From NCBI RefSeq assembly GCF_036588685.1, contig NC_086383.1:12276001-12340000 (forward strand): a stretch of 64,000 nucleotides of DNA, in the 5' to 3' direction. The notes below the pieces were generated by a model. The model had not been told where the DNA came from, made no database searches, and was given only the letters and a program-made list of their open reading frames with translations. Made by a program: the position numbers and the translations under genes. The stretch is from Mytilus trossulus. Taxonomy: Eukaryota. Positions 1 to 64,000 of this stretch are shown one piece after another (position 1 is the first letter of the stretch; every line of letters begins with the position of its first letter).

Positions 1-765
1 AGTAAATCAATAAATTGTATCATTAAAATCCTTGAACTATTGACCAACAGGAGAGAGATATGATTTATAAATACCTAGCAGTTAATCAATAAATTGTATT
101 ATTAAAATCCTTGAACTATTGACCAACAGGAGAGTGATATGTTTTATAAATACCTAGCAGTTAATCAATAAATTGTATTATTAAAATCCTTGAACTATTG
201 ACCAACAGGAGAGAGATATGTTTTATAAATACCTAGCAGTTAATCAATAAATTGTATCATTAAAATCCTTGAACTATTGACCATCAGGAAATAGATATGT
301 TTTATAAATACCTAGCAGTAAATCAATAAATTGTATTATTAAAATCCTTGAACTATTGACCAACAGGAGAGAGATATGTTTTATAAATACCTAGCAGTAA
401 ATCAATAAATTGTATCATTAAAATCCTTGAACTATTGACCAACAGGAGAGAGATATGTTTTATAAATACCTAACAGTAAATCAATAAATTGTATTATCAA
501 AATCCTTGACCTATTGACTAACAGGAGAGAGATATTTTTTTTTATAAATACCTATCATTTAAATCAATAAATTGTATTTTTAAAATCCTCGAACTATTGA
601 CCAACAGGAGAAAGATATGTTTGAAAAATACCTAGCATTTAAATCAATAAATTGTCTTTTTAAAATCCTTGAACAATTGACCAACAGGAGAGTGATATGT
701 TTGATAAAACCTCGCAGTAAATCAATACATTGTATTTCAAAATCCTTGAACTATTGACCAACAAG
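1..765. repeat. 79-bp tandem repeat, ~9.7 copies, runs off the window start
   Basis: Unit AGTAAATCAATAAATTGTATCATTAAAATCCTTGAACTATTGACCAACAGGAGAGAGATATG..ATAAATACCTAGC recurs at 1, 80, 159 etc. and degenerates towards 765. Confidence 0.95.
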
Positions 766-2933
766 AAACAATAAACTTCGTTATTCATTTTAGGGACATT
801 ATTTAGTAACACTGACCAAAATCTGACCTCAACTAGGTTTTTAAGCAGATTCCGTTTATCAGATATGACCTGAAGTGACTATTCCGTAAGATCAATAAAA
901 CCAAATATGTTTTTGCTGAACAGAAATCAAGTGATGAAAACTGCTCACATACAAAATGCTAACGTAACCGCCGTAAGTACAGTGGCGTAACTTGATGTAC
1001 TAAATTCAGTGAATGAACGTTTGAGAAGTGTTTTCCTTAGTGCAATAATTAAAGGCCTATCTAAAATTCAAAATATGTTCATGTATAATTGTCTGGATAT
1101 TTAGGGGGGGGGGGGTAATTTAATTATCATGTCCATATTCTAAACTTTTTTTATAAATATAATTTTTCTGGTTTTCCCTGTTATTTATTTATTGTGTCAA
1201 TAATTTTCTGTAATTTATATTTTATCAACTTATTATTCTCATATCTTTATTTTGTAAGCCTCTTGTTATGTTATATTGGTTTATTACTTATATTTTGATT
1301 AAGGTTGGTTGAAAAAGTCAACTTAATTTTTTCCTGTTTTTTTAAAATAATTCAAATTGAAATTAGAAAATGTTTAATTTTATTGCTTGTATTTTGTTTG
1401 TTAGGCGTACAGTCTTTCATTATTCATTAATTTGTTTGCTTATATATTTCAAGAAAACAACAAATAAAACTATAAAAGATATATATTTCATATTGATATA
1501 AAATTTAAGCACATAAATGATTAAACGGATAGTAGCTACGATTTTTATTAAAATATTGTACAAAAAAGTTAGATTAAAACCATTACTGGTTAATTTCCAT
1601 TTAGCATTTATAAGTTTTTTAACGTTAAACACCTAAATTTATTTCTTGTTTATAAACAATAATTCGATGATAAGCCAATCCTTATTCATATAACCTATTT
1701 GACCTTAACATTCAGTTCCCAATGCGGAATAGAACATCGTGCATCGAAGGGATTAGTTACCAAAATACCAGAATTATGATTTAATACGCCAGACGCGCGG
1801 AAAATGTTATCTCGAAAATTGTTATCTCGAAAATTGTACGTGAATTGACAGTTTTTGCGAAAAAAAAAAAAAGAGGTGCCGACAAGGTTTTGTAAATTAG
1901 AAATAAAAAAAAACGACGATGAGATCGGTCAGTAAAATTACTCTGAATTCCTGCACTCTGGCAAAGTCAAACAGAACTAGCCGATGGTTTGCGTAATGTT
2001 TACATTTCGTAAATACATGTATTCCAAATGACGTGAAACTCAATCGCAACGTGTCCATTATTGTCAAAAATATGCTTATAAATTTACAAGCAGTGATCTC
2101 CCACCTTTGAAGAAATTAGAAATCAACTTCCTACAATTTAGTATTATTCTTCAAATGTATCCTTCATGGAGGCCCCGATTCAACGCACAAACACGTGTAT
2201 ACATTATCGGCATGGGTGGGTCATACAAATTTAATAACACGTGTATAATATCGCCATTGTTGAAGAATCTTGGATTGGAATAATATGCCTGATTTTTTGT
2301 ATATATTTGATTTTACATAATTCGATAAATGGCGTCAAATATGTACGTTTGATATAAAGAAATTATTAAATACGTAAGAAAAGATAAAGCACATGTTCAT
2401 ATCTATTTATATCTTGGTTAGCTCACTCGCTATGTCGGCAAAGGTCGGAAAGTAAACCCGATGCATAATTAATAAGACGAAAAGTCACGCACCACGATAT
2501 GAATTATCAATTATTAACACTTCTGTAGTTAATGAAAACGTTCTAGCGATCTTATTGCTTATTTTTAGTACATATCTTTGATTTCAGCAGCTTTAAAACT
2601 TGTCCATAATTTTGTCAAAGTAGTAGTAACTATCATTTTACATAAGGAAGGATTTATAATTGATTTATAAAATTATAATAACTCAAAGAATCTCAAAATA
2701 TTTACAAAAACAATTTTAAAAAAAATTTCCCAAAATATATATTTACCATATGAGTGAATTTCTACTTACAAATGGCATTTTGCCAATATAGTGGATAGAC
2801 TGTCACTCTTTATACCAGGGATTGCTTTTACAACGAAGGATTTTGTGTTCTATGCAAAATCTATAGAAGATAGAGAGAACGTAAAAAGCACATAAGTCAA
2901 TAGTTATCAAAAGTACCCGGATTATAATTTAGT

Positions 2934-2977
2934 ACGCCAGACGCGCGTTTCGTCTACATAAGACTCATCAATGACGC
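2934..2977 (-). ncRNA. Minimal type I hammerhead ribozyme, variant core (UUGAUGA), within a retrozyme-like repeat (~2900-3072)
   Basis: Reverse complement is GCGTCA-TTGATGA-GTCT-TATGT-AGAC-GAAA-CGCGCGTC-TGGCGT; C3 is changed to U. Confidence 0.75.
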
Positions 2978-3243
2978 TCATATCAAAATAGTTAGGAAGC
3001 CAAACAAGTACAAAGTTGAAGAGCATTGAGGATCCAAAATTCTAAAAAGTTGTGCAAATACTGCTAAGGTAACAAAAAGAGATTTCTGTCATGAATTATA
3101 TTCTCGTCTACAATGTTGGAGAGTGTTCTTTGTTGCATATGCATATAGACCATATAGTTAAACCGCCAAGGCTCTTTATGGTTTCTAAATGGAACAATAT
3201 GTGTAATAAATAAAATAACATTTAGCGGAGAGGATGAAAGTAT

Positions 3244-3740
3244 ATAAATAACACACAGCTGAGTGGGTGATAAAGCAGATCGGTCCCCGAGAAAACATTG
3301 TCAACAGCGGCGAAGCCAAGGTTAACAATGCATTTTCGAGGGGTACCAATCTATTCTATCACCCTCTCAGCTATGTGTTATTCAAATTATTATACTGAAG
3401 GTCCTATCATTATTGTCTTTTAAAGATGAATTGTATTCAAAAGTATTTCCAATGACGTCATATGCATACCAATGTTATGGAGATTAAAAGTGAAACAAGA
3501 AGTTTAATTCTTAACTTTTTACAGTCAAATTAAAAAATCTGTGCCAAAACCTTGAACTTAAGAATTGTCTTTGATAACCTAATGTAATTCAAATCATTAT
3601 TCTTTAAATTATCGATGTTTGATTAGTCTAAACGAGAGGGTGACATCCCCCCCCAAACAAATGTCACCCGCTCAGCCATGTGATAGAGTAAATCAACACC
3701 CTCGTATAAGCCAATCAAAATATTTAATTTTAGTATAATG
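3244..3740. mobile_element. Non-autonomous element with a long 5' palindrome (possibly Crypton-like)
   Basis: Imperfect inverted arms ATAACACACAGCTGAG..GGTGATA / TATCACC..CTCAGCTATGTGTTAT (3244-3392) surround a GGCGAAGCC loop. An internal TGACGTCA and a second small hairpin (GGGTGACAT..ATGTCACCC) follow. Family assignment is inference. Confidence 0.45.
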
Positions 3741-3978
3741 AAAAAGATTTTAACCCTATAAAAAACGTTGTCAATCTCGGGTAGCCTAAACCCAGGTTCA
3801 ATGCACCATTTTCTACATGTCTGTACAAAGTCAGGAACATGACATTTGGTATCCATTATATACTGAGCAACACTTTTTTTTCAATTTTTTTTATGTTGTT
3901 TCTGTATGTTTTTTTTGGCACCAACGTTAAGAAACACACCATTGGTAAGAAAAACACATACAAAATTTGAAAAAAAGC

Positions 3979-4235
3979 ATGGGGTGTCAACCAGGCCTCT
4001 CCGATAATCACCGTCAGACAGCTCTTGGAATGGTTGACGCCGACATGAGTGTTGCTGACATCGTGGCCCAATTTAATGTGCATAAGTCAACAGTTTAGAG
4101 ACTAACAAACATATATTAACATATTGCAATAGCACAGGACAGGTCAAAATGTCGTTAACCAAAAACAACAATCGACGATGGAGGAGCGTTACCTTCGATT
4201 TACGTCAATACTTAACAAGTTTTTTCCGGCTACAA
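3979..4235 (+). pseudogene. Tc1/mariner transposase N-terminal HTH remnant
   Basis: Translates as MGCQPGLSDNHRQTALGMVDADMSVADIVAQFNVHKSTV*RL...EERYLRFTSILNKFFPAT, resembling the Tc1 paired-like HTH region. It contains stops and a frameshift. Confidence 0.65.
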
Positions 4236-4726
4236 TATTAGTGCATTCCAATTCTTCATTGATGCACTTAGAGCATGGCCAGGAAATTGATTTTGAATAC
4301 CACTATACTCATTTTCGCATTTTGACCCTCCCGCGATCAAATACAAAAAATATTCTAATGAATGAGTGTTAAACATTCATGTTTCTTATGACATGTCATT
4401 ATTCCATATTTTTATCATCAAAATTATATCTTGTTATGATTTTGGAATAAAATAAAATTTCATTTTTTTGTAGCTTTTTTTTTTTTTGGCTCAGTATAAT
4501 TATATTACAAAGCGGATATTTTAATGTTATACATATATACTGAGAAAATTTCCTTATCGATACATATCGAAATACGAATATGATTAAACATTGGGAGATG
4601 AAGGAAAATTCCGGTTTCAAGAGAAAGCTGCTTTGTTAATTTCCGAGGGTTAAATTCAGTTATCAATATCAAATGTTTATTGATTTAAAGATTGGAGTTT
4701 AGATTGGAAGAGAATAAAACGTGTAT

Positions 4727-5045
4727 ATGATGGCCAAATAATGTGTAAACCTTGATGGCAATACATGTTTATCAGAAACAATTGTCCATAAAAACCAAAC
4801 GTATGAACCTTTATTGCCAGATACCTTGTTAATACCGAACAGAAATTATGATATCTTGCAAAACGTTCAAAATGCGAACAACACTTATATAAACATGACC
4901 AGGGGAAGAATAGAACAAAGGGATTGTTCTAAGGAGCACAATCAAACTTCTGAAAGATTTACTTGTTTTGCAATAACCCAGCGAAAGTTGAACACGATTA
5001 TTCTTATATCAAAATTTAAACTCAGAAGTCTTTTAACTTTGATAT
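4727..5045 (+). pseudogene. Disabled 5' part of the paralogue A cytoplasmic-tail exon
   Basis: Colinear with 35861-36181. It reads ATG ATG GCC AAA TAA (TCA>TAA at 4739), with a 1-nt deletion near 4971, an in-frame TAA near 5017 and a 2-nt insertion near 5047. Confidence 0.85.
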
Positions 5046-5271
5046 ATGTATGAGAGTATAGACGATCAAGAACTGAACCCTTCTCGTCGCGCCTCAACAC
5101 ATTTGACCAGCAGTTGTAGCAAATGTTTTACTTACAAAGGTCGACCAGGAAAATGTTTGGCTTGTTTCATATTTGTGTTTCTTTTGGCTGGTGTCATAGC
5201 CGGCATGAGTGTGTTTCTGTCACTGAAAAACAATTCGCAAGATCCCGACAACCAAAACACTCTGGCTCAAG
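5046..5271 (+). CDS. Paralogue A exon: YESI motif plus TM helix
   Basis: MYESIDDQ...KGRPGKCLACFIFVFLLAGVIAGMSVFLSLKNN...LAQG. Basic residues precede the hydrophobic helix (type II topology). Donor G|GTATTT, phase 1. Confidence 0.8.
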
Positions 5272-8200
5272 GTATTTATCAATAATTATTAATGTATTAC
5301 TCATTCTCTACTTACATACCTATTTATAGATCTTAAGAGAAAATTATTCCAAAAACAATCTATAATTGTCCTTTCGCACTACTAGAAGGCATTACAATTC
5401 AAAAACAGTCCTCCTTAAAAAAAAATAATCAAAAGAAAACCTACATTACTTGAAAAATAAAAACAATTTACATGATTGCTAAATGCAGAATGATTCTCTT
5501 TCTTCGTATATACCCTTGCGCTTTTTGGAGTAACTATTCACCATACAGAGTCGGCATCTAAATACGTCTTCAGAACACATTATTTTGATATTATTTTTCT
5601 TTGTATTTCACATTGAATTTCATTATTAAACATTTAAACAAAACCAAGTCTTTCTGAGCAGAACAATTTCTACAGGAATCTTGCTGTGTTAACTTTGTAT
5701 TTATTAAATCACCAAAGGAAAATGTAATAACTATATCGAATTAATGAATCAACCCCTTTTCTAAATTAGCAAAATAATATTTGTACGAATTTGACCCCCC
5801 TCCCCCCCCCCCCCGGAGATATATATATATATATATATTCCATTCTCAATTTTATATAGTTTTACAATATAATACAGATAGACAAACTACCAGGGACTAA
5901 ACTGTATTTATATTTTACAGTCAATTAAATATTCCTCTTTATATAAGGTACACAATGATTTAACCATATACTTATAGGAGTCTTAATGATAAACAAAATA
6001 TAGGATTTGCCCAGAAAATAATTAGAAATGAAGGAAGAAGATACAATCGGGTTTCGTTTACATTCATCGCTTTGTCAATTCTAGGAAAACGAAGTGTATC
6101 CTGTTGTTTTAATTACTTTGACCCTTATTTATGGTTAAAGTCATATGAAACGAGTGCGTGCTGAAAAATAATGTTTATCCAATTCTTGAACCAATGCATG
6201 TATATATCATAAACTTAGTCCTCTGTACATGTTAATATCATTTTTTTACTCAAATATATCGTATAATCGTCAATTATTTTTTCTCTCTGTCTGTTATGAT
6301 TTAACAAATATGGCTGCTCATTAAATTCCGGGTTTTGAAGCCGAAGTTTACCGATTGTCACCTTATAAAAAACAAATAACAAAAAGCATGGGTATTGAGC
6401 GCGTGTTCAACATGTACAATCAGGTAATAGATTATTTTAATGACAGATTCATGCGTATTGCGATCACCGGATTTTTTGACGAGGAGGTTTACGCTCAGGT
6501 CACTATGCATACGGAAAATATGTCCGCGAATTGCTTCCTGGAAGCAAGCAATTAGAAATAAGTAAACTTCTTCTAAATGTGGACAAATTCAAGAATTTTC
6601 CTCAGAAAAAGGTATATGTGTTACCTATTTGTTTTTTTTCTTTCATTTTGTTACATAAATAAGGCCGTTAGTTTTCTCGTTTGAATTGTTTTACATTGTC
6701 TTATCGGGGCCTTTTATAGCTGATTATGCGGTATGGGCTTTGCTCATTGTTAAAGGCCGTACGGTGACCTATAGTTGTTAATGTGTGTGTCATTTTGGTC
6801 TTTTGTGGATAGTTGTCTCGTTGGCAATCATACCACATCTTCCTTTTTATATGTACATAAGTTGTTTAATGAAAACTATCCATTAAGTTATAAAAAAACA
6901 TATACATATATTTTTTTTTAATTTGAGGTTGCATATGACTTTAACAACTTTTGACCGTGGTGAGATTCATTCAACAGGACGTAGGAGAGTTTCTTTTTTA
7001 ATGTAAATTGTGACAAAATTACTATAAAAGAGGGACGAAAGATACCAAAGGGACAGTCAAACTCGTAAATCTAAAACAAACTGACAACGCCATGGCTAAA
7101 AATGAAAAAGACAAACAGAAAAACAATAGTACACATGACACAACATAGAAAACTAAAGAATAAACAACACAAACCCCACCAAAAACTAGGGGTGATCTCA
7201 GGTGCTCCGGAAGGGTAAGCAGATCCTGCTCCACATGCAGCACCCGTCGTGTGGCTTATGTGATTACAAATCCGGTAAATAGTCTTATTCGGTAGGTCAA
7301 ATTCATGAAAGGGAAGGGGATTGTAGTTACGACGTAAGGAACATATCCGATATCATTTGTGAAACGGTTATTACATAACGGTCAACCAACTCGTGATGGC
7401 GTCCGTAAAATTTACGAAGGGATGATTTCAACTTCACCATTTGGAAGTATGGACGACCTGTTGACGATAACAAATACTTAGGTAATAAGTGATATTTTCT
7501 TATCAACACTTAGCTTTTTAATAAATTAAGGTGTTTCCTTAAATTTTTATTCTGTTAAATCATTTAAAGATTCTTTAAGTAATATGAAATAAGTGAGTGG
7601 TGGAAAAAAATGTTTATCCAATTCTTGAACCAATGCATGTATTTATCATAAACTTAGTCCTCTGTGCACGATTTTTACCTTTACGCAAATATATCGTATA
7701 AACGTCGTTTTTTTTTCTCTCTAAGGTCCATTCAATAAAAAAAAGGTTGTTATAATGATATAGCATGTCGTAATTTCGACATTAGATGTCGTTTTAACGA
7801 CATTGTTTTGTCGTAAGAACGACAGGTTGTGTCGAAATACCGACACGTTGTGTTGAAATACCGACATCGCTATATCATTATAACAATCTTAGCCTTGTTA
7901 CTTTGTGAGCATTAAACATGTTAAAACAATATTGGAAACAACATTTTCATTTTTATTTTAAGAATCAATCATAAAAATCAAATCAAACTTGATATACGTA
8001 TACACTATAAGGTCCTATTCAAGTGTTGTAACTTATAGTTTCAAATTGGTTAAAACATGACCGCCAAGGCACTTTAAAAATGTTCAAAATATTCTTCTCA
8101 AGAACACTAAGATGACTGAGTTTAAACTTTGTATAAATATACATTGTGTACCTAGTATCCGACGATGTCTTTAAAAAGAGCTGTTGCGTTTGACATGATC

Positions 8201-11200
8201 CGAAGTTAAATATGGCGGCCAGTGAGGACAAAGTTTGTATCAAAACCTTATTGTAAACATATTCATTTTCTTTTTGAGAATGATAAACTCTGAATTCAGC
8301 CTCTATAATATTTGGCATGTTTGTGATTTGTCAATTTGTGTATTGATGTTTTGTAACTTGTCGATTCGTTAAATGTCGATTTGTAAATTGTCTATTTGTA
8401 TATTGATGTTTTTAACATGTCGATTTGTTAATTTTCAAGGTATATACGTGTAGTATACAATAGTTAACAAGGTATATACGTGTAGTATACAATAGTTAAC
8501 AAGGTATATACGTGTAGTATACAATAGTTAACAAGGTATATACGTGAAGTATACGATAGTAAACAAGGTATATACGTGTAGTATACAATAGTTAACAAGG
8601 TATATACGTGTAGTATACAATAGTAAACAAGGTATATAGGTGTAGTATACAATAGTAAACAAGGTATATAGGTGTAGTATACAATAGTAAACAAGGTGTA
8701 TACGTGTAGTATACAATAGTTAACAAGGTATATATGTGTAGTATACAATAGTAAACAAGGTATATACGTGTAGTATACATTAGTAAACAAGGTATATACG
8801 TGTAGTTTACAATAGTAAACAAGGTATATACGTGTAGTATACAATAGTAAACAAGGTATTTACGTGTAGTTTACAATAGTAAACAAGGTATATACGTAAA
8901 GTATACAATAGTACTCATTACCTCGATTGGCACTCTTGCTTTATAAGATTTGAACACAAAAGTTGATAGTAAATCAACTAATCATAGATACCAGGACTGA
9001 ATTTTGTATTTACGCCAGACGCGCGTTTCGTCTACAAAAGACTCATCAGTGACGCTCGAATCCCAAAAAGTTAAAAAGGCCAAATAAAGTACGAAGTTGA
9101 ACAGCATTGAGGACCAAAATTCCTAAAAGTATTGCCAAATACAGCTAAGGTAATCAATGCCTGAGGTAGAAAAACCTTAGCTGGTGATACCCTAGATATA
9201 AATAATTACTGTGATTATCACGAAAGTACAGGTAAACATATGCACAAGTGCACCTGTTTTTCTATTCTTTTCCTTTTGGAGAAACAGATTTTAATTATCG
9301 AGGTAGCTATTACTCGATTTATTTCACTTGACTGGGCGGAGTTTAACCGGTTCGCTCAAAATAAACCAGTCCATCTATAGATAGGTGTATTAGGATAAAC
9401 TCATCAATAAAGTGTCCAGTAATTCTGTTGTAAATTCCTTTGATGACACTGATAGGTGATTAGAAATCAGTAATAATTATAACGGCAATCATCCTTATCA
9501 CACACATCTTCAAATAGACTGTCCTTATGGAAATTAAAACTTAGCTCCGCCCGAACAGTTGAAATAACATTGGTAATACGAGCAAAAACGCATTTAGCAT
9601 TTTATTTTCATCGACACAATTGTCCTCTTGATTGATAATGATTACAATAGGTATTAACAGCTACTTTATTTCCTCCATAAACAGTAGTTTGTATCATGGG
9701 TGTTTTCTCTCTCAATCGATTTATGTCTTTTGAACAGCGATATACTACTGTTGTCTTTATTTAACTAAATAAAACACAAATAGTATAATAGACATATAAT
9801 AGTTGATTATTATTACCATGAAATAAATGAGACATCGTCCGAAACAATAACTGTTATCCCTGTACTCTTTAATTTTGAACGGAAATATAACTTTAATATT
9901 AGTATTAAGCATGCTTTGAACTGTATCGAAAAATTATCATGCAATTGTTCCTTGATGATATATTCTTTTACTTTTAAAAACTCCATGTTCTAGAGAACCT
10001 TGCCTCTACAATGGAACTTGCACTGAACTTGGTAATTTACCAACATGTGCTTGTAGTGATGGATACAATGGATCAAGATGTGAAGGTTATTGATTGAATT
10101 GAATATTGATTTTGTTATCAGTAAATTAAAAGTAACTAATAATTACTAGTATGTTATATACATATACATATTCATAGATCTACAATCTGTCGATACCTGT
10201 AACTTGGCATTGCACAAGCTCATGTTTTTTCTGGCTGTTTATGACGTCTTTACATTAAATCTATTGGATATTGGATGTATACGGATTGATTGTTTAGTCT
10301 TAGATGCATGATGTTTTTATAAGTTGTTTGTGGCTTTGAACTAGCTGTCAGATAACTGTAAGTACTCTCAGATCTGTTCATTGTGTCTTTTTGTGTCTAG
10401 ATGTATAAGTACCCGGCCACGTCTAACTGTATTTTTGTCCATGTGATGAGTTAAGCCTTTTTCAACTGATTTGTATAGTTCGCTCTTATATTGTACTGTT
10501 ATGCCGTTGTCCCAGGTTAGGGGAAGGGTTAAGATCCCGCTAACATGTTTTACCCCGCCACATTATTTTGTATGTGCCTGTCCCAAGTCAAGCCTGTAAT
10601 TCAGTGGTTGTCGTTTACATATTTGTTTTTCGTTCATATATTTTTATATAAATAAGGTCGCTAGTTTTCTCGTTTATTTTTGGAACATTTTTATATTTTT
10701 ACAATGTCTTATCGGAGTCTTTTATAGCTGACTATCACTACTGGACGTAAAAACAACTGTCCAAACCAGTAACAGTCGTTGTACGACTGTCTTAGTCTGT
10801 AAAAGACAAATAATGACTGTCGAATCTGTCATATTTCGTTACAACAGTTCATGCATGTCTGTCCCAACTTTTCTACGGGTTGTGAAAGTAAAAAAATGAT
10901 ACCATCAGGCATTTCAGAACTGTTGCAGTGGTTAACGGTGTTGTCACAGTCAAAATCTATTTATAACAGTCTTTCTAATAATTGTGGCAGTTGCATAATG
11001 TCCGTCCCAACCTTGGGAGGGACAGTTAAAATTTGTTTGTGTCAACTTTTCAGACGTTGATGCAGTCAAAAAAAGTTTGTCACAACGTTTTTAGAGTTGA
11101 GACAGCCGTTAAATGTGTGTTACAACTTTTTAATGGTCGGCACAGTCATTAAATGTTTATTAAAATTTATAAAAGGTTTACCCAGTCGTTAAATGTTTTA

Positions 11201-14200
11201 AACAAACACTTCATAGGTTGATACAGTCGGTAAATGTTTGTATACAAATATTTTAGCGTAACGGTAATCCGTCAGTTTAAAAAAACCACGTCTTACCCTG
11301 CTCTCAAGATTTGATTTTCTTGTGAAATAGTCCATTACTTTTACTATTATCGTCTATTGTGCGATTGTAAACTTGTTTGCTGTTTATTCGTTTATTTTGC
11401 GATCGTTGTTTGTCTTTTGTCGTTTTCCATTTATTGCCGTAGCATTGTCCGTTCATTTTTTACAGTCATGTACGTTTGACTTTAAATAATCCTTTTGATA
11501 TCCTTACTTTTTTTTATAATTATCTGTTTTATAACATTTTTGTTCATAACTGGTTTCAAAAACCAGAAGCTTTCGTTTAAAATAGAGTTTTAATATTATT
11601 GCAGAAGAATGAGAAGATGATAATGGATTCATTCAAATTTATATTTGAAAAAGTTTTGATAAATTCTGCGCAATACACCTTTTCGCTATTACCCTACTTG
11701 GCCGGCCGACCCGGCCGTTTGACCTTTTGACGCACACAACAATCACTTTTCCATTGTGGCGTCAGATGTTTTGTTGTATGACGTCAAAATTTTACGGGAA
11801 CATGTATGATATCCAGTAATGGCGGACAAATAGCGATAAGGTGTATAGAAAAATGTACAAGGGTGTACCTGAAATAAATTTAAAGATTATGACTAAGTTA
11901 CCCATATTGTACAGCAAAATAAAACAGTTTTAATTCGAATTACACCCGAGGGATATTTCCGACGATTAAAAAAATATTTAGTAAAATCTGTCAAGTTTCA
12001 TTAAAAAACGGAAAACAATTCTTCACCGTAAACGATTTACTCTCTTTAATTTTGTGTCGGCAAAATAACCCTGACCTCAGGTCGACAAACTTTATTTTTA
12101 CACAAGTACCTACAGATGTTAGACCACATGTTTAATAACCTGAGCTGGAAATTACAATCGGTGAGTAGAAATAATCAATATTTTAAAGCATGTCTATCGA
12201 ATAATCATGGATTCATAATTTTGAAGGGAAAATGTGCACATTTGTCGGCTTACAGACCTTACAATTTGTTCTCATTGGTGGATCTAGGGGGAGGGTTCCG
12301 AGGGTTGGAACATCCCCTTTTTGTCCTGGGTTGGAACCCCCCCCCCCTTTTAAAATGGCTGGATCCGCCACTGATCCTCCGGAATCTATATTGAGGTACT
12401 CTGATAGATTTACAAATAAAAGTTCACATATGGTCAGTTTTGGTCAACGCGGTCAAATGATTTTGTTGTACAAGTCAGCTTGAGGTATGAATACTACTGA
12501 AATTTTGTTACGTATCAATATTTTGAATTAAAGGAGGACATGCTGGTATCCTAAATTTATGCGAACAAAACTTTGTTGTTATTATATTGCAATATTGCTA
12601 TCAATTATAATTGTACATTGAATCCCAACATTAAAAATATGGCTGATTAACTATGCGGGTATATAACTTTACAATTTAAAGTTCACATACGGTCAGTTTT
12701 GGTCAATAGGGTCAAATAATTTTGTTGTACAAGTAAGCTTGAGGTATGAAAACTACTGAAAATTTGTTACGTATCAGTATTTTGAGTAAAAAGAGGACAA
12801 GCTGGCACCCTAAATTTATGCGAACAAAAATTTGTTCTTATTATATTGGAATATTGCTGTTCATTGTATAATACATTGAATCCTGACAAAAAAAAAATAT
12901 GGCTGATTTACTATGCGGGTATATAGATTTACAAATTAAAGTGCACATATGGTCAGTTTTGGGCAATGTGGTCAAAATTTGTTGTTCAAGTCAGCATGAG
13001 GTATTAAAACTACTGAAATTTTGTTACGTATCATTATTTTGAGTAAAAAGAGGACATGCTGGCACCCTAAATTTATGCGAACAAAAATTTGTTCTTATTA
13101 TACTGTTATATTGCTGTCCATTGTATTATACATTGAATCCTGACATAAAAAAAATATGGCTGATTTACTATGCGGGTATATAGATTTACAAATTAATGTG
13201 CACATATGGTCAGTTTTGGTCAATGCGGTCAAATAATTTTGATGTACAAATCAGCGTGAGGTATTAAAACTACTGAAATTTTGTTACGTATCAATGTTTT
13301 GAATAAAAGGATGACATGCTGGCACCCGACATTTATGCGAACAAAAAAGTGTAGTCATGTGTTTAAATGAATTAAACTATTGCAGATTGTCACTGCATAG
13401 TTCAAGAATGTATTACTAACAAGGACGTATACAACTAACATCAAATATACTTCTTTCCAAAGAATAAAATGCAAATATGGTTGAATTTGATAGGTATTGG
13501 AATATATATATTTAGTGCCCGTTATCATTGTAACCGAGATCGTTTTTATAATTGATTGATAGTCAGGTCACAGATAAATTTGTGTTACAAGCAAGTTTTA
13601 TGCGTACGTTATTTTCAACTAATTGGTTTTGTATTTAATACTGTTTATAAAACGGAAGAATGAATTTTACTTTATTTTCGATGTTTACACTACGAAACAA
13701 AGATATTAAAAATATTTTTAAAAAATCGTTTAGAGCGGTCCTGGTTACAAGTTATCTTAGTGTTGAGCAGACCAGTCAAAAGTTAACTTGGGAACAGGTC
13801 TGGTTTGATCGGATTTGTCAAAGCAAAAGTTAACTTATGTTAACTTTGTGGCAGGACTGGTTTCGAAGTTAACTTATGTTAACTTTGTGGCAGGACTGGT
13901 TTCGAAGTTAACTTATGTTAACTTTATGACAGGACTGGTTCCGAAGTTAACTTTATGACAGGACTGGTCCCGAAGTTAACTTATATCAATAGCGGACTTG
14001 TTTTCAAATTTACTTTTTGGCAGACATAAAAACAGTCCTAGGACCAAGTCCGCTAACTAGATTTTGGTCCTAGGACTGGTCAGAGCAGTCCTAATTTCGA
14101 TCACAGGTTAACTTTGACCAGTCAAAATGACTGGTTATCAAGTTAACTTGCTGTACAGGTTATGTCTGCATCCATCTGTATATAGATATGAATCGACGTT

Positions 14201-17200
14201 CTATATTACCACACTAGTGCATAGTTGCATATTCCAGGGAAAATATAGGCTTTGGGCCTGTTAAAATTGTGCATCATAATAAATCATTGAAAGTCATAAA
14301 GGACACCGTTCCCCTCTCCGTATTTTAATGTGTATGTCGTTTGATCCCTTAATTATTTTGCATACATCACACTGAGTGGATTACAAAAAAGGTTACTCTA
14401 TATCATCCCCTTTTTTGTGAGAAAATTTGGTCGATTATATAGGGAATCACTCAAGCATGACTGGATCTGTGCCCCTTAGGGGAGTCAGCGGCCCATCTTT
14501 ATGAAAAGTTCTGGAGCTGCCACTGACCTATACATCATGTAGTGTACATATTGTATTTGATAATAAAATTGAGAATGGAAATGGGGAATGTGTCAAAGAG
14601 ACAACAACCCGACCAAATAAAAAACAACAGCAGAAGGTCACCAACAGGTCTTCAATGTAGCGAGAAATTCCCGCACCTGATGTATTGCTAACTCAGGTCC
14701 TAAATTTGCATGAAAAACTTGTCACTGGACATTTTATAACAAACAACCAACCGATCTTTACATGTACGTATCCATATAGATGTGTTTCTTATCATGCTTA
14801 TACCGGATTACTAGTATTTCCCTGGTTTTGCTTTATCACTGATAGTTTTTGTTCTATTAAGAATTGTGACGTCACAATTTCCATAAAAAAAAAACATGCA
14901 TAGTACAAAAACTTATGATTTGATCATAAAATGTTATGAAAATTATTAACTTTAAGATTAAATAGTGACTTATTTATCTATATTAATCACTATAATTTGT
15001 AAATACTTTGAACCTAAACTATATATTTTTATGGGAAATTTTTATATAAAGTGTGCCCTATTAGCATGGTTAGCATGCATGTATGGCTGCTCAAATGAAT
15101 TTTGAAAAACAATATTGTTTTTCAAAATTCATTTGTGCCATACATGTTATCTAACTTACAAGTAGTAACATTCAATGGTCTTTTTATTTATTCCGCAATG
15201 ATTAAGGATCTTCTAATCATGAGTCATATTTTTTGACACGCATTCAATTGTGTTTTGGTTACTTTAGTGTTGCCTAATTGTTAGGGTTGATGCATCATTG
15301 ATATATCTCACATCTCCTTTGATCATGTGCATTCACATACGACTGTAGATTTTTTGCATTTTCTACATAATCATGATAATTATTTTATGTTAACATTCAA
15401 TATGTCTGGAAACATAACAAAACAATCTATCTGTTTGCATATTTGTTTATGTTAACATGGTATAAACTTTTTTATAGTATTTTATGTAGCTCAAAATATT
15501 TTTTATAGATATTGTATTATCCAGTAAGTTGTCATAACATTTACTGTGTTAACTGCATTGTACATGTTGTATCTACTAATTTATTCTTAATTTTTTTTTT
15601 TATTCAAATTCAAAATAAATAATTAAAATCTTTCTATTTACTGAATATTACCATGCAAATGTGACATTAAAATATGTTATAATCAGGATGTTAACACTAG
15701 ATAGGTAATAATCAGAAATTCTTATATGCTTGATGTATTTAATATACAAATTAAGACACAATAGTTTATTGCCCTGGGGGATGACATTCAATCTGTTATT
15801 GGCATAATGATATGATTTTATAATAATTATTATGATTAAAATTGTCCTCTTCAAAATTTTGACAACTTTTATAAAACAAATTATAATTTAAGAAAAATAT
15901 GAAACAGCAGGATATACTATTATTTAGGATATAAAAATGCAAATTTTAAAAGTTGAATATTGATCTATTCAAATAAAATTGGGTAAATAACTATATAAAA
16001 TTAAAAAAAAAGTGTTGTCTAAGCTGCAAAGCATTATTTAATGCAAGCTGTAATAACAAATGAATAAGTAAAAAGTATTCAGGGTAACACAAAAGCTGTA
16101 AAAAGCTGAAAAAGCTATTAAACGACAAGGATTTAAAAAACATTAACTGGGATGGTTAAGACTTGGAACAATATATATTAACATCACAAAGGTTTATTCA
16201 TTATATGCGCTGGACAAAGGTAAAGTCATTATCATATACATGTATAAAGAAACAGTGCATTTATTTATTTATTTTATTTTAAGCTCACCTGGCGTCCGTC
16301 GTCCGTCGTCTGTCGTCGTCTGTCGTCGTCTGTCGTCGTTAACTTTTACAAAAATATTCTCCTCTGAAATTACTTGGCCAAATTGAACCAAGCTTTGCCA
16401 CAATCATCATTGGGGTATCTAGTTTAAAAAAGTGTGGCGTGACCCGGTCAACCAACCAAGATGGCCGCCACGGCTAAAAATAGAACATAGGGGTAAATAT
16501 AAACGTTAGTACGACATCTAATCAACTGAAACCACAGAAGAGAATCCGATGTCAGTTTTTAGAATTTAATAAGACTGGAGTCTAAAGAATACATCAAGTT
16601 CTAAACCGTCATGTGAAAAAAATAAAAGAAGATTTGATTTCCCTTTCTGAAACCATGCGAGTTTTCTTGTTTTTAATATTTGAACGTTCACTGGCGCTAG
16701 TTATTTTGTCGGGTCTTGTACAGTACGTTCATCTACTAGTTTTTACATATGTATGGTAAATTGTTTGCGAAAATTTCGGTGAAAATATGAATTTTTCCCG
16801 CGAGGGATAATATTTTGTTTACCTCAATCATGAATGCTGACGTGCTATTTACATGTATGATGTGTATCAATTACAATTAAACATCAAATAGACCATTTCG
16901 TACAAATTACAATACAAAGTCGAGTTAATATTGAACTATTCAAAAATAAAATACGGTAAAATAAAATAAATTAAATTCAGATAGATTTAAGATTTGTTTT
17001 CCATAGCTGCAAAATATGTGTTAAATGTCTGATTATTTTTTTTTACATGTATAGAAATCAAAATGGTTAATACGGCAATATTTATAATTTTACAAGAAAA
17101 AAATGTAGCCCCAAATAAGAGCTCAGATTAAGTGTGTGAAATAAGCCTTCAAGAAAATATAAAGCAGTTTTTATATGGGGGTAAGTTTGACAAATGTGTG

Positions 17201-20200
17201 TATAAGGAGTTCCCCTCTAGGTTTAGCGTAAATCATGTATATTGAGCGTTATTATGAAGTAATGTGATTCGTAAAACTACGGGTATTGAAAACAACCGTG
17301 TATGCATGAATGATTTCACACCTAATTTAATAAAAAATAATTAAATTGTAATTTAGAAAATATTAAAAATTGTCAACCTTTAATTCAGTTATAAAGATAC
17401 ATTTTGTTACAAATATATTGGGTAACGTATTTCGATTTTTCTGTAAGTAGTTATCTTTTATCTAGTGAAATTCAGGTATCTAGTGCTGGTTCCGATTTTT
17501 TTTTCGAAGAGATAAGGGCAAGGAAGTGTTAAAAAAATATATAAATTCAGCACATTCACTAAATAAACGAGGAATACAAAAATGTGTTCAGCGGCAAATA
17601 TTTCAAAATACCTTTTTTTAATCAATATGTATCTAAAATTAATGTATTAAATGGGAGTGATATTTGTCTCTCTTTGTCACAACCTTATATTTCACACAGA
17701 ATGATTGTTTTACAAATAATTGAACCTATATCCCTGACTGTTAGACATTTTGTATCCGTGACTTTTAAGAGTACATGAAGATCAATGTTTGGACGTTGCT
17801 ACGCTTATAAATTAGCTATGTCTATACAATGGTTGTAGCTATCATATTTTAACTGTTACAACTTTTTCTGCGTTTAAACAGTTTCTTTATGACTGTTTCA
17901 ACGTTTTCCGTGTTGCGACAGTAATTAAATGACTGTTACAACTTTCAAATGGTTGCATCAGTTTTATTACGAGCTGTGACAACCCTTTGGGCGTTTAATC
18001 AGGTTTTTTTATGACTGTTGCAACGTTTTTCGAGTTGGGACAATTGTAAATCAACTGCAACAACTTTGAAATAGTTGTATCAGTCCTTTAATGACTGTTT
18101 CAGTTATTCTTGCGTTGTTACAGTCCAATTTATGTTGTAGACAAACACTTTTAAAGTTGGGACAGTTACACAAAAACAGCTGCAGTGAAATTTAACAACT
18201 GTTACAACTTTAACAAACATTATCAGTCTTAGAACGACTGTTACTGGTATGGACAGACGTTTTTTCGTCCTTTGATGTATGCGGTATGGGCTTTGCTAAT
18301 TGTTAAAGGCCGTACGGTGACCTATAGTTGTTAATATTTGTGTCATTTTAGTCTTTTGTGGATTATTGTCTCATTGGTCAAAATCGCGCTCTCTAAATAT
18401 ATTAAAGCATAGAGAAAATTTACAAAACTTGAAATGATAATGCCACATTGGAAGAGAAATATCCGCGGTGAAATTGGAATCCATATAGCAAAGGTTAGAC
18501 AACAGAGGTGATTTCAGTTCCAATTAGGAACTTTCCATTTCTATGTAGCAACATTCCAGCAGCGCCTGCACACGGAGTATATATCTTCAAATTGATACGA
18601 CATTTCTCGGCTTTTACTTCCTATCATGATTTTCTTGATAGAGGATTGCTGCTCACGAGGAAACTATTAAACAAAGAGTTCCAAATGGTGAAGTTAAATT
18701 CATCCATTCGTTAGTGTTACGGACGTCATCACCAGTTGGTTGACCGAATTATACTTTTTATCGGATTTGTTTTAACATAAGTAACACGACAGGTGACACA
18801 TGTAGAGCAGGATCTGCTTACCCTTCTGGAGCAGCATGGATCACCCCAGTCTTTGGTGGGGTTCATGTTGCTTAGTCATTAGTTGTCTATGTTTTTGTAT
18901 TCTGAACTTTTAGTTGTCTGTTTGTCTTTTAGTTTTAAGTCATAGCGTTGACAGTTTATTTTCAATCAATGAGTTCGACTTTCCTTCATGTATCTTTCGT
19001 CCCTCTTTTATGGTAAAAACAACACAGATACGTTTATGTACATACAAACTTATGGTTTCATAATTTTACAAGATGTATAAGATTTACAGAGTTTAATTAT
19101 ACAATGCCCAATAGAAATAGAAAAAAATCTATTGGAGTTAACGTCTGTATATAGCTTTTGAATGCAGATGCAGACTGAAAGCATGACTTGTATAAATTAA
19201 AAAAAACCCAATCCAAATGGTGCTACATCAAATCGCGATATTGTTTTGCACAAAAGAAATATAACTATACATGATAAGCATTGATAGAAAACAGAGACCA
19301 CAAGAATAGATAGCAGTAAAAAATAAGACTTGGACAACATAATAAAACAGTAGTAAAACGTTCTAGAAAGAATATTTCTCAATGTAATTGACAGTCATCA
19401 CTTAGGAAAAAATGGGGTAATTGTCAATTCGAAGATACACAATTTTACCTGTATAAAAATGAAACGCTTAATATTATTGGTATTCACTCTAGCATCATGT
19501 GAGTTAAAAGTTGACCACTAGACATGAACACTTATATTATCGTGATTTTTTAAAATTGTTACAGCTGGCAAAATTGTCACTTATTTTCTCCCGACTATGT
19601 CGTGATCACAAAAGGAATGCAGGAAATTATCATTTGCACGAGCAGTTTGTTCATGTCAATGAATTAAATATTGCAGTCAAGGTACCAATGATAATTATCT
19701 CAGTACATTTTAGAAGATTGGTTCTTACATTGTACTCAAATAAATTTATTTTATTTTCTTAGTTACACCATGCCACAGTTCACCTTGTTCGAATGGGGGA
19801 GAGTGTACACCATCCGGAAGTAGTTTTGAATGTTCCTGTCCAACTGGATACTTTGGAAGCCAATGTCAAGGTGGATTACTTTTTAATATTTAATCATTGC
19901 AATCAGATTGACAAATATAGATTTTAATTTGCCACTCGGACTTAATAGTGCAATATAATGATGAAAATTTGGATATGGATGATTGCAATATCTGTCAAAC
20001 TTCAGAGTACATATTTTATGAATCAAAAACACAAACGAAACAATATACCTTGTTGTATATACCATTGATAGACTGATATATCCTAAGATTTTGATCTAAT
20101 GATTTGATCCAAATAAATTATTTATTTTATATAGGAACATCATTTCACATTCACTTTGTTTGAATGGAGGACTATGCAGGTAGTAGTTTTGTCAAAGTGT

Positions 20201-23200
20201 GTTTGATTAAAATATAGATGATCAAAACAAACTGTCTACGAATATTGTATATCTCCCAATAAAAGGCATGGTTTGAGAAACAGCCGTATTTACAAAGTGC
20301 AACCTTTAGTATTTGATAATTATTATCATTGCAATTAGATTGACAAATAAAGATTTGATTTGTCTGATAGAAAGAAAAAATCATTATGATGACAAAAAGT
20401 TTTGTCAAAATCGGAATTTCATATTTTACTTCAAGAAAACACTAATGAAATTATAGACCATGTTGTAGGTACTTTTATGCACGGCGTTTACTAACCACGG
20501 TAACTGCAAACATTTCTCAAACAAGTAGTTCTATCTAGACTGTGTTTAGTTTTTACTTCAGTTTCATTATGTATATCTCTTTCATATTCATTTGTTAAAA
20601 TTTACTGTTTGCAATAGTGTGAATTGTTTTATATAATATGAATGTTCTTATCCTGGGCATACAAACAATGCCGTATTTGGCAAAACCTTTTCAACTTTTG
20701 ATCTTCAGTGCTGTAAAATGTTGTATTTTTTTCGTCACTGGTGAGTCTCGTGTGGACTAGACGCGTTTTTGGCGTATTGAATTTTAAACCTGATGCTTTT
20801 TGTTATCTATTAATCATGCTTTTCTTTGTCTAATATGTTCTGCTTTTTATTTGTATTGTAGTCCTGTAATTTTTTGTTTTCATTTCAATGTTATATTTAA
20901 CTGTGCCATTAAAGTGCGAGGTTTGGCATGCCTTAAAACCAGGTTCAACCCACCACTTTTATTCCCCTTTAAAAGTGTCCTGTACCAAGTCAGGAAGATG
21001 GCCATTGTTATAATATTGTTCGTTTCTGTTTTCTCTTATTTTTGAGATAAGACGTGGCACGGTACTTGTCTATCCCATATTCATGTATTTGGTTTTGATG
21101 TTATATTTGTTATTCTCGTGGTGTATTGTCTGTTGCTTGGTCCGTTTCTGTGTGCTGTTGCGTTTCGGTGATGTGTCGTTGTTCTCCTCTTATATTTAAT
21201 GCGTTTCCCTCAGTTTTGGTTTGTTGCCCCGATTTTGTTTTTTGTCCATGGATTTATGAGTTTTGAACAGCGGTATACTACTGTTGTCTTTATTTAGCAG
21301 ACACGGAACTAACACATATAATCCTGATATATCCTACGATTTTGATATAATGTTTGCACTACAGTAATATTATTTTATTTTTTCTAGGGACACAATGCCA
21401 CAGTTCGCCTTGCTTAAACAGGGGAACATGCAAGACAACTGGTAGTAGTAATGTTTGTTCCTGCACAACTGGATACAGTGGAAAACAATGTCAAAGTGTG
21501 TTGGATTAGAATATAGGTTTACTTCTTTTGTTTTTTAAATTAAAGACAGCACAATGAATAATGTTTTCATTGGAAAGAAATATAAGACTGCTATCTAATA
21601 CTATATTTGTTTTATTTGTGTCTGCAAATAAAAATTATCGTAAAAAGCTACTGCCGGTACGTAAATATTGAAATATTAATACAAGTTACAAATAAAAGAC
21701 TTTAAAAATATTTCAATCAAACGCAAAAAGAAAGTGAAGAGATAAGGATATTAAACATTCCTAGTTACATTCATGCGTCATTTTTTGTAACTGCAAACTT
21801 GGAAATGGCGGTACGGATTTTATCACGATTAAACAATTTTATGTCAATATATTGTAGGATATATATACAATGATTGTACTTTAATAATGTTATTCTATTT
21901 TCATAGTCATACCATGCAACAGTTCACCTTGTGCTAATGGAAGTACATGTACACCGACCGGAAGTACTTTTGTTTGTTCCTGTCAACCTGGATACTTTGG
22001 AAACAAATGTCAAGGTGGTTACTTTAAAGGTGTCATTTCTTTAAATATGGACAATTCCATTTTTTCATAGGAGCTCTTTTTACGGCTTAAGCTGTACCAC
22101 TTTTACTATGAAGATTCCCAAATTATATCCTAGAATGGAACGCTTATTTGCACTACTATTTTCTCAAAGGTCAAGATATTTTCAACACTTCTATGTTCCG
22201 AATTTCTAAGAGTTTAAACTTATAATAAAATTCTGTAAAACCCATACCTTAACTTTAATTCACCTTAGAATTCAAGGCAGCCGCTTACAATGTTAATGTA
22301 TATTGGTAACATTCCCCATTAGAAGATACATAGAGATCATATCTGGAAACAAGTACGTTATCATAACAAACTATCTATAAATATTATATATCTCCCCAAA
22401 GGAGGCGTGCTGTGTGAAGCAGCTGTATTGACAAAGTGTAACCTTAAATAGTTGATCATTTTTATCATTGCAATTATATTGTCTATTACAGATTTTATTT
22501 TGTCTCATAGTGGCCATTGCCAACATCAGAAGTGCATATTTTACTTCAAGAAAACACTAATGATATCATAGAACATGTTGAAGATACTTTTGCACAAAAC
22601 AAAAAATTAAACCTTTTTTTTCATTACAAATTTTATTTATTACACTTTTAGTTATTACACTGATTCGGTTTGGCCCAAGATGACTTTTAAAATGTTTATA
22701 TCATTGAAAAAGCTCCAAATTATCTCCCCTTTTTGCAAAAATGTAATTTGTTTGGCATTAAATATGACATATCTTTTTTAACTGATCGGTGACCTATATT
22801 TTGTTTTCAAATAATAACCGCGGTAACTGCAAACACTTCTAAAACAAGAAGTTCTATATTGACTGTGTTAAGCAGGCAGACAACCAACACATATCATCCT
22901 GTGTTAAGCAACTATTCTTTTATATCCTATTTTTTTTATTAAATGTTTGCAATCCAATAATATCATCTTATTTTTTCTAGGGACACCATGCCACAGTTCG
23001 CCTTGTTCAAATAGGGGAGCATGCAATCCTTCTGGTAGCAGTTTTGTTTGTTCCTGTCCAACTGGATACAGTGGAAAACAATGTCAAAGTGTGTTTAATT
23101 AAAACATAAGTTACTTTTGGTTTTCTTAAATTAAAGATAGCACAAGAATACACTTTTTCTTAACTTTGCCCAATGAATTTTGTTTTCATTGAAAATAAGT

Positions 23201-26200
23201 ATATAAGACCGCTATTCCCCCAAAAAATTTAATTCGTGTTTACTTCTATCAACCATCAGAAGAAGTCATTGCTGGTACGTAAATATTGAAATACAAGGTA
23301 CATTTTTACAAGACTTTTAAAATACTTCAGTCAAACATAAGAAGAACGTGAAAAGAGACAAGGATACTAAAAATTCCTACTTACATTCACGCGTCATTTT
23401 TAGTTACTGCAAACTTGGAAATGTAGGTATTGATTATCTCCCGACTATGTCGTACTCATAAAAATAAATACAGGAGATTTTCACCTACACGAATAGCTGA
23501 TACAAATCAAGCAATTGAATAATGAAGTCAATGTATCATAAATCTTATCTCAATACATTGTTGGATATAGATTCAATGATTGTACTTACATAATTTTATT
23601 TATTTTCTAAGTCACACCATGCCACTGTTCACCTTGTTCGAATGACATGAAATGTACACCGACCGGAAGAAGTCTTGTACAATCAAAAATAGTAAAAAAG
23701 ACCTAGTTGTGTGTACATCGGCATATGACTAGAAATGTTCATGACAAAACTGCAAAATTATTGTTATACTGTGTAAAAAAATTCAAGATGTAAAGGTAAC
23801 ACCAATTATAATCGCGATATATTTCAAGGTTTAGGGATAATGATTTCACCTAGATTCTGTTATTCAACTTTTGTAGTCACACCATGCCATGGACAATGCT
23901 TGAATGGGGGAAGGTGCACAACAACTAACAATGGTTTTGTGTGTTCCTGTCAAACTGGATTCTCTGGATACCGATGTCAAAGTATGTTTCAATATATTAA
24001 TCGACAGTGGGGTTTATTTAAATCACAATGGAATAAAATTGTCATAGCATTTAAAAAGACATAAGTGTGTAGTTTTACTGTGAGGGCGTTTAAAAACTGG
24101 CTTTGAGGGTAACACATTTTTTTAATTATAAGCCGCTAGCCTATTGTTTTGTCCCGCAAGAGTACAGAATCCTTAAATACACAAACAAAGTTAGATGCTA
24201 GTAATGTTTATTTCTTAAAACAAACGAATAAAAGGTTTTGTAATGCTCTTGTGGCAAAATATAAAACAAATCGATGGCCATAACTAATAGAAAACTCGCT
24301 AAACCTCACGACATTCCACAAATGGCACAAAGAAATTTTATAGCATAGAGTATTACGAAATTCTTGAATATTAAGCACAAAGTAGCTTTGTGATATCGGT
24401 CTGGCATTTTTCTAAATACGGTTATATTAATGAAAATGTAACCGTTCTTGATTAGCGTTAGTATATATATCATATCATTTAATATTTTGTAAAGTGTGCT
24501 CTCATAGTTAAAAAGTGAATTTTCCTACTCTAATTTGGTCGACAATCTCGTTTTTTTTCTTTCTTAATTCTCAATAAATCATTTTTTACAGTTCGACCGT
24601 CATGTCCCTCTGGTTGGAAGATGAACGAAAAAACATGTTATTATTTTAGCAGTGAAAGCACAGATTGGTATAGTGCCAAGGTTGTCAAGATTTGTCTTCT
24701 TTAAGTATTTACAATTAAATGTTTCAAAACAATGATTCAAGCTACTGAACCTTCGGATGAAAGCAGCAGTAAAAAAAGTTTTTAATTCATATTGTCAAAT
24801 ATTTGAAAGAAAACTAGAGAAGTAGTCTAGTGATTAGAGATACCTAATAAAGATTGATTACCCAAACATATTAAGGATGTTTGCTTCTCTCGTTTTAAAA
24901 TTTTGCCAGATATTTGGAATCCACGAATCCACGTAAGCGAGTGGGTTATGTTGTGTTAACTAACGAAACCAAATTTAATTGTATATCAATTACAGGCGTG
25001 AATACCGATTATTAAATAGAAAATAGTGTGCATGTAAAACTAAGACGCTCATGTCTTTGAAGAAAAGTACACTCTTGCTTAGCAGATGAAACCCTAATTT
25101 GTTCAATTGCTCCAATAAAAAAAGAATAATTAATGATTAAATCTTAAATCTTAATAAATAGATAATAGAATTTTAAGAAATCAATAGAATATAGGCTATG
25201 ATAATTATAAATCATACTACGCAAACCTTTTGATATTAATCTCCTCGAGATGGCTGAAAAAAATATTTTAAAAGCGAGATTCCTTACTTAGGTTCCAACT
25301 CCCTCTGGCAAAGTTGACCTTACACGAATTTTGCCATCACTGTTATGTTCCTTTGGTTGCATAGCTCTTCGATATTCAATGTTGTTTGATATTTATCAAT
25401 CGTTCCTGATTATCAATTTCGCGAGCATTTTAAAACTAGAATATTTTAATATTGAGGGTCAATAAATCTAGTTATCAACAAGATAAAACAGATAGAATTT
25501 GCAGTTCTATGTTCACGCATCATTGTAAATATAACGTAATTTGAAGAGATTGTCGTAAACGTGAGAAGTTAAGCGCTATAAAACCGGGTTCAATCCACCA
25601 TTCCTACATTTGAAAATGCCTGTTCCAAGTCAGGAATATGACAGTTGTTGTACATTCGTTTGATGTTTTTTGTCATTTGATTTTGCCATGTGATAAGGGA
25701 CTTTCCGATTTAATTTTCCTCTGAGTTCAGTATTTTTTTTTAGTTTACTTTTTTATATAAATGAATTGCTCAATGTTATTGTCTAAAATCAACGTATGGC
25801 ATATCAAAATATAATTCACTGGTCAAAACTGGTTTAAATGCATACGGTTGAAAGTTTTAACCTCTGAAGAATTATTAAATGTGGTTAAGGTTATTCACAA
25901 TTTTTGTTTCTTTGAAATAGTTATCAAAGGTACCAGGACTATAATTTAATATGCCAGACGCGCGTTTTGTCTACTTAAGACTCATCAGTGACGCTCATAT
26001 CGAAATAGTTATAAACCAAACAAATACAAAGTTGAAGAGCATTGAGGATCCAAAATTCCAAAAAGATGTGTCAAATACGGCTAAGGTAATCTATGCCTGG
26101 AATAAGAAAATCCTTAGTTTTTCGAAAAATTCAAAGTAGTTTTGTATACAGGAAATTTATAAAAATGACCACACAATTGTTAGTTATGTCAACACCGAAG

Positions 26201-27161
26201 TGATGACTACTGGGCTGGTGAAAACCAGCTATTGAATGCTATGAATTTAACACAGTTTTTCATCATTACGTTGAATGTTTATCGTGGTTTACATTTTTAC
26301 TCTCCAGTCTTCTTGTCAATGGCGTAGCAGTATGCTTGCAGAAGTAACAACACGAAGTAAGATGACGTTTCTAAGGACAAACGCACAAGTAAATGGGGAA
26401 AGTATGTACCTGCCATTGGAAAATTGCAGTTGTTAAATATTTATTTCTTACAAAATTACACCCGTGAGGTGTATCTATATTAAAATAATATAAGTGCGTA
26501 AAATTGGTCAATACTTAACGTGTCTAACATGTTTCGAACACCTTATGCACATGATGATTCCAAATGACAATCAAATTTTAAGAAGCTAAGAATATTTATT
26601 CATATATTAATGAATCAAATGAACTGATTAATAAATGTATTAAACCTCATTTATTTTAATGTACAGTTAATGGTTCAAACTTTGAAAATCTCTTTTATAG
26701 CTTCATTTTCCTTCTGATCTCCAAGCTTGTTTACTGGCATACATAAGTGTGTCAACTACGCTTTATAAATGTATCCCTTATATATTGCCATAATCTTTTG
26801 TGTTAAAAGCAGTTATCTCAAATTCTTTTAATTTATATAACTTTTAATAAATAGTAGTATTGTTTTTATGAAAAGTGCAGTCTTGAGTAACACGTCGTTT
26901 ATTCATTCTAAAACAAATGCTCTTTCAGCTTTTTGGCTTGGTGGATCAGATGAGGCTCATGAAGGTGTGTGGGTATGGACAACTAGTGGACAGAGGTTTA
27001 CAGGAACGGATTGGCATATACGTACTAAACACGAACCAAATAATCAGGATGGAAACCAACATTGTCTCAACATTCATAAAAGATTGGACTTTGAATGGAA
27101 TGATGAAAATTGTGGGATTGATTATCGCTTCATATGCGAAAAACCGTTAGTATATTCTTGA
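5046..27161 (+). CDS. Paralogue A: type II membrane protein, short tail-TM-5xEGF-C-type lectin (predicted 392 aa)
   Basis: Join 5046-5271, 19763-19870, 21388-21495, 21907-22014, 22981-23088, 23877-23981, 24592-24680, 26308-26401, 26929-27161. All introns are GT-AG, phases are compatible, and the 1179 nt run open to a stop. The start codon is uncertain and the copy may be a pseudogene. Confidence 0.7.
6640..6850 (+). repeat. Interspersed repeat (retroelement 3' tail-like); further copies at 10640-10735 + 18278-18378 (+), 36960-37215 (-), and a variant at 46380-46580 (-)
   Basis: Shared core GCGGTATGGGCTTTGCTCATTGTT.AAGGCCGTACGGTGACCTATAGTTGTTAAT...GGCAATCATACCACATCTTC. Confidence 0.8.
7022..7446 (-). 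mobile_element. 3' fragment of a Penelope-like retroelement (end of RT plus tail)
   Basis: Encodes FQMVKLKSSLRKFYGRHHELVDRY; homologous to 18508-19010 and 37245-37640. Confidence 0.6.
8436..8912. repeat. 32-bp minisatellite, ~15 copies
   Basis: CAAGGTATATACGTGTAGTATACAATAGT(T/A)AA recurs at 8436, 8468, 8500, 8532 etc. Confidence 0.97.
9012..9055 (-). ncRNA. Intact minimal type I hammerhead ribozyme within a retrozyme-like repeat (~8985-9190)
   Basis: Reverse complement GCGTCA CTGATGA GTCT-TTTGT-AGAC GAAA C-GCGC-G TC^TGGCGT has the full core, stem I GCGUCA/UGGCGU, stem II GUCU/AGAC, a 2-bp stem III with a palindromic loop, and a GUC cleavage triplet. Confidence 0.9.
9978..10085 (+). pseudogene. 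Paralogue A EGF exon with a mutated acceptor (probably skipped)
   Basis: ETPCSREPCLYNGTCTELGNLPTCACSDGYNGSRCE is open and the donor is intact. The acceptor reads TTTTAA where paralogue B has TTTTAG (42717). Confidence 0.8.
11672..11846. mobile_element. MITE nested in the CACTA element
   Basis: TIRs ATACACCTTTTCGCTATT / AATAGCGATAAGGTGTAT. Confidence 0.6.
12403..13348. repeat. ~259-bp tandem repeat, ~3.6 copies, inside the CACTA element
   Basis: GGTCAGTTTT anchors at 12432, 12691, 12951 and 13208, with colinear flanks. Confidence 0.92.
13826..13985. repeat. ~39-bp short tandem repeat rich in GTTAAC palindromes
   Basis: AAGTTAACTTATGTTAACTTTGTGGCAGGACTGGTTTCG occurs about 3 times plus partial copies. 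Confidence 0.8.
16278..16500 (+). mobile_element. Helentron/HINE-like non-autonomous element, 5' fragment
   Basis: TT-AAGCTCACCTG start, a (GTCC/GTCGTCT)n microsatellite, then a core repeat containing AAGATGGCCGCC. This layout is typical of HINE/DINE-like elements. Confidence 0.55.
18508..19010 (+). mobile_element. Penelope-like retroelement RT C-terminal fragment plus tail
   Basis: NFPFLCSNIPAAPAHGVYIFKLIRH...YHDFLDRGLLLTRKLLNKEFQMVKL, then a stop; resembles the PLE RT thumb region. Confidence 0.65.
19763..19870 (+). CDS. Paralogue A EGF exon
   Basis: AG|..|GT, 108 nt, phase 1-1; VTPCHSSPCSNGGECTPSGSSFECSCPTGYFGSQCQ (6 Cys). Confidence 0.9.
20733..20775 (+). ncRNA. Degenerate hammerhead motif in a retrozyme-like repeat
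   Basis: CGTCACTGGTGAGTCTCGTGTGGACTAGACGCGTTTTTGGCGT; core mutated. Confidence 0.5.
21388..21495 (+). CDS. Paralogue A EGF exon
   Basis: 108 nt; GTQCHSSPCLNRGTCKTTGSSNVCSCTTGYSGKQCQ. Confidence 0.9.
21907..22014 (+). CDS. Paralogue A EGF exon
   Basis: 108 nt; IIPCNSSPCANGSTCTPTGSTFVCSCQPGYFGNKCQ. Confidence 0.9.
22981..23088 (+). CDS. Paralogue A EGF exon
   Basis: 108 nt; GTPCHSSPCSNRGACNPSGSSFVCSCPTGYSGKQCQ. Confidence 0.9.
23612..23678 (+). pseudogene. Truncated EGF pseudo-exon
   Basis: TPCHCSPCSNDMKCTPTGRSLV, after which homology ends. There is no donor and a stop follows at ~23704. Confidence 0.8.
23877..23981 (+). CDS. Paralogue A last EGF exon
   Basis: 105 nt; TPCHGQCLNGGRCTTTNNGFVCSCQTGFSGYRCQ; donor A|GTATGT. 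Confidence 0.9.
24592..24680 (+). CDS. Paralogue A C-type lectin exon 1
   Basis: RPSCPSGWKMNEKTCYYFSSESTDWYSAK, the long-form CTLD start (CPxGW...CYYF). Confidence 0.92.
25951..25994 (-). ncRNA. Hammerhead motif with G12>A, in a retrozyme-like repeat (~25918-26222)
   Basis: Reverse complement GCGTCACTGATGAGTCTTAAGTAGACAAAACGCGCGTCTGGCAT. Confidence 0.75.
26308..26401 (+). CDS. Paralogue A C-type lectin exon 2
   Basis: CAG|SSCQWRSSMLAEVTTRSKMTFLRTNAQVNGE|GTATGT; 94 nt. Confidence 0.9.
26929..27161 (+). CDS. Paralogue A C-type lectin exon 3 (terminal)
   Basis: FWLGGSD..EGVWVW...EPNN...HCL...WNDENC....FICEK; WIGL-like, EPN and WND motifs present. Confidence 0.95.
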
Positions 27162-29149
27162 TGGTCATTATTTTCTTCATAAGAAAATAGCGGTACCTTA
27201 CAGTTGATCTTCATTCATTAAATGAGATTGAGCTTTTAATTTTATAATTTGCTTAGAGACTTTCCGTTTCCTCGGACTACTGTAGTTTTCCTATTTTACT
27301 TTTTAGATTTCCCTTGAATTGATAGTTGTAGGAAATTTAAATATTGGTTGTTTTAAGACACCATTTTTTATGCGTTGTTTTGAAAGAATATTTTGGAAAT
27401 CTGAGTTAACATGGTTTCTTAAGATTGTACACAGAAAAAAATGGTTGAAATTTGATTGGTTCATATCCCAGTGATAGTTTTTATCTTATGAGCAATGAAA
27501 TAGGAAATTCTGTCTGTAGTATTGGATAGAATAAAACACTACACATGTCAAGTATTTCTTTTATTGAAACAAAGATAAATTCTGCAATTTTTTTTTAAAA
27601 TTGCAAGTTTAACAAGGCTTTATGATAATATTACTCAATAAAAAGCTAGTAATTAAACAAAGCTTGATATTTTAATGCAAATATTCAAAGTAGACTTCAA
27701 AAATGTTTCAATTATTTGAATGCACAAACAATTCACAATCAATATACACCTATTTCAGTGGGTTTTTTTTAAATTTCAGATTGATTTGAATTATGAAGCA
27801 ACACAAGAAGAGAAAACGAGTTAAATTTGATATAACAGTTCCACTTGCAGTTTAGTCAATTTGTGGTAATATTCTTTCGGCGTGGCTCGGTATATAACCA
27901 TCTCGCCATAGTGTTATTATGCTTTTACATTGGTAATTTTTCGTATGCTTGTTTTTCATTTTTGCATATTTGCTGTGTTTACAGACTAACCATGCCATAT
28001 TGTTTTTTCATTGTTGCTTGTGTATTTGCTAAGAAAGTAAAATGCTGTACTCCACTGTTTTTCATTTTTACATATTATGTACATTGTATGTTTGTTTTGC
28101 TCGTACATTGTTGCCAAAATAATGCTATTTTAAAAGTAAAAGTTTTAGCTAGCCATAAACCAGGTTTCATTCACAATTTTCGACACAAGGAAATCCTTGA
28201 ATCAAGTCACAAATATGACATTCTTTCCATTCGTCTAATGTGATTAAGCATTTGAGTTTAGGGACTTTCCGTTTTGAATATTTGGTTACTGTGAATACTA
28301 GACGGAAGGGATATTTGTAACTTTCTGTGTGCTTTGATATCTTTCAAGTTTATCAAAACGATACACATTTTTATAAAATTAGTTCGACCACTCTGATTCA
28401 AATTTTTACTTCTAGACAAAAAAGAAACTAATAAGACCTACGTTGGCATTTACACGATCATTATGTATGCAGATTTCTTTTAAATTATTTAGAGACAGTT
28501 AAAAAGGACAGTCTAACCTGATTATCTTTGTTAATGTCTTCAAAAACTTGTATTATCCTTCTGAAAAACCTTAGATAAATATGGACTTATTGATATGCTA
28601 AGACATTTTAAAATTTTCTATGAAGAGTTGATGTTTTACCTTATTATCTTTCCTTCTTTTCTTTTTGACGTAATGTGGTATTTTTCCATTCGAAATTTGT
28701 GTTTAAAATGTCGTCATAGTATCTTTTCCGACTTTCTTTAAAGCACTGTTATATGAATTTGGATTGCTGTACCTACATTTTGCCATTTTTTACTTATTAA
28801 GTCTTTGTTTTTCTCACATTTTTGTTGTCAATATAATAAAACCATATGACTGTCGCACACTAAGGGTTTAAGCTATCTATATCACCAGGTTTAAATCGCC
28901 ATTTTGTACATAAAGAAAGGCCTGTAGGTTTTTAACTGTTTTCTATTGGGGGTTTGAGTGTCTTTTACGATCAGTTTTATTACTTCTGTGCTTTACTGTT
29001 AACACAACTTTGAATTTTTGAAATACTTAGGCTTTCTACCTCAGGAATAGATTACATTAGCTGTAATTGGCAAAACGTTTAGGAATTTTGGTCCTCAATG
29101 CTCTTTAACTTCGTCCTTTATTTGGTCTTTTTAACATTTTTTTATTCGA

Positions 29150-29193
29150 GCGTCACTGATGAGTCTTTTGTAGACAAAACGCTCGTCTGGCGT
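29150..29193 (+). ncRNA. Hammerhead motif with G12>A, in a retrozyme-like repeat (~29010-29230)
   Basis: GCGTCACTGATGAGTCTTTTGTAGACAAAACGCTCGTCTGGCGT. Confidence 0.75.
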
Positions 29194-29569
29194 AAATATG
29201 AAATTTTAATCCTGGTATCTATGATGAGTTTATTAATACGCTGATAAGCCTGGTATATTTAATGAGTCTTACTATGTTATAAGAACCAATTCATATATGT
29301 TTCATTTCAACAAAAAATGATGTAAAAACTTTGTTAATTAAAAGACATTTACATATCATTAAACTGTTTGCTATGTTCCTTAATGTCTAGTTTATAGCGT
29401 TACGTGGTAGAGTAAAGTCAATCAACATGATCCGAACTATTCATAGGTTGACTGGTTGTAATTAAAAAAATACATGTGACTTAGTTGGAATTTATCGGTT
29501 GTCCCACTGTCTATATCATTATGCTGAGCTCTTAATAAAATTCCATATCACGGACAATACGTTGACCCG

Positions 29570-31020
29570 GTCTTATAACTTTCACCTAGATATATCAGCA
29601 AGCTATAAAGGACCCTAAAAATAACTAGTGTCAAACCATTCAAACGGGAAAAGCAACAGTCTAATCTATATGAAATAACGAGAAACGTGAAACACGTATT
29701 AACTACACACAGGCACGACAACTACTGTACATCAGATTCATAAGAACAGGTGCACATATTTGCAGCAGGATTAAACGTTTTAATGATACCAAACCTTCTA
29801 CCTTTTCTGAAACAGTAGTATAACATTACAAAATAGAAAGACACCCCTATACAATATCAATTGGAAGGCTTAAATCAATCAAATACACGCAAATTAACAC
29901 ACAATGATCGAATAGATTTCATCTGTGGTACCTGAATGTGAATGCATAGTTAAAAACAATTATACGGGATGAATAATTAAGATCAGAAGTAAATAAACAG
30001 GTTGAATCACAGTTAAAGTATGATACCACTGTGAACTTGTTTTTTTTTTAGAAAATCATCATTTTTTAAAAAGCCTGCGTCATAAAATACACAGGTAAAT
30101 GAAAATAGATTTGTTGTTAGGTGTACTTCTTTTTCTGTGTGTATAAAATCTAGCGCATAGGAATACCAATACATTTCTTAATTATCATTAAAACTAATCT
30201 TACCTTTGGTACATATGGGGTGAATATCATCAATGAAGCTATAAAGTTAGTGCTAAATAAAAATAACTGTACAGTTGCAAGAACAGTTTTAATGAGAAAT
30301 GAAATAATTTTGATGTTCATAGTACGAAGAAGTGAAAATTTGTAGTAATTCTAAATAATCACAGCGTTTATACAGACAAGATCTATTTAAACAATAAATA
30401 ACAGGAAAAAAAACCATTACAAATAGTTTCAACAGGTCATTTTCATGATATTAATAAGAAAGGACAAGTTGAGAGTACTCACAATTGTTGACAGCTAGCT
30501 CAAAAATCCAAAACAATTATTAATAAAAAAAAAATCATGCATCAGAGACTAAAATCAACTAAAACACATCCCAGGGATTTAGTGTGTTAACGTCATAAAC
30601 AGTCAAAGAAGACATGACTTGTGCAATGCCAAAAATGAATGTATCAACAAGTAGTAGGATAATTAGGAGTGACTTCTTAATAGATAAAAATGAACGTGTG
30701 TGTGTGTCTCTATACATCCCGTTTGAAAAGAAATACACATTCTAATGACAAAATGTGCCAATGTAAACTATATTCAGAGATCTAATTTCAACATTGGTAC
30801 GATAACCCTTACTAATAAGTTGGTTTAAAGGTTTACACAGATCACATAGTGATTTTCGCGCTTTAAGCACAATATAACCGTAAAAATTAGGAAGTGATAT
30901 ACCATTTTGAATACAGGCAAATTTACTAATCAAATATGTGTGTCTATGAAAGAATTTAGTAAACGTTTTAAGTAATTTATGGTAACGAAATCCCTGAAAC
31001 AACTTGGTAATTTCTTAGTG
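29570..31020 (-). mobile_element. Degraded 3' part of a Penelope-like retroelement
   Basis: ORF 30742-31002 (QGFRYHKLLKTFTKFFHRH...NFYG.IV.KARK) resembles the same RT C-terminal region. The downstream sequence 30460-30660 matches 10190-10370 in reverse. Confidence 0.55.
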
Positions 31021-31080
31021 TCTGTATGAGAAAATGTTGTATTACATATCAATTGTTTATTTTTGGAAATAGTAAAATTT

Positions 31081-31465
31081 GAGATTGGATGTGACCAAAA
31101 AGTGTATATGATTACCAAATCATGTTCAAACCTTGATGAACAAAACTTGTTCATCTTGATGGAAATTCTTTCTCACCAAAACCAATTTTCGATGAAAACC
31201 AAACGTATGAACCTGTAGTGCCAGACGACATTGTAATATCGGAGAGCAATAAGTATACCTTAAAAAACGATGAAAATGTTAACAACATTAATACACACGC
31301 AAACAGTAGAAATAGAGAACATTGCGATTGAACAAAGGAGCACAATAAACTTCTAAAAGATTTACTTTTTGGGATAAAAACACTGCAAATGTTAAACAAA
31401 ATAATTATCATATCGAAATACAAACCTGGATGTCTTGTAAATCCGACATAAATAAGAGTATTGAC
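31081..31465 (+). pseudogene. Orphan third copy of the receptor cytoplasmic-tail exon, truncated before the TM
   Basis: Aligns with 4703-5063 and 35838-36196 (KNQTYEPVVPDDIVI..., AAGGAGCACAAT, AGAGTATTGAC); contains stops and indels. Confidence 0.8.
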
Positions 31466-31471
31466 AGAGTT

Positions 31472-31730
31472 AACAAAACGCGGGTTTTATGAGTTTTGCC
31501 CAGCCTAGTGGAAAGTACTTGGAAAACGCGGGTTTTATGAGTTTTGCCCAGCCTAGTGGAAAGTACGTGGACAACGCGGATTTTATGAGTATTGCCCAGC
31601 CTAGTGGAAAGTACTTGGACAACGCGGATTTTATGAGTATTGCCCAGCCTAGTGGAAAGTACTTGGAAAACGCGGGTTTTATGAGTATTACCCAGCCTAG
31701 TGGAAAGTACTTGGACAACGCGGGTTTCAC
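31472..31730. repeat. 48-bp minisatellite, ~5.3 copies
   Basis: AACGCGG(G/A)TTTTATGAGT(T/A)TTGCCCAGCCTAGTGGAAAGTACTTGGA(C/A). Confidence 0.95.
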
Positions 31731-32091
31731 TAGGTTTTATTGGGTGATACTGTGTATTACTGGATATTGTAAAGTACCGACCATAATTTGAAAGAAAATT
31801 GAGTGATCAAACACAAATACCATGCATTTCAGATACATTGTATTTATAAACATAATTTGATCCTTTAAATACGTTAAATTGTTCAAGAGTCGTATTATGC
31901 AAGTGTATAAATTTGAGAAAGTATTATGCTAGCATATCTGAGACAAGTTTGCATGAGGACACAATTGACAAATATTGATGTTAAAAGCCTTTCTCTATAA
32001 TTATCATAACAATCACTCTGTCTAGATGGGTCAAACTGTTAACATTAATCCCACAATTGTTTTTTAAATGCACATAACGTCTATCAATAAT

Positions 32092-32695
32092 TATAGGTTT
32101 CATAACGAGTTTGAATTAGATATCGCTTGATATCAACTCGAGTTATTTAATTTCAATATAATAATAAACGAGCCTGTGGCGAGTTTGTTATTACTATTTA
32201 AATTAAATAAAGAGAGTTGATATCAAACGATATCTAATTCTCACGAGTTGTGAAACCTATTTCTCTTATGGTAAACATGCTTTTTTGTGCTTAATAAAAA
32301 AAATCCGCGAAACGTCGACCCAGTCGCTTGAACATAACTGCATTGTGACGTCATATGTCCTGTTCGTCGTCAATCTTCAACATAAGACTTTTTTAAACAT
32401 TTTGTACGCTTCAGAATGTAATAATATTTGAATAAGAATATATAATAAGGTGAAAAGTTTGCGTATTTTCTATATTATTGAAGAAATCGCTTATCTCCGT
32501 TGCAATGGAGGAAATGTACATCATTGTGACCTTTAACTGTCAACAATGACCTAAAGAATAGCCAATGAAAATGCCGCAATATCGTTTCAGGAGGTTTCGT
32601 TGGCCAATCAAATTAACGCATTTTTCGTATCACTTTTTCGTATCACACTCCGGACAGTGTGATACGAGAATTATCTATTCATGCGAGAAATAGAT
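32092..32695. mobile_element. Non-autonomous element with a long 5' palindrome (possibly Crypton-like)
   Basis: ~75-bp arms ATAGGTTTCA..GAATTAGATATCG.TTGATATCAACTC / GAGTTGATATCAA.CGATATCTAATTC..TGAAACCTAT (32092-32260), an internal TGACGTCA and a 3' hairpin CGTATCACACT..AGTGTGATACG. Confidence 0.5.
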
Positions 32696-32696
32696 A

Positions 32697-33738
32697 TACT
32701 GTTAGTCTTGTATGTATTGTTAGTCATGTATGTATTGTTAGTCTTGTATTTATTGTTAGTCTTGTATTTATTGTTAGTCTTGTATGCATTGTTAGTCATG
32801 TATGTACTGTTAGTCTTGTATGTACTGTAAGTCTTGTATGTACTGTTAGTCTTGTATGTATTGTTAGTCTTGTATGTATTGTTAGTCTTGTATGCATTGT
32901 TAATCTTGTATTTATTGTTAGTCATGTATGTATTGTTAGTCTTGTATGTATTGTTAGTCTTGTATGTATTGTTAGTCTTGTATGCATTGTTAGTTTTGTA
33001 TGTATTGTTAGTCATGTATGTATTGTTAGTCTTGTATTTATTGTTAGTCTTGTATTTATTGTTAGTCTTGTATGTATTGTTAGTCATGTATGTATTGTTA
33101 GTCTTGTATTTATTGTTAGTCTTGTATGTATTGTTAGTCTTGTATGTATTGTTAGTCATGTATGTATTGTTAGTCTTGTATGTACTGTTAGTCTTGTATG
33201 TATTGTTAGTCTTGTATGTATTGTTAGTCTTGTATGCATTGTTAATTTGTATTTATTGTTAGTCATGTATGTATTGTTAGTCTTGTATGTATTGTTAGTC
33301 TTGTATGCATTGTTAGTCTTGTATGTATTGTTAGTCATGTATGTATTGTTAGTCTTGTATTTATTGTTAATCTTGTATGCATTGTTAGTCTTGTATGTAT
33401 TGTTAATCTTGTATGTATTGTTAGTCTTGTATTTATTGTTAGTCATGTATGTATTGTTAGTCTTGTATTTATTGTTAGTCTTGTATGTATTGTTAGTCTT
33501 GTATGTACTGTTAGTCTTGTATGTATTGTTAGTCTTGTATTTATTGTTAGTCTTGTATGCATTGTTAGTCTTGTATGTATTGTTAGTCTTGTATGTATTG
33601 TTAGTCTTGTATGTATTGTTAGTCTTGTATGTATTATTAGTCATGTATGTATTGTTAGTCTTGTATTTATTGTTAGTCTTGTATGTATTGTTAGTCTTGT
33701 ATGTATTGTTAGTCTTGTATGTATTGTTAGTCTTGTAT
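32697..33738. repeat. 18-bp minisatellite, ~58 copies
   Basis: TGTTAGTCTTGTATGTAT and variants. Confidence 0.98.
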
Positions 33739-33939
33739 TCTTTTAATTTTAGTTTCTTGTGTATATTTTGGAAATTAGTATGGCATCCATTATCACTGAA
33801 CTATTATATATTTGTTTAAAGGCAAGCTGAAGGACGCCTTCGGGTGCGGGAATTTCTCGCTACATTGAAGACCTGTCGGTGACTTTCTACTGTTGTTTTT
33901 TTATTTGGTCGGGTTGTTGTCTCTGAATTTACTGAATTT

Positions 33940-34340
33940 AAGGGAAACGCAAGAGGAGAACAACGACACAACATTAAAATGTAACACAAACAGAAACGGA
34001 CTAAACATTAGAAAAAATCCAATAAGAATAACAAATATTACATCTAAACCGAATTTATGAATTTGGGATATATAAGTACCATGACACGTCTTATGGTAAT
34101 GTGAATTCACACTAAAAAATAAGAGAAAACAAACGACACAACGGAAACACAAAGTTAAAATCTAACACACACAGAAACGAACTATAATATAATAATGGGC
34201 ATATTCCTGATTTAGTACAGGACATTTTAAAGGAAAAAATGGTGGATTGAACCGGTTTTTTGGCATGCCAAACCTTCCTCTTTTATTGCCATGTAAAATA
34301 TGACATTAAAATGACAACACAACATTACAGGACAACACCT
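33940..34340 (-). repeat. Interspersed repeat homologous to ~20860-21210 (+)
   Basis: Shared GGCATGCC..AAAACCAGGTTCAA..CCACC and AAGACGTG.CA.GGTACTT blocks in opposite orientation. Confidence 0.7.
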
Positions 34341-35860
34341 TTACCAAAATTTGTATGGCTCGTTTGATTTTTATAAACTTTGGCAAAGTATTTACTTTGA
34401 GCCCGCAGCACAAATATAAATATTTCCAAAAAAAATATTAAACCAACCATTTGATCACAATTTAAATGATTTAACAACGTCATCTCCCTGTGGTTTTAGA
34501 TACCGACTTAATACTGCTGAGCGTCTAAATGAAAATTGATAAAAGATTTGATGTCAAAATGAAGTTTTGATCATGCTTTTTTCAAAATATACTAAAAGTT
34601 GGGGCTTTTTTCACGCTACAGGTTGTGCGAAATTGTTAGATTTTGTTTATAAGATTATGCATGGAAAATTTAAATTTGTGTGATAAAAAGAAAACGTATT
34701 ATCAGAACTTTCAGATAAAATGTGAGAAGATTGATCTTATAGAATGGTTTTAGAGAAAAAATAGAAAAAAATGGGGTCACCGAACTTGTTTTCATATCAA
34801 AATAGGTGAATTCATATCACTTTTTATTATAAAAATTACTATATCTTAGTAATATCCACTTATTTGGATAAGTTAAAAAAAATCGATCAAACACAAACAA
34901 GGTGTTTTTGAGAAATTACAGTCGTGATTATGATAAAACCACAATTTTCTATATTTATATCAAAAGTATTTTACAAAATTAAATACAACTCTTAAAACTT
35001 GCACATTTCACTAAATGTCTAGACCAAAGTTATCTGCTACTTCCAAATCCAAGATGGAGGAAGACACACCAGTCACCTTAATCGTGATTTAAAATGAGCA
35101 ATTTTTGAGGTTTTGTTATAAATATTCGTCGGATTGTTGTCTCTTTGACACATTCCCAATTTTCATTTTTAATTTTATAGATACGTAAATAATTGTATCG
35201 ATAATAATATGATTTTGATAATCTTAATTAAATATATGAAATGTCAATGAATATTTATAATGGAACCCACCATCTTACTATCTATTTGTATGCCGGTAAA
35301 AGGACTTCATTGAAGATCAACTACTTGTAGTCAAAGTATGATTTGAGTGACATGTAAACAATAATATTTTACAATAGGAACGTATTATAGTTTAGTTAGT
35401 TTAAACATATTTGTTTATAGTGGATTGGGAAACAAGTTTTACAACTTATATTAATCCCTTTCCTCTATAGTACAGTTGAGGGTTTGAGTACACTTCCACC
35501 TCACTGAGTTTAGATCAATGTGAAAACGGCTTTATCTGACGTTAGTGTTTTGCTATTTTATGGTTAATATTAGTGTAAAATACTTAATACATGAGCGTGT
35601 AAAAGAATTGTACATAACTGCGTCTAAGGGATACACGTGTGCTATTGTTACACTCTAGATTTTCATTATGTAACAATTAGGAAATGTTATTGTTATATTT
35701 TTATTAAATACAGTAACTCCTGTAAATACCCCATTTAAGACAAAGCGACTTAACTGCACGTTATGTCATGAGTGTCAGTTTGAATACTGGTTTTTATGTA
35801 TCAAATGTTATTTGATAAAAAAAAATATTTCATGAAATTGGAAGAGAATAAAACGTGTAT

Positions 35861-36368
35861 ATGATGGCCAAATCATGTTCTGACTTTGATGACAATATTC
35901 GTTCACGACAACACACTTTTAAGAAGAACAAAACGTATGACACTTTATTGCTAGAGGACTTGACAATATCGAGGAGCAGTTATGATACCTTGCAAAACGA
36001 TCAACAATCCGAAAACATTATTAAAAACACGAGCAGTAGAGCAATTGAAAAAAGAGATAGTACAAAGGAGCACGATCAAACTTCTGAAAGATTTACTATT
36101 TTTGATAATAACACAGCAGAGGTTAAACAAGATGTATATCATAGCGAAATGCAAACCCGAACTTCTTGTAACTCTCACACATACGAGAGTATAGATGATC
36201 AAGCAGTGCATCCTACTAATTGCGCTTTACCACATTTGAACGACATTTGTAAAAACCAAATAACTGTCAAAAGTCGACGAGGAAATCATTTGGCTTGTTT
36301 CATCTTTGGATTTCTTTTGGTTTGTTTCATAGCTCGAACAACTATGTTTGTGTTGCTGAAAAACAATG
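35861..36368 (+). CDS. Paralogue B first coding exon: ~143-aa cytoplasmic tail plus TM
   Basis: Open frame containing YDTL-x11-YDTL, HTYESI and KSRRGNH-LACFIFGFLLVCFIARTTMFVLL-KNN. Donor G|GTATTT is the same as in paralogue A. Confidence 0.85.
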
Positions 36369-39300
36369 GTATTTATCAATTTTAATAACATATTTGTTTA
36401 CCACTCATATATTACTTGCATACCGATTTTATCCTTTTTTTTCTAATTAGAATAGAATTAAGATTGCAATAGTTTCTAGAGTAATGTAACAGAGTTTGAA
36501 ATTGGAATAAAACTATTTGCCTAAATTTCTGTACCGTCCGTTCTGTACTACGTACAAGCAACTACAATTAGAAAGAGAGTCTTCCATAATTTTTTTTTTT
36601 AACTTAAACAAAAATCTACACTACTTAAAACTAATTATCTAGATTGTTCAATCCATAATGACTCGCTTTCCTAGTTATTACCATTTTACTCTTTGATGTT
36701 ATCTTTCACCTTGTAACAGTCGGCAGTAAAATCTATTCTTGGTTATTGTCGAACACACACCTACCATTTATGAGGTAAGCAAACTATTGCAAGACTATCG
36801 ATGATAAAAACCTTGTTTGTAGGTTTTGTTCTGTTATTTTTTATTTGATTAAAAAATATTTGAGATTGGAATAGAATAAAACATGTATGTGATGGACACA
36901 TCATGTTCTAACCTTGATGGAAATACTTGTTCACGACTAAATCTTTATCGTTCAAATCATTATAAAAAAGAAGATGTGGTATGATTGCCAATGAGACAAC
37001 TATCCACAAAAGACCAAAATGACACAATCATTAACAATTATAGGTCACCGTACGGCCTTCAACAATGAACAAAGCCCATACCGCATATAGTCAACTATAA
37101 AAGGCCCCGATTAGACAATGTAAAACAATTCAAGCGAGAAAATTAACGGCTTTTTATGTAAACAAATAAATGTAACACATAAACAAACGACAACCACTGA
37201 ATTACAGGCTCCTGATCGTTTTCAATGGTCACTATTCTAATATGTTAGATATTCCCGTGCTTGTATTTCCTACCATGATTTTCTTGATAGAGGATTGCGG
37301 CTCACAAGCAAGCTATTAAACCAAGAGTTTCAAAAGGTAAAGTTGAAATCATCCCTTCGTAGATTAGATTGTACGGACGCCATTACGAGTTGATTGATCG
37401 TTATGGAATAACCAATTCACAGATAATACCGGATATGTTTCTTACGTCGTAACTACAACCCCCTTCCCTCTCATGAATGTGACCTACCGATTTCAACTAT
37501 TTACCGGATTTGTTATAATATGAGCAACACGAAGTTGTTTGTTTGTTTGTCTTTTTCATTTTCAGCCATGGCGTTGTCAGTTTAGGATTTCGATTTCAGA
37601 GTTTGACTGTCCTATTTGGTTTCTTTCGTTCCTCTTTTATCATTGTCATTTCCGTAGTTCGTGTAGTAGACAGTGTAACCTTATAGTAATAGTTGCATTA
37701 TTACTCTGGCTCTAAAGAAAAAAATGTACATCTTAAAACATCAAGAATCTTAATGTTGAACGAAATGTAGGATTTGCCAGGCTAATAAAACAACAAATGA
37801 ATCAGGAAGATAAAATGTGATTTCTTTTGCATTCAAGTGAATCCCTTTTTTAAGGGGTCGCGTGGGTATAAATTTTATTTTGTTCAAATATAGAATTTTC
37901 ATATCGATAAACGTTATCCTATTCTAAATTGAAAAATGAAATAAAAATATGTGGTCACCGTTTATTTAAAACTTTTTTTAGTCAGTTTAGTTTACGTACA
38001 GCTTATTTGAATAAAAAGAATAATCAAAAAATATACGTCACCGATGAGTTAAAAAATAATGTTTTAGTTTAAATGCCCCAAAAAGGTATTTTTTATACCA
38101 AAGGGAGATAACTTGGAGCTTTTTTCAATGAAATAAACATTTTAAGTCTTCTGGGGCAATCACGAATTGATCTTTTTGTTTGATTTTTGTAACATATCGC
38201 AAAGTAACAACTAATATGTATTGTAATTGAGTAATTGAAGAAAAATTGGTGGCCTTCGGCTGTTGTCTGCTCTATGGTCGGGTTGTTATCGCTTTGACAC
38301 ATTCCCAATTTCCTTTCACAATTTTGATAAAAAAAATTTGTAATAAAAAAAATGTCCTTTTTTTTTATTTGCTGAATTTTTGGTATCCTCGAGCCTCCTT
38401 AACTGTATTTGACCGTAATTTATTGTAAACAACTATTGACGTATTAAAGATAATCATTCAAAATGATTTAGACGAGTTGTCATAATTAATTGAAAACTAT
38501 GACCCGTTCACGATAACATGCACATAACTAAAATCAGTGATAAGTGTTGTCTTACCTAGCATTTCAAATTACTATGGGGTGCGTAGATGTAAACATTTCT
38601 GTTCAACATTTGAAGAAGTTTAATTTTATTTTTTCAGAAAAAGAAAAAAGTCTGTTGAATAATGATTTGATTTAATGTTCGTTAAATGTAAAAGAGTTTT
38701 ATAAAACTTGTAACTTATTTTTAACCTCTTAATGTTTTCGGTTATTACGTTGTGATTGCGTTGTCAGTTTGTTTTAGATTTACGAGTTTGACTGTCCCTT
38801 TGGTGTCTTCCGTCCCTCTTTTATACGATTTGCTTATCTACAAATATTTGAATGTGCTTGGTCTGTAATAATTTCTTTACTTGTTAACATTTCAAACGAC
38901 AATTTATCCAGGACTACTTTGATAACCTATGTTTAAACTGTGTCAATTTAAGTTTAAATGATATATACATGCGCGATACGTAGACAGTGAAATTAAAAAG
39001 AGATTGGTTGAGACGTAATCGGATAGAATACATTTTTTTACAGGTTTTTGCCGTGTTAACTTTGTCCTTGCAAAATCAATTAAAAAAATGCAATGACTAT
39101 ATCGAATTCATGGATATATCCGTATTAATTAATTGGTAAAATTACAGCTATCATTTCATTAGACTCATCTATTTCAATTCAAGTAAATATGTTCTACATG
39201 CTACTCCGCCTTACATACAAAAAGATGTTGATTTTTGTTTAAGTATATGGAATTTCAAATTTAAAAAGATTTAGGGAAAGGAAGGAGTTAAAATGACATG

Positions 39301-42300
39301 AGTAAACACAATTCGAGATCTATTTAATATGTTACCTTGGAAAAATATTTAAAAATAATAGAATATTTGGAGAAGATAATACCTTGTTGATTAATGAAGA
39401 AGGTCATGCAAAATATCAGTATACTTAAGAATATCAGGAGCGATATCTTAATTAACCGTTTTAAAGATGAAGAGCTTTTTTATTTACATAATCCATATAA
39501 TTTAATATGGAATAGAACAAAATATCGACAATATTTTTTATGAATGAATCGATGCGAAAAAGAGACATCTTTTTTCAGTACTGATTTACTGAATTCGAAC
39601 AATGAGCTTTCCTCTATTCAACATTTACCAGCGTTCATGTCAAAACCACTATTGCACCTGTTCGAATTATTATACAAATTTGTCCGCAACTAATTTCAGA
39701 TAACAAATACTTGAATAAGTATATAAAACAATTCATTATTTTTCATTAGATACAGAAGAGAAATAGGAAACATATTAATTTTCAATTTGACATTGAAATT
39801 TTTTACACACATTCAGTTTTATTGACTCTTTATTTAGACGAAACGCGCGTGTAACGTATTTAATAATAATCCTTTTACATTGTTTAACTATTTACACCAC
39901 TGCGTTAATGCCATTACTTGTGGACGTTTCAACCCGAAGTATCATTAGCCCACTGGTCAGCACTTAGGTGTTGACATGAATATTGGGGGAATTATATGGA
40001 AATTATTTTTATAAAAAACGTTGAAAATTTAAAAAAAAAACTAAGGATTTTCTTATCCCATGAATAGATTACCTAATCCATCCTTGACACAACATTTTGG
40101 AATTTTGGGTCCTCAATGCTCTTCAACTTTGTACTTGATTGGCCTTATAAATATTTGATATGAGCATCACTGATGAGTCTTATGTAGACAAAACGCGCGT
40201 CTGTTGCATCAAATTATAAGCCTGGTACCTTTGATAACAAATCAAACAAATGTGAATAGTCTGAAACAGAATACTATCGAGATACTATCAACCTTTTTAT
40301 TTGGTTTTCCACTTTTCCATAAAAAATATGGTTTGAAACAAAAGATTTGCTAAAAAACATTTCTGCAAAAGAAGTTATTACTAGGAAGATGTTGATTCTA
40401 ATAATTTAAGAAAGTACATCATTTTCCTCATTTAGTGTTTTATTTATATACATGCCAACGTAACAACACTTGCTCCGCTGATACTTTTCAAAGAATAAAA
40501 CAAGCATACAAAATAATAAATCTGATAACTGATTTTACCCTTCTTCTGCAGTAAATGAGAAGATAGACAAAATAGTCTTTCTGGTGGAATATTATTAAAG
40601 GGCAGTTACTCTAATTTGCTTTATAATAATCAATAGGGCGTCAAATCACTATACAAGAAAGTGGGTATTAATTTTCAGCCAAATATAGGATGTAGCAATG
40701 TCAATCTCAAAAAGGCGTTGTCAATAAAACAACAAATAAACCCACTTACAATGTTTATTTTGTGAAGTGTCATTAAGTCGTTACATATCCATTGATAAAA
40801 CCTAAACAAAAGTAGCAATTTTATTTGATTCTGCAAAAATATCGAATGTTTGATCATATTTTTTATAAATATTAATAAAATAAATGGCAGTTTAACCTTT
40901 TTCTTTGTAGGAAACAACTATATACCGATATCATGATCTGATTTTTTATGGTTTATTCACTTTTTTTTTTTAATTTAGAGACAATATATATATTCTTAAA
41001 CTTAATCATATTAATGTGGAATAGACGTGTATAACTGTTATTATTTTTAATATTGTATTTTTGAAATATATCATCTTTAAGGTGAAATATTTGAATATTT
41101 TTTTTTCATTAATAATCAAAATTTCAAAACAGAGATTACTCACATTTATCGATCATTGCTTCACCAACGCAAAACAAAGCTACTGCATTGTTGTTCAATA
41201 AGTAAAATATAATTTATGATTAAAGTTTCTTTAATACGGTATTTATTGTACGTTTAAACACAACGCTACTGGTTTCAAATCATCGACTGGATTTATTATA
41301 TAGTTTTTGAACATGCGTTTCATAGCAATAAACTCATCATAGATACCAGGATTATCTAATTAATGTATCCACACAAATTTAGGCTATATTTATTGATACA
41401 ACCATCAGTGACTGGTAGATTTGCCTGATTTTCGTATCAGCGGGTACCTTAATGAAAACACTATTTCAATTAAAAACTATGAAAATATTGACAAATGTAG
41501 TAAATGACTATAATAAACATGTGACTTAATGATGAGCACATTTTTTGTTAAATTCAAAACAACAAATATTTATATATAAATATAAGCCCTTGTTGTGCTC
41601 TCCTCATTGTACGGCTTGTAATTGCCCTGAGGTAACTGAAACATTTTCTAAAACAATGTAGCAACTTTACCTGACCATATCTGGAAATAGGTATATAGTC
41701 GGATCTTAACACGTACTTGTGATTTGGTTAATATCGGTTTTGATATAAATATACGAAGTAATGTCGAAATGTTCATGACTTTTAATTAAATCTGTATTTC
41801 GGTAGGATGGTACAAGCATACGATTTTTATTGCGTCTTTCACTTTGAGAAGCGAATAATCTTTAACTTCTTTATTCAATTATTGTGTAAAAACGTTTTGA
41901 GCTATGAAAGTGAAGTGGCTCGAGCATTTTTCTGAGAAAGTTTTAAAAAAATGCAAAGAAATATGTTTACAGTGGGTTAGCTTTCATTAGTCTTCACTAT
42001 CTATAGATTAACAACTTTTGGTTATATTTATAATTTAGAATCATCTTTGAAGGTGGCGGACGATTGCACAGTTGATTAATTATATTTATGTGCCATATGT
42101 ATGCAAGAGTCACATTCCGTTGTATTATGCGCCAATTCGAAAAAGTTATGCGAGTATTCTCTCCCCTTAACAGATTCATTATTTTATGATTAAGTTTACG
42201 TTTCTGATATGATTTTTAATAATTACAAAATGTATCAATTCAATATATTTCAGTTTTTGTTATTGGTGTATCAAAAACATTGATGTACTAATATAATTTC

Positions 42301-45300
42301 ATAAGTTTGAAACGTTTAAAATGATGACATACCAATATAAAGAATCGTTCATCATTTTTGAAAAAGACTATGAACAATTATCGAATTATTTATCTTCTCT
42401 TGATGAAAGAGTGATTGGGAAATGAACCAGCGTTAACAAATGGTAATCACAGAGAGGGACCGGGGAGCAATATTTTATTGTAGCTTATACAACGTTACAA
42501 CAAATATCCACTGTAAACGAATGTTACTTTATACAAATATAAGGACTTTGTTAGCTAAATCTACAAATTTTATTAGATATCACTATTTTTTATTGCAATA
42601 GATTAATATGCTAAATAATGTACGTCAACATATCTTTTGCGCGTGCTATAGGTTGAATGGGGAAAATTTCATTAAATTATCTCTTGGTAATATACCCCGG
42701 TATATGTTTTCTTTTAGAAACGCCGTGTTCTAAAGAACCTTGCTTCTACAATGGAACTTGGACTGCACTTGGGAAATTACCTATCTGTGCTTGTAGTGAT
42801 TGATACAATAGATCCAGATGTGAAGATTGTAACATTTGTTAGGTGATAAGCAACGAATTCAAAATATGTTTACAGAATAAATGTTTGGTGTCTGGGTGCA
42901 AACATTTTACTTATTGGATACATGTTTCAAAGCATTAGGAAACATTCATGAAATTTAAATAGAGTATGCCTAATAGAAAAAGAAACACACTATGGGGACT
43001 TGAAATCAATTGGGCAAAGGTCAGGGTAACATACAGTACAAAAAATATAAAACCTCAGCTAAAGTTATGTTTTTTGGAGTTAATTTTTTACAATATGTCA
43101 AAATTTTTCGATACGTTGTTCGAAAATACACAATAGAATCAAAATCAACAATAAGTTTGGAAAGCATTTTGTTATCTTTTGAAGCATGTTTAATTGTATA
43201 TCAAGTCTATAAAGTCAAAAGTAGTTGACTTGCATACAGTATTTGACTCGGTAAAACCATATTTGAGTACACACGGCATATTCATTTAGATGGGAAATGG
43301 TGTACTTTTGACACCACCCCCCCCCCCCACAAATAAAAGATAATGTATAAGCTTTGAATTTCAAATAGTTTGGCCATGAGCATCATTAAAGAGACATAAA
43401 TTTTCCTCGGAGTTCAGTATTTTTGTGTTCTTACTTTTTTTAATATTCACGAAAATATTTGTCAAAATCGAAAGTACATATTGTACTCAACGGAAACATT
43501 AATGAAATCATAGATTATGTATTTTTGCCCACAGTTTGTAATAGCCTTGGTTACTGCAAATATTTTTTAAACAAGTAGTTTCATCTAGACTGTGTTGAGC
43601 AACTATTCTGATATATCCTAGGATTTTGATTAAATATTTACACTCCAAATATGACATTTAATTTTTTCAGGGACACCATGCCACAGTTCACCTTGTTTAA
43701 ATAGAGGAACATGCTAGCCTTCTGGTAGCAGTTTTGTTTGTTTCTGTCTAACTGGATACAGTGGAAAACAATGTCAAAGTAGGTTTTGTTAAAATATAGG
43801 TTAACTTTCGAGGTTTTAAATTAAAGATGGCACAAACAATACATTTTTTTTTAAATAAATGAAATATTATGGCTACATTACCCAATGAATTTTGTTTTTA
43901 CTAAAAAAAGTATAAGACTGCTATTTGAAAAAAATAGTCTCATTCGCGTCTGCATATTACAAAAGAACATGAAAAGATATAAGGATACAAAACATAACTT
44001 CTTAAATCCACACGTCATTTTTTGTAAATGTAAACTTAGAAATGTCAGTACAGATTTCCCCCCGATTATGTCGTGATCACGAAAAAAGTTAAGAAGCTGG
44101 TTCAAATAAACCAATTGAATATTGAAGTCACGGTTGTAACAATTGTTATTTCTATATATTGTAGGATATTGATACAATGATTGTACTCAAACAATTGTCT
44201 TTTATTATCATAGTCACACCATGCAACAATTCGCCTTGTTCAAATGGGGGAGAATGCACGACAGCTAGTAGTAGTTTTGTTTGTACCTGTCCTTCTGGAT
44301 ACAGTGAAAACCAATGTCAAGGTTAGTCACTTTATAGGATGCATTTCTTTCACTATAGATAATTTAATAACCCATAGGAACTCCTTTTAAATCTGAAACT
44401 GTACACTTTTACCATGAAGTTTAAAAAACTTACATCCTAGAATAGAACGCTCATATACACTACAATTTTTTTCAATATAAAACTGTGCGGATCATTCTAC
44501 ATTTATATGCCTCCAACTTTAAAAAGTTGGAACATATACTAATATTCAGTGCTACTCCTACCTTAACTTAGAATTTACCTCAGCATTTAAGGCGGCCGCT
44601 AATAGTGTTAATGTATATTGGTAACATTCCCAAGCTATGTCTTTATTGGGAAGATACATAGAGATCATATCTTTGAACCAGTACGTTATCAAAAGAAACT
44701 ATCTATGAATATTATATATCTCTCTAAGAGAGGCTTGGTTTGTAAAACATCTCTATTTAAAAGTATTTGATAATTTGTATTATTGAAATAAAAATGACAA
44801 AAACATATCTATTGTGTTCGATAGCGGTAATTGCCAAACAAAGAGAAGAATGCATTATCATGACGAAAATATTTGTCCAAATCTAAAGTTCATATTGTAC
44901 TCAACGGAAACACTAATGCTATCATAGATTATGTACTTTAGCGCACAGTTTGTAATAGCCGCGGTTACTGCAATTATTTCTAAAATAAGTAGTTCTATCT
45001 AAACTGTGTTAATCAGTCAATGAACCGACACAACTATTATGATATATCCTAGGATTTTTATTAGATATTTGCAAATCAATTATATAATTAATTTTTTTAG
45101 AGGAACACCATGCCATATTTCTTCCTGTTTAAATAGGGGAACATGCAAGCCAACTGGTAGCAGTTTTGTTTGTTCCTGTCCAACTGGATATAGTGGAAAA
45201 CAATGTCAATGTATGTATGATTAAAAGTTAGGTTAACATTCGGGTTTTTAAATTAAAGGTGGCACAAAACATACACTTTTTTCTAAATAAATGAATCATT

Positions 45301-47964
45301 ATGACTACTTTAACCAATGAAATTTGTCTTCATTAAAAATAAGTATAAGACTGATATTTAAAATGGAATCGTCTCATTCGCGTCTGCATACGACAATCGG
45401 CGAGAGGAGTTACTTCCGGTACGTGAATATTGAGATATTAATATTAGTTACATATACAAGACTTTTAAAATATTTCAATCAAACGTAAAAAGAACGTGAA
45501 AATAGATAAGGATACTAAAATTACTTCTTACATTCACTTGTCATTTTCTGTTACTGCAAACTTGGAAATGTCGGTACTGATTTTCTCCCGGTTATGTCAT
45601 GATAACGAAAAAATGTAGGAAGCTAGTTCAAATAAACCACGTGAATAATGAAGTCACGGTTGTAGCAATTCTTATGTCAATATACTGTACTCAAACAATT
45701 GTCTTTTATTATCATAGTCACACCATGCAACAGTTCGCCTTGTTCGAATGGGGGTAAATGTACTCCTACCGGAAGTAGTTTTGTTTGTTCTTGTCAAACT
45801 GGATATAGTGTAAAACAATGTCAAGGTGGGTAACTGTATATGATGCATTTTTTTTATTTTATAGACAATGCAAGTACCCATAGGAACTCCTTATGTTATT
45901 TTTATGGTTCAAAAATACCCTTTTTATTTTAAATAAATGAAATATTATGACCACTTTACCAAATGAATTGTTTTTGAATGAAATAAAGTGTATGACTGCC
46001 ATAAAAATAAATCCTCTCATTCTCGTCTGCAAATATCAACTTTAGGATGAAGTTACAGCTTGAATACGAAATCAAAGTTCCTTGTTCTAGCCTTTGCAAA
46101 ACTTCAATCAAACGTAGAAAGAGATCGGGAAACTAAGACCGCAATACCTAACAAAAATCGACGAACAATAGAATTATATTAAATAATCTAAATATAAAAT
46201 GTAAAACAAAACATATTTCACCTAAACGGATTTCGACATTTTATATTACAGGGATAACAACTTATATTTGAACAACAAATACAAGTTGTGTGACATACGT
46301 TCTGTTTGCATGCTAGGGAAGTGTACGTTTACAGACAGTTCCTGCGAATACAACAATAATAACATAGACCATAGATATAGGAAGATGTGGTGTGAGTGCC
46401 AATGAGACAACTCTCCAACCAAATAACAATTTAAAAAGTAAATCATTATAGGTTTAAGTACGGCCTTCAACACGGAGCCTTGGCTCACACCGAACAACAA
46501 GCTATAAAGGGCCCCAAAATTACTAGTGTAAAACCATTCAAAGGGGAAAACCAACGGTCTAATCTATATAAACAAAACGTCTACATTAGCATTAGCATAT
46601 GACTAGGAATGTCCACGAGATAACTGCAAACTGTTGTGTAATTGTGTTATATTATTACTGTGTAAATAGAAGTGAAGGTAACAACAATTCAAATCGCGAT
46701 ATATTTCATGATTTTAATATAATTATTGCACTCTGATTCTGTTATTACTGATATTTTAGTCACACCATGCCATACTTCACCTTGTTTAAATGGGGAAAGG
46801 TGCACACCAACTAGAAATAGTTTTGTTTGTTCCTGTCCAACTGGATACTCTGGAAACCGATGTCAAAGTTTGTTTCATTAGAACATATGACTAATATATT
46901 AATGGACAGTAGGGTTAATTCAATGCACAATGGAACAAAATATACATAATCATTTAGAATAAATAAATGTATAGTTTTACTGTTAGGGTGTGTAAAAACA
47001 TGATATGAGGGAAAAACACTGTTTTTATGAAATGGCGCTGACCTTTTTCTGTTCCAAAAGAGCAAAGAATCCTAAACTACACACACAAATTAGATGCTAT
47101 TAATTTGTAATTCTTAAACCAAACGAATAAAACAAATTGAAATGCTCGTGTGGCAAAAATAAAATAAATCAATGGCAATAAATAATAAAGAAAACTCACT
47201 GAACGTAACGACATTCTATATATGACCACAAAGATATTTACTAACATAGAGTATAACAACATCGTTAGGTTAAATAGCTTTATAATGTCTGTCTGGATTT
47301 TTTTTTCTAAACACGGTTACATTCAAGAGGAATTAACCATTCTTGGTTAGATTTCGTGTTCATATATCATATTATCTATTATTTTGTATAGTGTGCCCTC
47401 GTTGTTAAAAAAGAATTTTCCTGCTCTTATTCCGTCGACAATCTCATTTTTTTCCTTTCTTTATTCTTAATTAATCGTTTTTTACAGTTCGACCTGCATG
47501 TCCCTCTGGCTGGAAGATGAATGAAAACGGTTATTATTATTTCAGCATTCTCAGAGCAAATTGGGATTATGCCAAGGTAGTAAAGGTTTGTAATTCTAAG
47601 TTCTTACAATAAACGTTTAAAAACAATAAATCAAACCACAAAACATTCAATAGGAACTAACAGTAAAAAAGTTATAAACTATTTGAAAGAAAACCAACAG
47701 ATGTAGTCTAAAAGACAGATAGATAATCTAAATATATTAATTCGCTTGTGATATCCAAAGATTTCACATTGTCTTACAATTTGTCTATAATAATGGTCAA
47801 CTATTCAATATTCATGATAAAGAACAACAATAAGTCAAATTCAAGTTGGACATTTGTTTTTGCCATGGATTAATTGGCCAAGCAAAAAACAAATACTTAA
47901 CCTTTGAGGTGTTATACGATACAATATCCTTGTTATTGGACTTATCGTTTTTTATCTTGGTATC

Positions 47965-48033
<69 letters not shown>

Positions 48034-51000
48034 AAACTTTGAATAATCAATAAGGTGTTTTTTTTAAGATTCTCTCAATTGATTTATGATTTTTGGGCAG
48101 TTGTATACTACTGTTGATTGTATATTGTTCGTATCCAATCCAATAGCATTACAAAGTTGTTTTTGTCCTTTTTCCGCAGATAGATATGGTTCTGTTTGAT
48201 GTTGAATGGTCCAAATTAAACGCAGTTTTTCGACATAACGTTGTAGTGTTCATATTTGTTTGAATTCATACAAATTTGTATTTTCAGATTTGTTGTAAAA
48301 ACTTAGGCAGTATGCTAGCAGAAGTTACATCAAGAAGTGAGATCGTATTTCTTAGGACAAATGCAAAAAAATATGGTGAAAGTATGTAACTGCTATTGAG
48401 TTTTTTTCTTTCAAATATTTAAATATCCAGTAAGGAGTCGTAAGGAACGTTTTTGTCGTGTGCAGGTTAAGTTTCAATTGTTTTAAAACTTCTTGAATCA
48501 TAATATGTTTATTAAAAGTGCATTATTGAACTCCAAGTATGATAAACGTTACTATAGATATACACACGAGAATCCAACAAGAGCATTGACTTCTAAAAAC
48601 ATTGTCGTAGATGTTCTCCTCGGTTTTAGTTGGTAACCCGGATTCGTTTTCCTTCGATCGATAAATGACTTCTGAAGAGCGGTATTGCCCTTTTTGTCGT
48701 GCGTGAGTTAATTCTCATATACTTTTAATTTTGTTGAATAATAATGTAACAATTTCGCTATAAGATAAAGAATAGTTATCTCCCTTGTCCTTATTTAATT
48801 TTGTTATTAGTTTAATATTTAAGTAAATTAAAGTTGTAATATATGATCTTTATAGGTTATCACTTTTTATAAATAGCCTTTAATTATCTTGGAAAAATTC
48901 GGAGTATAAATAAATATTTTTGAAGAAGGAAAAATATATGTTACCTTTGTATCGTAAATAATTAATTTATACATATCATTTAAGTTCAAATTATGGTTTG
49001 TCTTCAGACCAGTAGCTAATGTAAGGCTCACAATTAATATAGTATTCAGTTTTTACTGACACTAGGTTTGTCAAGGTAATAGACCAAAGATGTAGAAAAG
49101 TTATTTCTATAATTTTGAAAGTCCTTTCCTAAATACTACCACAGCGTGTTCTTTTACAGTCTTTAAAATTTAAAATATATTAAAGTATTTAATACAGTTC
49201 TAAATATAAACCAAAAGCTATAAATAAGAGGTCAAAACAAATACGGGTTATAAAACTTTAGGTCCACTCGAATACTCAAATTTATCTTGAAATGTAAGTA
49301 ATTGTTATACTACTCAGAATACTATTTTACTATTGTTAAACTTATAAACTGTTGAATTTAATTTACCTTTTAGACAATTTTACATTTGTTGATATTGTAT
49401 ACTGTTTTTGTTGCTTTACATCATGTTTATTTAATACAAATATAAACATCTTTATTATCTTTTTATCCTATTGCCATAGCTCAGTTCCCTGAGAAGAACT
49501 ATAAGAACTGAGATAGTCTAATGATCTCACTTGGCATCCATCGTCAACACATTATATAGATATCAGTATATTTGGTGTATAGAGTCAGATATCTCAGTTA
49601 TTAACACGACATAAACAACTAACTAGAGGGGACGGAAGAATCCAAGCCCGACCCTCCTGTTACAAAATTTGGTGGCCAATGTGGGGAACTGAGTTGAAAC
49701 CTTGGCAGTATTTAAAAGGTATCAAATAAGATAAAATTTAAATTAAGTAAGACAAAGAAATATTCTAAATGTCTTCTAAACAAGATATAGGGGCAACTGG
49801 AGGATTGTCGGTTAAAACAGATTCAAAACGAGATTCTGACTATTTACATAGACTTATTTCAAAGTATAGAGACAGTACTAGTCTTGACGAGGGTATGCTA
49901 GATGTAAGCGAAGAAGAAGTGAAATTTGATAAAGGAAAGATAACTCCTAGTAAAAAAAGTTACGAGTTATACGGCGGTGATAGTTTAGAGTATAATAGAA
50001 CACCTCGCGAAGATAAACAAGAAAGAAGCGTTCCACGGTTAAGAGACGAACGTGATAGATATGCATTACCGAGTTTGCACAGCAGAGATTTATTAACCAG
50101 AACTGAAGACGCAATAGGGTCGAAATCGTCGGTGTTCGGTTTAAGTAGAGGAAACGATTTCTATGAAAAACATAATTTAGACACGCGATATAATATGCGC
50201 CCGACAAGCGAAACTAGAGAGTTATCTGTTAAGACGAAAAAGGAAAATGAAAAAGGGTCTCCAGAATATTATCAAAAGTTAGTAAATGACTTGTCGACTA
50301 TTCAAAGAGAACTCTTCGGTACCGAAAACCCGCAAAGCAAATCAGATTATAGGTCTCCGAGGCAAACCTCTGAACGGAATTCAGAAACGTTAGAGAGGGC
50401 CGAAAATAAGACCATACAAACGACAATGCCGAATCCAAAAGTCAATGATCAATCAAATACTGTTGAAAGTAATGGCAAAACGGGTCGTACAAAGACACAA
50501 ATTACGAGACGCGAGAAAGAACCCGAAAAATTCGATGGAAAGTCTATTGACTGGAAGGACTACATAGTCCATTTTGAAAAGACCGCAACGTGGAATCAAT
50601 GGAACGAATGTGACAAAGCGCAACAATTGTCAATGAGTTTAAGAGGCTCAGCACAAAAACTGCTTGGTGATTTGCCACCGGAAGTAGTGAATGATTATGC
50701 AAACTTAAAAAGCACACTAGCACAGAGATTCAATCCGAAAGAGCGTGTTACAGCATACAGGTGCGAATTTAGAACCAGAACGCGAAAACCCGGAGAGTCT
50801 TTGCCAGATTTTGGGTATGCGTTGAGGCGATTAGTTAGATTAGCCTACCCGGAAGGAGAATATAATTCGGTCCTTGAACAACTAGTAATAAACCAATTTA
50901 TACTAGGTCTCGGAAATTTCGAAATGGAGAAACATGTGCAGTTTGCGCATCCTCAGACTTTACAAGCAGCAATAGCTTGCGCCGTCGAATATGATGCATT

Positions 51001-54000
51001 CACTAGTGCACAATTCAATCCTCGTAAACCGAAGGAAGTAGACAATTCTCCAGGTCTCCCAATAAGAACAATTAATAAAGATAAAAATGAATTAAGGGAA
51101 AATTCAAAAGTAGGAGAAGCTAAAGACAATAAAAGCCCAAATCCAGATTTAAATACATTAGCTAGTACACTGAATAGTTGTATAAAACAATTAACTGAGA
51201 AATTAGAAGATTTAGGTAAACAAAACCCCAAAGCTAAGATTAAATGCACCATATGTGGTAGAGAAAACCACACAGCAAGAGTTTGTTGGCATAGTGAAGA
51301 AAACCAGAGAAAAAGATCTTTTAATAGGAATAATAGACAAGGGCAAGACGATAAGACTAAGAATAAGCAAGGGGGAAACGATGATGAGGGAAACTAAATA
51401 GGGCTGAGGTTGAGGCCAAAGGTTCAGTCCAAAAGTTAACATTTGAAGAAGGGCCAAAAATTAGTATAAATTCAGTTACACAAAATTGTCTTTTCGTGAA
51501 AGTTACATTACAAAAACTCAGTTTTAAATTTTTACTGGACACTGGGTCAGCTGCTAGTATAATTGACAAGTCAGCATTTGATAAGTTAGGGATAGATACT
51601 TCATTACTGCAAAAAGTTTTAACAACTTTGACATCAGCAGAAGGAAGTCAAATGAAAATATATGGAAAAATTCCATTGAAGTTTAAATTAGGAAATAAAG
51701 TTTACACCCATGATTTTATAGTTGCTGATCTATACAATATGACAGGGTTGTTAGGAATGGATTTCTTTGAACAATATGAAGTAAACATGCAAATATCAAA
51801 TTTGACAATGACCATAGAAGGTTATAAAATTAAATTGTTCAAACAGCCATATAATTCATGTGCTAATGTAAAGATCAGTAAGCTAATGGTTATTCCCCCT
51901 GATAGTGAATATACAGTGGAGGCTTATATAAAAGGAAATGTAGAAAAAAAATTAACAATTCTAGAGCCTTATAAAAGTTTACAGAAGAGAGGGTTATTAG
52001 TGGCTAGGTCTGTGTATGATGCTTCATCGGAAGTCGTTCAAATAAATACTATAAACTTAACAGATGAAACTATAATCCTAGATAAAGATACTTTGGTAGG
52101 TAGGTTAGAACCAGTTAAGTCTATAAGTACGTTAAATGACATACAAATGGATTCAAATCTTGAAACAAACAAGAATGATAATATCCCTGAACATTTAAAG
52201 GTTATGATAGAAAAGGCATCGTTGGAATTAAAAAATGAGGAGAAATTAAAGTTTCAAAATTTGATACTTACATTTCAAGATATTTTTTTAGGGCCTGACT
52301 TAAAATTAGGTAGAACAGATCTTGTAAGTCATTCTATTGATACAAAAAATGCAAAGCCAGTTAAGATACCTCCGCGTAGGATACCAATATCTCAAAAACA
52401 GGTAGTCGAAAAAGGAATAGATCGTTTATTGGAAGCAGATCTTATAGAACCAAGCAATAGTCCGTGGTCCGCCCCAATTTTACTAGTTACTAAAAAGGAC
52501 GGAAGTATAAGATTCTGTGTTGATTATAGGGGACTTAACTCTGTAACTGTAAAAGATTCATATCCTTTACCTAGAATTGACACGTCATTAGATTCATTGG
52601 GTGGGAATAGGTGGTATCATACAGTTGATTTGGCTTCAGGATATTGGCAATGTCCCATGGAGCCTGACAGTAAAGCTAAAACAGCTTTTTCGTCACATAA
52701 AGGGCTTTTCCAATTCAAGGTATTGCCAATGGGATGGTGTAATTCAGCAGCAACGTTTGAAAGGTTAATGGAGTTAGTACTTAGGGGTTATCAATGGATT
52801 CGTTGTTTATGTTATTTGGATGATGTCATCATTTTTGGTCCAGATTTTGATTCTGCTTTAGAAAATCTACGATTAGTTTTTGAACGATTAAGGTCGGCAA
52901 ATCTTAAATTGAAACCAAGTAAATGTTCGTTTTTTCAGAAAGAAGTGTCATTTTTAGGGCATGTTGTGTCAGAGAAGGGTATAGGATGTGACAAAAGTAA
53001 GATTGATTCAGTTCAAAAGTGGCCAATACCAAGAACTATGACAGAAATCAGAAGCTTTTTGGGATTAGCAGGGTACTATCGAAAATTTATTCCAAATTTT
53101 TCTGAGGTTGCCTCCCCATTGACCAGGCTTACAAAAAAGGCTGTAAAATTTCAGTGGGATACTAGTTGTCAAAATGCTTTTGAAAAATTGAAAGAATCAC
53201 TTGTTTCAGCTCCTATATTAGCATATCCCGAAGGGGAAGGGGAATTTATACTAGATACAGATGCCAGTGGCAGTGGGATAGGCGCTGTGTTGTCACAATT
53301 TCAGAATGGAGAAGAGAAGGTCATATCATATGCTAGCAAAACATTAAATGATGCGCAAAGAAAGTATTGTACAACAAGGCGAGAGTTATTGGCAGTAGTT
53401 ATGTTCGTGAAGTATTTTCGTCATTTTCTTTGGGGTAGGCATTTCAAAATTAGAACGGATCACGCCTCCCTAGTATGGTTGAAAAATTTTAAGGACCCTG
53501 AAAGTATTTTGGCACGTTGGCTAACTGTCCTAGATACATATGATTTTACTTTAGAACACAGAAAGGGAAGTCTGCATACAAATGCAGATAGTCTTTCCAG
53601 AAAGCCACATAGACAGTGTCAAAGGTTGGATTGTCCAGATTGTACTAATAATAGTGTTGTGAAGATAAGTAAGAGTGTTGACTCGACTTATTCACCTTCT
53701 AAACGGATTTTACAGTCCGACCAGGAGAAAACACAAAAATTAAAACAATCAGAAAAATGCGGTAAAGTCTTGGCATTACAAGAAACAAATGATGGATCGA
53801 ATTGGTTAAAAAACTGGTCAACTGAGGAAATGATTAAATTGCAAAAAGAAGATGTAAGCATCGGGAAAATTTTGGAGTTAAAGACAGCATTTGAAAACAA
53901 ACCCCCTAAAATTGAAGTAGAGGGACAGGCTTATGGGTGTCGAGTATTATGGAGTCTCTGGGAATCATTGTTTGTGAGAGAAAATTTGTTATATCAAAAG

Positions 54001-57000
54001 GTTGAAACTGAAAAGAAAAATGAACCACAAATAGTTTTAGTAGCCCCGAAAGAAGTAAGATCTGAAGTTTTCAAAGAGTTACATTGTAAAAGAACGGCTG
54101 GTCATTTGGGTAGGGACAAAACTCTTCAGTCAGTAAAGAGGCGATTTTTTTGGCCTGGAATGAGTAAGGATATTGCTTCCTGGTGTAAGGAGTGTGATCA
54201 ATGTGCTAGAGGTAAACCTGGTCCCGGTTTAGGGAGAGCACCTCTCCAACAATCAGCTGTTGGATCTCCTTTTGACAGGATAGGTGTTGACATAATGGGG
54301 CCTTGTCCTGTTACAAAAGACGGAAATGAGTATATAATTGTCCTGTCAGACTATTTTACTAAATGGGTTGAGGCATTTTCAGTTGTAAATCATACGGCTT
54401 TAACTGTTGCGGATAAGTTAGTTACAGAGGTTATGTGTAGATTTGGGGTCCCGACCAGTATTCATTCAGATCAGGGTAGAGAATTTGAATCAGATCTTTT
54501 CAAATATGTATGTCAACTTCTTGAAATAGAGAAAACTAGAACTGCCCCTTATAGACCAAATTCAGATGGGTTAGTAGAAAGGATGAATCGAACACTTAAA
54601 CAAATGCTTTCAATTTTTGTAAATGAAAATAGAAACGATTGGGATGACCATTTACCGTTTTTGCTAATGGCCTATAGAGCGACAATACACGATAGCACAG
54701 GTTATTCTCCGTTTTATATGATGTTTGGTAGAGATATGATGTGTCCCATAGATGTCGTTACAGGGAATTCGCCCGACGAAATAAATGCAAATTGTCCAGT
54801 TCAATATGTAGAATGGCTTAAATGTACTTTAGAACACACATATTCCTTTGCAACGAAATACTTGTCACGTGCTGCATCTAGACAAAAGAAAAACTATGAT
54901 CGGGGTGTAAAACCCCGTAGATTAGTAGAAGGCGATTTTGTTTGGAGGTGGTATCCCCCGTTTGCTAATGTTAAATTTGGCCTTGGGTGGACAGGTCCGT
55001 ACAAAATTGAAAAGAAAATCTCAGAGGTATCATATAGGATAAGAAAGAGTCCCAAGTCTAAGACTCTAGTAGTCCATATAGATCACTTAAAACCGCGGAT
55101 CGGAAGGGATACGCCAGAAGCTTGGCAACATGAATTGCCAATAGAAATTGAAAACGATCAGTTGAATGTTGCTTTAGATCAGACTATTGAAAGTGATGTA
55201 ATTGAAAATGAAAGTGTTGATGAAATCCCGGTAGATGATATGGAATTTGAAATTGAAAGTAGGGAAGATGAAATAAATACAGGTTATGCTTCTGATATCA
55301 TGATCACTCCTGAAGTTAAAAGAACACGTTGTGGTCGTGCAGTTAAAGAGCCCATGAAATACTCCCCCTAGATAATTACAGTTGTACATAGCGTTTATCA
55401 ATTCTATATTTTATCATATTTTATTATTGTTACCTTCATGAAGTAGAGTATAAAAGTTTGGGAATACAATTTTAGTACCAAATCTTTAATTTGACTGACT
55501 GCGAAGATAACATACATTCTGTAGAATTGATAATAGAATTTATGAGACTAGATTTTCAATATAAATGAAATGTTAGTGTTGTAAATATTTGTAAATATTT
55601 GTAATTCATATATGTATTTTGTCTTAGTAAGGGTAAATTAGGAAGAAGGAAATTAATCAGTTACATATTAAAGATATGCTTTATTAAAATAAGTGTGTGT
55701 ACGTGTGTGTAGATCTGTGGTCTGAATGCATTTGATAGTAGGGGTTATAATTTTAGCTTCCGAAAATGAATGAGATAAGAATAAAACATGATAAACATAT
55801 GTTGCTATGGAATATGTTTAAAATTAATATTATATATCAAACGCTAGATATCAAATTATTGATGTAAACATCACTTCCGAAATTTATAGTAGGGGTGTAT
55901 GGTTTAGCAAGAGATTATAATAAATAAAAAAATGATAAATAATAAAGAAAATCATGCATGATTACGAATTAAATATATATATAAAAAAAAAAAAGAGAGC
56001 ACTGAATAAATGTTATATTTTAACTTAAATGGAACTTCCGAAGATTTATTAGGGGTTACCAGTTTATTTCATGTGTTCTTAGATTGATATTTGAGTTAGA
56101 GATGTTAATATTTTTAGCAACATATGACAAAATATTTAGTTCAGTCAGCAAAATACAGGACTTGGGAATAATGTGAAATACACAAATGAGTACCGGTACC
56201 TGAGTTGGCTTGAGTTATTTATTCTGTATATAAATATCTTTTAGACAGATCGTTATGCATACACGTACATACATACATACACACATATAATTCAATACAG
56301 AAACAAAAATATTTTTCAGACATTACTCATAATGGCTGAAGCAGACGAAATGATGTCAATGATAATAATGGAAGATAGAGAAATACTTCGTCTAGATGAT
56401 GATTTGAGAGAAACATTTCCACAAAATGGCATGCATTGTGATGTAACCGGGTGTAACACCGTACTTCTCCAGAACTACTCACGTTATATAAAACATTGGA
56501 AACTTGTACATTTAGAAAATATTCCTATGTATAAATGTACTATGTGCAACAGAAAATTTAAATACAGATGTGAACTAGGCCGACATTATAGAACGAGCCA
56601 CCTTTTAGAGAAAGATATTGCGGCAGAACGTACTGCAACAGTTAACTCTATTTCATGTACTAATAAGAGATTTATAAATCCTAAGGGGAAACTACCTAGA
56701 AAGAAATTTATATAATATTTAATATTGTATTTTACCTTTTTCAGCATGTCTGATATTTCAGTAGCCAAATTTGTTATACCTTCAGAGGAAGAAATTCCAG
56801 AGTATTGGCCGGACGAAGGAATGTCCTGTGAGGTAAAGGGGTGTGAAACCCCTGTTATAAAGAGCATAGGGATGTATTGTAAACACTGGCTCCGTTTTCA
56901 TACAAAGAAAACCTCTATAATTGTATGCCGTCTCTGTCAGAGGAAGTTAGGAAGAAGATGTTACCTTCTTCAGCATTTGAGGGACCATCATAAGCTGGAT

Positions 57001-58888
57001 ATTAAAGCTCGCACAGAAGAAGTGATGAACACTATCCCTAGGCTGGTAGATAATATGAATTATATTGACCCCGGTAGGATAATTAAGCGAGTTTTAAGAC
57101 CTAAGGTAAACGAAAAGGCAAGGGAAGCAGCTAAGAAGGAAAGACGGATTCTTAGCGAGCGTATAAATAAGAAGGAACTATTTCCAAACCTACATGGCGC
57201 TGTTATCGTACCCAGAGACCATGAAGCATATATTTTCCAGATGCCGAATATGAAGGGAGGGCAGGTATTACAGTTGAAAAAGAAACCCGGATGGTAAAAG
57301 ACATTTTGGACTTTTATTGTTTTAGACATTTTGCAATTTATTTAGACTTTAAAAAAAAAAAAAAAAAAAAAAAACAATTATAGATTAAAAAAAAATATAT
57401 ATATATATAAAGATATAAGGAAAGTTGTTAATTATATGCATTTATTACATTTCACATGTTTAAATATTAGCTAAATTGTTGAAAATTAAATATATATGTT
57501 TATCAAGAATAATGTATATTTTTCATATAAATTGATTCTTAGGGGGGAGGAATGTAACAATTTCGCTATAAGATAAAGAATAGTTATCTCCCTTGTCCTT
57601 ATTTAATTTTGTTATTAGTTTAATATTTAAGTAAATTAAAGTTGTAATATATGATCTTTATAGGTTATCACTTTTTATAAATAGCCTTTAATTATCTTGG
57701 AAAAATTCGGAGTATAAATAAATATTTTTGAAGAAGGAAAAATATATGTTACCTTTGTATCGTAAATAATTAATTTATACATATCATTTAAGTTCAAATT
57801 ATGGTTTGTCTTCAGACCAGTAGCTAATGTAAGGCTCACAATTAATATAGTATTCAGTTTTTACTGACACTAGGTTTGTCAAGGTAATAGACCAAAGATG
57901 TAGAAAAGTTATTTCTATAATTTTGAAAGTCCTTTCCTAAATACTACCACAGCGTGTTCTTTTACAGTCTTTAAAATTTAAAATATATTAAAGTATTTAA
58001 TACAGTTCTAAATATAAACCAAAAGCTATAAATAAGAGGTCAAAACAAATACGGGTTATAAAACTTTAGGTCCACTCGAATACTCAAATTTATCTTGAAA
58101 TGTAAGTAATTGTTATACTACTCAGAATACTATTTTACTATTGTTAAACTTATAAACTGTTGAATTTAATTTACCTTTTAGACAATTTTACATTTGTTGA
58201 TATTGTATACTGTTTTTGTTGCTTTACATCATGTTTATTTAATACAAATATAAACATCTTTATTATCTTTTTATCCTATTGCCATAGCTCAGTTCCCTGA
58301 GAAGAACTATAAGAACTGAGATAGTCTAATGATCTCACTTGGCATCCATCGTCAACACATTATATAGATATCAGTATATTTGGTGTATAGAGTCAGATAT
58401 CTCAGTTATTAACACGACATAAACAACTAACTAGAGGGGACGGAAGAATCCAAGCCCGACCCTCCTGTTACAATAATATGTGAAAGTGCTTTCTTGAATT
58501 CCACGTATGATAAGCGTTACTATATATATACAAACGAGTGCACAACAAGAGCTTCGTAAAATCATTGACAAACGCAAAATAAATAGTTTCAGCCGTCATT
58601 TAACATGTTTAATATTTTGTTATCAAATGTTTGACAGATTTTTGGCTAGGTGGATCAGATCGAGCTAATGAAGGTGTGTGGTTATGGACAACAAGTGGAC
58701 AGGGTTTTACAGTAACCGATTGGCATACACGTATTGCACACCAACCAAATAATCAGAATGGAGATGAACATTGTCTGAACATTTATAAAAGACAGGACTA
58801 CGAATGGAATGATGGACCATGTTCAAGAAGTTTAAGGTTCATATGCGAAAAACCGTTAGTATATTTTAATGGTTATATTTTTAAATAA
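35861..58888 (+). CDS. Paralogue B: type II membrane protein, long Tyr-motif tail-TM-EGF repeats-C-type lectin; partly decayed, possibly a pseudogene
   Basis: Join 35861-36368, 44214-44321, 45103-45210, 45718-45825, 46760-46867, 47488-47576, 48288-48381, 58638-58888 gives 1374 nt open (457 aa), but only if two stop-containing EGF exons are skipped. The last intron holds the Gypsy element. Confidence 0.6.
36862..36940 (+). pseudogene. Short fourth copy of the start of the tail exon
   Basis: GATTGGAATAGAATAAAACATGTATGTGATGG..TCATGTTCTAACCTTGATGG matches 4702-4760 and 35837-35905. Confidence 0.65.
37245..37640 (+). mobile_element. Penelope-like retroelement 3' fragment
   Basis: YSRACISYHDFLDRGLRLTSKLLNQEFQKVKLKSSLR..; same family as 18508-19010. 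Confidence 0.6.
39815..40238 (+). mobile_element. Full ~350-nt retrozyme-like monomer bounded by two hammerhead motifs
   Basis: AAACGCGCGT occurs at 39841 and 40191 (350 nt apart), each followed by similar flank. The second motif (40164-40207) keeps CTGATGA but has G12>A; the first has lost CTGATGA. Confidence 0.75.
42718..42825 (+). pseudogene. Paralogue B dead EGF exon (counterpart of 9978-10085)
   Basis: Cys>Trp change, in-frame TGA at 42801, and the donor changed from GT to AT. Confidence 0.88.
43671..43778 (+). pseudogene. Paralogue B EGF exon with a nonsense codon
   Basis: [35 protein letters not shown]; TAG at 43715; both splice sites intact. Confidence 0.88.
44214..44321 (+). CDS. 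Paralogue B EGF exon
   Basis: 108 nt; TPCNNSPCSNGGECTTASSSFVCTCPSGYSENQCQ. Confidence 0.85.
45103..45210 (+). CDS. Paralogue B EGF exon with an ambiguous TAGAG acceptor
   Basis: [36 protein letters not shown]. It stays in frame only with the second AG (45101-45102). Confidence 0.75.
45718..45825 (+). CDS. Paralogue B EGF exon
   Basis: 108 nt; [35 protein letters not shown]. Confidence 0.85.
46760..46867 (+). CDS. Paralogue B last EGF exon
   Basis: 108 nt; [35 protein letters not shown]. Confidence 0.85.
47488..47576 (+). CDS. Paralogue B C-type lectin exon 1
   Basis: RPACPSGWKMNENGYYYFSILRANWDYAK; 89 nt as in A, but the Cys of CYYF is replaced by Tyr. Confidence 0.88.
47964..48027. repeat. 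(CT)n microsatellite
   Basis: Direct reading. Confidence 0.98.
48288..48381 (+). CDS. Paralogue B C-type lectin exon 2
   Basis: ICCKNLGSMLAEVTSRSEIVFLRTNAKKYGE|GTATGT; 94 nt as in A. Confidence 0.88.
48745..49664 (+). repeat. 5' LTR
   Basis: TGTAACA...TGTTACA, with terminal inverted TGTAACA; candidate TATA box TATAAATA at 49219. Confidence 0.97.
49670..49687 (+). promoter_or_regulatory. Primer binding site (tRNA-Ile(AAU)-like; tRNA-Lys(CUU) not excluded)
   Basis: TGGTGGCCAATGTGGGGA lies 5 nt after the LTR end. The tRNA identity comes from recalled tRNA 3' ends and needs checking. Confidence 0.75.
49769..51397 (+). CDS. gag: Gag polyprotein (542 aa)
   Basis: Capsid-like region (PEKFDGK..WKDYIVHFE...LRGSA, RKPGESLPDF) and a CCHC knuckle CTICGRENHTARVC. 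Confidence 0.95.
   Translation: MSSKQDIGATGGLSVKTDSKRDSDYLHRLISKYRDSTSLDEGMLDVSEEEVKFDKGKITPSKKSYELYGGDSLEYNRTPREDKQERSVPRLRDERDRYALPSLHSRDLLTRTEDAIGSKSSVFGLSRGNDFYEKHNLDTRYNMRPTSETRELSVKTKKENEKGSPEYYQKLVNDLSTIQRELFGTENPQSKSDYRSPRQTSERNSETLERAENKTIQTTMPNPKVNDQSNTVESNGKTGRTKTQITRREKEPEKFDGKSIDWKDYIVHFEKTATWNQWNECDKAQQLSMSLRGSAQKLLGDLPPEVVNDYANLKSTLAQRFNPKERVTAYRCEFRTRTRKPGESLPDFGYALRRLVRLAYPEGEYNSVLEQLVINQFILGLGNFEMEKHVQFAHPQTLQAAIACAVEYDAFTSAQFNPRKPKEVDNSPGLPIRTINKDKNELRENSKVGEAKDNKSPNPDLNTLASTLNSCIKQLTEKLEDLGKQNPKAKIKCTICGRENHTARVCWHSEENQRKRSFNRNNRQGQDDKTKNKQGGNDDEGN
51388..51430 (+). promoter_or_regulatory. -1 ribosomal frameshift signal (gag-pol)
   Basis: In-frame G GGA AAC heptamer (51388-51394) directly before the gag TAA, a 6-nt spacer, then the stem GGGCTGAG...TTCAGTCC. 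The -1 frame is open into pol. Confidence 0.88.
51394..55371 (+). CDS. pol: Pol polyprotein (protease, RT, RNase H, integrase), entered by -1 frameshift
   Basis: LLDTGS protease, YLDD RT, LDTDAS/RRELLAVV/RTDH RNase H, H..GH..C..C plus DDE integrase. The frame is open upstream of the track's GTG start (51496) back to the slip site. Confidence 0.97.
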   Translation, partial: LNRAEVEAKGSVQKLTFEEGPKISINSVTQNCLFVKVTLQKLSFKFLLDTGSAASIIDKSAFDKLGIDTSLLQKVLTTLTSAEGSQMKIYGKIPLKFKLGNKVYTHDFIVADLYNMTGLLGMDFFEQYEVNMQISNLTMTIEGYKIKLFKQPYNSCANVKISKLMVIPPDSEYTVEAYIKGNVEKKLTILEPYKSLQKRGLLVARSVYDASSEVVQINTINLTDETIILDKDTLVGRLEPVKSISTLNDIQMDSNLETNKNDNIPEHLKVMIEKASLELKNEEKLKFQNLILTFQDIFLGPDLKLGRTDLVSHSIDTKNAKPVKIPPRRIPISQKQVVEKGIDRLLEADLIEPSNSPWSAPILLVTKKDGSIRFCVDYRGLNSVTVKDSYPLPRIDTSLDSLGGNRWYHTVDLASGYWQCPMEPDSKAKTAFSSHKGLFQFKVLPMGWCNSAATFERLMELVLRGYQWIRCLCYLDDVIIFGPDFDSALENLRLVFERLRSANLKLKPSKCSFFQKEVSFLGHVVSEKGIGCDKSKIDSVQKWPIPRTMTEIRSFLGLAGYYRKFIPNFSEVASPLTRLTKKAVKFQWDTSCQNAFEKLKESLVSAPILAYPEGEGEFILDTDASGSGIGAVLSQFQNGEEKVISYASKTLNDAQRKYCTTRRELLAVVMFVKYFRHFLWGRHFKIRTDHASLVWLKNFKDPESILARWLTVLDTYDFTLEHRKGSLHTNADSLSRKPHRQCQRLDCPDCTNNSVVKISKSVDSTYSPSKRILQSDQEKTQKLKQSEKCGKVLALQETNDGSNWLKNWSTEEMIKLQKEDVSIGKILELKTAFENKPPKIEVEGQAYGCRVLWSLWESLFVRENLLYQKVETEKKNEPQIVLVAPKEVRSEVFKELHCKRTAGHLGRDKTLQSVKRRFFWPGMSKDIASWCKECDQCARGKPGPGLGRAPLQQSAVGSPFDRIGVDIMGPCPVTKDGNEYIIVLSDYFTKWVEAFSVVNHTALTVADKLVTEVMCRFGVPTSIHSDQGREFESDLFKYVCQLLEIEKTRTAPYRPNSDGLVERMNRTLKQMLSIFVNENRNDWDDHLPFLLMAYRATIHDSTGYSPFYMMFGRDMMCPIDVVTGNSPDEINANCPVQYVEWLKCTLEHTYSFATKYLSRAASRQKKNYDRGVKPRRLVEGDFVWRWYPPFANVKFGLGWTGPYKIEKKISEVSYRIRKSPKSKTLVVHIDHLKPRIGRDTPEAWQHELPIEIENDQLNVALDQTIESDVIENESVDEIPVDDMEFEIESREDEINTGYASDIMITPEVKRTRCGRAVKEPMKYSP
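56332..56715 (+). CDS. Accessory ORF3: double C2H2-type zinc-finger protein (127 aa)
   Basis: C-x4-C-x13-H-x4-H followed by C-x2-C-x12-H-x4-H. ATG is in good context (ATAATGG), 12 nt after the acceptor TTTTTCAG (56319). Confidence 0.85.
   Translation: MAEADEMMSMIIMEDREILRLDDDLRETFPQNGMHCDVTGCNTVLLQNYSRYIKHWKLVHLENIPMYKCTMCNRKFKYRCELGRHYRTSHLLEKDIAAERTATVNSISCTNKRFINPKGKLPRKKFI
56746..57297 (+). CDS. Accessory ORF4: paralogous double C2H2-type zinc-finger protein with a basic tail (183 aa)
   Basis: Same finger spacing as ORF3. The ATG follows the acceptor TTTTACCTTTTTCAG|C (56744). The C-terminus is K/R-rich. Confidence 0.85.
   Translation: MSDISVAKFVIPSEEEIPEYWPDEGMSCEVKGCETPVIKSIGMYCKHWLRFHTKKTSIIVCRLCQRKLGRRCYLLQHLRDHHKLDIKARTEEVMNTIPRLVDNMNYIDPGRIIKRVLRPKVNEKAREAAKKERRILSERINKKELFPNLHGAVIVPRDHEAYIFQMPNMKGGQVLQLKKKPGW
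57541..57552 (+). promoter_or_regulatory. Polypurine tract
   Basis: AGGGGGGAGGAA directly before the 3' LTR. Confidence 0.93.
57553..58472 (+). repeat. 3' LTR
   Basis: Same length as the 5' LTR; no difference noticed by eye. Confidence 0.97.
58638..58888 (+). CDS. Paralogue B C-type lectin exon 3 (terminal)
   Basis: CAG|..FWLGGSDRANEGVWLW...QPNN...HCL...WNDGPC....FICEK. Confidence 0.93.
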
Positions 58889-59499
58889 CATTGGTTTTAT
58901 TTCACTGATAAAGAATTACATTTAAAAATCTAGAAAATATGTAAGTATTAAATTTACAATTTTTTTCTAAAGACAGTTTACATACAAGATATTACACTTA
59001 ATGTGAACAATTAAAATTTACAAACTGCTTGCAATGAAATCTTCAAAACTGTGTTTCATGTGGGCTTAATTTGTTACTCTGTATTGATTTGAGTTTGTAG
59101 TAACTGATCCTCGGAAGAGTAATGTCATCCTTGTACTATGCTATTCACAGACTTGTTCATAGTTAAGTTCTGATGATTAAGATTTGTGCAGAAATAAAAG
59201 TGTTCCAATAAAATATTGTTCTGTTGTGGCTGCTTTTATAATTAGGTATTTACAATTGAACTGGGCAAAAGTATCAGAAATATTCGAAAGCTAAATGATA
59301 AGTATTATTTTTCTGTATTTATGGTATATAAAGCTACAAATAAGCCAATGCAGTCTCTTTTTGGTACCGTTTTCAAAAAGAGACTGCGAAAACTATTTCA
59401 ATTATTTGATTGAACAGACATTTGTCAATTGCTTCATGCCTATTACAGTGTTACTTTAATTTCAGATTGAATTGAGTTGAATATTGAAGCAAGAACAGA

Positions 59500-60430
59500 C
59501 AACAGGAAGGGATACCTGTCATTGTAAATATAAGATGGGGAGTGATACTTGTGACTGCAAAAATAAAGACCGGAAGTGATACTTGCAATTGCAAAAATAT
59601 GACCAGAAGGTGTTACGTGATACTGCAAAAAATAGACCAGAAATGATACTTATTACTGTGAATATAAGATTGGAATTGATACTTGTTACTGTAAATATTA
59701 AATTTAAGGCGGGAAGGGATACTTCATTCGTCAAAAATATGATTGGAAGTGATACTTGTCACTGTAAATATTGAATTTAAAGCGGGAAGGGATACTTATT
59801 TCTGTTTATATTAGACAGAAAGTGATACTTGTTACTGTAAAAATAGGACCGAAAGATAAACTTGTTATAATTGTAAATATAAGACCAGAAGTAATATAGG
59901 GTTATTGCATGAATATTGGGGAATATTGTCCCGAGTAGAACTGTATATTGCACGAGCTTGCGAGTGCAATACATGTTCTACGAGGGACAATATTCCCCAA
60001 TATTCATGCAATAACCCTTTTATTGTATAGCAATATAATATTTGAAAGTAAAAAATTGTTTAAACTAAGATTTGTCGTTGATGACGTCATGAATTTTGAA
60101 GATTTATTGCACTAGTGCAATATAAGAATTTATTGCATGCTAACTTTTGGTTACTTTCTGTGGGGAATATTATATTGCTATACAATAATACTTGTTACAA
60201 TTGTAAAAATAAGACCGGAAGTGATACTTCATTCGTCAAAAATATGATTGGAAGTGATACTTATTATTGTAAATATAAGGTGGAAATTGATAAAGAAAAA
60301 TCTTGAATTGATACTTGTTACTGTGAATATCAAAACTTAGGTGACAAGAGTCACCTTTTGCTGTTAATATTGGACGGCTATTGAAACTTGTAACTGTTAA
60401 TATTAGATTGCAAGGATACTTGATACAATA
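59500..60430. repeat. Degenerate ~40-bp tandem repeat interrupted by a palindromic element
   Basis: Recurrent GGAAGTGATACTTGTTACTGTAAATATAAGACC-like units. Confidence 0.75.
59898..60188. mobile_element. Double-palindrome non-autonomous element (possibly Crypton-like)
   Basis: Arms AGGGTTATTGCATGAATATTGGGGAATATTGTCCC / GGGACAATATTCCCCAATATTCATGCAATAACCCT, a second pair TATTGTATAGCAATATAAT / ATTATATTGCTATACAATA, and an internal TGACGTCA. Confidence 0.65.
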
Positions 60431-60592
60431 GATATTTACATGTGATTATAGTGGATTGGGAAACAATTTTTGCAACTTATATTAATCCCTCTCAACGTTG
60501 CGGTGCGAGTGGTGTCTTGTAACGGCATTAGCCTGCTTTTTTTTCGAAATCTACAAGGGTGTCTCTAATATGCAAGAGATATGGCTCTCTCC

Positions 60593-61464
60593 GTCTAACC
60601 TTACCGGAAAGCTCAAACGAACGCCTAACGGATAACTTTTTTTCAATCCGTTTATGTCCGTTAGACAACCGTTGTTATTCATTAGACGTCCGTTGTTATC
60701 CGTTATACGTCCGTCCATATCCGTTGCATGTCCGTTAAGCGCACGTTTTATCCGTCGACGTCCGTTCTGTCCCCTGGAAATTTTGAGCATGTTCAAAACT
60801 TTGAATGGACGTCCAACGGATAAAACGTCCGTTGAACATCCGTTAGGCGTCCGTTTTGTACGGTACCCGTCCGTTTCGTTTCCGTTTTGTATCCGTAACG
60901 TGTCCGTTATACATCCATTGGAGGTCTGTAAGATCAATTCACCAACGGACTTCTTCCGGACGTTAAACGGATAAAAAGGATGTTGAACGAATGAGAAACG
61001 AACTTCTACCGGACGTATCACGGATAAAACGGATGATGAACGGATCTTAAAAGGATAAATGCCAATTGAAAATGTCGCGTCAGAAAGGCCAATTATTGGT
61101 ATGTCAGATTTCTTAAGGTTTATGAATTCTTATTATTCATAATCGACCTTAGAGTAAATGCGATTCTTCACAATCAAGTAGCTCTTATTCAGGTCAGACA
61201 CTGACCTTTTGTGGTATTTTGAAGAATAAACCAAAACCAGTTACACCTTAACATTTTGAATATTTATGAAATGTACATGTATTATTATTGTCGGCTTTAA
61301 ATTGTTCATCCGTTTCATCTTGTACGCTTCCGTTAGGTGTCCGTTGTATGCGGTACTCTTCCGTTCGACGTACGTTCGACATCCGTTCTGTCTGGTACGT
61401 ATCCGTTTCTCATACGTTGCACATCCGTTAGTCGTCCGTTCGTGCTATCTGGCAAGGTGTGACC
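60593..61464. mobile_element. Non-autonomous TIR element rich in TCCGTT/AACGGA, inserted into a SINE-like repeat
   Basis: Imperfect ~40-bp TIRs (ACCTTACCGGAAAGC..CTAACGGAT / ATCCGTTAG..GCTATCTGGCAAGGT). The upstream host repeat 60448-60490 also occurs at 35417-35458. Confidence 0.6.
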
Positions 61465-62878
61465 AAGTATTTAACACCGGTTAGCTATTTGTCGTCATCT
61501 TTTGACGGACTGTCATCGTCTCCTCAAGACAAATTATACGGCAATTGATACCTGTTACTTTAAATTTTTGACGAAAAGTAATACTTGTTGATTTTTCTTT
61601 GATATCTATCAATTTATATCAACCCGATATTAATGTACATGTATTAATACAATGTTTAACACTATTCGAAGAAAGTACTCTAGAGAAAAATGTTTTTTCC
61701 AAATAATAGTATTGTTGTAGAGGTACGTAATTTTGGAGTTTCCATTTTTAGTGTATTATTTATTTTTGTGTGCTTTATTTAGCACTTTCATTGGAGGCTG
61801 GAGTTTTCTATAAATTGTTTTTTACTTCTTTGTCATTCCATCATCTTTTTTGTTGCCTGGCAACGTCATTTTATCTTATGTTAACTTTTTTTCTCGCACT
61901 TTGTTTTTAGCATTCCTCGTAATGGGTTTTAGTTCCGATTAGGGTTGTTTGGTATTTTGTTTAAAAATAGCTTGTGATAAGACTATTGCAATAATGGATA
62001 CAACTAGAACATTTTGAATAAAATAGGAACATATTGCTATCAGTTGTATTGCCTCTGTGCTGTGTATCTTGTTCCTAATAAACAAAAATGATAAAAACTT
62101 TGTTATTTAACTGTTTCGTATCTTTTTCTGAACGTCTACACGACTCAACTAGAGCTAGATTCAAGTACAAAAATAAGAATTATTCATAGACTGTTTTAAA
62201 TTAAAAGCTACGTGTGATTGGATTTGAACATCATAGTCCAGACCAGGAAAATTGATAAAGGTGTACAAGGCATCTGCGTGAACTTAGTCAATGAAACCAA
62301 ACATGTCTGTGTAATCAAACGGATGCAATTATATGGTAAATATTAACACAACAGGAATACATTAGAGTTGCACAGAGAGGTAATGGTTCTCAAAGGCAAA
62401 TTTCACAAGAAAGATATTGTATAAAAACGGAAGAGAAATATTATAATCGGACTTCAAATTTGAAATTGAATATAAACTGACAATTAGCTGGCAAAATCAA
62501 AAATATCCCATTAGATAAACATCAGTATCAAAATCACAACAAAGACAACATAATACTGATCATCAGAAACACCAATCAAAAGTCAAGGAAAAACAGACAA
62601 TGAAATAAAAAATTATCAAATTGATAAACAGTATACAAGACACAATACAGTACCAACTACTGAGCAACACTTAACCAACATCAAAAGAAATAAAAAAGAT
62701 ATTTCATTAGAAATGATGATGTCTAGATTTAGATATTTCAGTATTACATCAGTAACTTAACACAAAAAGTAACGCCATAGGGGACGAATATTTTTTCTTT
62801 TGTTAAATTTTGGACGGTGATGTTCCTTTTGCATCTTCTTACGGTGTTTTATTTGCAAATCGTTCTTTATGCACATGT

Positions 62879-63334
62879 CTGGTCCGAGACCACAATTGTC
62901 GTCCCTTGATTTTCGTTGTTCACGAATATAGTCCCTATTGTTAACAGTGGGTTACTTGCCAATAATTTTTATACCCCTTCCAAATTTATTTCTCCATGTT
63001 TAATGCCTCAAATTGTAAGTAGTGGGGTGAAATTACACTGTAAAAAAATTTGGGTCCAGAATTTTACAGGAAAGTAGTGATTTGGTCCAGCTGAAAAAGG
63101 TTAAAAATTAGCACTTCGGAAGCTGTCAAAAGATTTCAAGACACCCTAAACACAAAATTGTCCATATTTTGAGTTAGAGGCGATGAAGTTTTCTATAATT
63201 TTGATATAACTTGTCCCAAAAGTAGTACAACACACTGTAAAAATTTCATTGAGAAAGCGCAGGTGGGATTTTTTTAAATTTTCATTTATGTTCTAAAAGA
63301 AATGCACTACGAATTAATTGTGTTCTCGGACCTG
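62879..63334. mobile_element. MITE (~455 bp)
   Basis: TIRs GGTCCGAGACCACAATT / AATTGTGTTCTCGGACC. Confidence 0.75.
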
Positions 63335-64000
63335 AGAGGTGAAGTCTGTAAATATAGAATCTGTACTTTGGCAACTTCCCTAAATGATTTGGTGGTGTCA
63401 ATTTGTCAAATAGCATGAAACTAAAGGATTTAAACTTTTATTTTATAGAATTTCTGCAAAAATGACCAATTTTAGCATTTTATGGTCAAAATAGGCATTT
63501 TAAGGCTTTTTCAATATTGATGCAAACATGGCATCCTGACTTTCTATCTGACAGGTTTTCATGTGTCAATACTTGTGTTTCTATGCCTTTATCTAGTTCT
63601 TTTACTTGTTTATGAACTCAGAATCTACAGAAAAGAAGATTATCTCAGACAATATGTACAAAATGTGTTGTATAAATGACCCTTGTCTAACGCCCTGTTT
63701 TGGATGAAGTCAAAAGTGGGGTTCTTGGTACATAAAATTTGAAGTCCACAATCAAGATCTCACTAAATTTGTATCAAAAGCACTTTACAATGTCTATTGT
63801 ACCTGTTCCATCTCACATAATATCTTTCTTTTCTTCTGTAGGATAGCAAGTGGTTTAAATATAAGCCTGTTGAGACTAAAATTGCATTCAAGTTTTTCAT
63901 TAAAAAGGCAAAATTCTTTGTATCAGACCATACTGTCTGTAAGAAAAGTAAATTGCAAGAGCCTTTTTGTGCTCAGATTTGATGTATCATGTCACATGAG

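Follow-up and report, generated by a model that had tools for sequence, protein, structure and literature searches.

Introduction

Dectin-1 and CLEC-2 are receptors of type II order that combine a C-terminal lectin domain, a short stalk and an N-terminal hemITAM tyrosine coupled to Syk; Drosophila Draper is of type I order. Syk predates adaptive immunity, and just a few invertebrate receptors engaging it have been described. In the oyster, the available sections of two reviews report that the lectins CgCLec-HTM and CgCLec-TM1 signal via hemITAM, Syk and ERK, and leave EGF unmentioned for both (PMC12842671, PMC13027682). CgIgR recruits CgSyk through a two-tyrosine ITAM (PMC6994640, available part), and mollusc Syk is described as activating in the accessible portion of PMC13344425. 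The Draper ITAM, given as YXXI-X11-YXXL in the accessible text of PMC13148388, binds Shark, and Draper isoforms with an altered or missing ITAM are reported there.

We analysed a stretch of 64,000 nucleotides (the window, G000:C11:12276001-12340000) of the 1.3 Gb genome of the mussel Mytilus trossulus, in which a sequence-only reading had placed a type II C-type lectin receptor with an EGF stalk and tyrosine motifs in its tail. The literature searched, with subscription papers largely outside it, held no account of this Mytilus receptor family. The accessible text of a bivalve lectin survey mentions neither EGF, ITAM nor tyrosine, and its Figure 7 presents uncharacterised bivalve-specific multidomain lectins, among which this architecture may appear (PMC10140915).

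Results

The first exon of gene B (35861..36368; all features given by window position lie on the forward strand) is open from the ATG at 35861 to a phase-1 GT donor at 36369, is covered by contigs, and encodes a predicted cytoplasmic tail of 140 residues, a polybasic stretch and a single transmembrane (TM) segment. The tail carries an ITAM-like pair, Y26DTL-x11-Y41DTL (35936..35992; Y26 at 35936, Y41 at 35981), as well as HTY108ESI (Y108 at 36182), both as the sequence-only reading had noted. Unremarked in that reading was a second tyrosine pair, which occurs in most relatives and is broken in gene B, leaving the remnant H94SEM-x10-Y108ESI (36140..36193): position 94 is His in B and Tyr in 13 of 15 sequences. 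The complete form, Y94xx(I/L)-x10-Y108xx(I/V), is matched in L002, L004, P0011, P0020, P0022 and P0025. All 14 full tails, which come from five species of Mytilus, have the first pair, YxxL/I-x9/11-YxxL, with a spacer of 11 in 12 of them and of 9 in two orthologues, and both of its tyrosines are invariant in these 14. We took the ITAM consensus, YxxL/I-x(6-12)-YxxL/I, as quoted in the available part of PMC6994640; this pattern arises in 0.6% of 20,000 shuffles of the gene B tail. The quoted consensus also has an acidic residue at Y-3 (D/ExxY), which is missing here, position -3 being mostly N or S. Most relatives have D or E at -4/-5 before the first tyrosine, and gene B has none.

The TM segment (residues 146-166, 36296..36358) is the one hydrophobic segment of the exon, and an N-terminal signal-like stretch is absent. 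In each of the 18 sequences compared, the N-flank of the TM is more basic than the C-flank, which in B and L002 is just three residues long. Because there is a single TM with the more basic flank on its N-terminal side, and because the disulfide domains lie C-terminal to it, type II (N-in/C-out) is the consistent reading; this predicted topology, together with the domain order TM-EGF-lectin, fits the type II order that had been claimed. The same charge bias and domain order rule out an extracellular N-terminal tail. The TM of gene B also holds Arg159, where the other 12 of 13 sequences have G, S, V or C; since B alone carries it, a role of Arg159 in adaptor pairing was dropped as a family trait.

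We then compared the tyrosine motifs with the rest of the tail in an alignment of 15 tails from five species, from which P0013, P0014 and P0023 were omitted as near copies and P0018, P0026 and P0028-P0033 as partial, fused or unnamed sequences. Tail identity to B ranges from 36 to 77% among 13 sequences. Y26, Y41 and Y108 belong to the invariant columns, of which there are just 10 in 139; besides the start Met, the other six (N56, D66, E70, T79, Q98 and S102) are without explanation. Simulation on the fitted tree gave a chance of invariance of 0.136 per Tyr column, from which a chance of ~0.009 is derived for three of B's four tyrosines being invariant, a value that is slightly generous because the first 60 residues are missing from one row. 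Three Yxxx windows, named beforehand, differ in 31% of pairs versus 52% overall (permutation P ~0.002), which places the conservation of the motifs above background. Among six paralogues of the same genome, the pooled uncorrected pN/pS falls from 0.93 outside the motifs to 0.62 in the motif codons (24 codons, of which six were picked after the alignment had been seen) and to 0.52 in the TM region. Dead copies of the tail have lost Y41 in three of nine cases and Y108 in three of nine, with two copies unaligned at Y108. In a ranking of site rates, the three tyrosines place just 22-25 of 139. Taken together, the sequences indicate that the paired tyrosines are kept by selection on an otherwise almost neutrally evolving tail.

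Contigs cover 35791-36368 and jump at 36368, right at the donor, in frame into an EGF exon. This joint occurs in runs X1, X3 and X4 (three of four runs, from two studies); the RNA status of the runs is guessed, none of those with the tail exon being recorded as RNA, and the short side of the joint, 25 letters, was found at 82% likeness. The sequence-only reading implied that the tail exon is spliced to EGF exons, and this is seen in RNA-like contigs. The receiving exon begins TC ACA CCA and is identical to no exon of this haplotype. Since the tail-exon contigs are ~94-98% identical to B and the closest paralogue is at 89%, they represent alleles or orthologues of B. EGF-to-EGF joints are also present in the contigs. 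No EGF-to-lectin joint occurs among the 15 of 353 joints listed, so that the link between EGF and lectin exons rests on annotated models: full TM-EGF-lectin gene models with a B-like tail are found in M. edulis (P0012-P0014) and M. coruscus (P0011), and tail-to-EGF models in M. galloprovincialis (P0025/P0034).

In the window, the tail/TM exon of gene B is followed by six EGF exons of 108 nt each (phase 1-1) and by three lectin exons, whose EGF and Lectin_C Pfam matches bear out the proposed EGF-stalk C-type lectin. Intron 1 contains the start fragment of a dead tail exon (36840..36931). The first EGF exon (42718..42825) is dead, with a TGA, a Cys-to-Trp change and no GT donor. The second (43671..43778) has intact splice sites and an in-frame TAG, and must therefore be skipped for a full protein. 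The remaining four lie at 44214..44321 (108 nt, phase 1-1; Pfam EGF E=6.7e-9), 45103..45210 (open, with an in-frame acceptor GAG right behind a TAG), 45718..45825 (E=6.8e-8; joints enter it) and 46760..46867 (the last, E=1.9e-8). Lectin exon 1 (47488..47576) has a Cys-to-Tyr change at a position that is Cys in paralogue A and in eight of eight database relatives; it is followed by lectin exon 2 (48288..48381) and by lectin exon 3 (58638..58858), which carries QPN and WND (Pfam Lectin_C E=4.1e-11). A likely last coding exon, IELS-stop, is placed at 59466..59480 by similarity to the last exon of gene A. The lectin domain scores above the PF00059 cut-off and has the motifs WLGG, QPN and WND, with one N-terminal Cys missing. 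From the EPN/QPN and WND motifs, the lectin domains of the family would bind sugars in a calcium-dependent manner.

Between lectin exons 2 and 3 lies a Gypsy/Ty3 LTR retrotransposon (48745..58472) with identical LTRs of 920 bp, a 4-bp ATAA target duplication and open gag and pol. The element is apparently intact and very young. It has two extra ORFs (56332-56712 and 56746-57294) with weak C2H2 zinc-finger matches; an A-run lies between pol and its 3' LTR.

In this haplotype, gene B may be a weakened or decaying member of the family. Two of its six EGF exons are dead, its lectin domain has the Cys-to-Tyr change, the TM has Gly replaced by Arg159, position 94 is His, acidic residues upstream of Y26 are missing, and the Gypsy insertion adds 9.7 kb; its terminal branch is 0.19 long, compared with 0.06-0.07 for its sisters, and its closest lectin paralogue, the L003 gene, is already dead. 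On the other hand, exon 1, all of the lectin exons and four of the EGF exons have open frames and splice sites, a transcript that skips the dead EGF exons would stay in frame, and there are contigs 97-98% identical to the B exon, above the 89% of the nearest paralogue. That a working receptor is no longer made from this haplotype, the motifs being relics of functional alleles, has in our estimate slightly under an even chance. This possibility is compatible with any reading of receptor function, and is thus an alternative at the level of the locus.

As the term family in the sequence-only reading anticipated, gene B is one of a series: eight tandem gene units ending in lectin exon 3 lie at C11 12.198-12.445 Mb, with EPN in six of the eight, QPN in two and WND in all. 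Scattered among them are at least nine tail exons that are dead or partial, and the number of EGF-exon matches per gene ranges from 4 to 27. Paralogue A has a dead tail/TM exon (4727..5271), broken by a frameshift and by a stop, TAA, at codon 5, in which the tyrosine motifs YEPL-x11-YDIL and YESI persist as had been read. Its EGF exons, the first of which lacks its AG acceptor and one of which is truncated, and its three lectin exons (EPN, WND) span 9978..27149. A dead tail-exon fragment, C (31046..31465), has lost Y41 and Y108. Several parts of the window are low-complexity: an 18-bp tandem array at 32617-33819 (~1.1 kb) is open in several frames, and similar arrays lie at 1-766, 8436-8913 and 12404-13347. 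Elsewhere in the cluster, the paralogue with 27 EGF-exon matches (G000:C11:12393242-12414242, L036-L038) consists of tandem repeats that are nearly identical, a few of them interrupted by stops; it would encode a very long stalk or serve as an array for alternative splicing. At G000:C11:12198759-12213651 (P0003), the same EGF-lectin ectodomain is joined to an unrelated tail without ITAM that is kept in three other Mytilus species; it is a candidate non-signalling or paired partner.

An exon of ~600 open codons, 1.4 kb upstream of the window (G000:C11:12272789-12274599, L005/L030), consists of seven tandem units of ~71 residues, each copying the ancestral N-terminus, followed by a normal TM and a phase-1 donor. 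Six of the seven units have a complete YE(P/S)L-x11-Y(D/A)xL. The same repeat is open in M. edulis P0018, and its 3' end is found in P0030 on the same contig. As there is no EGF exon between the seven-unit exon and the dead first exon of A, the EGF and lectin exons of A are its likely ectodomain, to which it would be joined. Contigs of runs X1, X3, X4 and X8, compared with its last two units and TM, leave the unique part uncovered and are uninformative on expression. Pfam matches on this exon (HCS_D2, Glyco_transf_10 and others) were rejected as repeat artefacts. A second multi-unit tail exon, dead, inverted and ~85% identical to the seven-unit exon, lies on the minus strand at G000:C11:12385210-12386392 (L007/L035).

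Relatives were gathered via the lectin exon, an alignment and a full HMMER scan. The scan, of 1.84 billion representatives, returned 12 tail matches, of which five are unnamed and all named ones are Mytilus; a search with the tail alone for homologues among longer proteins scored none of 139 candidates. Since the tail is found in Mytilus alone among the named matches, an independent, convergent origin of the receptor family is plausible. In the databases these genes are hidden by names such as Notch-like, Delta-like, versican, perlucin and THBS2S.

The tail also occurs with other ectodomains. The tail/TM exon is found again on C7, where a TSP1 exon and a domain of 215 residues come after it with phase-1 junctions throughout, an arrangement present in five species. 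This C-terminal domain has a weak PRY match (E=0.007) in one of seven C7-type or fused proteins and an Atlas score of 0.91 for SPRY, and in a low-confidence model (pLDDT 37) PRY-SPRY and L-type lectins tie at Z 10.9; it may be a SPRY-like or an L-type-lectin-like beta-sandwich. In M. trossulus, three tandem units of TSP1 and SPRY-like domains lie on the minus strand at G000:C7:30173481-30211483 (L046-L050), and their tails have an extra insertion with further tyrosines (YERF/YQSL-x10-YDST). P0011 combines TSP1, EGF and lectin. P0027, a single gene model, has thyroglobulin repeats with the tail; no thyroglobulin exon occurs in the 344 kb of C11 or the 100 kb of C7 examined, so that a fusion of gene models may account for P0027. 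The tail tree sets the EGF-lectin group apart with 99/98 support and needs no more ectodomain changes than the minimum of three; it gives neither their direction nor how often they recurred. By these comparisons the tail/TM exon appears to behave as a phase-1 cassette with an exchangeable ectodomain.

The genome also holds candidate partners. A Syk locus at C1:86.34-86.37 Mb has N-SH2, C-SH2 and kinase exons in order, and the best match of its N-SH2 is Syk (E=3.5e-17). A SHP2 gene is present. No Shark was identified among the 24 of 54 SH2 matches that were translated. At least eight SH2 matches lie within 450 kb at G000:C11:33.98-34.43 Mb, possibly an expanded SH2 gene array; the one that was translated resembles the PLC-gamma-like SH2 of L108.

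Discussion

We consider it probable that gene B and its relatives encode type II membrane lectins, as predicted here, whose paired tyrosines serve as an ITAM recruiting Syk once a glycan-bearing target clusters the lectins. The lectin domains would bind glycan on the target and so bring the receptors together, a Src-family kinase would phosphorylate YxxL-x11-YxxL, and the tandem SH2 domains of Syk (or Shark) would bind the phosphorylated pair; ERK/NF-kB output and phagocytosis would follow, as they do in the haemocytes of the oyster. EGF exon number (4 to 27) would set the reach of such a receptor and ITAM number (none, one, two or six) its gain. Signalling through Syk and an immune, 'pattern-recognition' role are putative, with the oyster ITAM/hemITAM-Syk receptors as precedent. 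Against the ITAM/Syk reading, P0003 has the same ectodomain without the motif, the acidic Y-3 is absent, the tyrosines place just 22-25 of 139 by site rate, and the six other invariant residues are unexplained.

The tyrosines could have other uses. YxxL is also an endocytosis consensus, and type II uptake lectins such as ASGPR and MGL bear YxxPhi motifs in their N-terminal tails. YDTL, YEPL and YESI all match YxxPhi, and mussel lectins are expressed mainly in gill and digestive gland according to the available text of PMC10140915; the proteins might then be uptake lectins with endocytosis or sorting signals. Sorting signals need no fixed partner, however, yet the pair keeps a spacing of 11 in most tails, was amplified six-fold as a unit in the seven-unit exon and keeps acidic +1 residues. 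We regard sorting as an unlikely full account, and endocytic and kinase roles can coexist. Still less probable, and the weakest of the readings weighed here, is an inhibitory or mixed tail that recruits SHP2 via ITIM/ITSM-like tyrosines. The sequence-only reading had fitted SSYDTL to the ITIM consensus: the fit in B stands and SHP2 is present in the genome, but the second tyrosine matches in just 6 of 14 tails, and the residue at Y-2 of the site varies freely (S, T, G, I, Y or C), in a column that evolves comparatively fast (rank 109 of 139). Of 20,000 shuffles of the gene B tail, 13.7% yield an ITIM match, so that the fit alone is not above chance; the range over shuffles is 14-30%, and just one of the seven repeated units of the seven-unit exon matches. 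As far as motif comparison goes, the tail motif is an ITAM-like cassette, and the ITIM reading is not supported.

A different function altogether is conceivable, in which the receptors serve adhesion or recognition outside immunity (in feeding, with gametes or in relation to the shell) and the tyrosines dock other SH2 adaptors. YENI/YENV in two paralogues resembles a Grb2 site. Bivalve C-type lectins are also used in particle capture and gamete recognition (PMC5549309, accessible part). The paired motif has Draper spacing, which argues against a non-immune role, as do the variable stalks and the many dead copies left by tandem birth-and-death turnover. Such turnover is typical of immune receptor clusters, and we judge a non-immune role improbable, if less so than an SHP2-recruiting tail. 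The ITAM/Syk reading is the one we retain.

On a wider view, Mytilus may have built a modular immunoreceptor system, in which one exon serves as an ITAM cassette for varied ectodomains (EGFn-lectin, TSP1-EGFn-lectin, TSP1-SPRY-like and perhaps thyroglobulin repeats), with stalks of 4-27 EGF exons and none, one, two or six ITAMs; we put this forward tentatively and hold it to be rather doubtful as a whole. A six-ITAM receptor would be made by splicing the seven-unit exon past the dead first exon of A onto A's EGF and lectin exons. CD3 zeta has three ITAMs; if the splicing holds, this single-chain receptor would have twice as many. Most striking in the picture, and least tested, are two candidates, the shuffled cassette and the exon with six motifs. 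This farmed bivalve genus offers a natural series, one arm of which is a shared ectodomain carrying 0, 1, 2 or 6 ITAM-like motifs and the other a shared tail on different ectodomains. With this series one can test if signal strength outside vertebrates depends on ITAM number, and how Syk versus Shark read wide-spaced ITAMs.

Among known systems, selectins and group XIV proteins (thrombomodulin, CD93) also join lectin and EGF domains, but they are type I with the lectin N-terminal to EGF, whereas the mussel order is TM-EGF-lectin; they are leads only, because the nearest Atlas look-alikes are all below 0.9. Dectin-1 and CLEC-2 share the type II order, the C-terminal lectin and the N-terminal tyrosine motif with the mussel proteins, which differ in their two-tyrosine motif, often in two pairs, in the EGF stalk and in EPN/QPN with WND. 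Vertebrate group V (Dectin-1/NKG2) has a short or coiled, non-EGF stalk; with an EGF stalk the mussel receptors are not members, and by analogy they would work like group V type II receptors without belonging to the group. To the extent that the available sources describe them, three invertebrate systems come close. Draper, of the CED-1/MEGF10 family, has an EGF-like ectodomain and an ITAM with the X11 spacing of the mussel tails, but has an NPXY site and no lectin domain, and a sequence relation to the mussel tail is not shown. CgIgR is likewise a mollusc receptor with a full two-tyrosine ITAM, in its case with five Ig domains, a C-terminal tail and an x8 spacer. CgCLec-HTM and CgCLec-TM1 are, like the mussel proteins, bivalve membrane lectins with a tyrosine motif, but theirs is a hemITAM with a single lectin domain, and HTM has a C-terminal TM. 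Lectin receptors coupled to Syk through tyrosine motifs are therefore already described in the oyster, and the mussel family, on present sequence comparison, is a variant of the ITAM/Syk-coupled receptors.

What the first reader, a model, noticed from the sequence alone, without database searches (positions are those of the whole stretch)
56305..56748. Each accessory ORF has its own 3' splice acceptor just before its ATG
Seen: ATTTTTCAG|ACATTACTCATAATGG precedes ORF3 and TTTTACCTTTTTCAG|CATG precedes ORF4. The 30-nt gap between the ORFs is essentially just an acceptor signal. Candidate donors lie upstream of gag (AAG|GTATCA at 49719, TAA|GTAAGA at 49747, or GTAAGT at 49294 in the LTR). Inference: alternative acceptors generate two subgenomic mRNAs, a complex-retrovirus-like expression scheme.
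Basis: partly seen in the sequence, partly recalled or inferred. Interest (0 to 1): 0.7.

Follow-up and report, generated by a model that had tools for sequence, protein, structure and literature searches.

The report
Mussel retrotransposon zinc-finger splice acceptors
A mussel jumping gene carries two extra zinc-finger genes at its tail, each with a splice-acceptor signal just before its start codon that recurs in six distantly related families of the element, so these genes are likely read from separately spliced messages, much as complex retroviruses express their regulatory genes.

Summary
The window holds a young Ty3/Gypsy LTR retrotransposon (48745-58472, identical 920-nt LTRs) of a Mytilus-type mussel. 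After pol lie two paralogous two-finger C2H2 ORFs (127 and 183 aa), with TTTCAG ending 12 nt and 1 nt before their ATGs. Five other families in this genome (Pol 46-60% identical) carry the same kind of ORF; 8 of 8 intact ORFs have TTNYAG within 12 nt of the ATG, against 6% of other ATGs and 0 of 5 gag ATGs. Mixed phases point to a non-coding first exon. The donor is not settled: the best candidate is GTAAGT at 49294 in the LTR, but it is no better than chance. RNA data are thin and mixed: 0 of 8 runs show an LTR- or leader-to-acceptor junction, 3 carry unspliced RNA, and one contig switches to foreign sequence exactly at 56745. Best model (0.62): alternative acceptors on one 5' leader exon give two subgenomic mRNAs; main rival: internal promoter plus short intron. 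Repeated, covarying stem-loops upstream of the first acceptor suggest a possible Rev-like circuit. Spliced 3' ORFs are known in Gypsy elements; this zinc-finger cassette was not found in the papers searched.

The parts
48745..49664 (+). 5' LTR, 920 nt, TG...CA, identical to the 3' LTR; 4-nt target-site duplication ATAA (48741-48744, 58473-58476)
   Evidence: (0 mismatches in 920)
49219..49226 (+). TATA-like box in the LTR, one of five such motifs; inferred promoter
   Evidence: function untested
49294..49299 (+). Candidate splice donor AAT|GTAAGT, best-scoring donor upstream of the acceptors; 75 nt after the TATA-like box; the exon before it has no ATG
   Evidence: 16% of shuffled LTRs score as high; GTAAGT in 12 of 15 LTR loci, GTAATT in 3 older ones
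49670..49686 (+). Primer-binding-site-like TGGTGGCCAATGTGGGG after the 5' LTR (likeness to a tRNA-Lys PBS is recalled, not tested)
49719..49752 (+).
   Evidence: 4 ATGs upstream of them from 49245
49769..51397 (+). gag, 542 aa, weak capsid and zinc-knuckle matches
51388..55371 (+). pol (PR-RT-RH-IN) in the -1 frame; slippery GGGAAAC at 51388-51394 and a hairpin at 51401-51430 suggest -1 frameshifting
   Evidence: best solved relative Ty3 RT, E 1e-93
55842..55911 (+). Spacer repeat unit predicted to fold as a stem-loop; second unit 56003-56071; partial third core at 55757; also in family B
56003..56071 (+). Second spacer stem-loop unit, upstream of acceptor 1
56311..56319 (+). 3' splice acceptor 1, ATTTTTCAG (short T-tract; previous AG 19 nt upstream); first exon base 56320
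   Evidence: kept in 3 of 3 copies that retain the region; use in RNA not seen
56332..56715 (+). ORF3, 127 aa, two C2H2-type fingers plus N-x-x-Y/F-x-x-P motif
56730..56744 (+). 3' splice acceptor 2, TTTTACCTTTTTCAG (previous AG 41 nt upstream); first exon base 56745
   Evidence: CAG kept in 9 of 9 distinct copies; one RNA contig leaves the element exactly here
56746..57297 (+). ORF4, 183 aa, paralog of ORF3 (32% identity) with a basic helix and C-terminal tail
57541..57552 (+). Polypurine tract AGGGGGGAGGAA
57553..58472 (+). 3' LTR

Best explanation
The element is a Gypsy LTR retrotransposon with two zinc-finger genes after pol, each preceded by a conserved 3' splice-acceptor motif, and these acceptors are likely joined, one or the other, to a short non-coding first exon from the 5' LTR, which would remove gag-pol and give one subgenomic mRNA per gene. 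Shown: the element, the two ORFs, their paralogy and protein-level constraint, the acceptor motifs and their recurrence in six families. Hinted by one contig: use of acceptor 2 in RNA. Inferred: the donor (most likely GTAAGT at 49294, leaving an ATG-free exon of about 50 nt), the use of acceptor 1, and the role of the proteins as nucleic-acid-binding regulators acting in trans. The two-acceptor layout most likely arose when the gene was duplicated together with its acceptor, since families C-F have one ORF and one acceptor.
For: 8 of 8 intact accessory ORFs in six families have TTNYAG ending 1-12 nt before the ATG; background 10 of 163, gag 0 of 5. The families are distant (Pol 46-60% identical; synonymous sites saturated between A and B, pS 0.78), so the motif is kept by selection. 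A decayed seventh family, found after the rule was set, has a 17-nt pyrimidine run and TAG at the same place, although it misses the TTNYAG pattern and has no ATG there. AG-to-ATG distances are 12, 1, 9, 9, 1, 1, 2, 2 nt, i.e. all three phases, which fits a non-coding upstream exon and not a fusion to Gag or Pol. The proteins are constrained: 8 Cys/His invariant at 22-43% identity; ORF4 dN 0.07 versus dS 0.36 against an older copy. Unspliced RNA is a poor template: 26 ATGs lie between pol and ORF3, and 23 between 56002 and ORF4. In run X4 a 624-nt contig fits 56745-57085 and carries 283 nt foreign to the element directly before 56745 (side inferred from record coordinates, a reading that matches two other records whose loose ends are listed). 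In 5 of 6 families the top donor score of LTR plus leader lies in the LTR (in B it lies inside gag), above shuffles for C (11 of 300) and D (4 of 300).
Against: 0 of 8 runs show a joint from the LTR or leader to either acceptor. Contigs of X1 and X3 cross both acceptors unspliced and X5 crosses acceptor 2 unspliced. The X4 partner sequence does not lie on the element, so it shows at most that the acceptor works with an outside exon; it is one contig at depth 4.86, its letters were not shown, and it comes from a copy 3.5% diverged. X6 breaks 8 nt upstream of the acceptor, which splicing does not explain. Donor 49294 is matched by 16% of shuffles, three older copies read GTAATT there, and family B has no good LTR donor. 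Acceptor 1 fails the pyrimidine-tract rule. The TTNYAG rule is post hoc. A young copy with 99.9% identical LTRs and open gag and pol has lost ORF3 with its acceptor and the ORF4 start, so the genes are not needed in cis.
Confidence: 0.62

Rival explanations
1. An internal promoter in the 960-nt spacer drives a 2-kb RNA, and a short intron from a nearby donor selects ORF3 or ORF4 (foamy-virus-like two-promoter layout). The acceptors are real, but the first exon is local.
For: Contigs of X1 and X3 start at 56002 and 55983, just after a TATATATATAAAA tract, run into the 3' LTR, and these runs show no gag-pol cover. Spacer donors exist in families B, C and E (scores 6.1, 4.3, 5.3). The spacer repeats could be DNA enhancer sites.
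Against: No usable donor between 55983 and 56319 (best score -0.2) and none good in the D and F spacers. The contig starts coincide with an A-run that breaks assemblies, and contigs cannot show an RNA start. X5 has pieces across gag, pol and the spacer. The repeats covary as paired RNA.
Confidence: 0.2
2. The ORFs are read from unspliced subgenomic or genomic RNA (internal initiation or reinitiation) and the AG motifs are inherited relics or part of a translation signal.
For: Every element-only contig that crosses an acceptor is unspliced (X1, X3, X5). Structured repeats lie upstream of ORF3.
Against: A splice-acceptor-shaped motif is kept at 8 of 8 ORFs in otherwise unalignable DNA. 8 ATGs lie between 56002 and ORF3. 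The X5 contig is A-to-G hyper-edited, as expected of retained double-stranded RNA and not of mRNA (interpretation from general knowledge of ADAR). X4 leaves the element exactly at acceptor 2.
Confidence: 0.08
3. A donor inside gag or pol, or inside ORF3, is spliced to the acceptors to give fusion proteins (as with Cer1 CERV, which shares exons with gag), or ORF3 and ORF4 form one gene.
For: gag-pol holds donors of similar score (up to 4.9). The 12 nt before the ORF3 ATG are an open frame. A database gene model joins the start of ORF3 to ORF4 (P0003; a prediction only).
Against: Phases differ among families and an ATG is kept right after the AG in 8 of 8. The best donor inside ORF3 scores -1.0. 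Homologues mostly start with Met about 30 residues before the first Cys.
Confidence: 0.06
4. The AG-ATG sites are spliced-leader trans-splicing acceptors that resolve a polycistronic RNA.
For: TTTCAG directly before ATG and a 30-nt gap resemble operon layouts (recalled from nematodes). The X4 partner sequence is not on the element.
Against: The X4 partner is 283 nt, far longer than spliced leaders (recalled, 16-50 nt). A search for spliced leader, trans-splicing, mollusc and bivalve listed 5 papers, all on Perkinsus or dinoflagellates (listing only).
Confidence: 0.02

Closest known systems
Spliced env or env-like 3' ORFs of retroviruses and Gypsy elements, e.g. barley Bagy2 (PMC7264820, passages read; Drosophila gypsy env splicing is recalled)
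   Same: An ORF between pol and the 3' LTR in sense orientation, expressed through a splice that removes gag-pol (inferred here).
   Different: The products are small two-finger C2H2 proteins with no Env match; there are two of them, each with its own acceptor; the donor may lie in the LTR.
CERV of C. elegans Cer1 (PMC10309623; abstract, sections 6 and 15 and passages read)
   Same: A Gypsy-type LTR element with a non-Env regulatory protein made from a spliced mRNA, TTTCAG acceptors conserved across relatives, and a Cys-rich putative RNA-binding part; required for export of unspliced RNA.
   Different: CERV is 517 aa, five exons, shares exons with gag and is stated to have no homologue outside nematodes; here the ORFs are single-exon coding units with their own ATG, of a different (C2H2) fold, and no function is tested.
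Foamy viruses (PMC3694450, passages read)
   Same: Major splice donor inside the LTR R region, upstream of the poly(A) signal, as predicted here for 49294; accessory genes near the 3' LTR.
   Different: Foamy viruses are enveloped retroviruses with a proven second promoter in env and the Tas transactivator; this element has no env, its RT is closest to Ty3 among solved structures, and neither donor nor internal promoter is shown.
sORF2 of Drosophila MDG1-group elements (bioRxiv 10.1101/2025.03.14.642691, passages read)
   Same: Small accessory ORFs in env-less Gypsy elements, sometimes downstream of pol.
   Different: sORF2 is a FAST-like membrane protein, mostly upstream of gag; the mussel ORFs are zinc-finger proteins.
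Tandem classical C2H2 zinc fingers, e.g. PDB 2drp two-finger peptide
   Same: Model has two beta-beta-alpha fingers (pLDDT above 90 for residues 21-110); best Foldseek match 2drp, prob 0.99, rmsd 3.0.
   Different: E-value only 0.028; Pfam zf-C2H2 below its cut-off; extra conserved W-P-x-x-G-M, H-W and N-x-x-Y/F-x-x-P motifs define a separate family.

Membership tests
Ty3/Gypsy LTR retrotransposon (Metaviridae) | Two direct LTRs TG...CA with target-site duplication, PBS and PPT | tested here: met
Ty3/Gypsy LTR retrotransposon (Metaviridae) | pol order PR-RT-RH-IN and RT closest to Ty3 | tested here: met
Named mollusc Gypsy clade (C-clade, MolGy etc., PMC6238403) | RT/RNase H tree placement with reference elements | not testable with these tools
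   No reference elements available; only an in-genome tree of six families was built
Env-bearing Gypsy element (errantivirus-like) | 3' ORF encodes a membrane glycoprotein | tested here: not met
   ORF3/ORF4 match zinc fingers only; no Env match
Complex-retrovirus-like expression (several spliced subgenomic mRNAs from one leader exon) | Conserved acceptor before each accessory ORF | tested here: met
   8 of 8; 6 of 8 under the pyrimidine rule
Complex-retrovirus-like expression (several spliced subgenomic mRNAs from one leader exon) | Junction from a 5' donor to each acceptor seen in RNA | tested here: inconclusive
   0 of 8 runs; one contig leaves the element at 56745 with outside sequence; seven runs are contigs that drop rare forms, the raw-read run had 4 reads
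Rev/RRE- or CERV-like export system | Structured RNA element present only in unspliced RNA | tested here: inconclusive
   Repeated stem-loop upstream of acceptor 1 with 10 of 19 pairs changed on both sides (2 of 500 shuffles), but single units fold no better than shuffles and it was found only in families A and B
Rev/RRE- or CERV-like export system | Accessory protein binds the element and is needed for export of unspliced RNA | not testable with these tools
   Needs binding and localisation experiments
C2H2 zinc-finger proteins | Two C-x2/4-C...H-x4-H motifs folding as beta-beta-alpha | tested here: met
   8 invariant ligands; model and weak structural match; Pfam scores below cut-off

The most novel reading that the evidence does not exclude
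A bivalve-wide Gypsy lineage has evolved its own Rev/RRE-like circuit: zinc-finger proteins made from alternatively spliced subgenomic mRNAs bind repeated stem-loops that lie inside the gag-pol intron, and so license only the unspliced genome for export or packaging, also for deleted non-autonomous copies in trans.
Probability: 0.2. Interest if true: 0.8.

Novelty: new variant of a known kind. Interest (0 to 1): 0.56.

Why it matters
Env-less LTR retrotransposons are usually drawn as gag-pol only. Here an old, currently mobile lineage in mussels keeps a zinc-finger accessory gene with its own splice acceptor, duplicated in two families, and homologous short proteins occur in oyster and scallop annotations where they are filed as host genes of unknown function. 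If the spliced mRNAs are confirmed, this is a second animal case, beside nematode CERV, of a Gypsy element with a retrovirus-like regulatory gene, with a different protein fold and a testable candidate RNA target. The acceptors also explain why gene predictors fuse these ORFs to host exons.

Tried and rejected
No RNA holder was on record as RNA in the run search (kinds are guesses). Raw-read run X24 gave 4 reads, none on the ORFs; X2 showed nothing on the element although indexed as a holder; missing gag-pol cover in contigs proves nothing. Spliced retrocopies in the genome: none among the copies seen; every family A copy that covers the ORF4 start keeps the acceptor. DNA context for unnamed homologues: metagenome scans with P0136 and P0057 and a viral-contig scan with ORF4 found no relative, so LTR context outside this genome is untested. 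Donor scoring used approximate, recalled metazoan base frequencies, not a mussel model; significant only for families C and D. A tree of the accessory proteins was unresolved (0 of 5 branches supported). Atlas search: recognition below threshold, top hits unnamed. Foldseek against viral models: nothing at E below 0.001. Rfam: 0 matches in 48700-58500. N-terminally over-extended homologue predictions read acceptor-compatible residues before the family start in 9 of 13, but no null was computed, so this is only a hint. The exon joined to the flanking lectin-like exon in X2/X3 is not in the window. The LTR pairing picked wrong matches and was redone. Earlier scan notes: none by sequence or words, two unrelated LINE notes by place. 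Paper searches listed no description of this cassette; PMC6238403 has 0 occurrences of 'ORF' or 'splic' in its main text; PMC3383448 passages added nothing. No supplements were read and Repbase could not be seen; either may annotate these ORFs.

Full report
The element. The finding lies in a Ty3/Gypsy LTR retrotransposon at 48745-58472. Its two 920-nt LTRs have 0 mismatches, it is flanked by a 4-nt duplication (ATAA), and it has a PBS-like site at 49670 and a PPT at 57541-57552. gag (49769-51397) is followed by pol in the -1 frame (open from 51388, PR-RT-RH-IN); the closest solved RT is Ty3. The closest named homologues of ORF4 are Mytilus proteins, so the host is a mussel.

The observation. 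Acceptor 1 ends at 56319, 12 nt before the ORF3 ATG; acceptor 2 ends at 56744, 1 nt before the ORF4 ATG; the gap between the ORFs is 30 nt. TTTTCAG occurs twice in the 2181 nt after pol, at these two places, and not on the other strand.

The ORFs. ORF3 (127 aa) and ORF4 (183 aa) are paralogs (32% identity, E 5e-19) with two C2H2-type fingers. Pfam matches are below cut-off. An AlphaFold model built on 8 sequences is confident over residues 21-110 and its best match is a two-finger peptide (2drp, prob 0.99, E 0.028); no viral match reached E 0.001. ORF4 is under purifying selection against an older copy (dN 0.07, dS 0.36).

Conservation of the acceptors. A search of this genome with ORF4 gave 63 matches. 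Of 17 stretches fetched, the informative ones fall into five more Gypsy families (B L031, C L034, D L038, E L041, F L043), with Pol 46-60% identical to each other. B has two accessory ORFs like this element; C-F have one. All 8 intact ORFs have TTNYAG ending 12, 1, 9, 9, 1, 1, 2 and 2 nt before the ATG; the same pattern precedes 10 of 163 ATGs in sense non-coding parts of these elements, 3 of 185 on the other strand, 55 of 1316 on the window's + strand, and 0 of 5 gag ATGs. This rule was set after seeing the sites. The rule tried first (YAG plus at least 8 of 12 pyrimidines) passed 6 of 8 against 9 of 163 and failed both ORF3 sites; thresholds 7 to 10 were all run and at 9 only 2 of 8 passed. 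One passing site per family in six of six families is far beyond a 5-6% background under either rule. A decayed seventh family has a long pyrimidine run and TAG at the same place but no ATG. Within family A the ORF4 CAG is kept in 9 of 9 distinct copies and the ORF3 site in 3 of 3 that retain it, while 2 copies have lost it by deletion; this is weak evidence, as the copies are 80-90% alike. Because all three phases occur and an ATG follows each AG, the upstream exon is most likely non-coding.

Range. A search of 1.84 billion representatives gave 126 hits. Of 86 short proteins examined (two of them cluster mates added), 59 match the whole two-finger core, mostly with Met about 30 residues before the first Cys. 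Of 20 proteins looked up, named ones come from Mytilus, Crassostrea angulata, Mizuhopecten, Argopecten and Sinanodonta. Their genomic context could not be fetched, so 'bivalve-wide retrotransposon gene' is inferred.

The donor. Scored with recalled generic frequencies, the best donor upstream of the acceptors is AAT|GTAAGT at 49294 in the LTR, 75 nt after a TATA-like box, with no ATG in 49245-49293; the two leader donors score lower and would carry 4 ATGs. Family E has the same TATA-to-donor spacing (76 nt). But 16% of shuffled LTRs score as well, 3 of 15 LTR loci read GTAATT, family B has no good LTR donor, and only C and D beat shuffles. ORF3 has no usable donor (best -1.0), which argues against ORF3 and ORF4 being one gene. 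Sequence alone does not fix the donor.

RNA. The run search listed 24 runs, none of the holders on record as RNA; 8 were laid. No run shows a joint from the LTR or leader to 56320 or 56745. X1 (56002-57986) and X3 (55983-56810) cross both acceptors unspliced and show no gag-pol cover; X5 crosses acceptor 2 unspliced with dense A-to-G changes and also has pieces over gag and pol. In X4 one 624-nt contig (depth 4.86, 12 differences) fits 56745-57085 with record positions 1-341 on the minus strand, so 283 foreign letters sit directly before 56745, the predicted first exon base; the same reading of coordinates matches the listed loose ends of X5 record 18 and X3 record 19. Its letters were among rows not shown, so a GT donor could not be checked, and the partner is not on the element. 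X6 breaks at 56737, unexplained. X2, X12 and the raw-read run X24 were uninformative for the acceptors. Contigs drop rare forms, so absence of the junction is weak evidence; the net result is one hint that acceptor 2 works and no evidence on the donor.

A candidate target. The spacer of families A and B holds three CTTC(C/T)GAA cores each (0 of 2000 shuffles reach three), within ~70-nt units. Eleven units share a predicted stem-loop in which 10 of 19 pairs change on both sides (2 of 500 shuffles; slid controls 0-1). The units stem from about four lineages, single units fold no better than shuffles, the core was not found in C-F, and Rfam has no match. They lie upstream of acceptor 1 and so would be present only in unspliced RNA. 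A deleted but recently moved copy keeps this spacer, and a young full-length copy has lost both accessory genes, which fits cis-acting RNA elements and trans-acting, or dispensable, proteins.

Mechanism and odds. Best: a short LTR exon spliced to either acceptor gives two subgenomic mRNAs (0.62). Rivals: internal promoter with a short intron (0.20), unspliced translation (0.08), fusion to gag/pol or ORF3-ORF4 (0.06), trans-splicing (0.02). That the acceptors are functional at all is about 0.88.

What is known. Spliced 3' ORFs are described for env-like genes such as Bagy2 (PMC7264820, passages). Cer1 CERV is a spliced regulatory protein needed for export of unspliced RNA (PMC10309623, abstract, sections 6 and 15, passages). 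Foamy viruses have the major donor in the R region and a second promoter (PMC3694450, passages). sORF2 elements carry small membrane proteins (10.1101/2025.03.14.642691, passages). Six searches listed no paper on a C2H2 accessory cassette in bivalve Gypsy elements, and the main mollusc survey does not mention ORFs or splicing in its text (PMC6238403, passages). Supplements and Repbase were not seen. Verdict: a new variant of a known kind; interest 0.56.

Noticed in passing
window 55842-55911, 56003-56071 (core also at 55757); L006:2620-2822: Repeated ~70-nt units in the pol-ORF3 spacer of families A and B with a shared predicted three-way stem-loop; 10 of 19 pairs change on both sides (2 of 500 shuffles), from only about four lineages; single units fold no better than shuffles; no Rfam match.
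   Followed up: partly
L053/L054/L097 (G000:C6 about 30.83 Mb): A young family A copy (LTRs 99.9% identical, gag and pol open) lacks ORF3 with its acceptor and has a broken ORF4, so it moved without its own accessory genes.
   Followed up: partly
L020/L051/L052 (G000:C12 about 32.46 Mb): A ~4-kb deleted derivative with 99.8% identical LTRs keeps scraps of gag and pol and the spacer with its repeat; contigs of X4 and X5 show joints of the same kind.
   Followed up: partly
L094:5244-10000: A family F derivative that has lost most of gag and nearly all of pol but keeps the spacer, acceptor and zinc-finger ORF between LTR copies identical over the 1311 nt compared.
   Followed up: partly
window 56776-56872 (run X5): Dense A-to-G changes on the sense strand in one contig, and many T-to-C changes elsewhere in the run, suggest RNA hyper-editing of transcripts from both strands.
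   Followed up: no
P0015, P0016, P0017, P0018: Very long proteins (1970-4729 aa, one from the freshwater mussel Sinanodonta) carry 10-21 matches to the same two-finger domain: a possible host source or domesticated array.
   Followed up: no
window 51388-51430: Slippery GGGAAAC at the gag end followed by a hairpin; pol opens in the -1 frame there.
   Followed up: partly
leaders of L034, L038, L041, L043 and window 49670: The six families use at least four different primer-binding-site sequences; tRNA assignments not tested.
   Followed up: no
window 58639-58830: An exon that looks like a C-type lectin domain (by eye) 170 nt after the 3' LTR; contigs of X2 and X3 switch to another sequence at the AG before 58639.
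   Followed up: no
window 56737 (run X6): A contig carries 11 unrelated letters directly before 56737, 8 nt upstream of acceptor 2; unexplained.
   Followed up: partly
window 59487-60403, 59898-60018, 60718-61057: Short tandem-like repeats (33-73 nt spacing) and two inverted repeats downstream of the element, probably other mobile elements.
   Followed up: no
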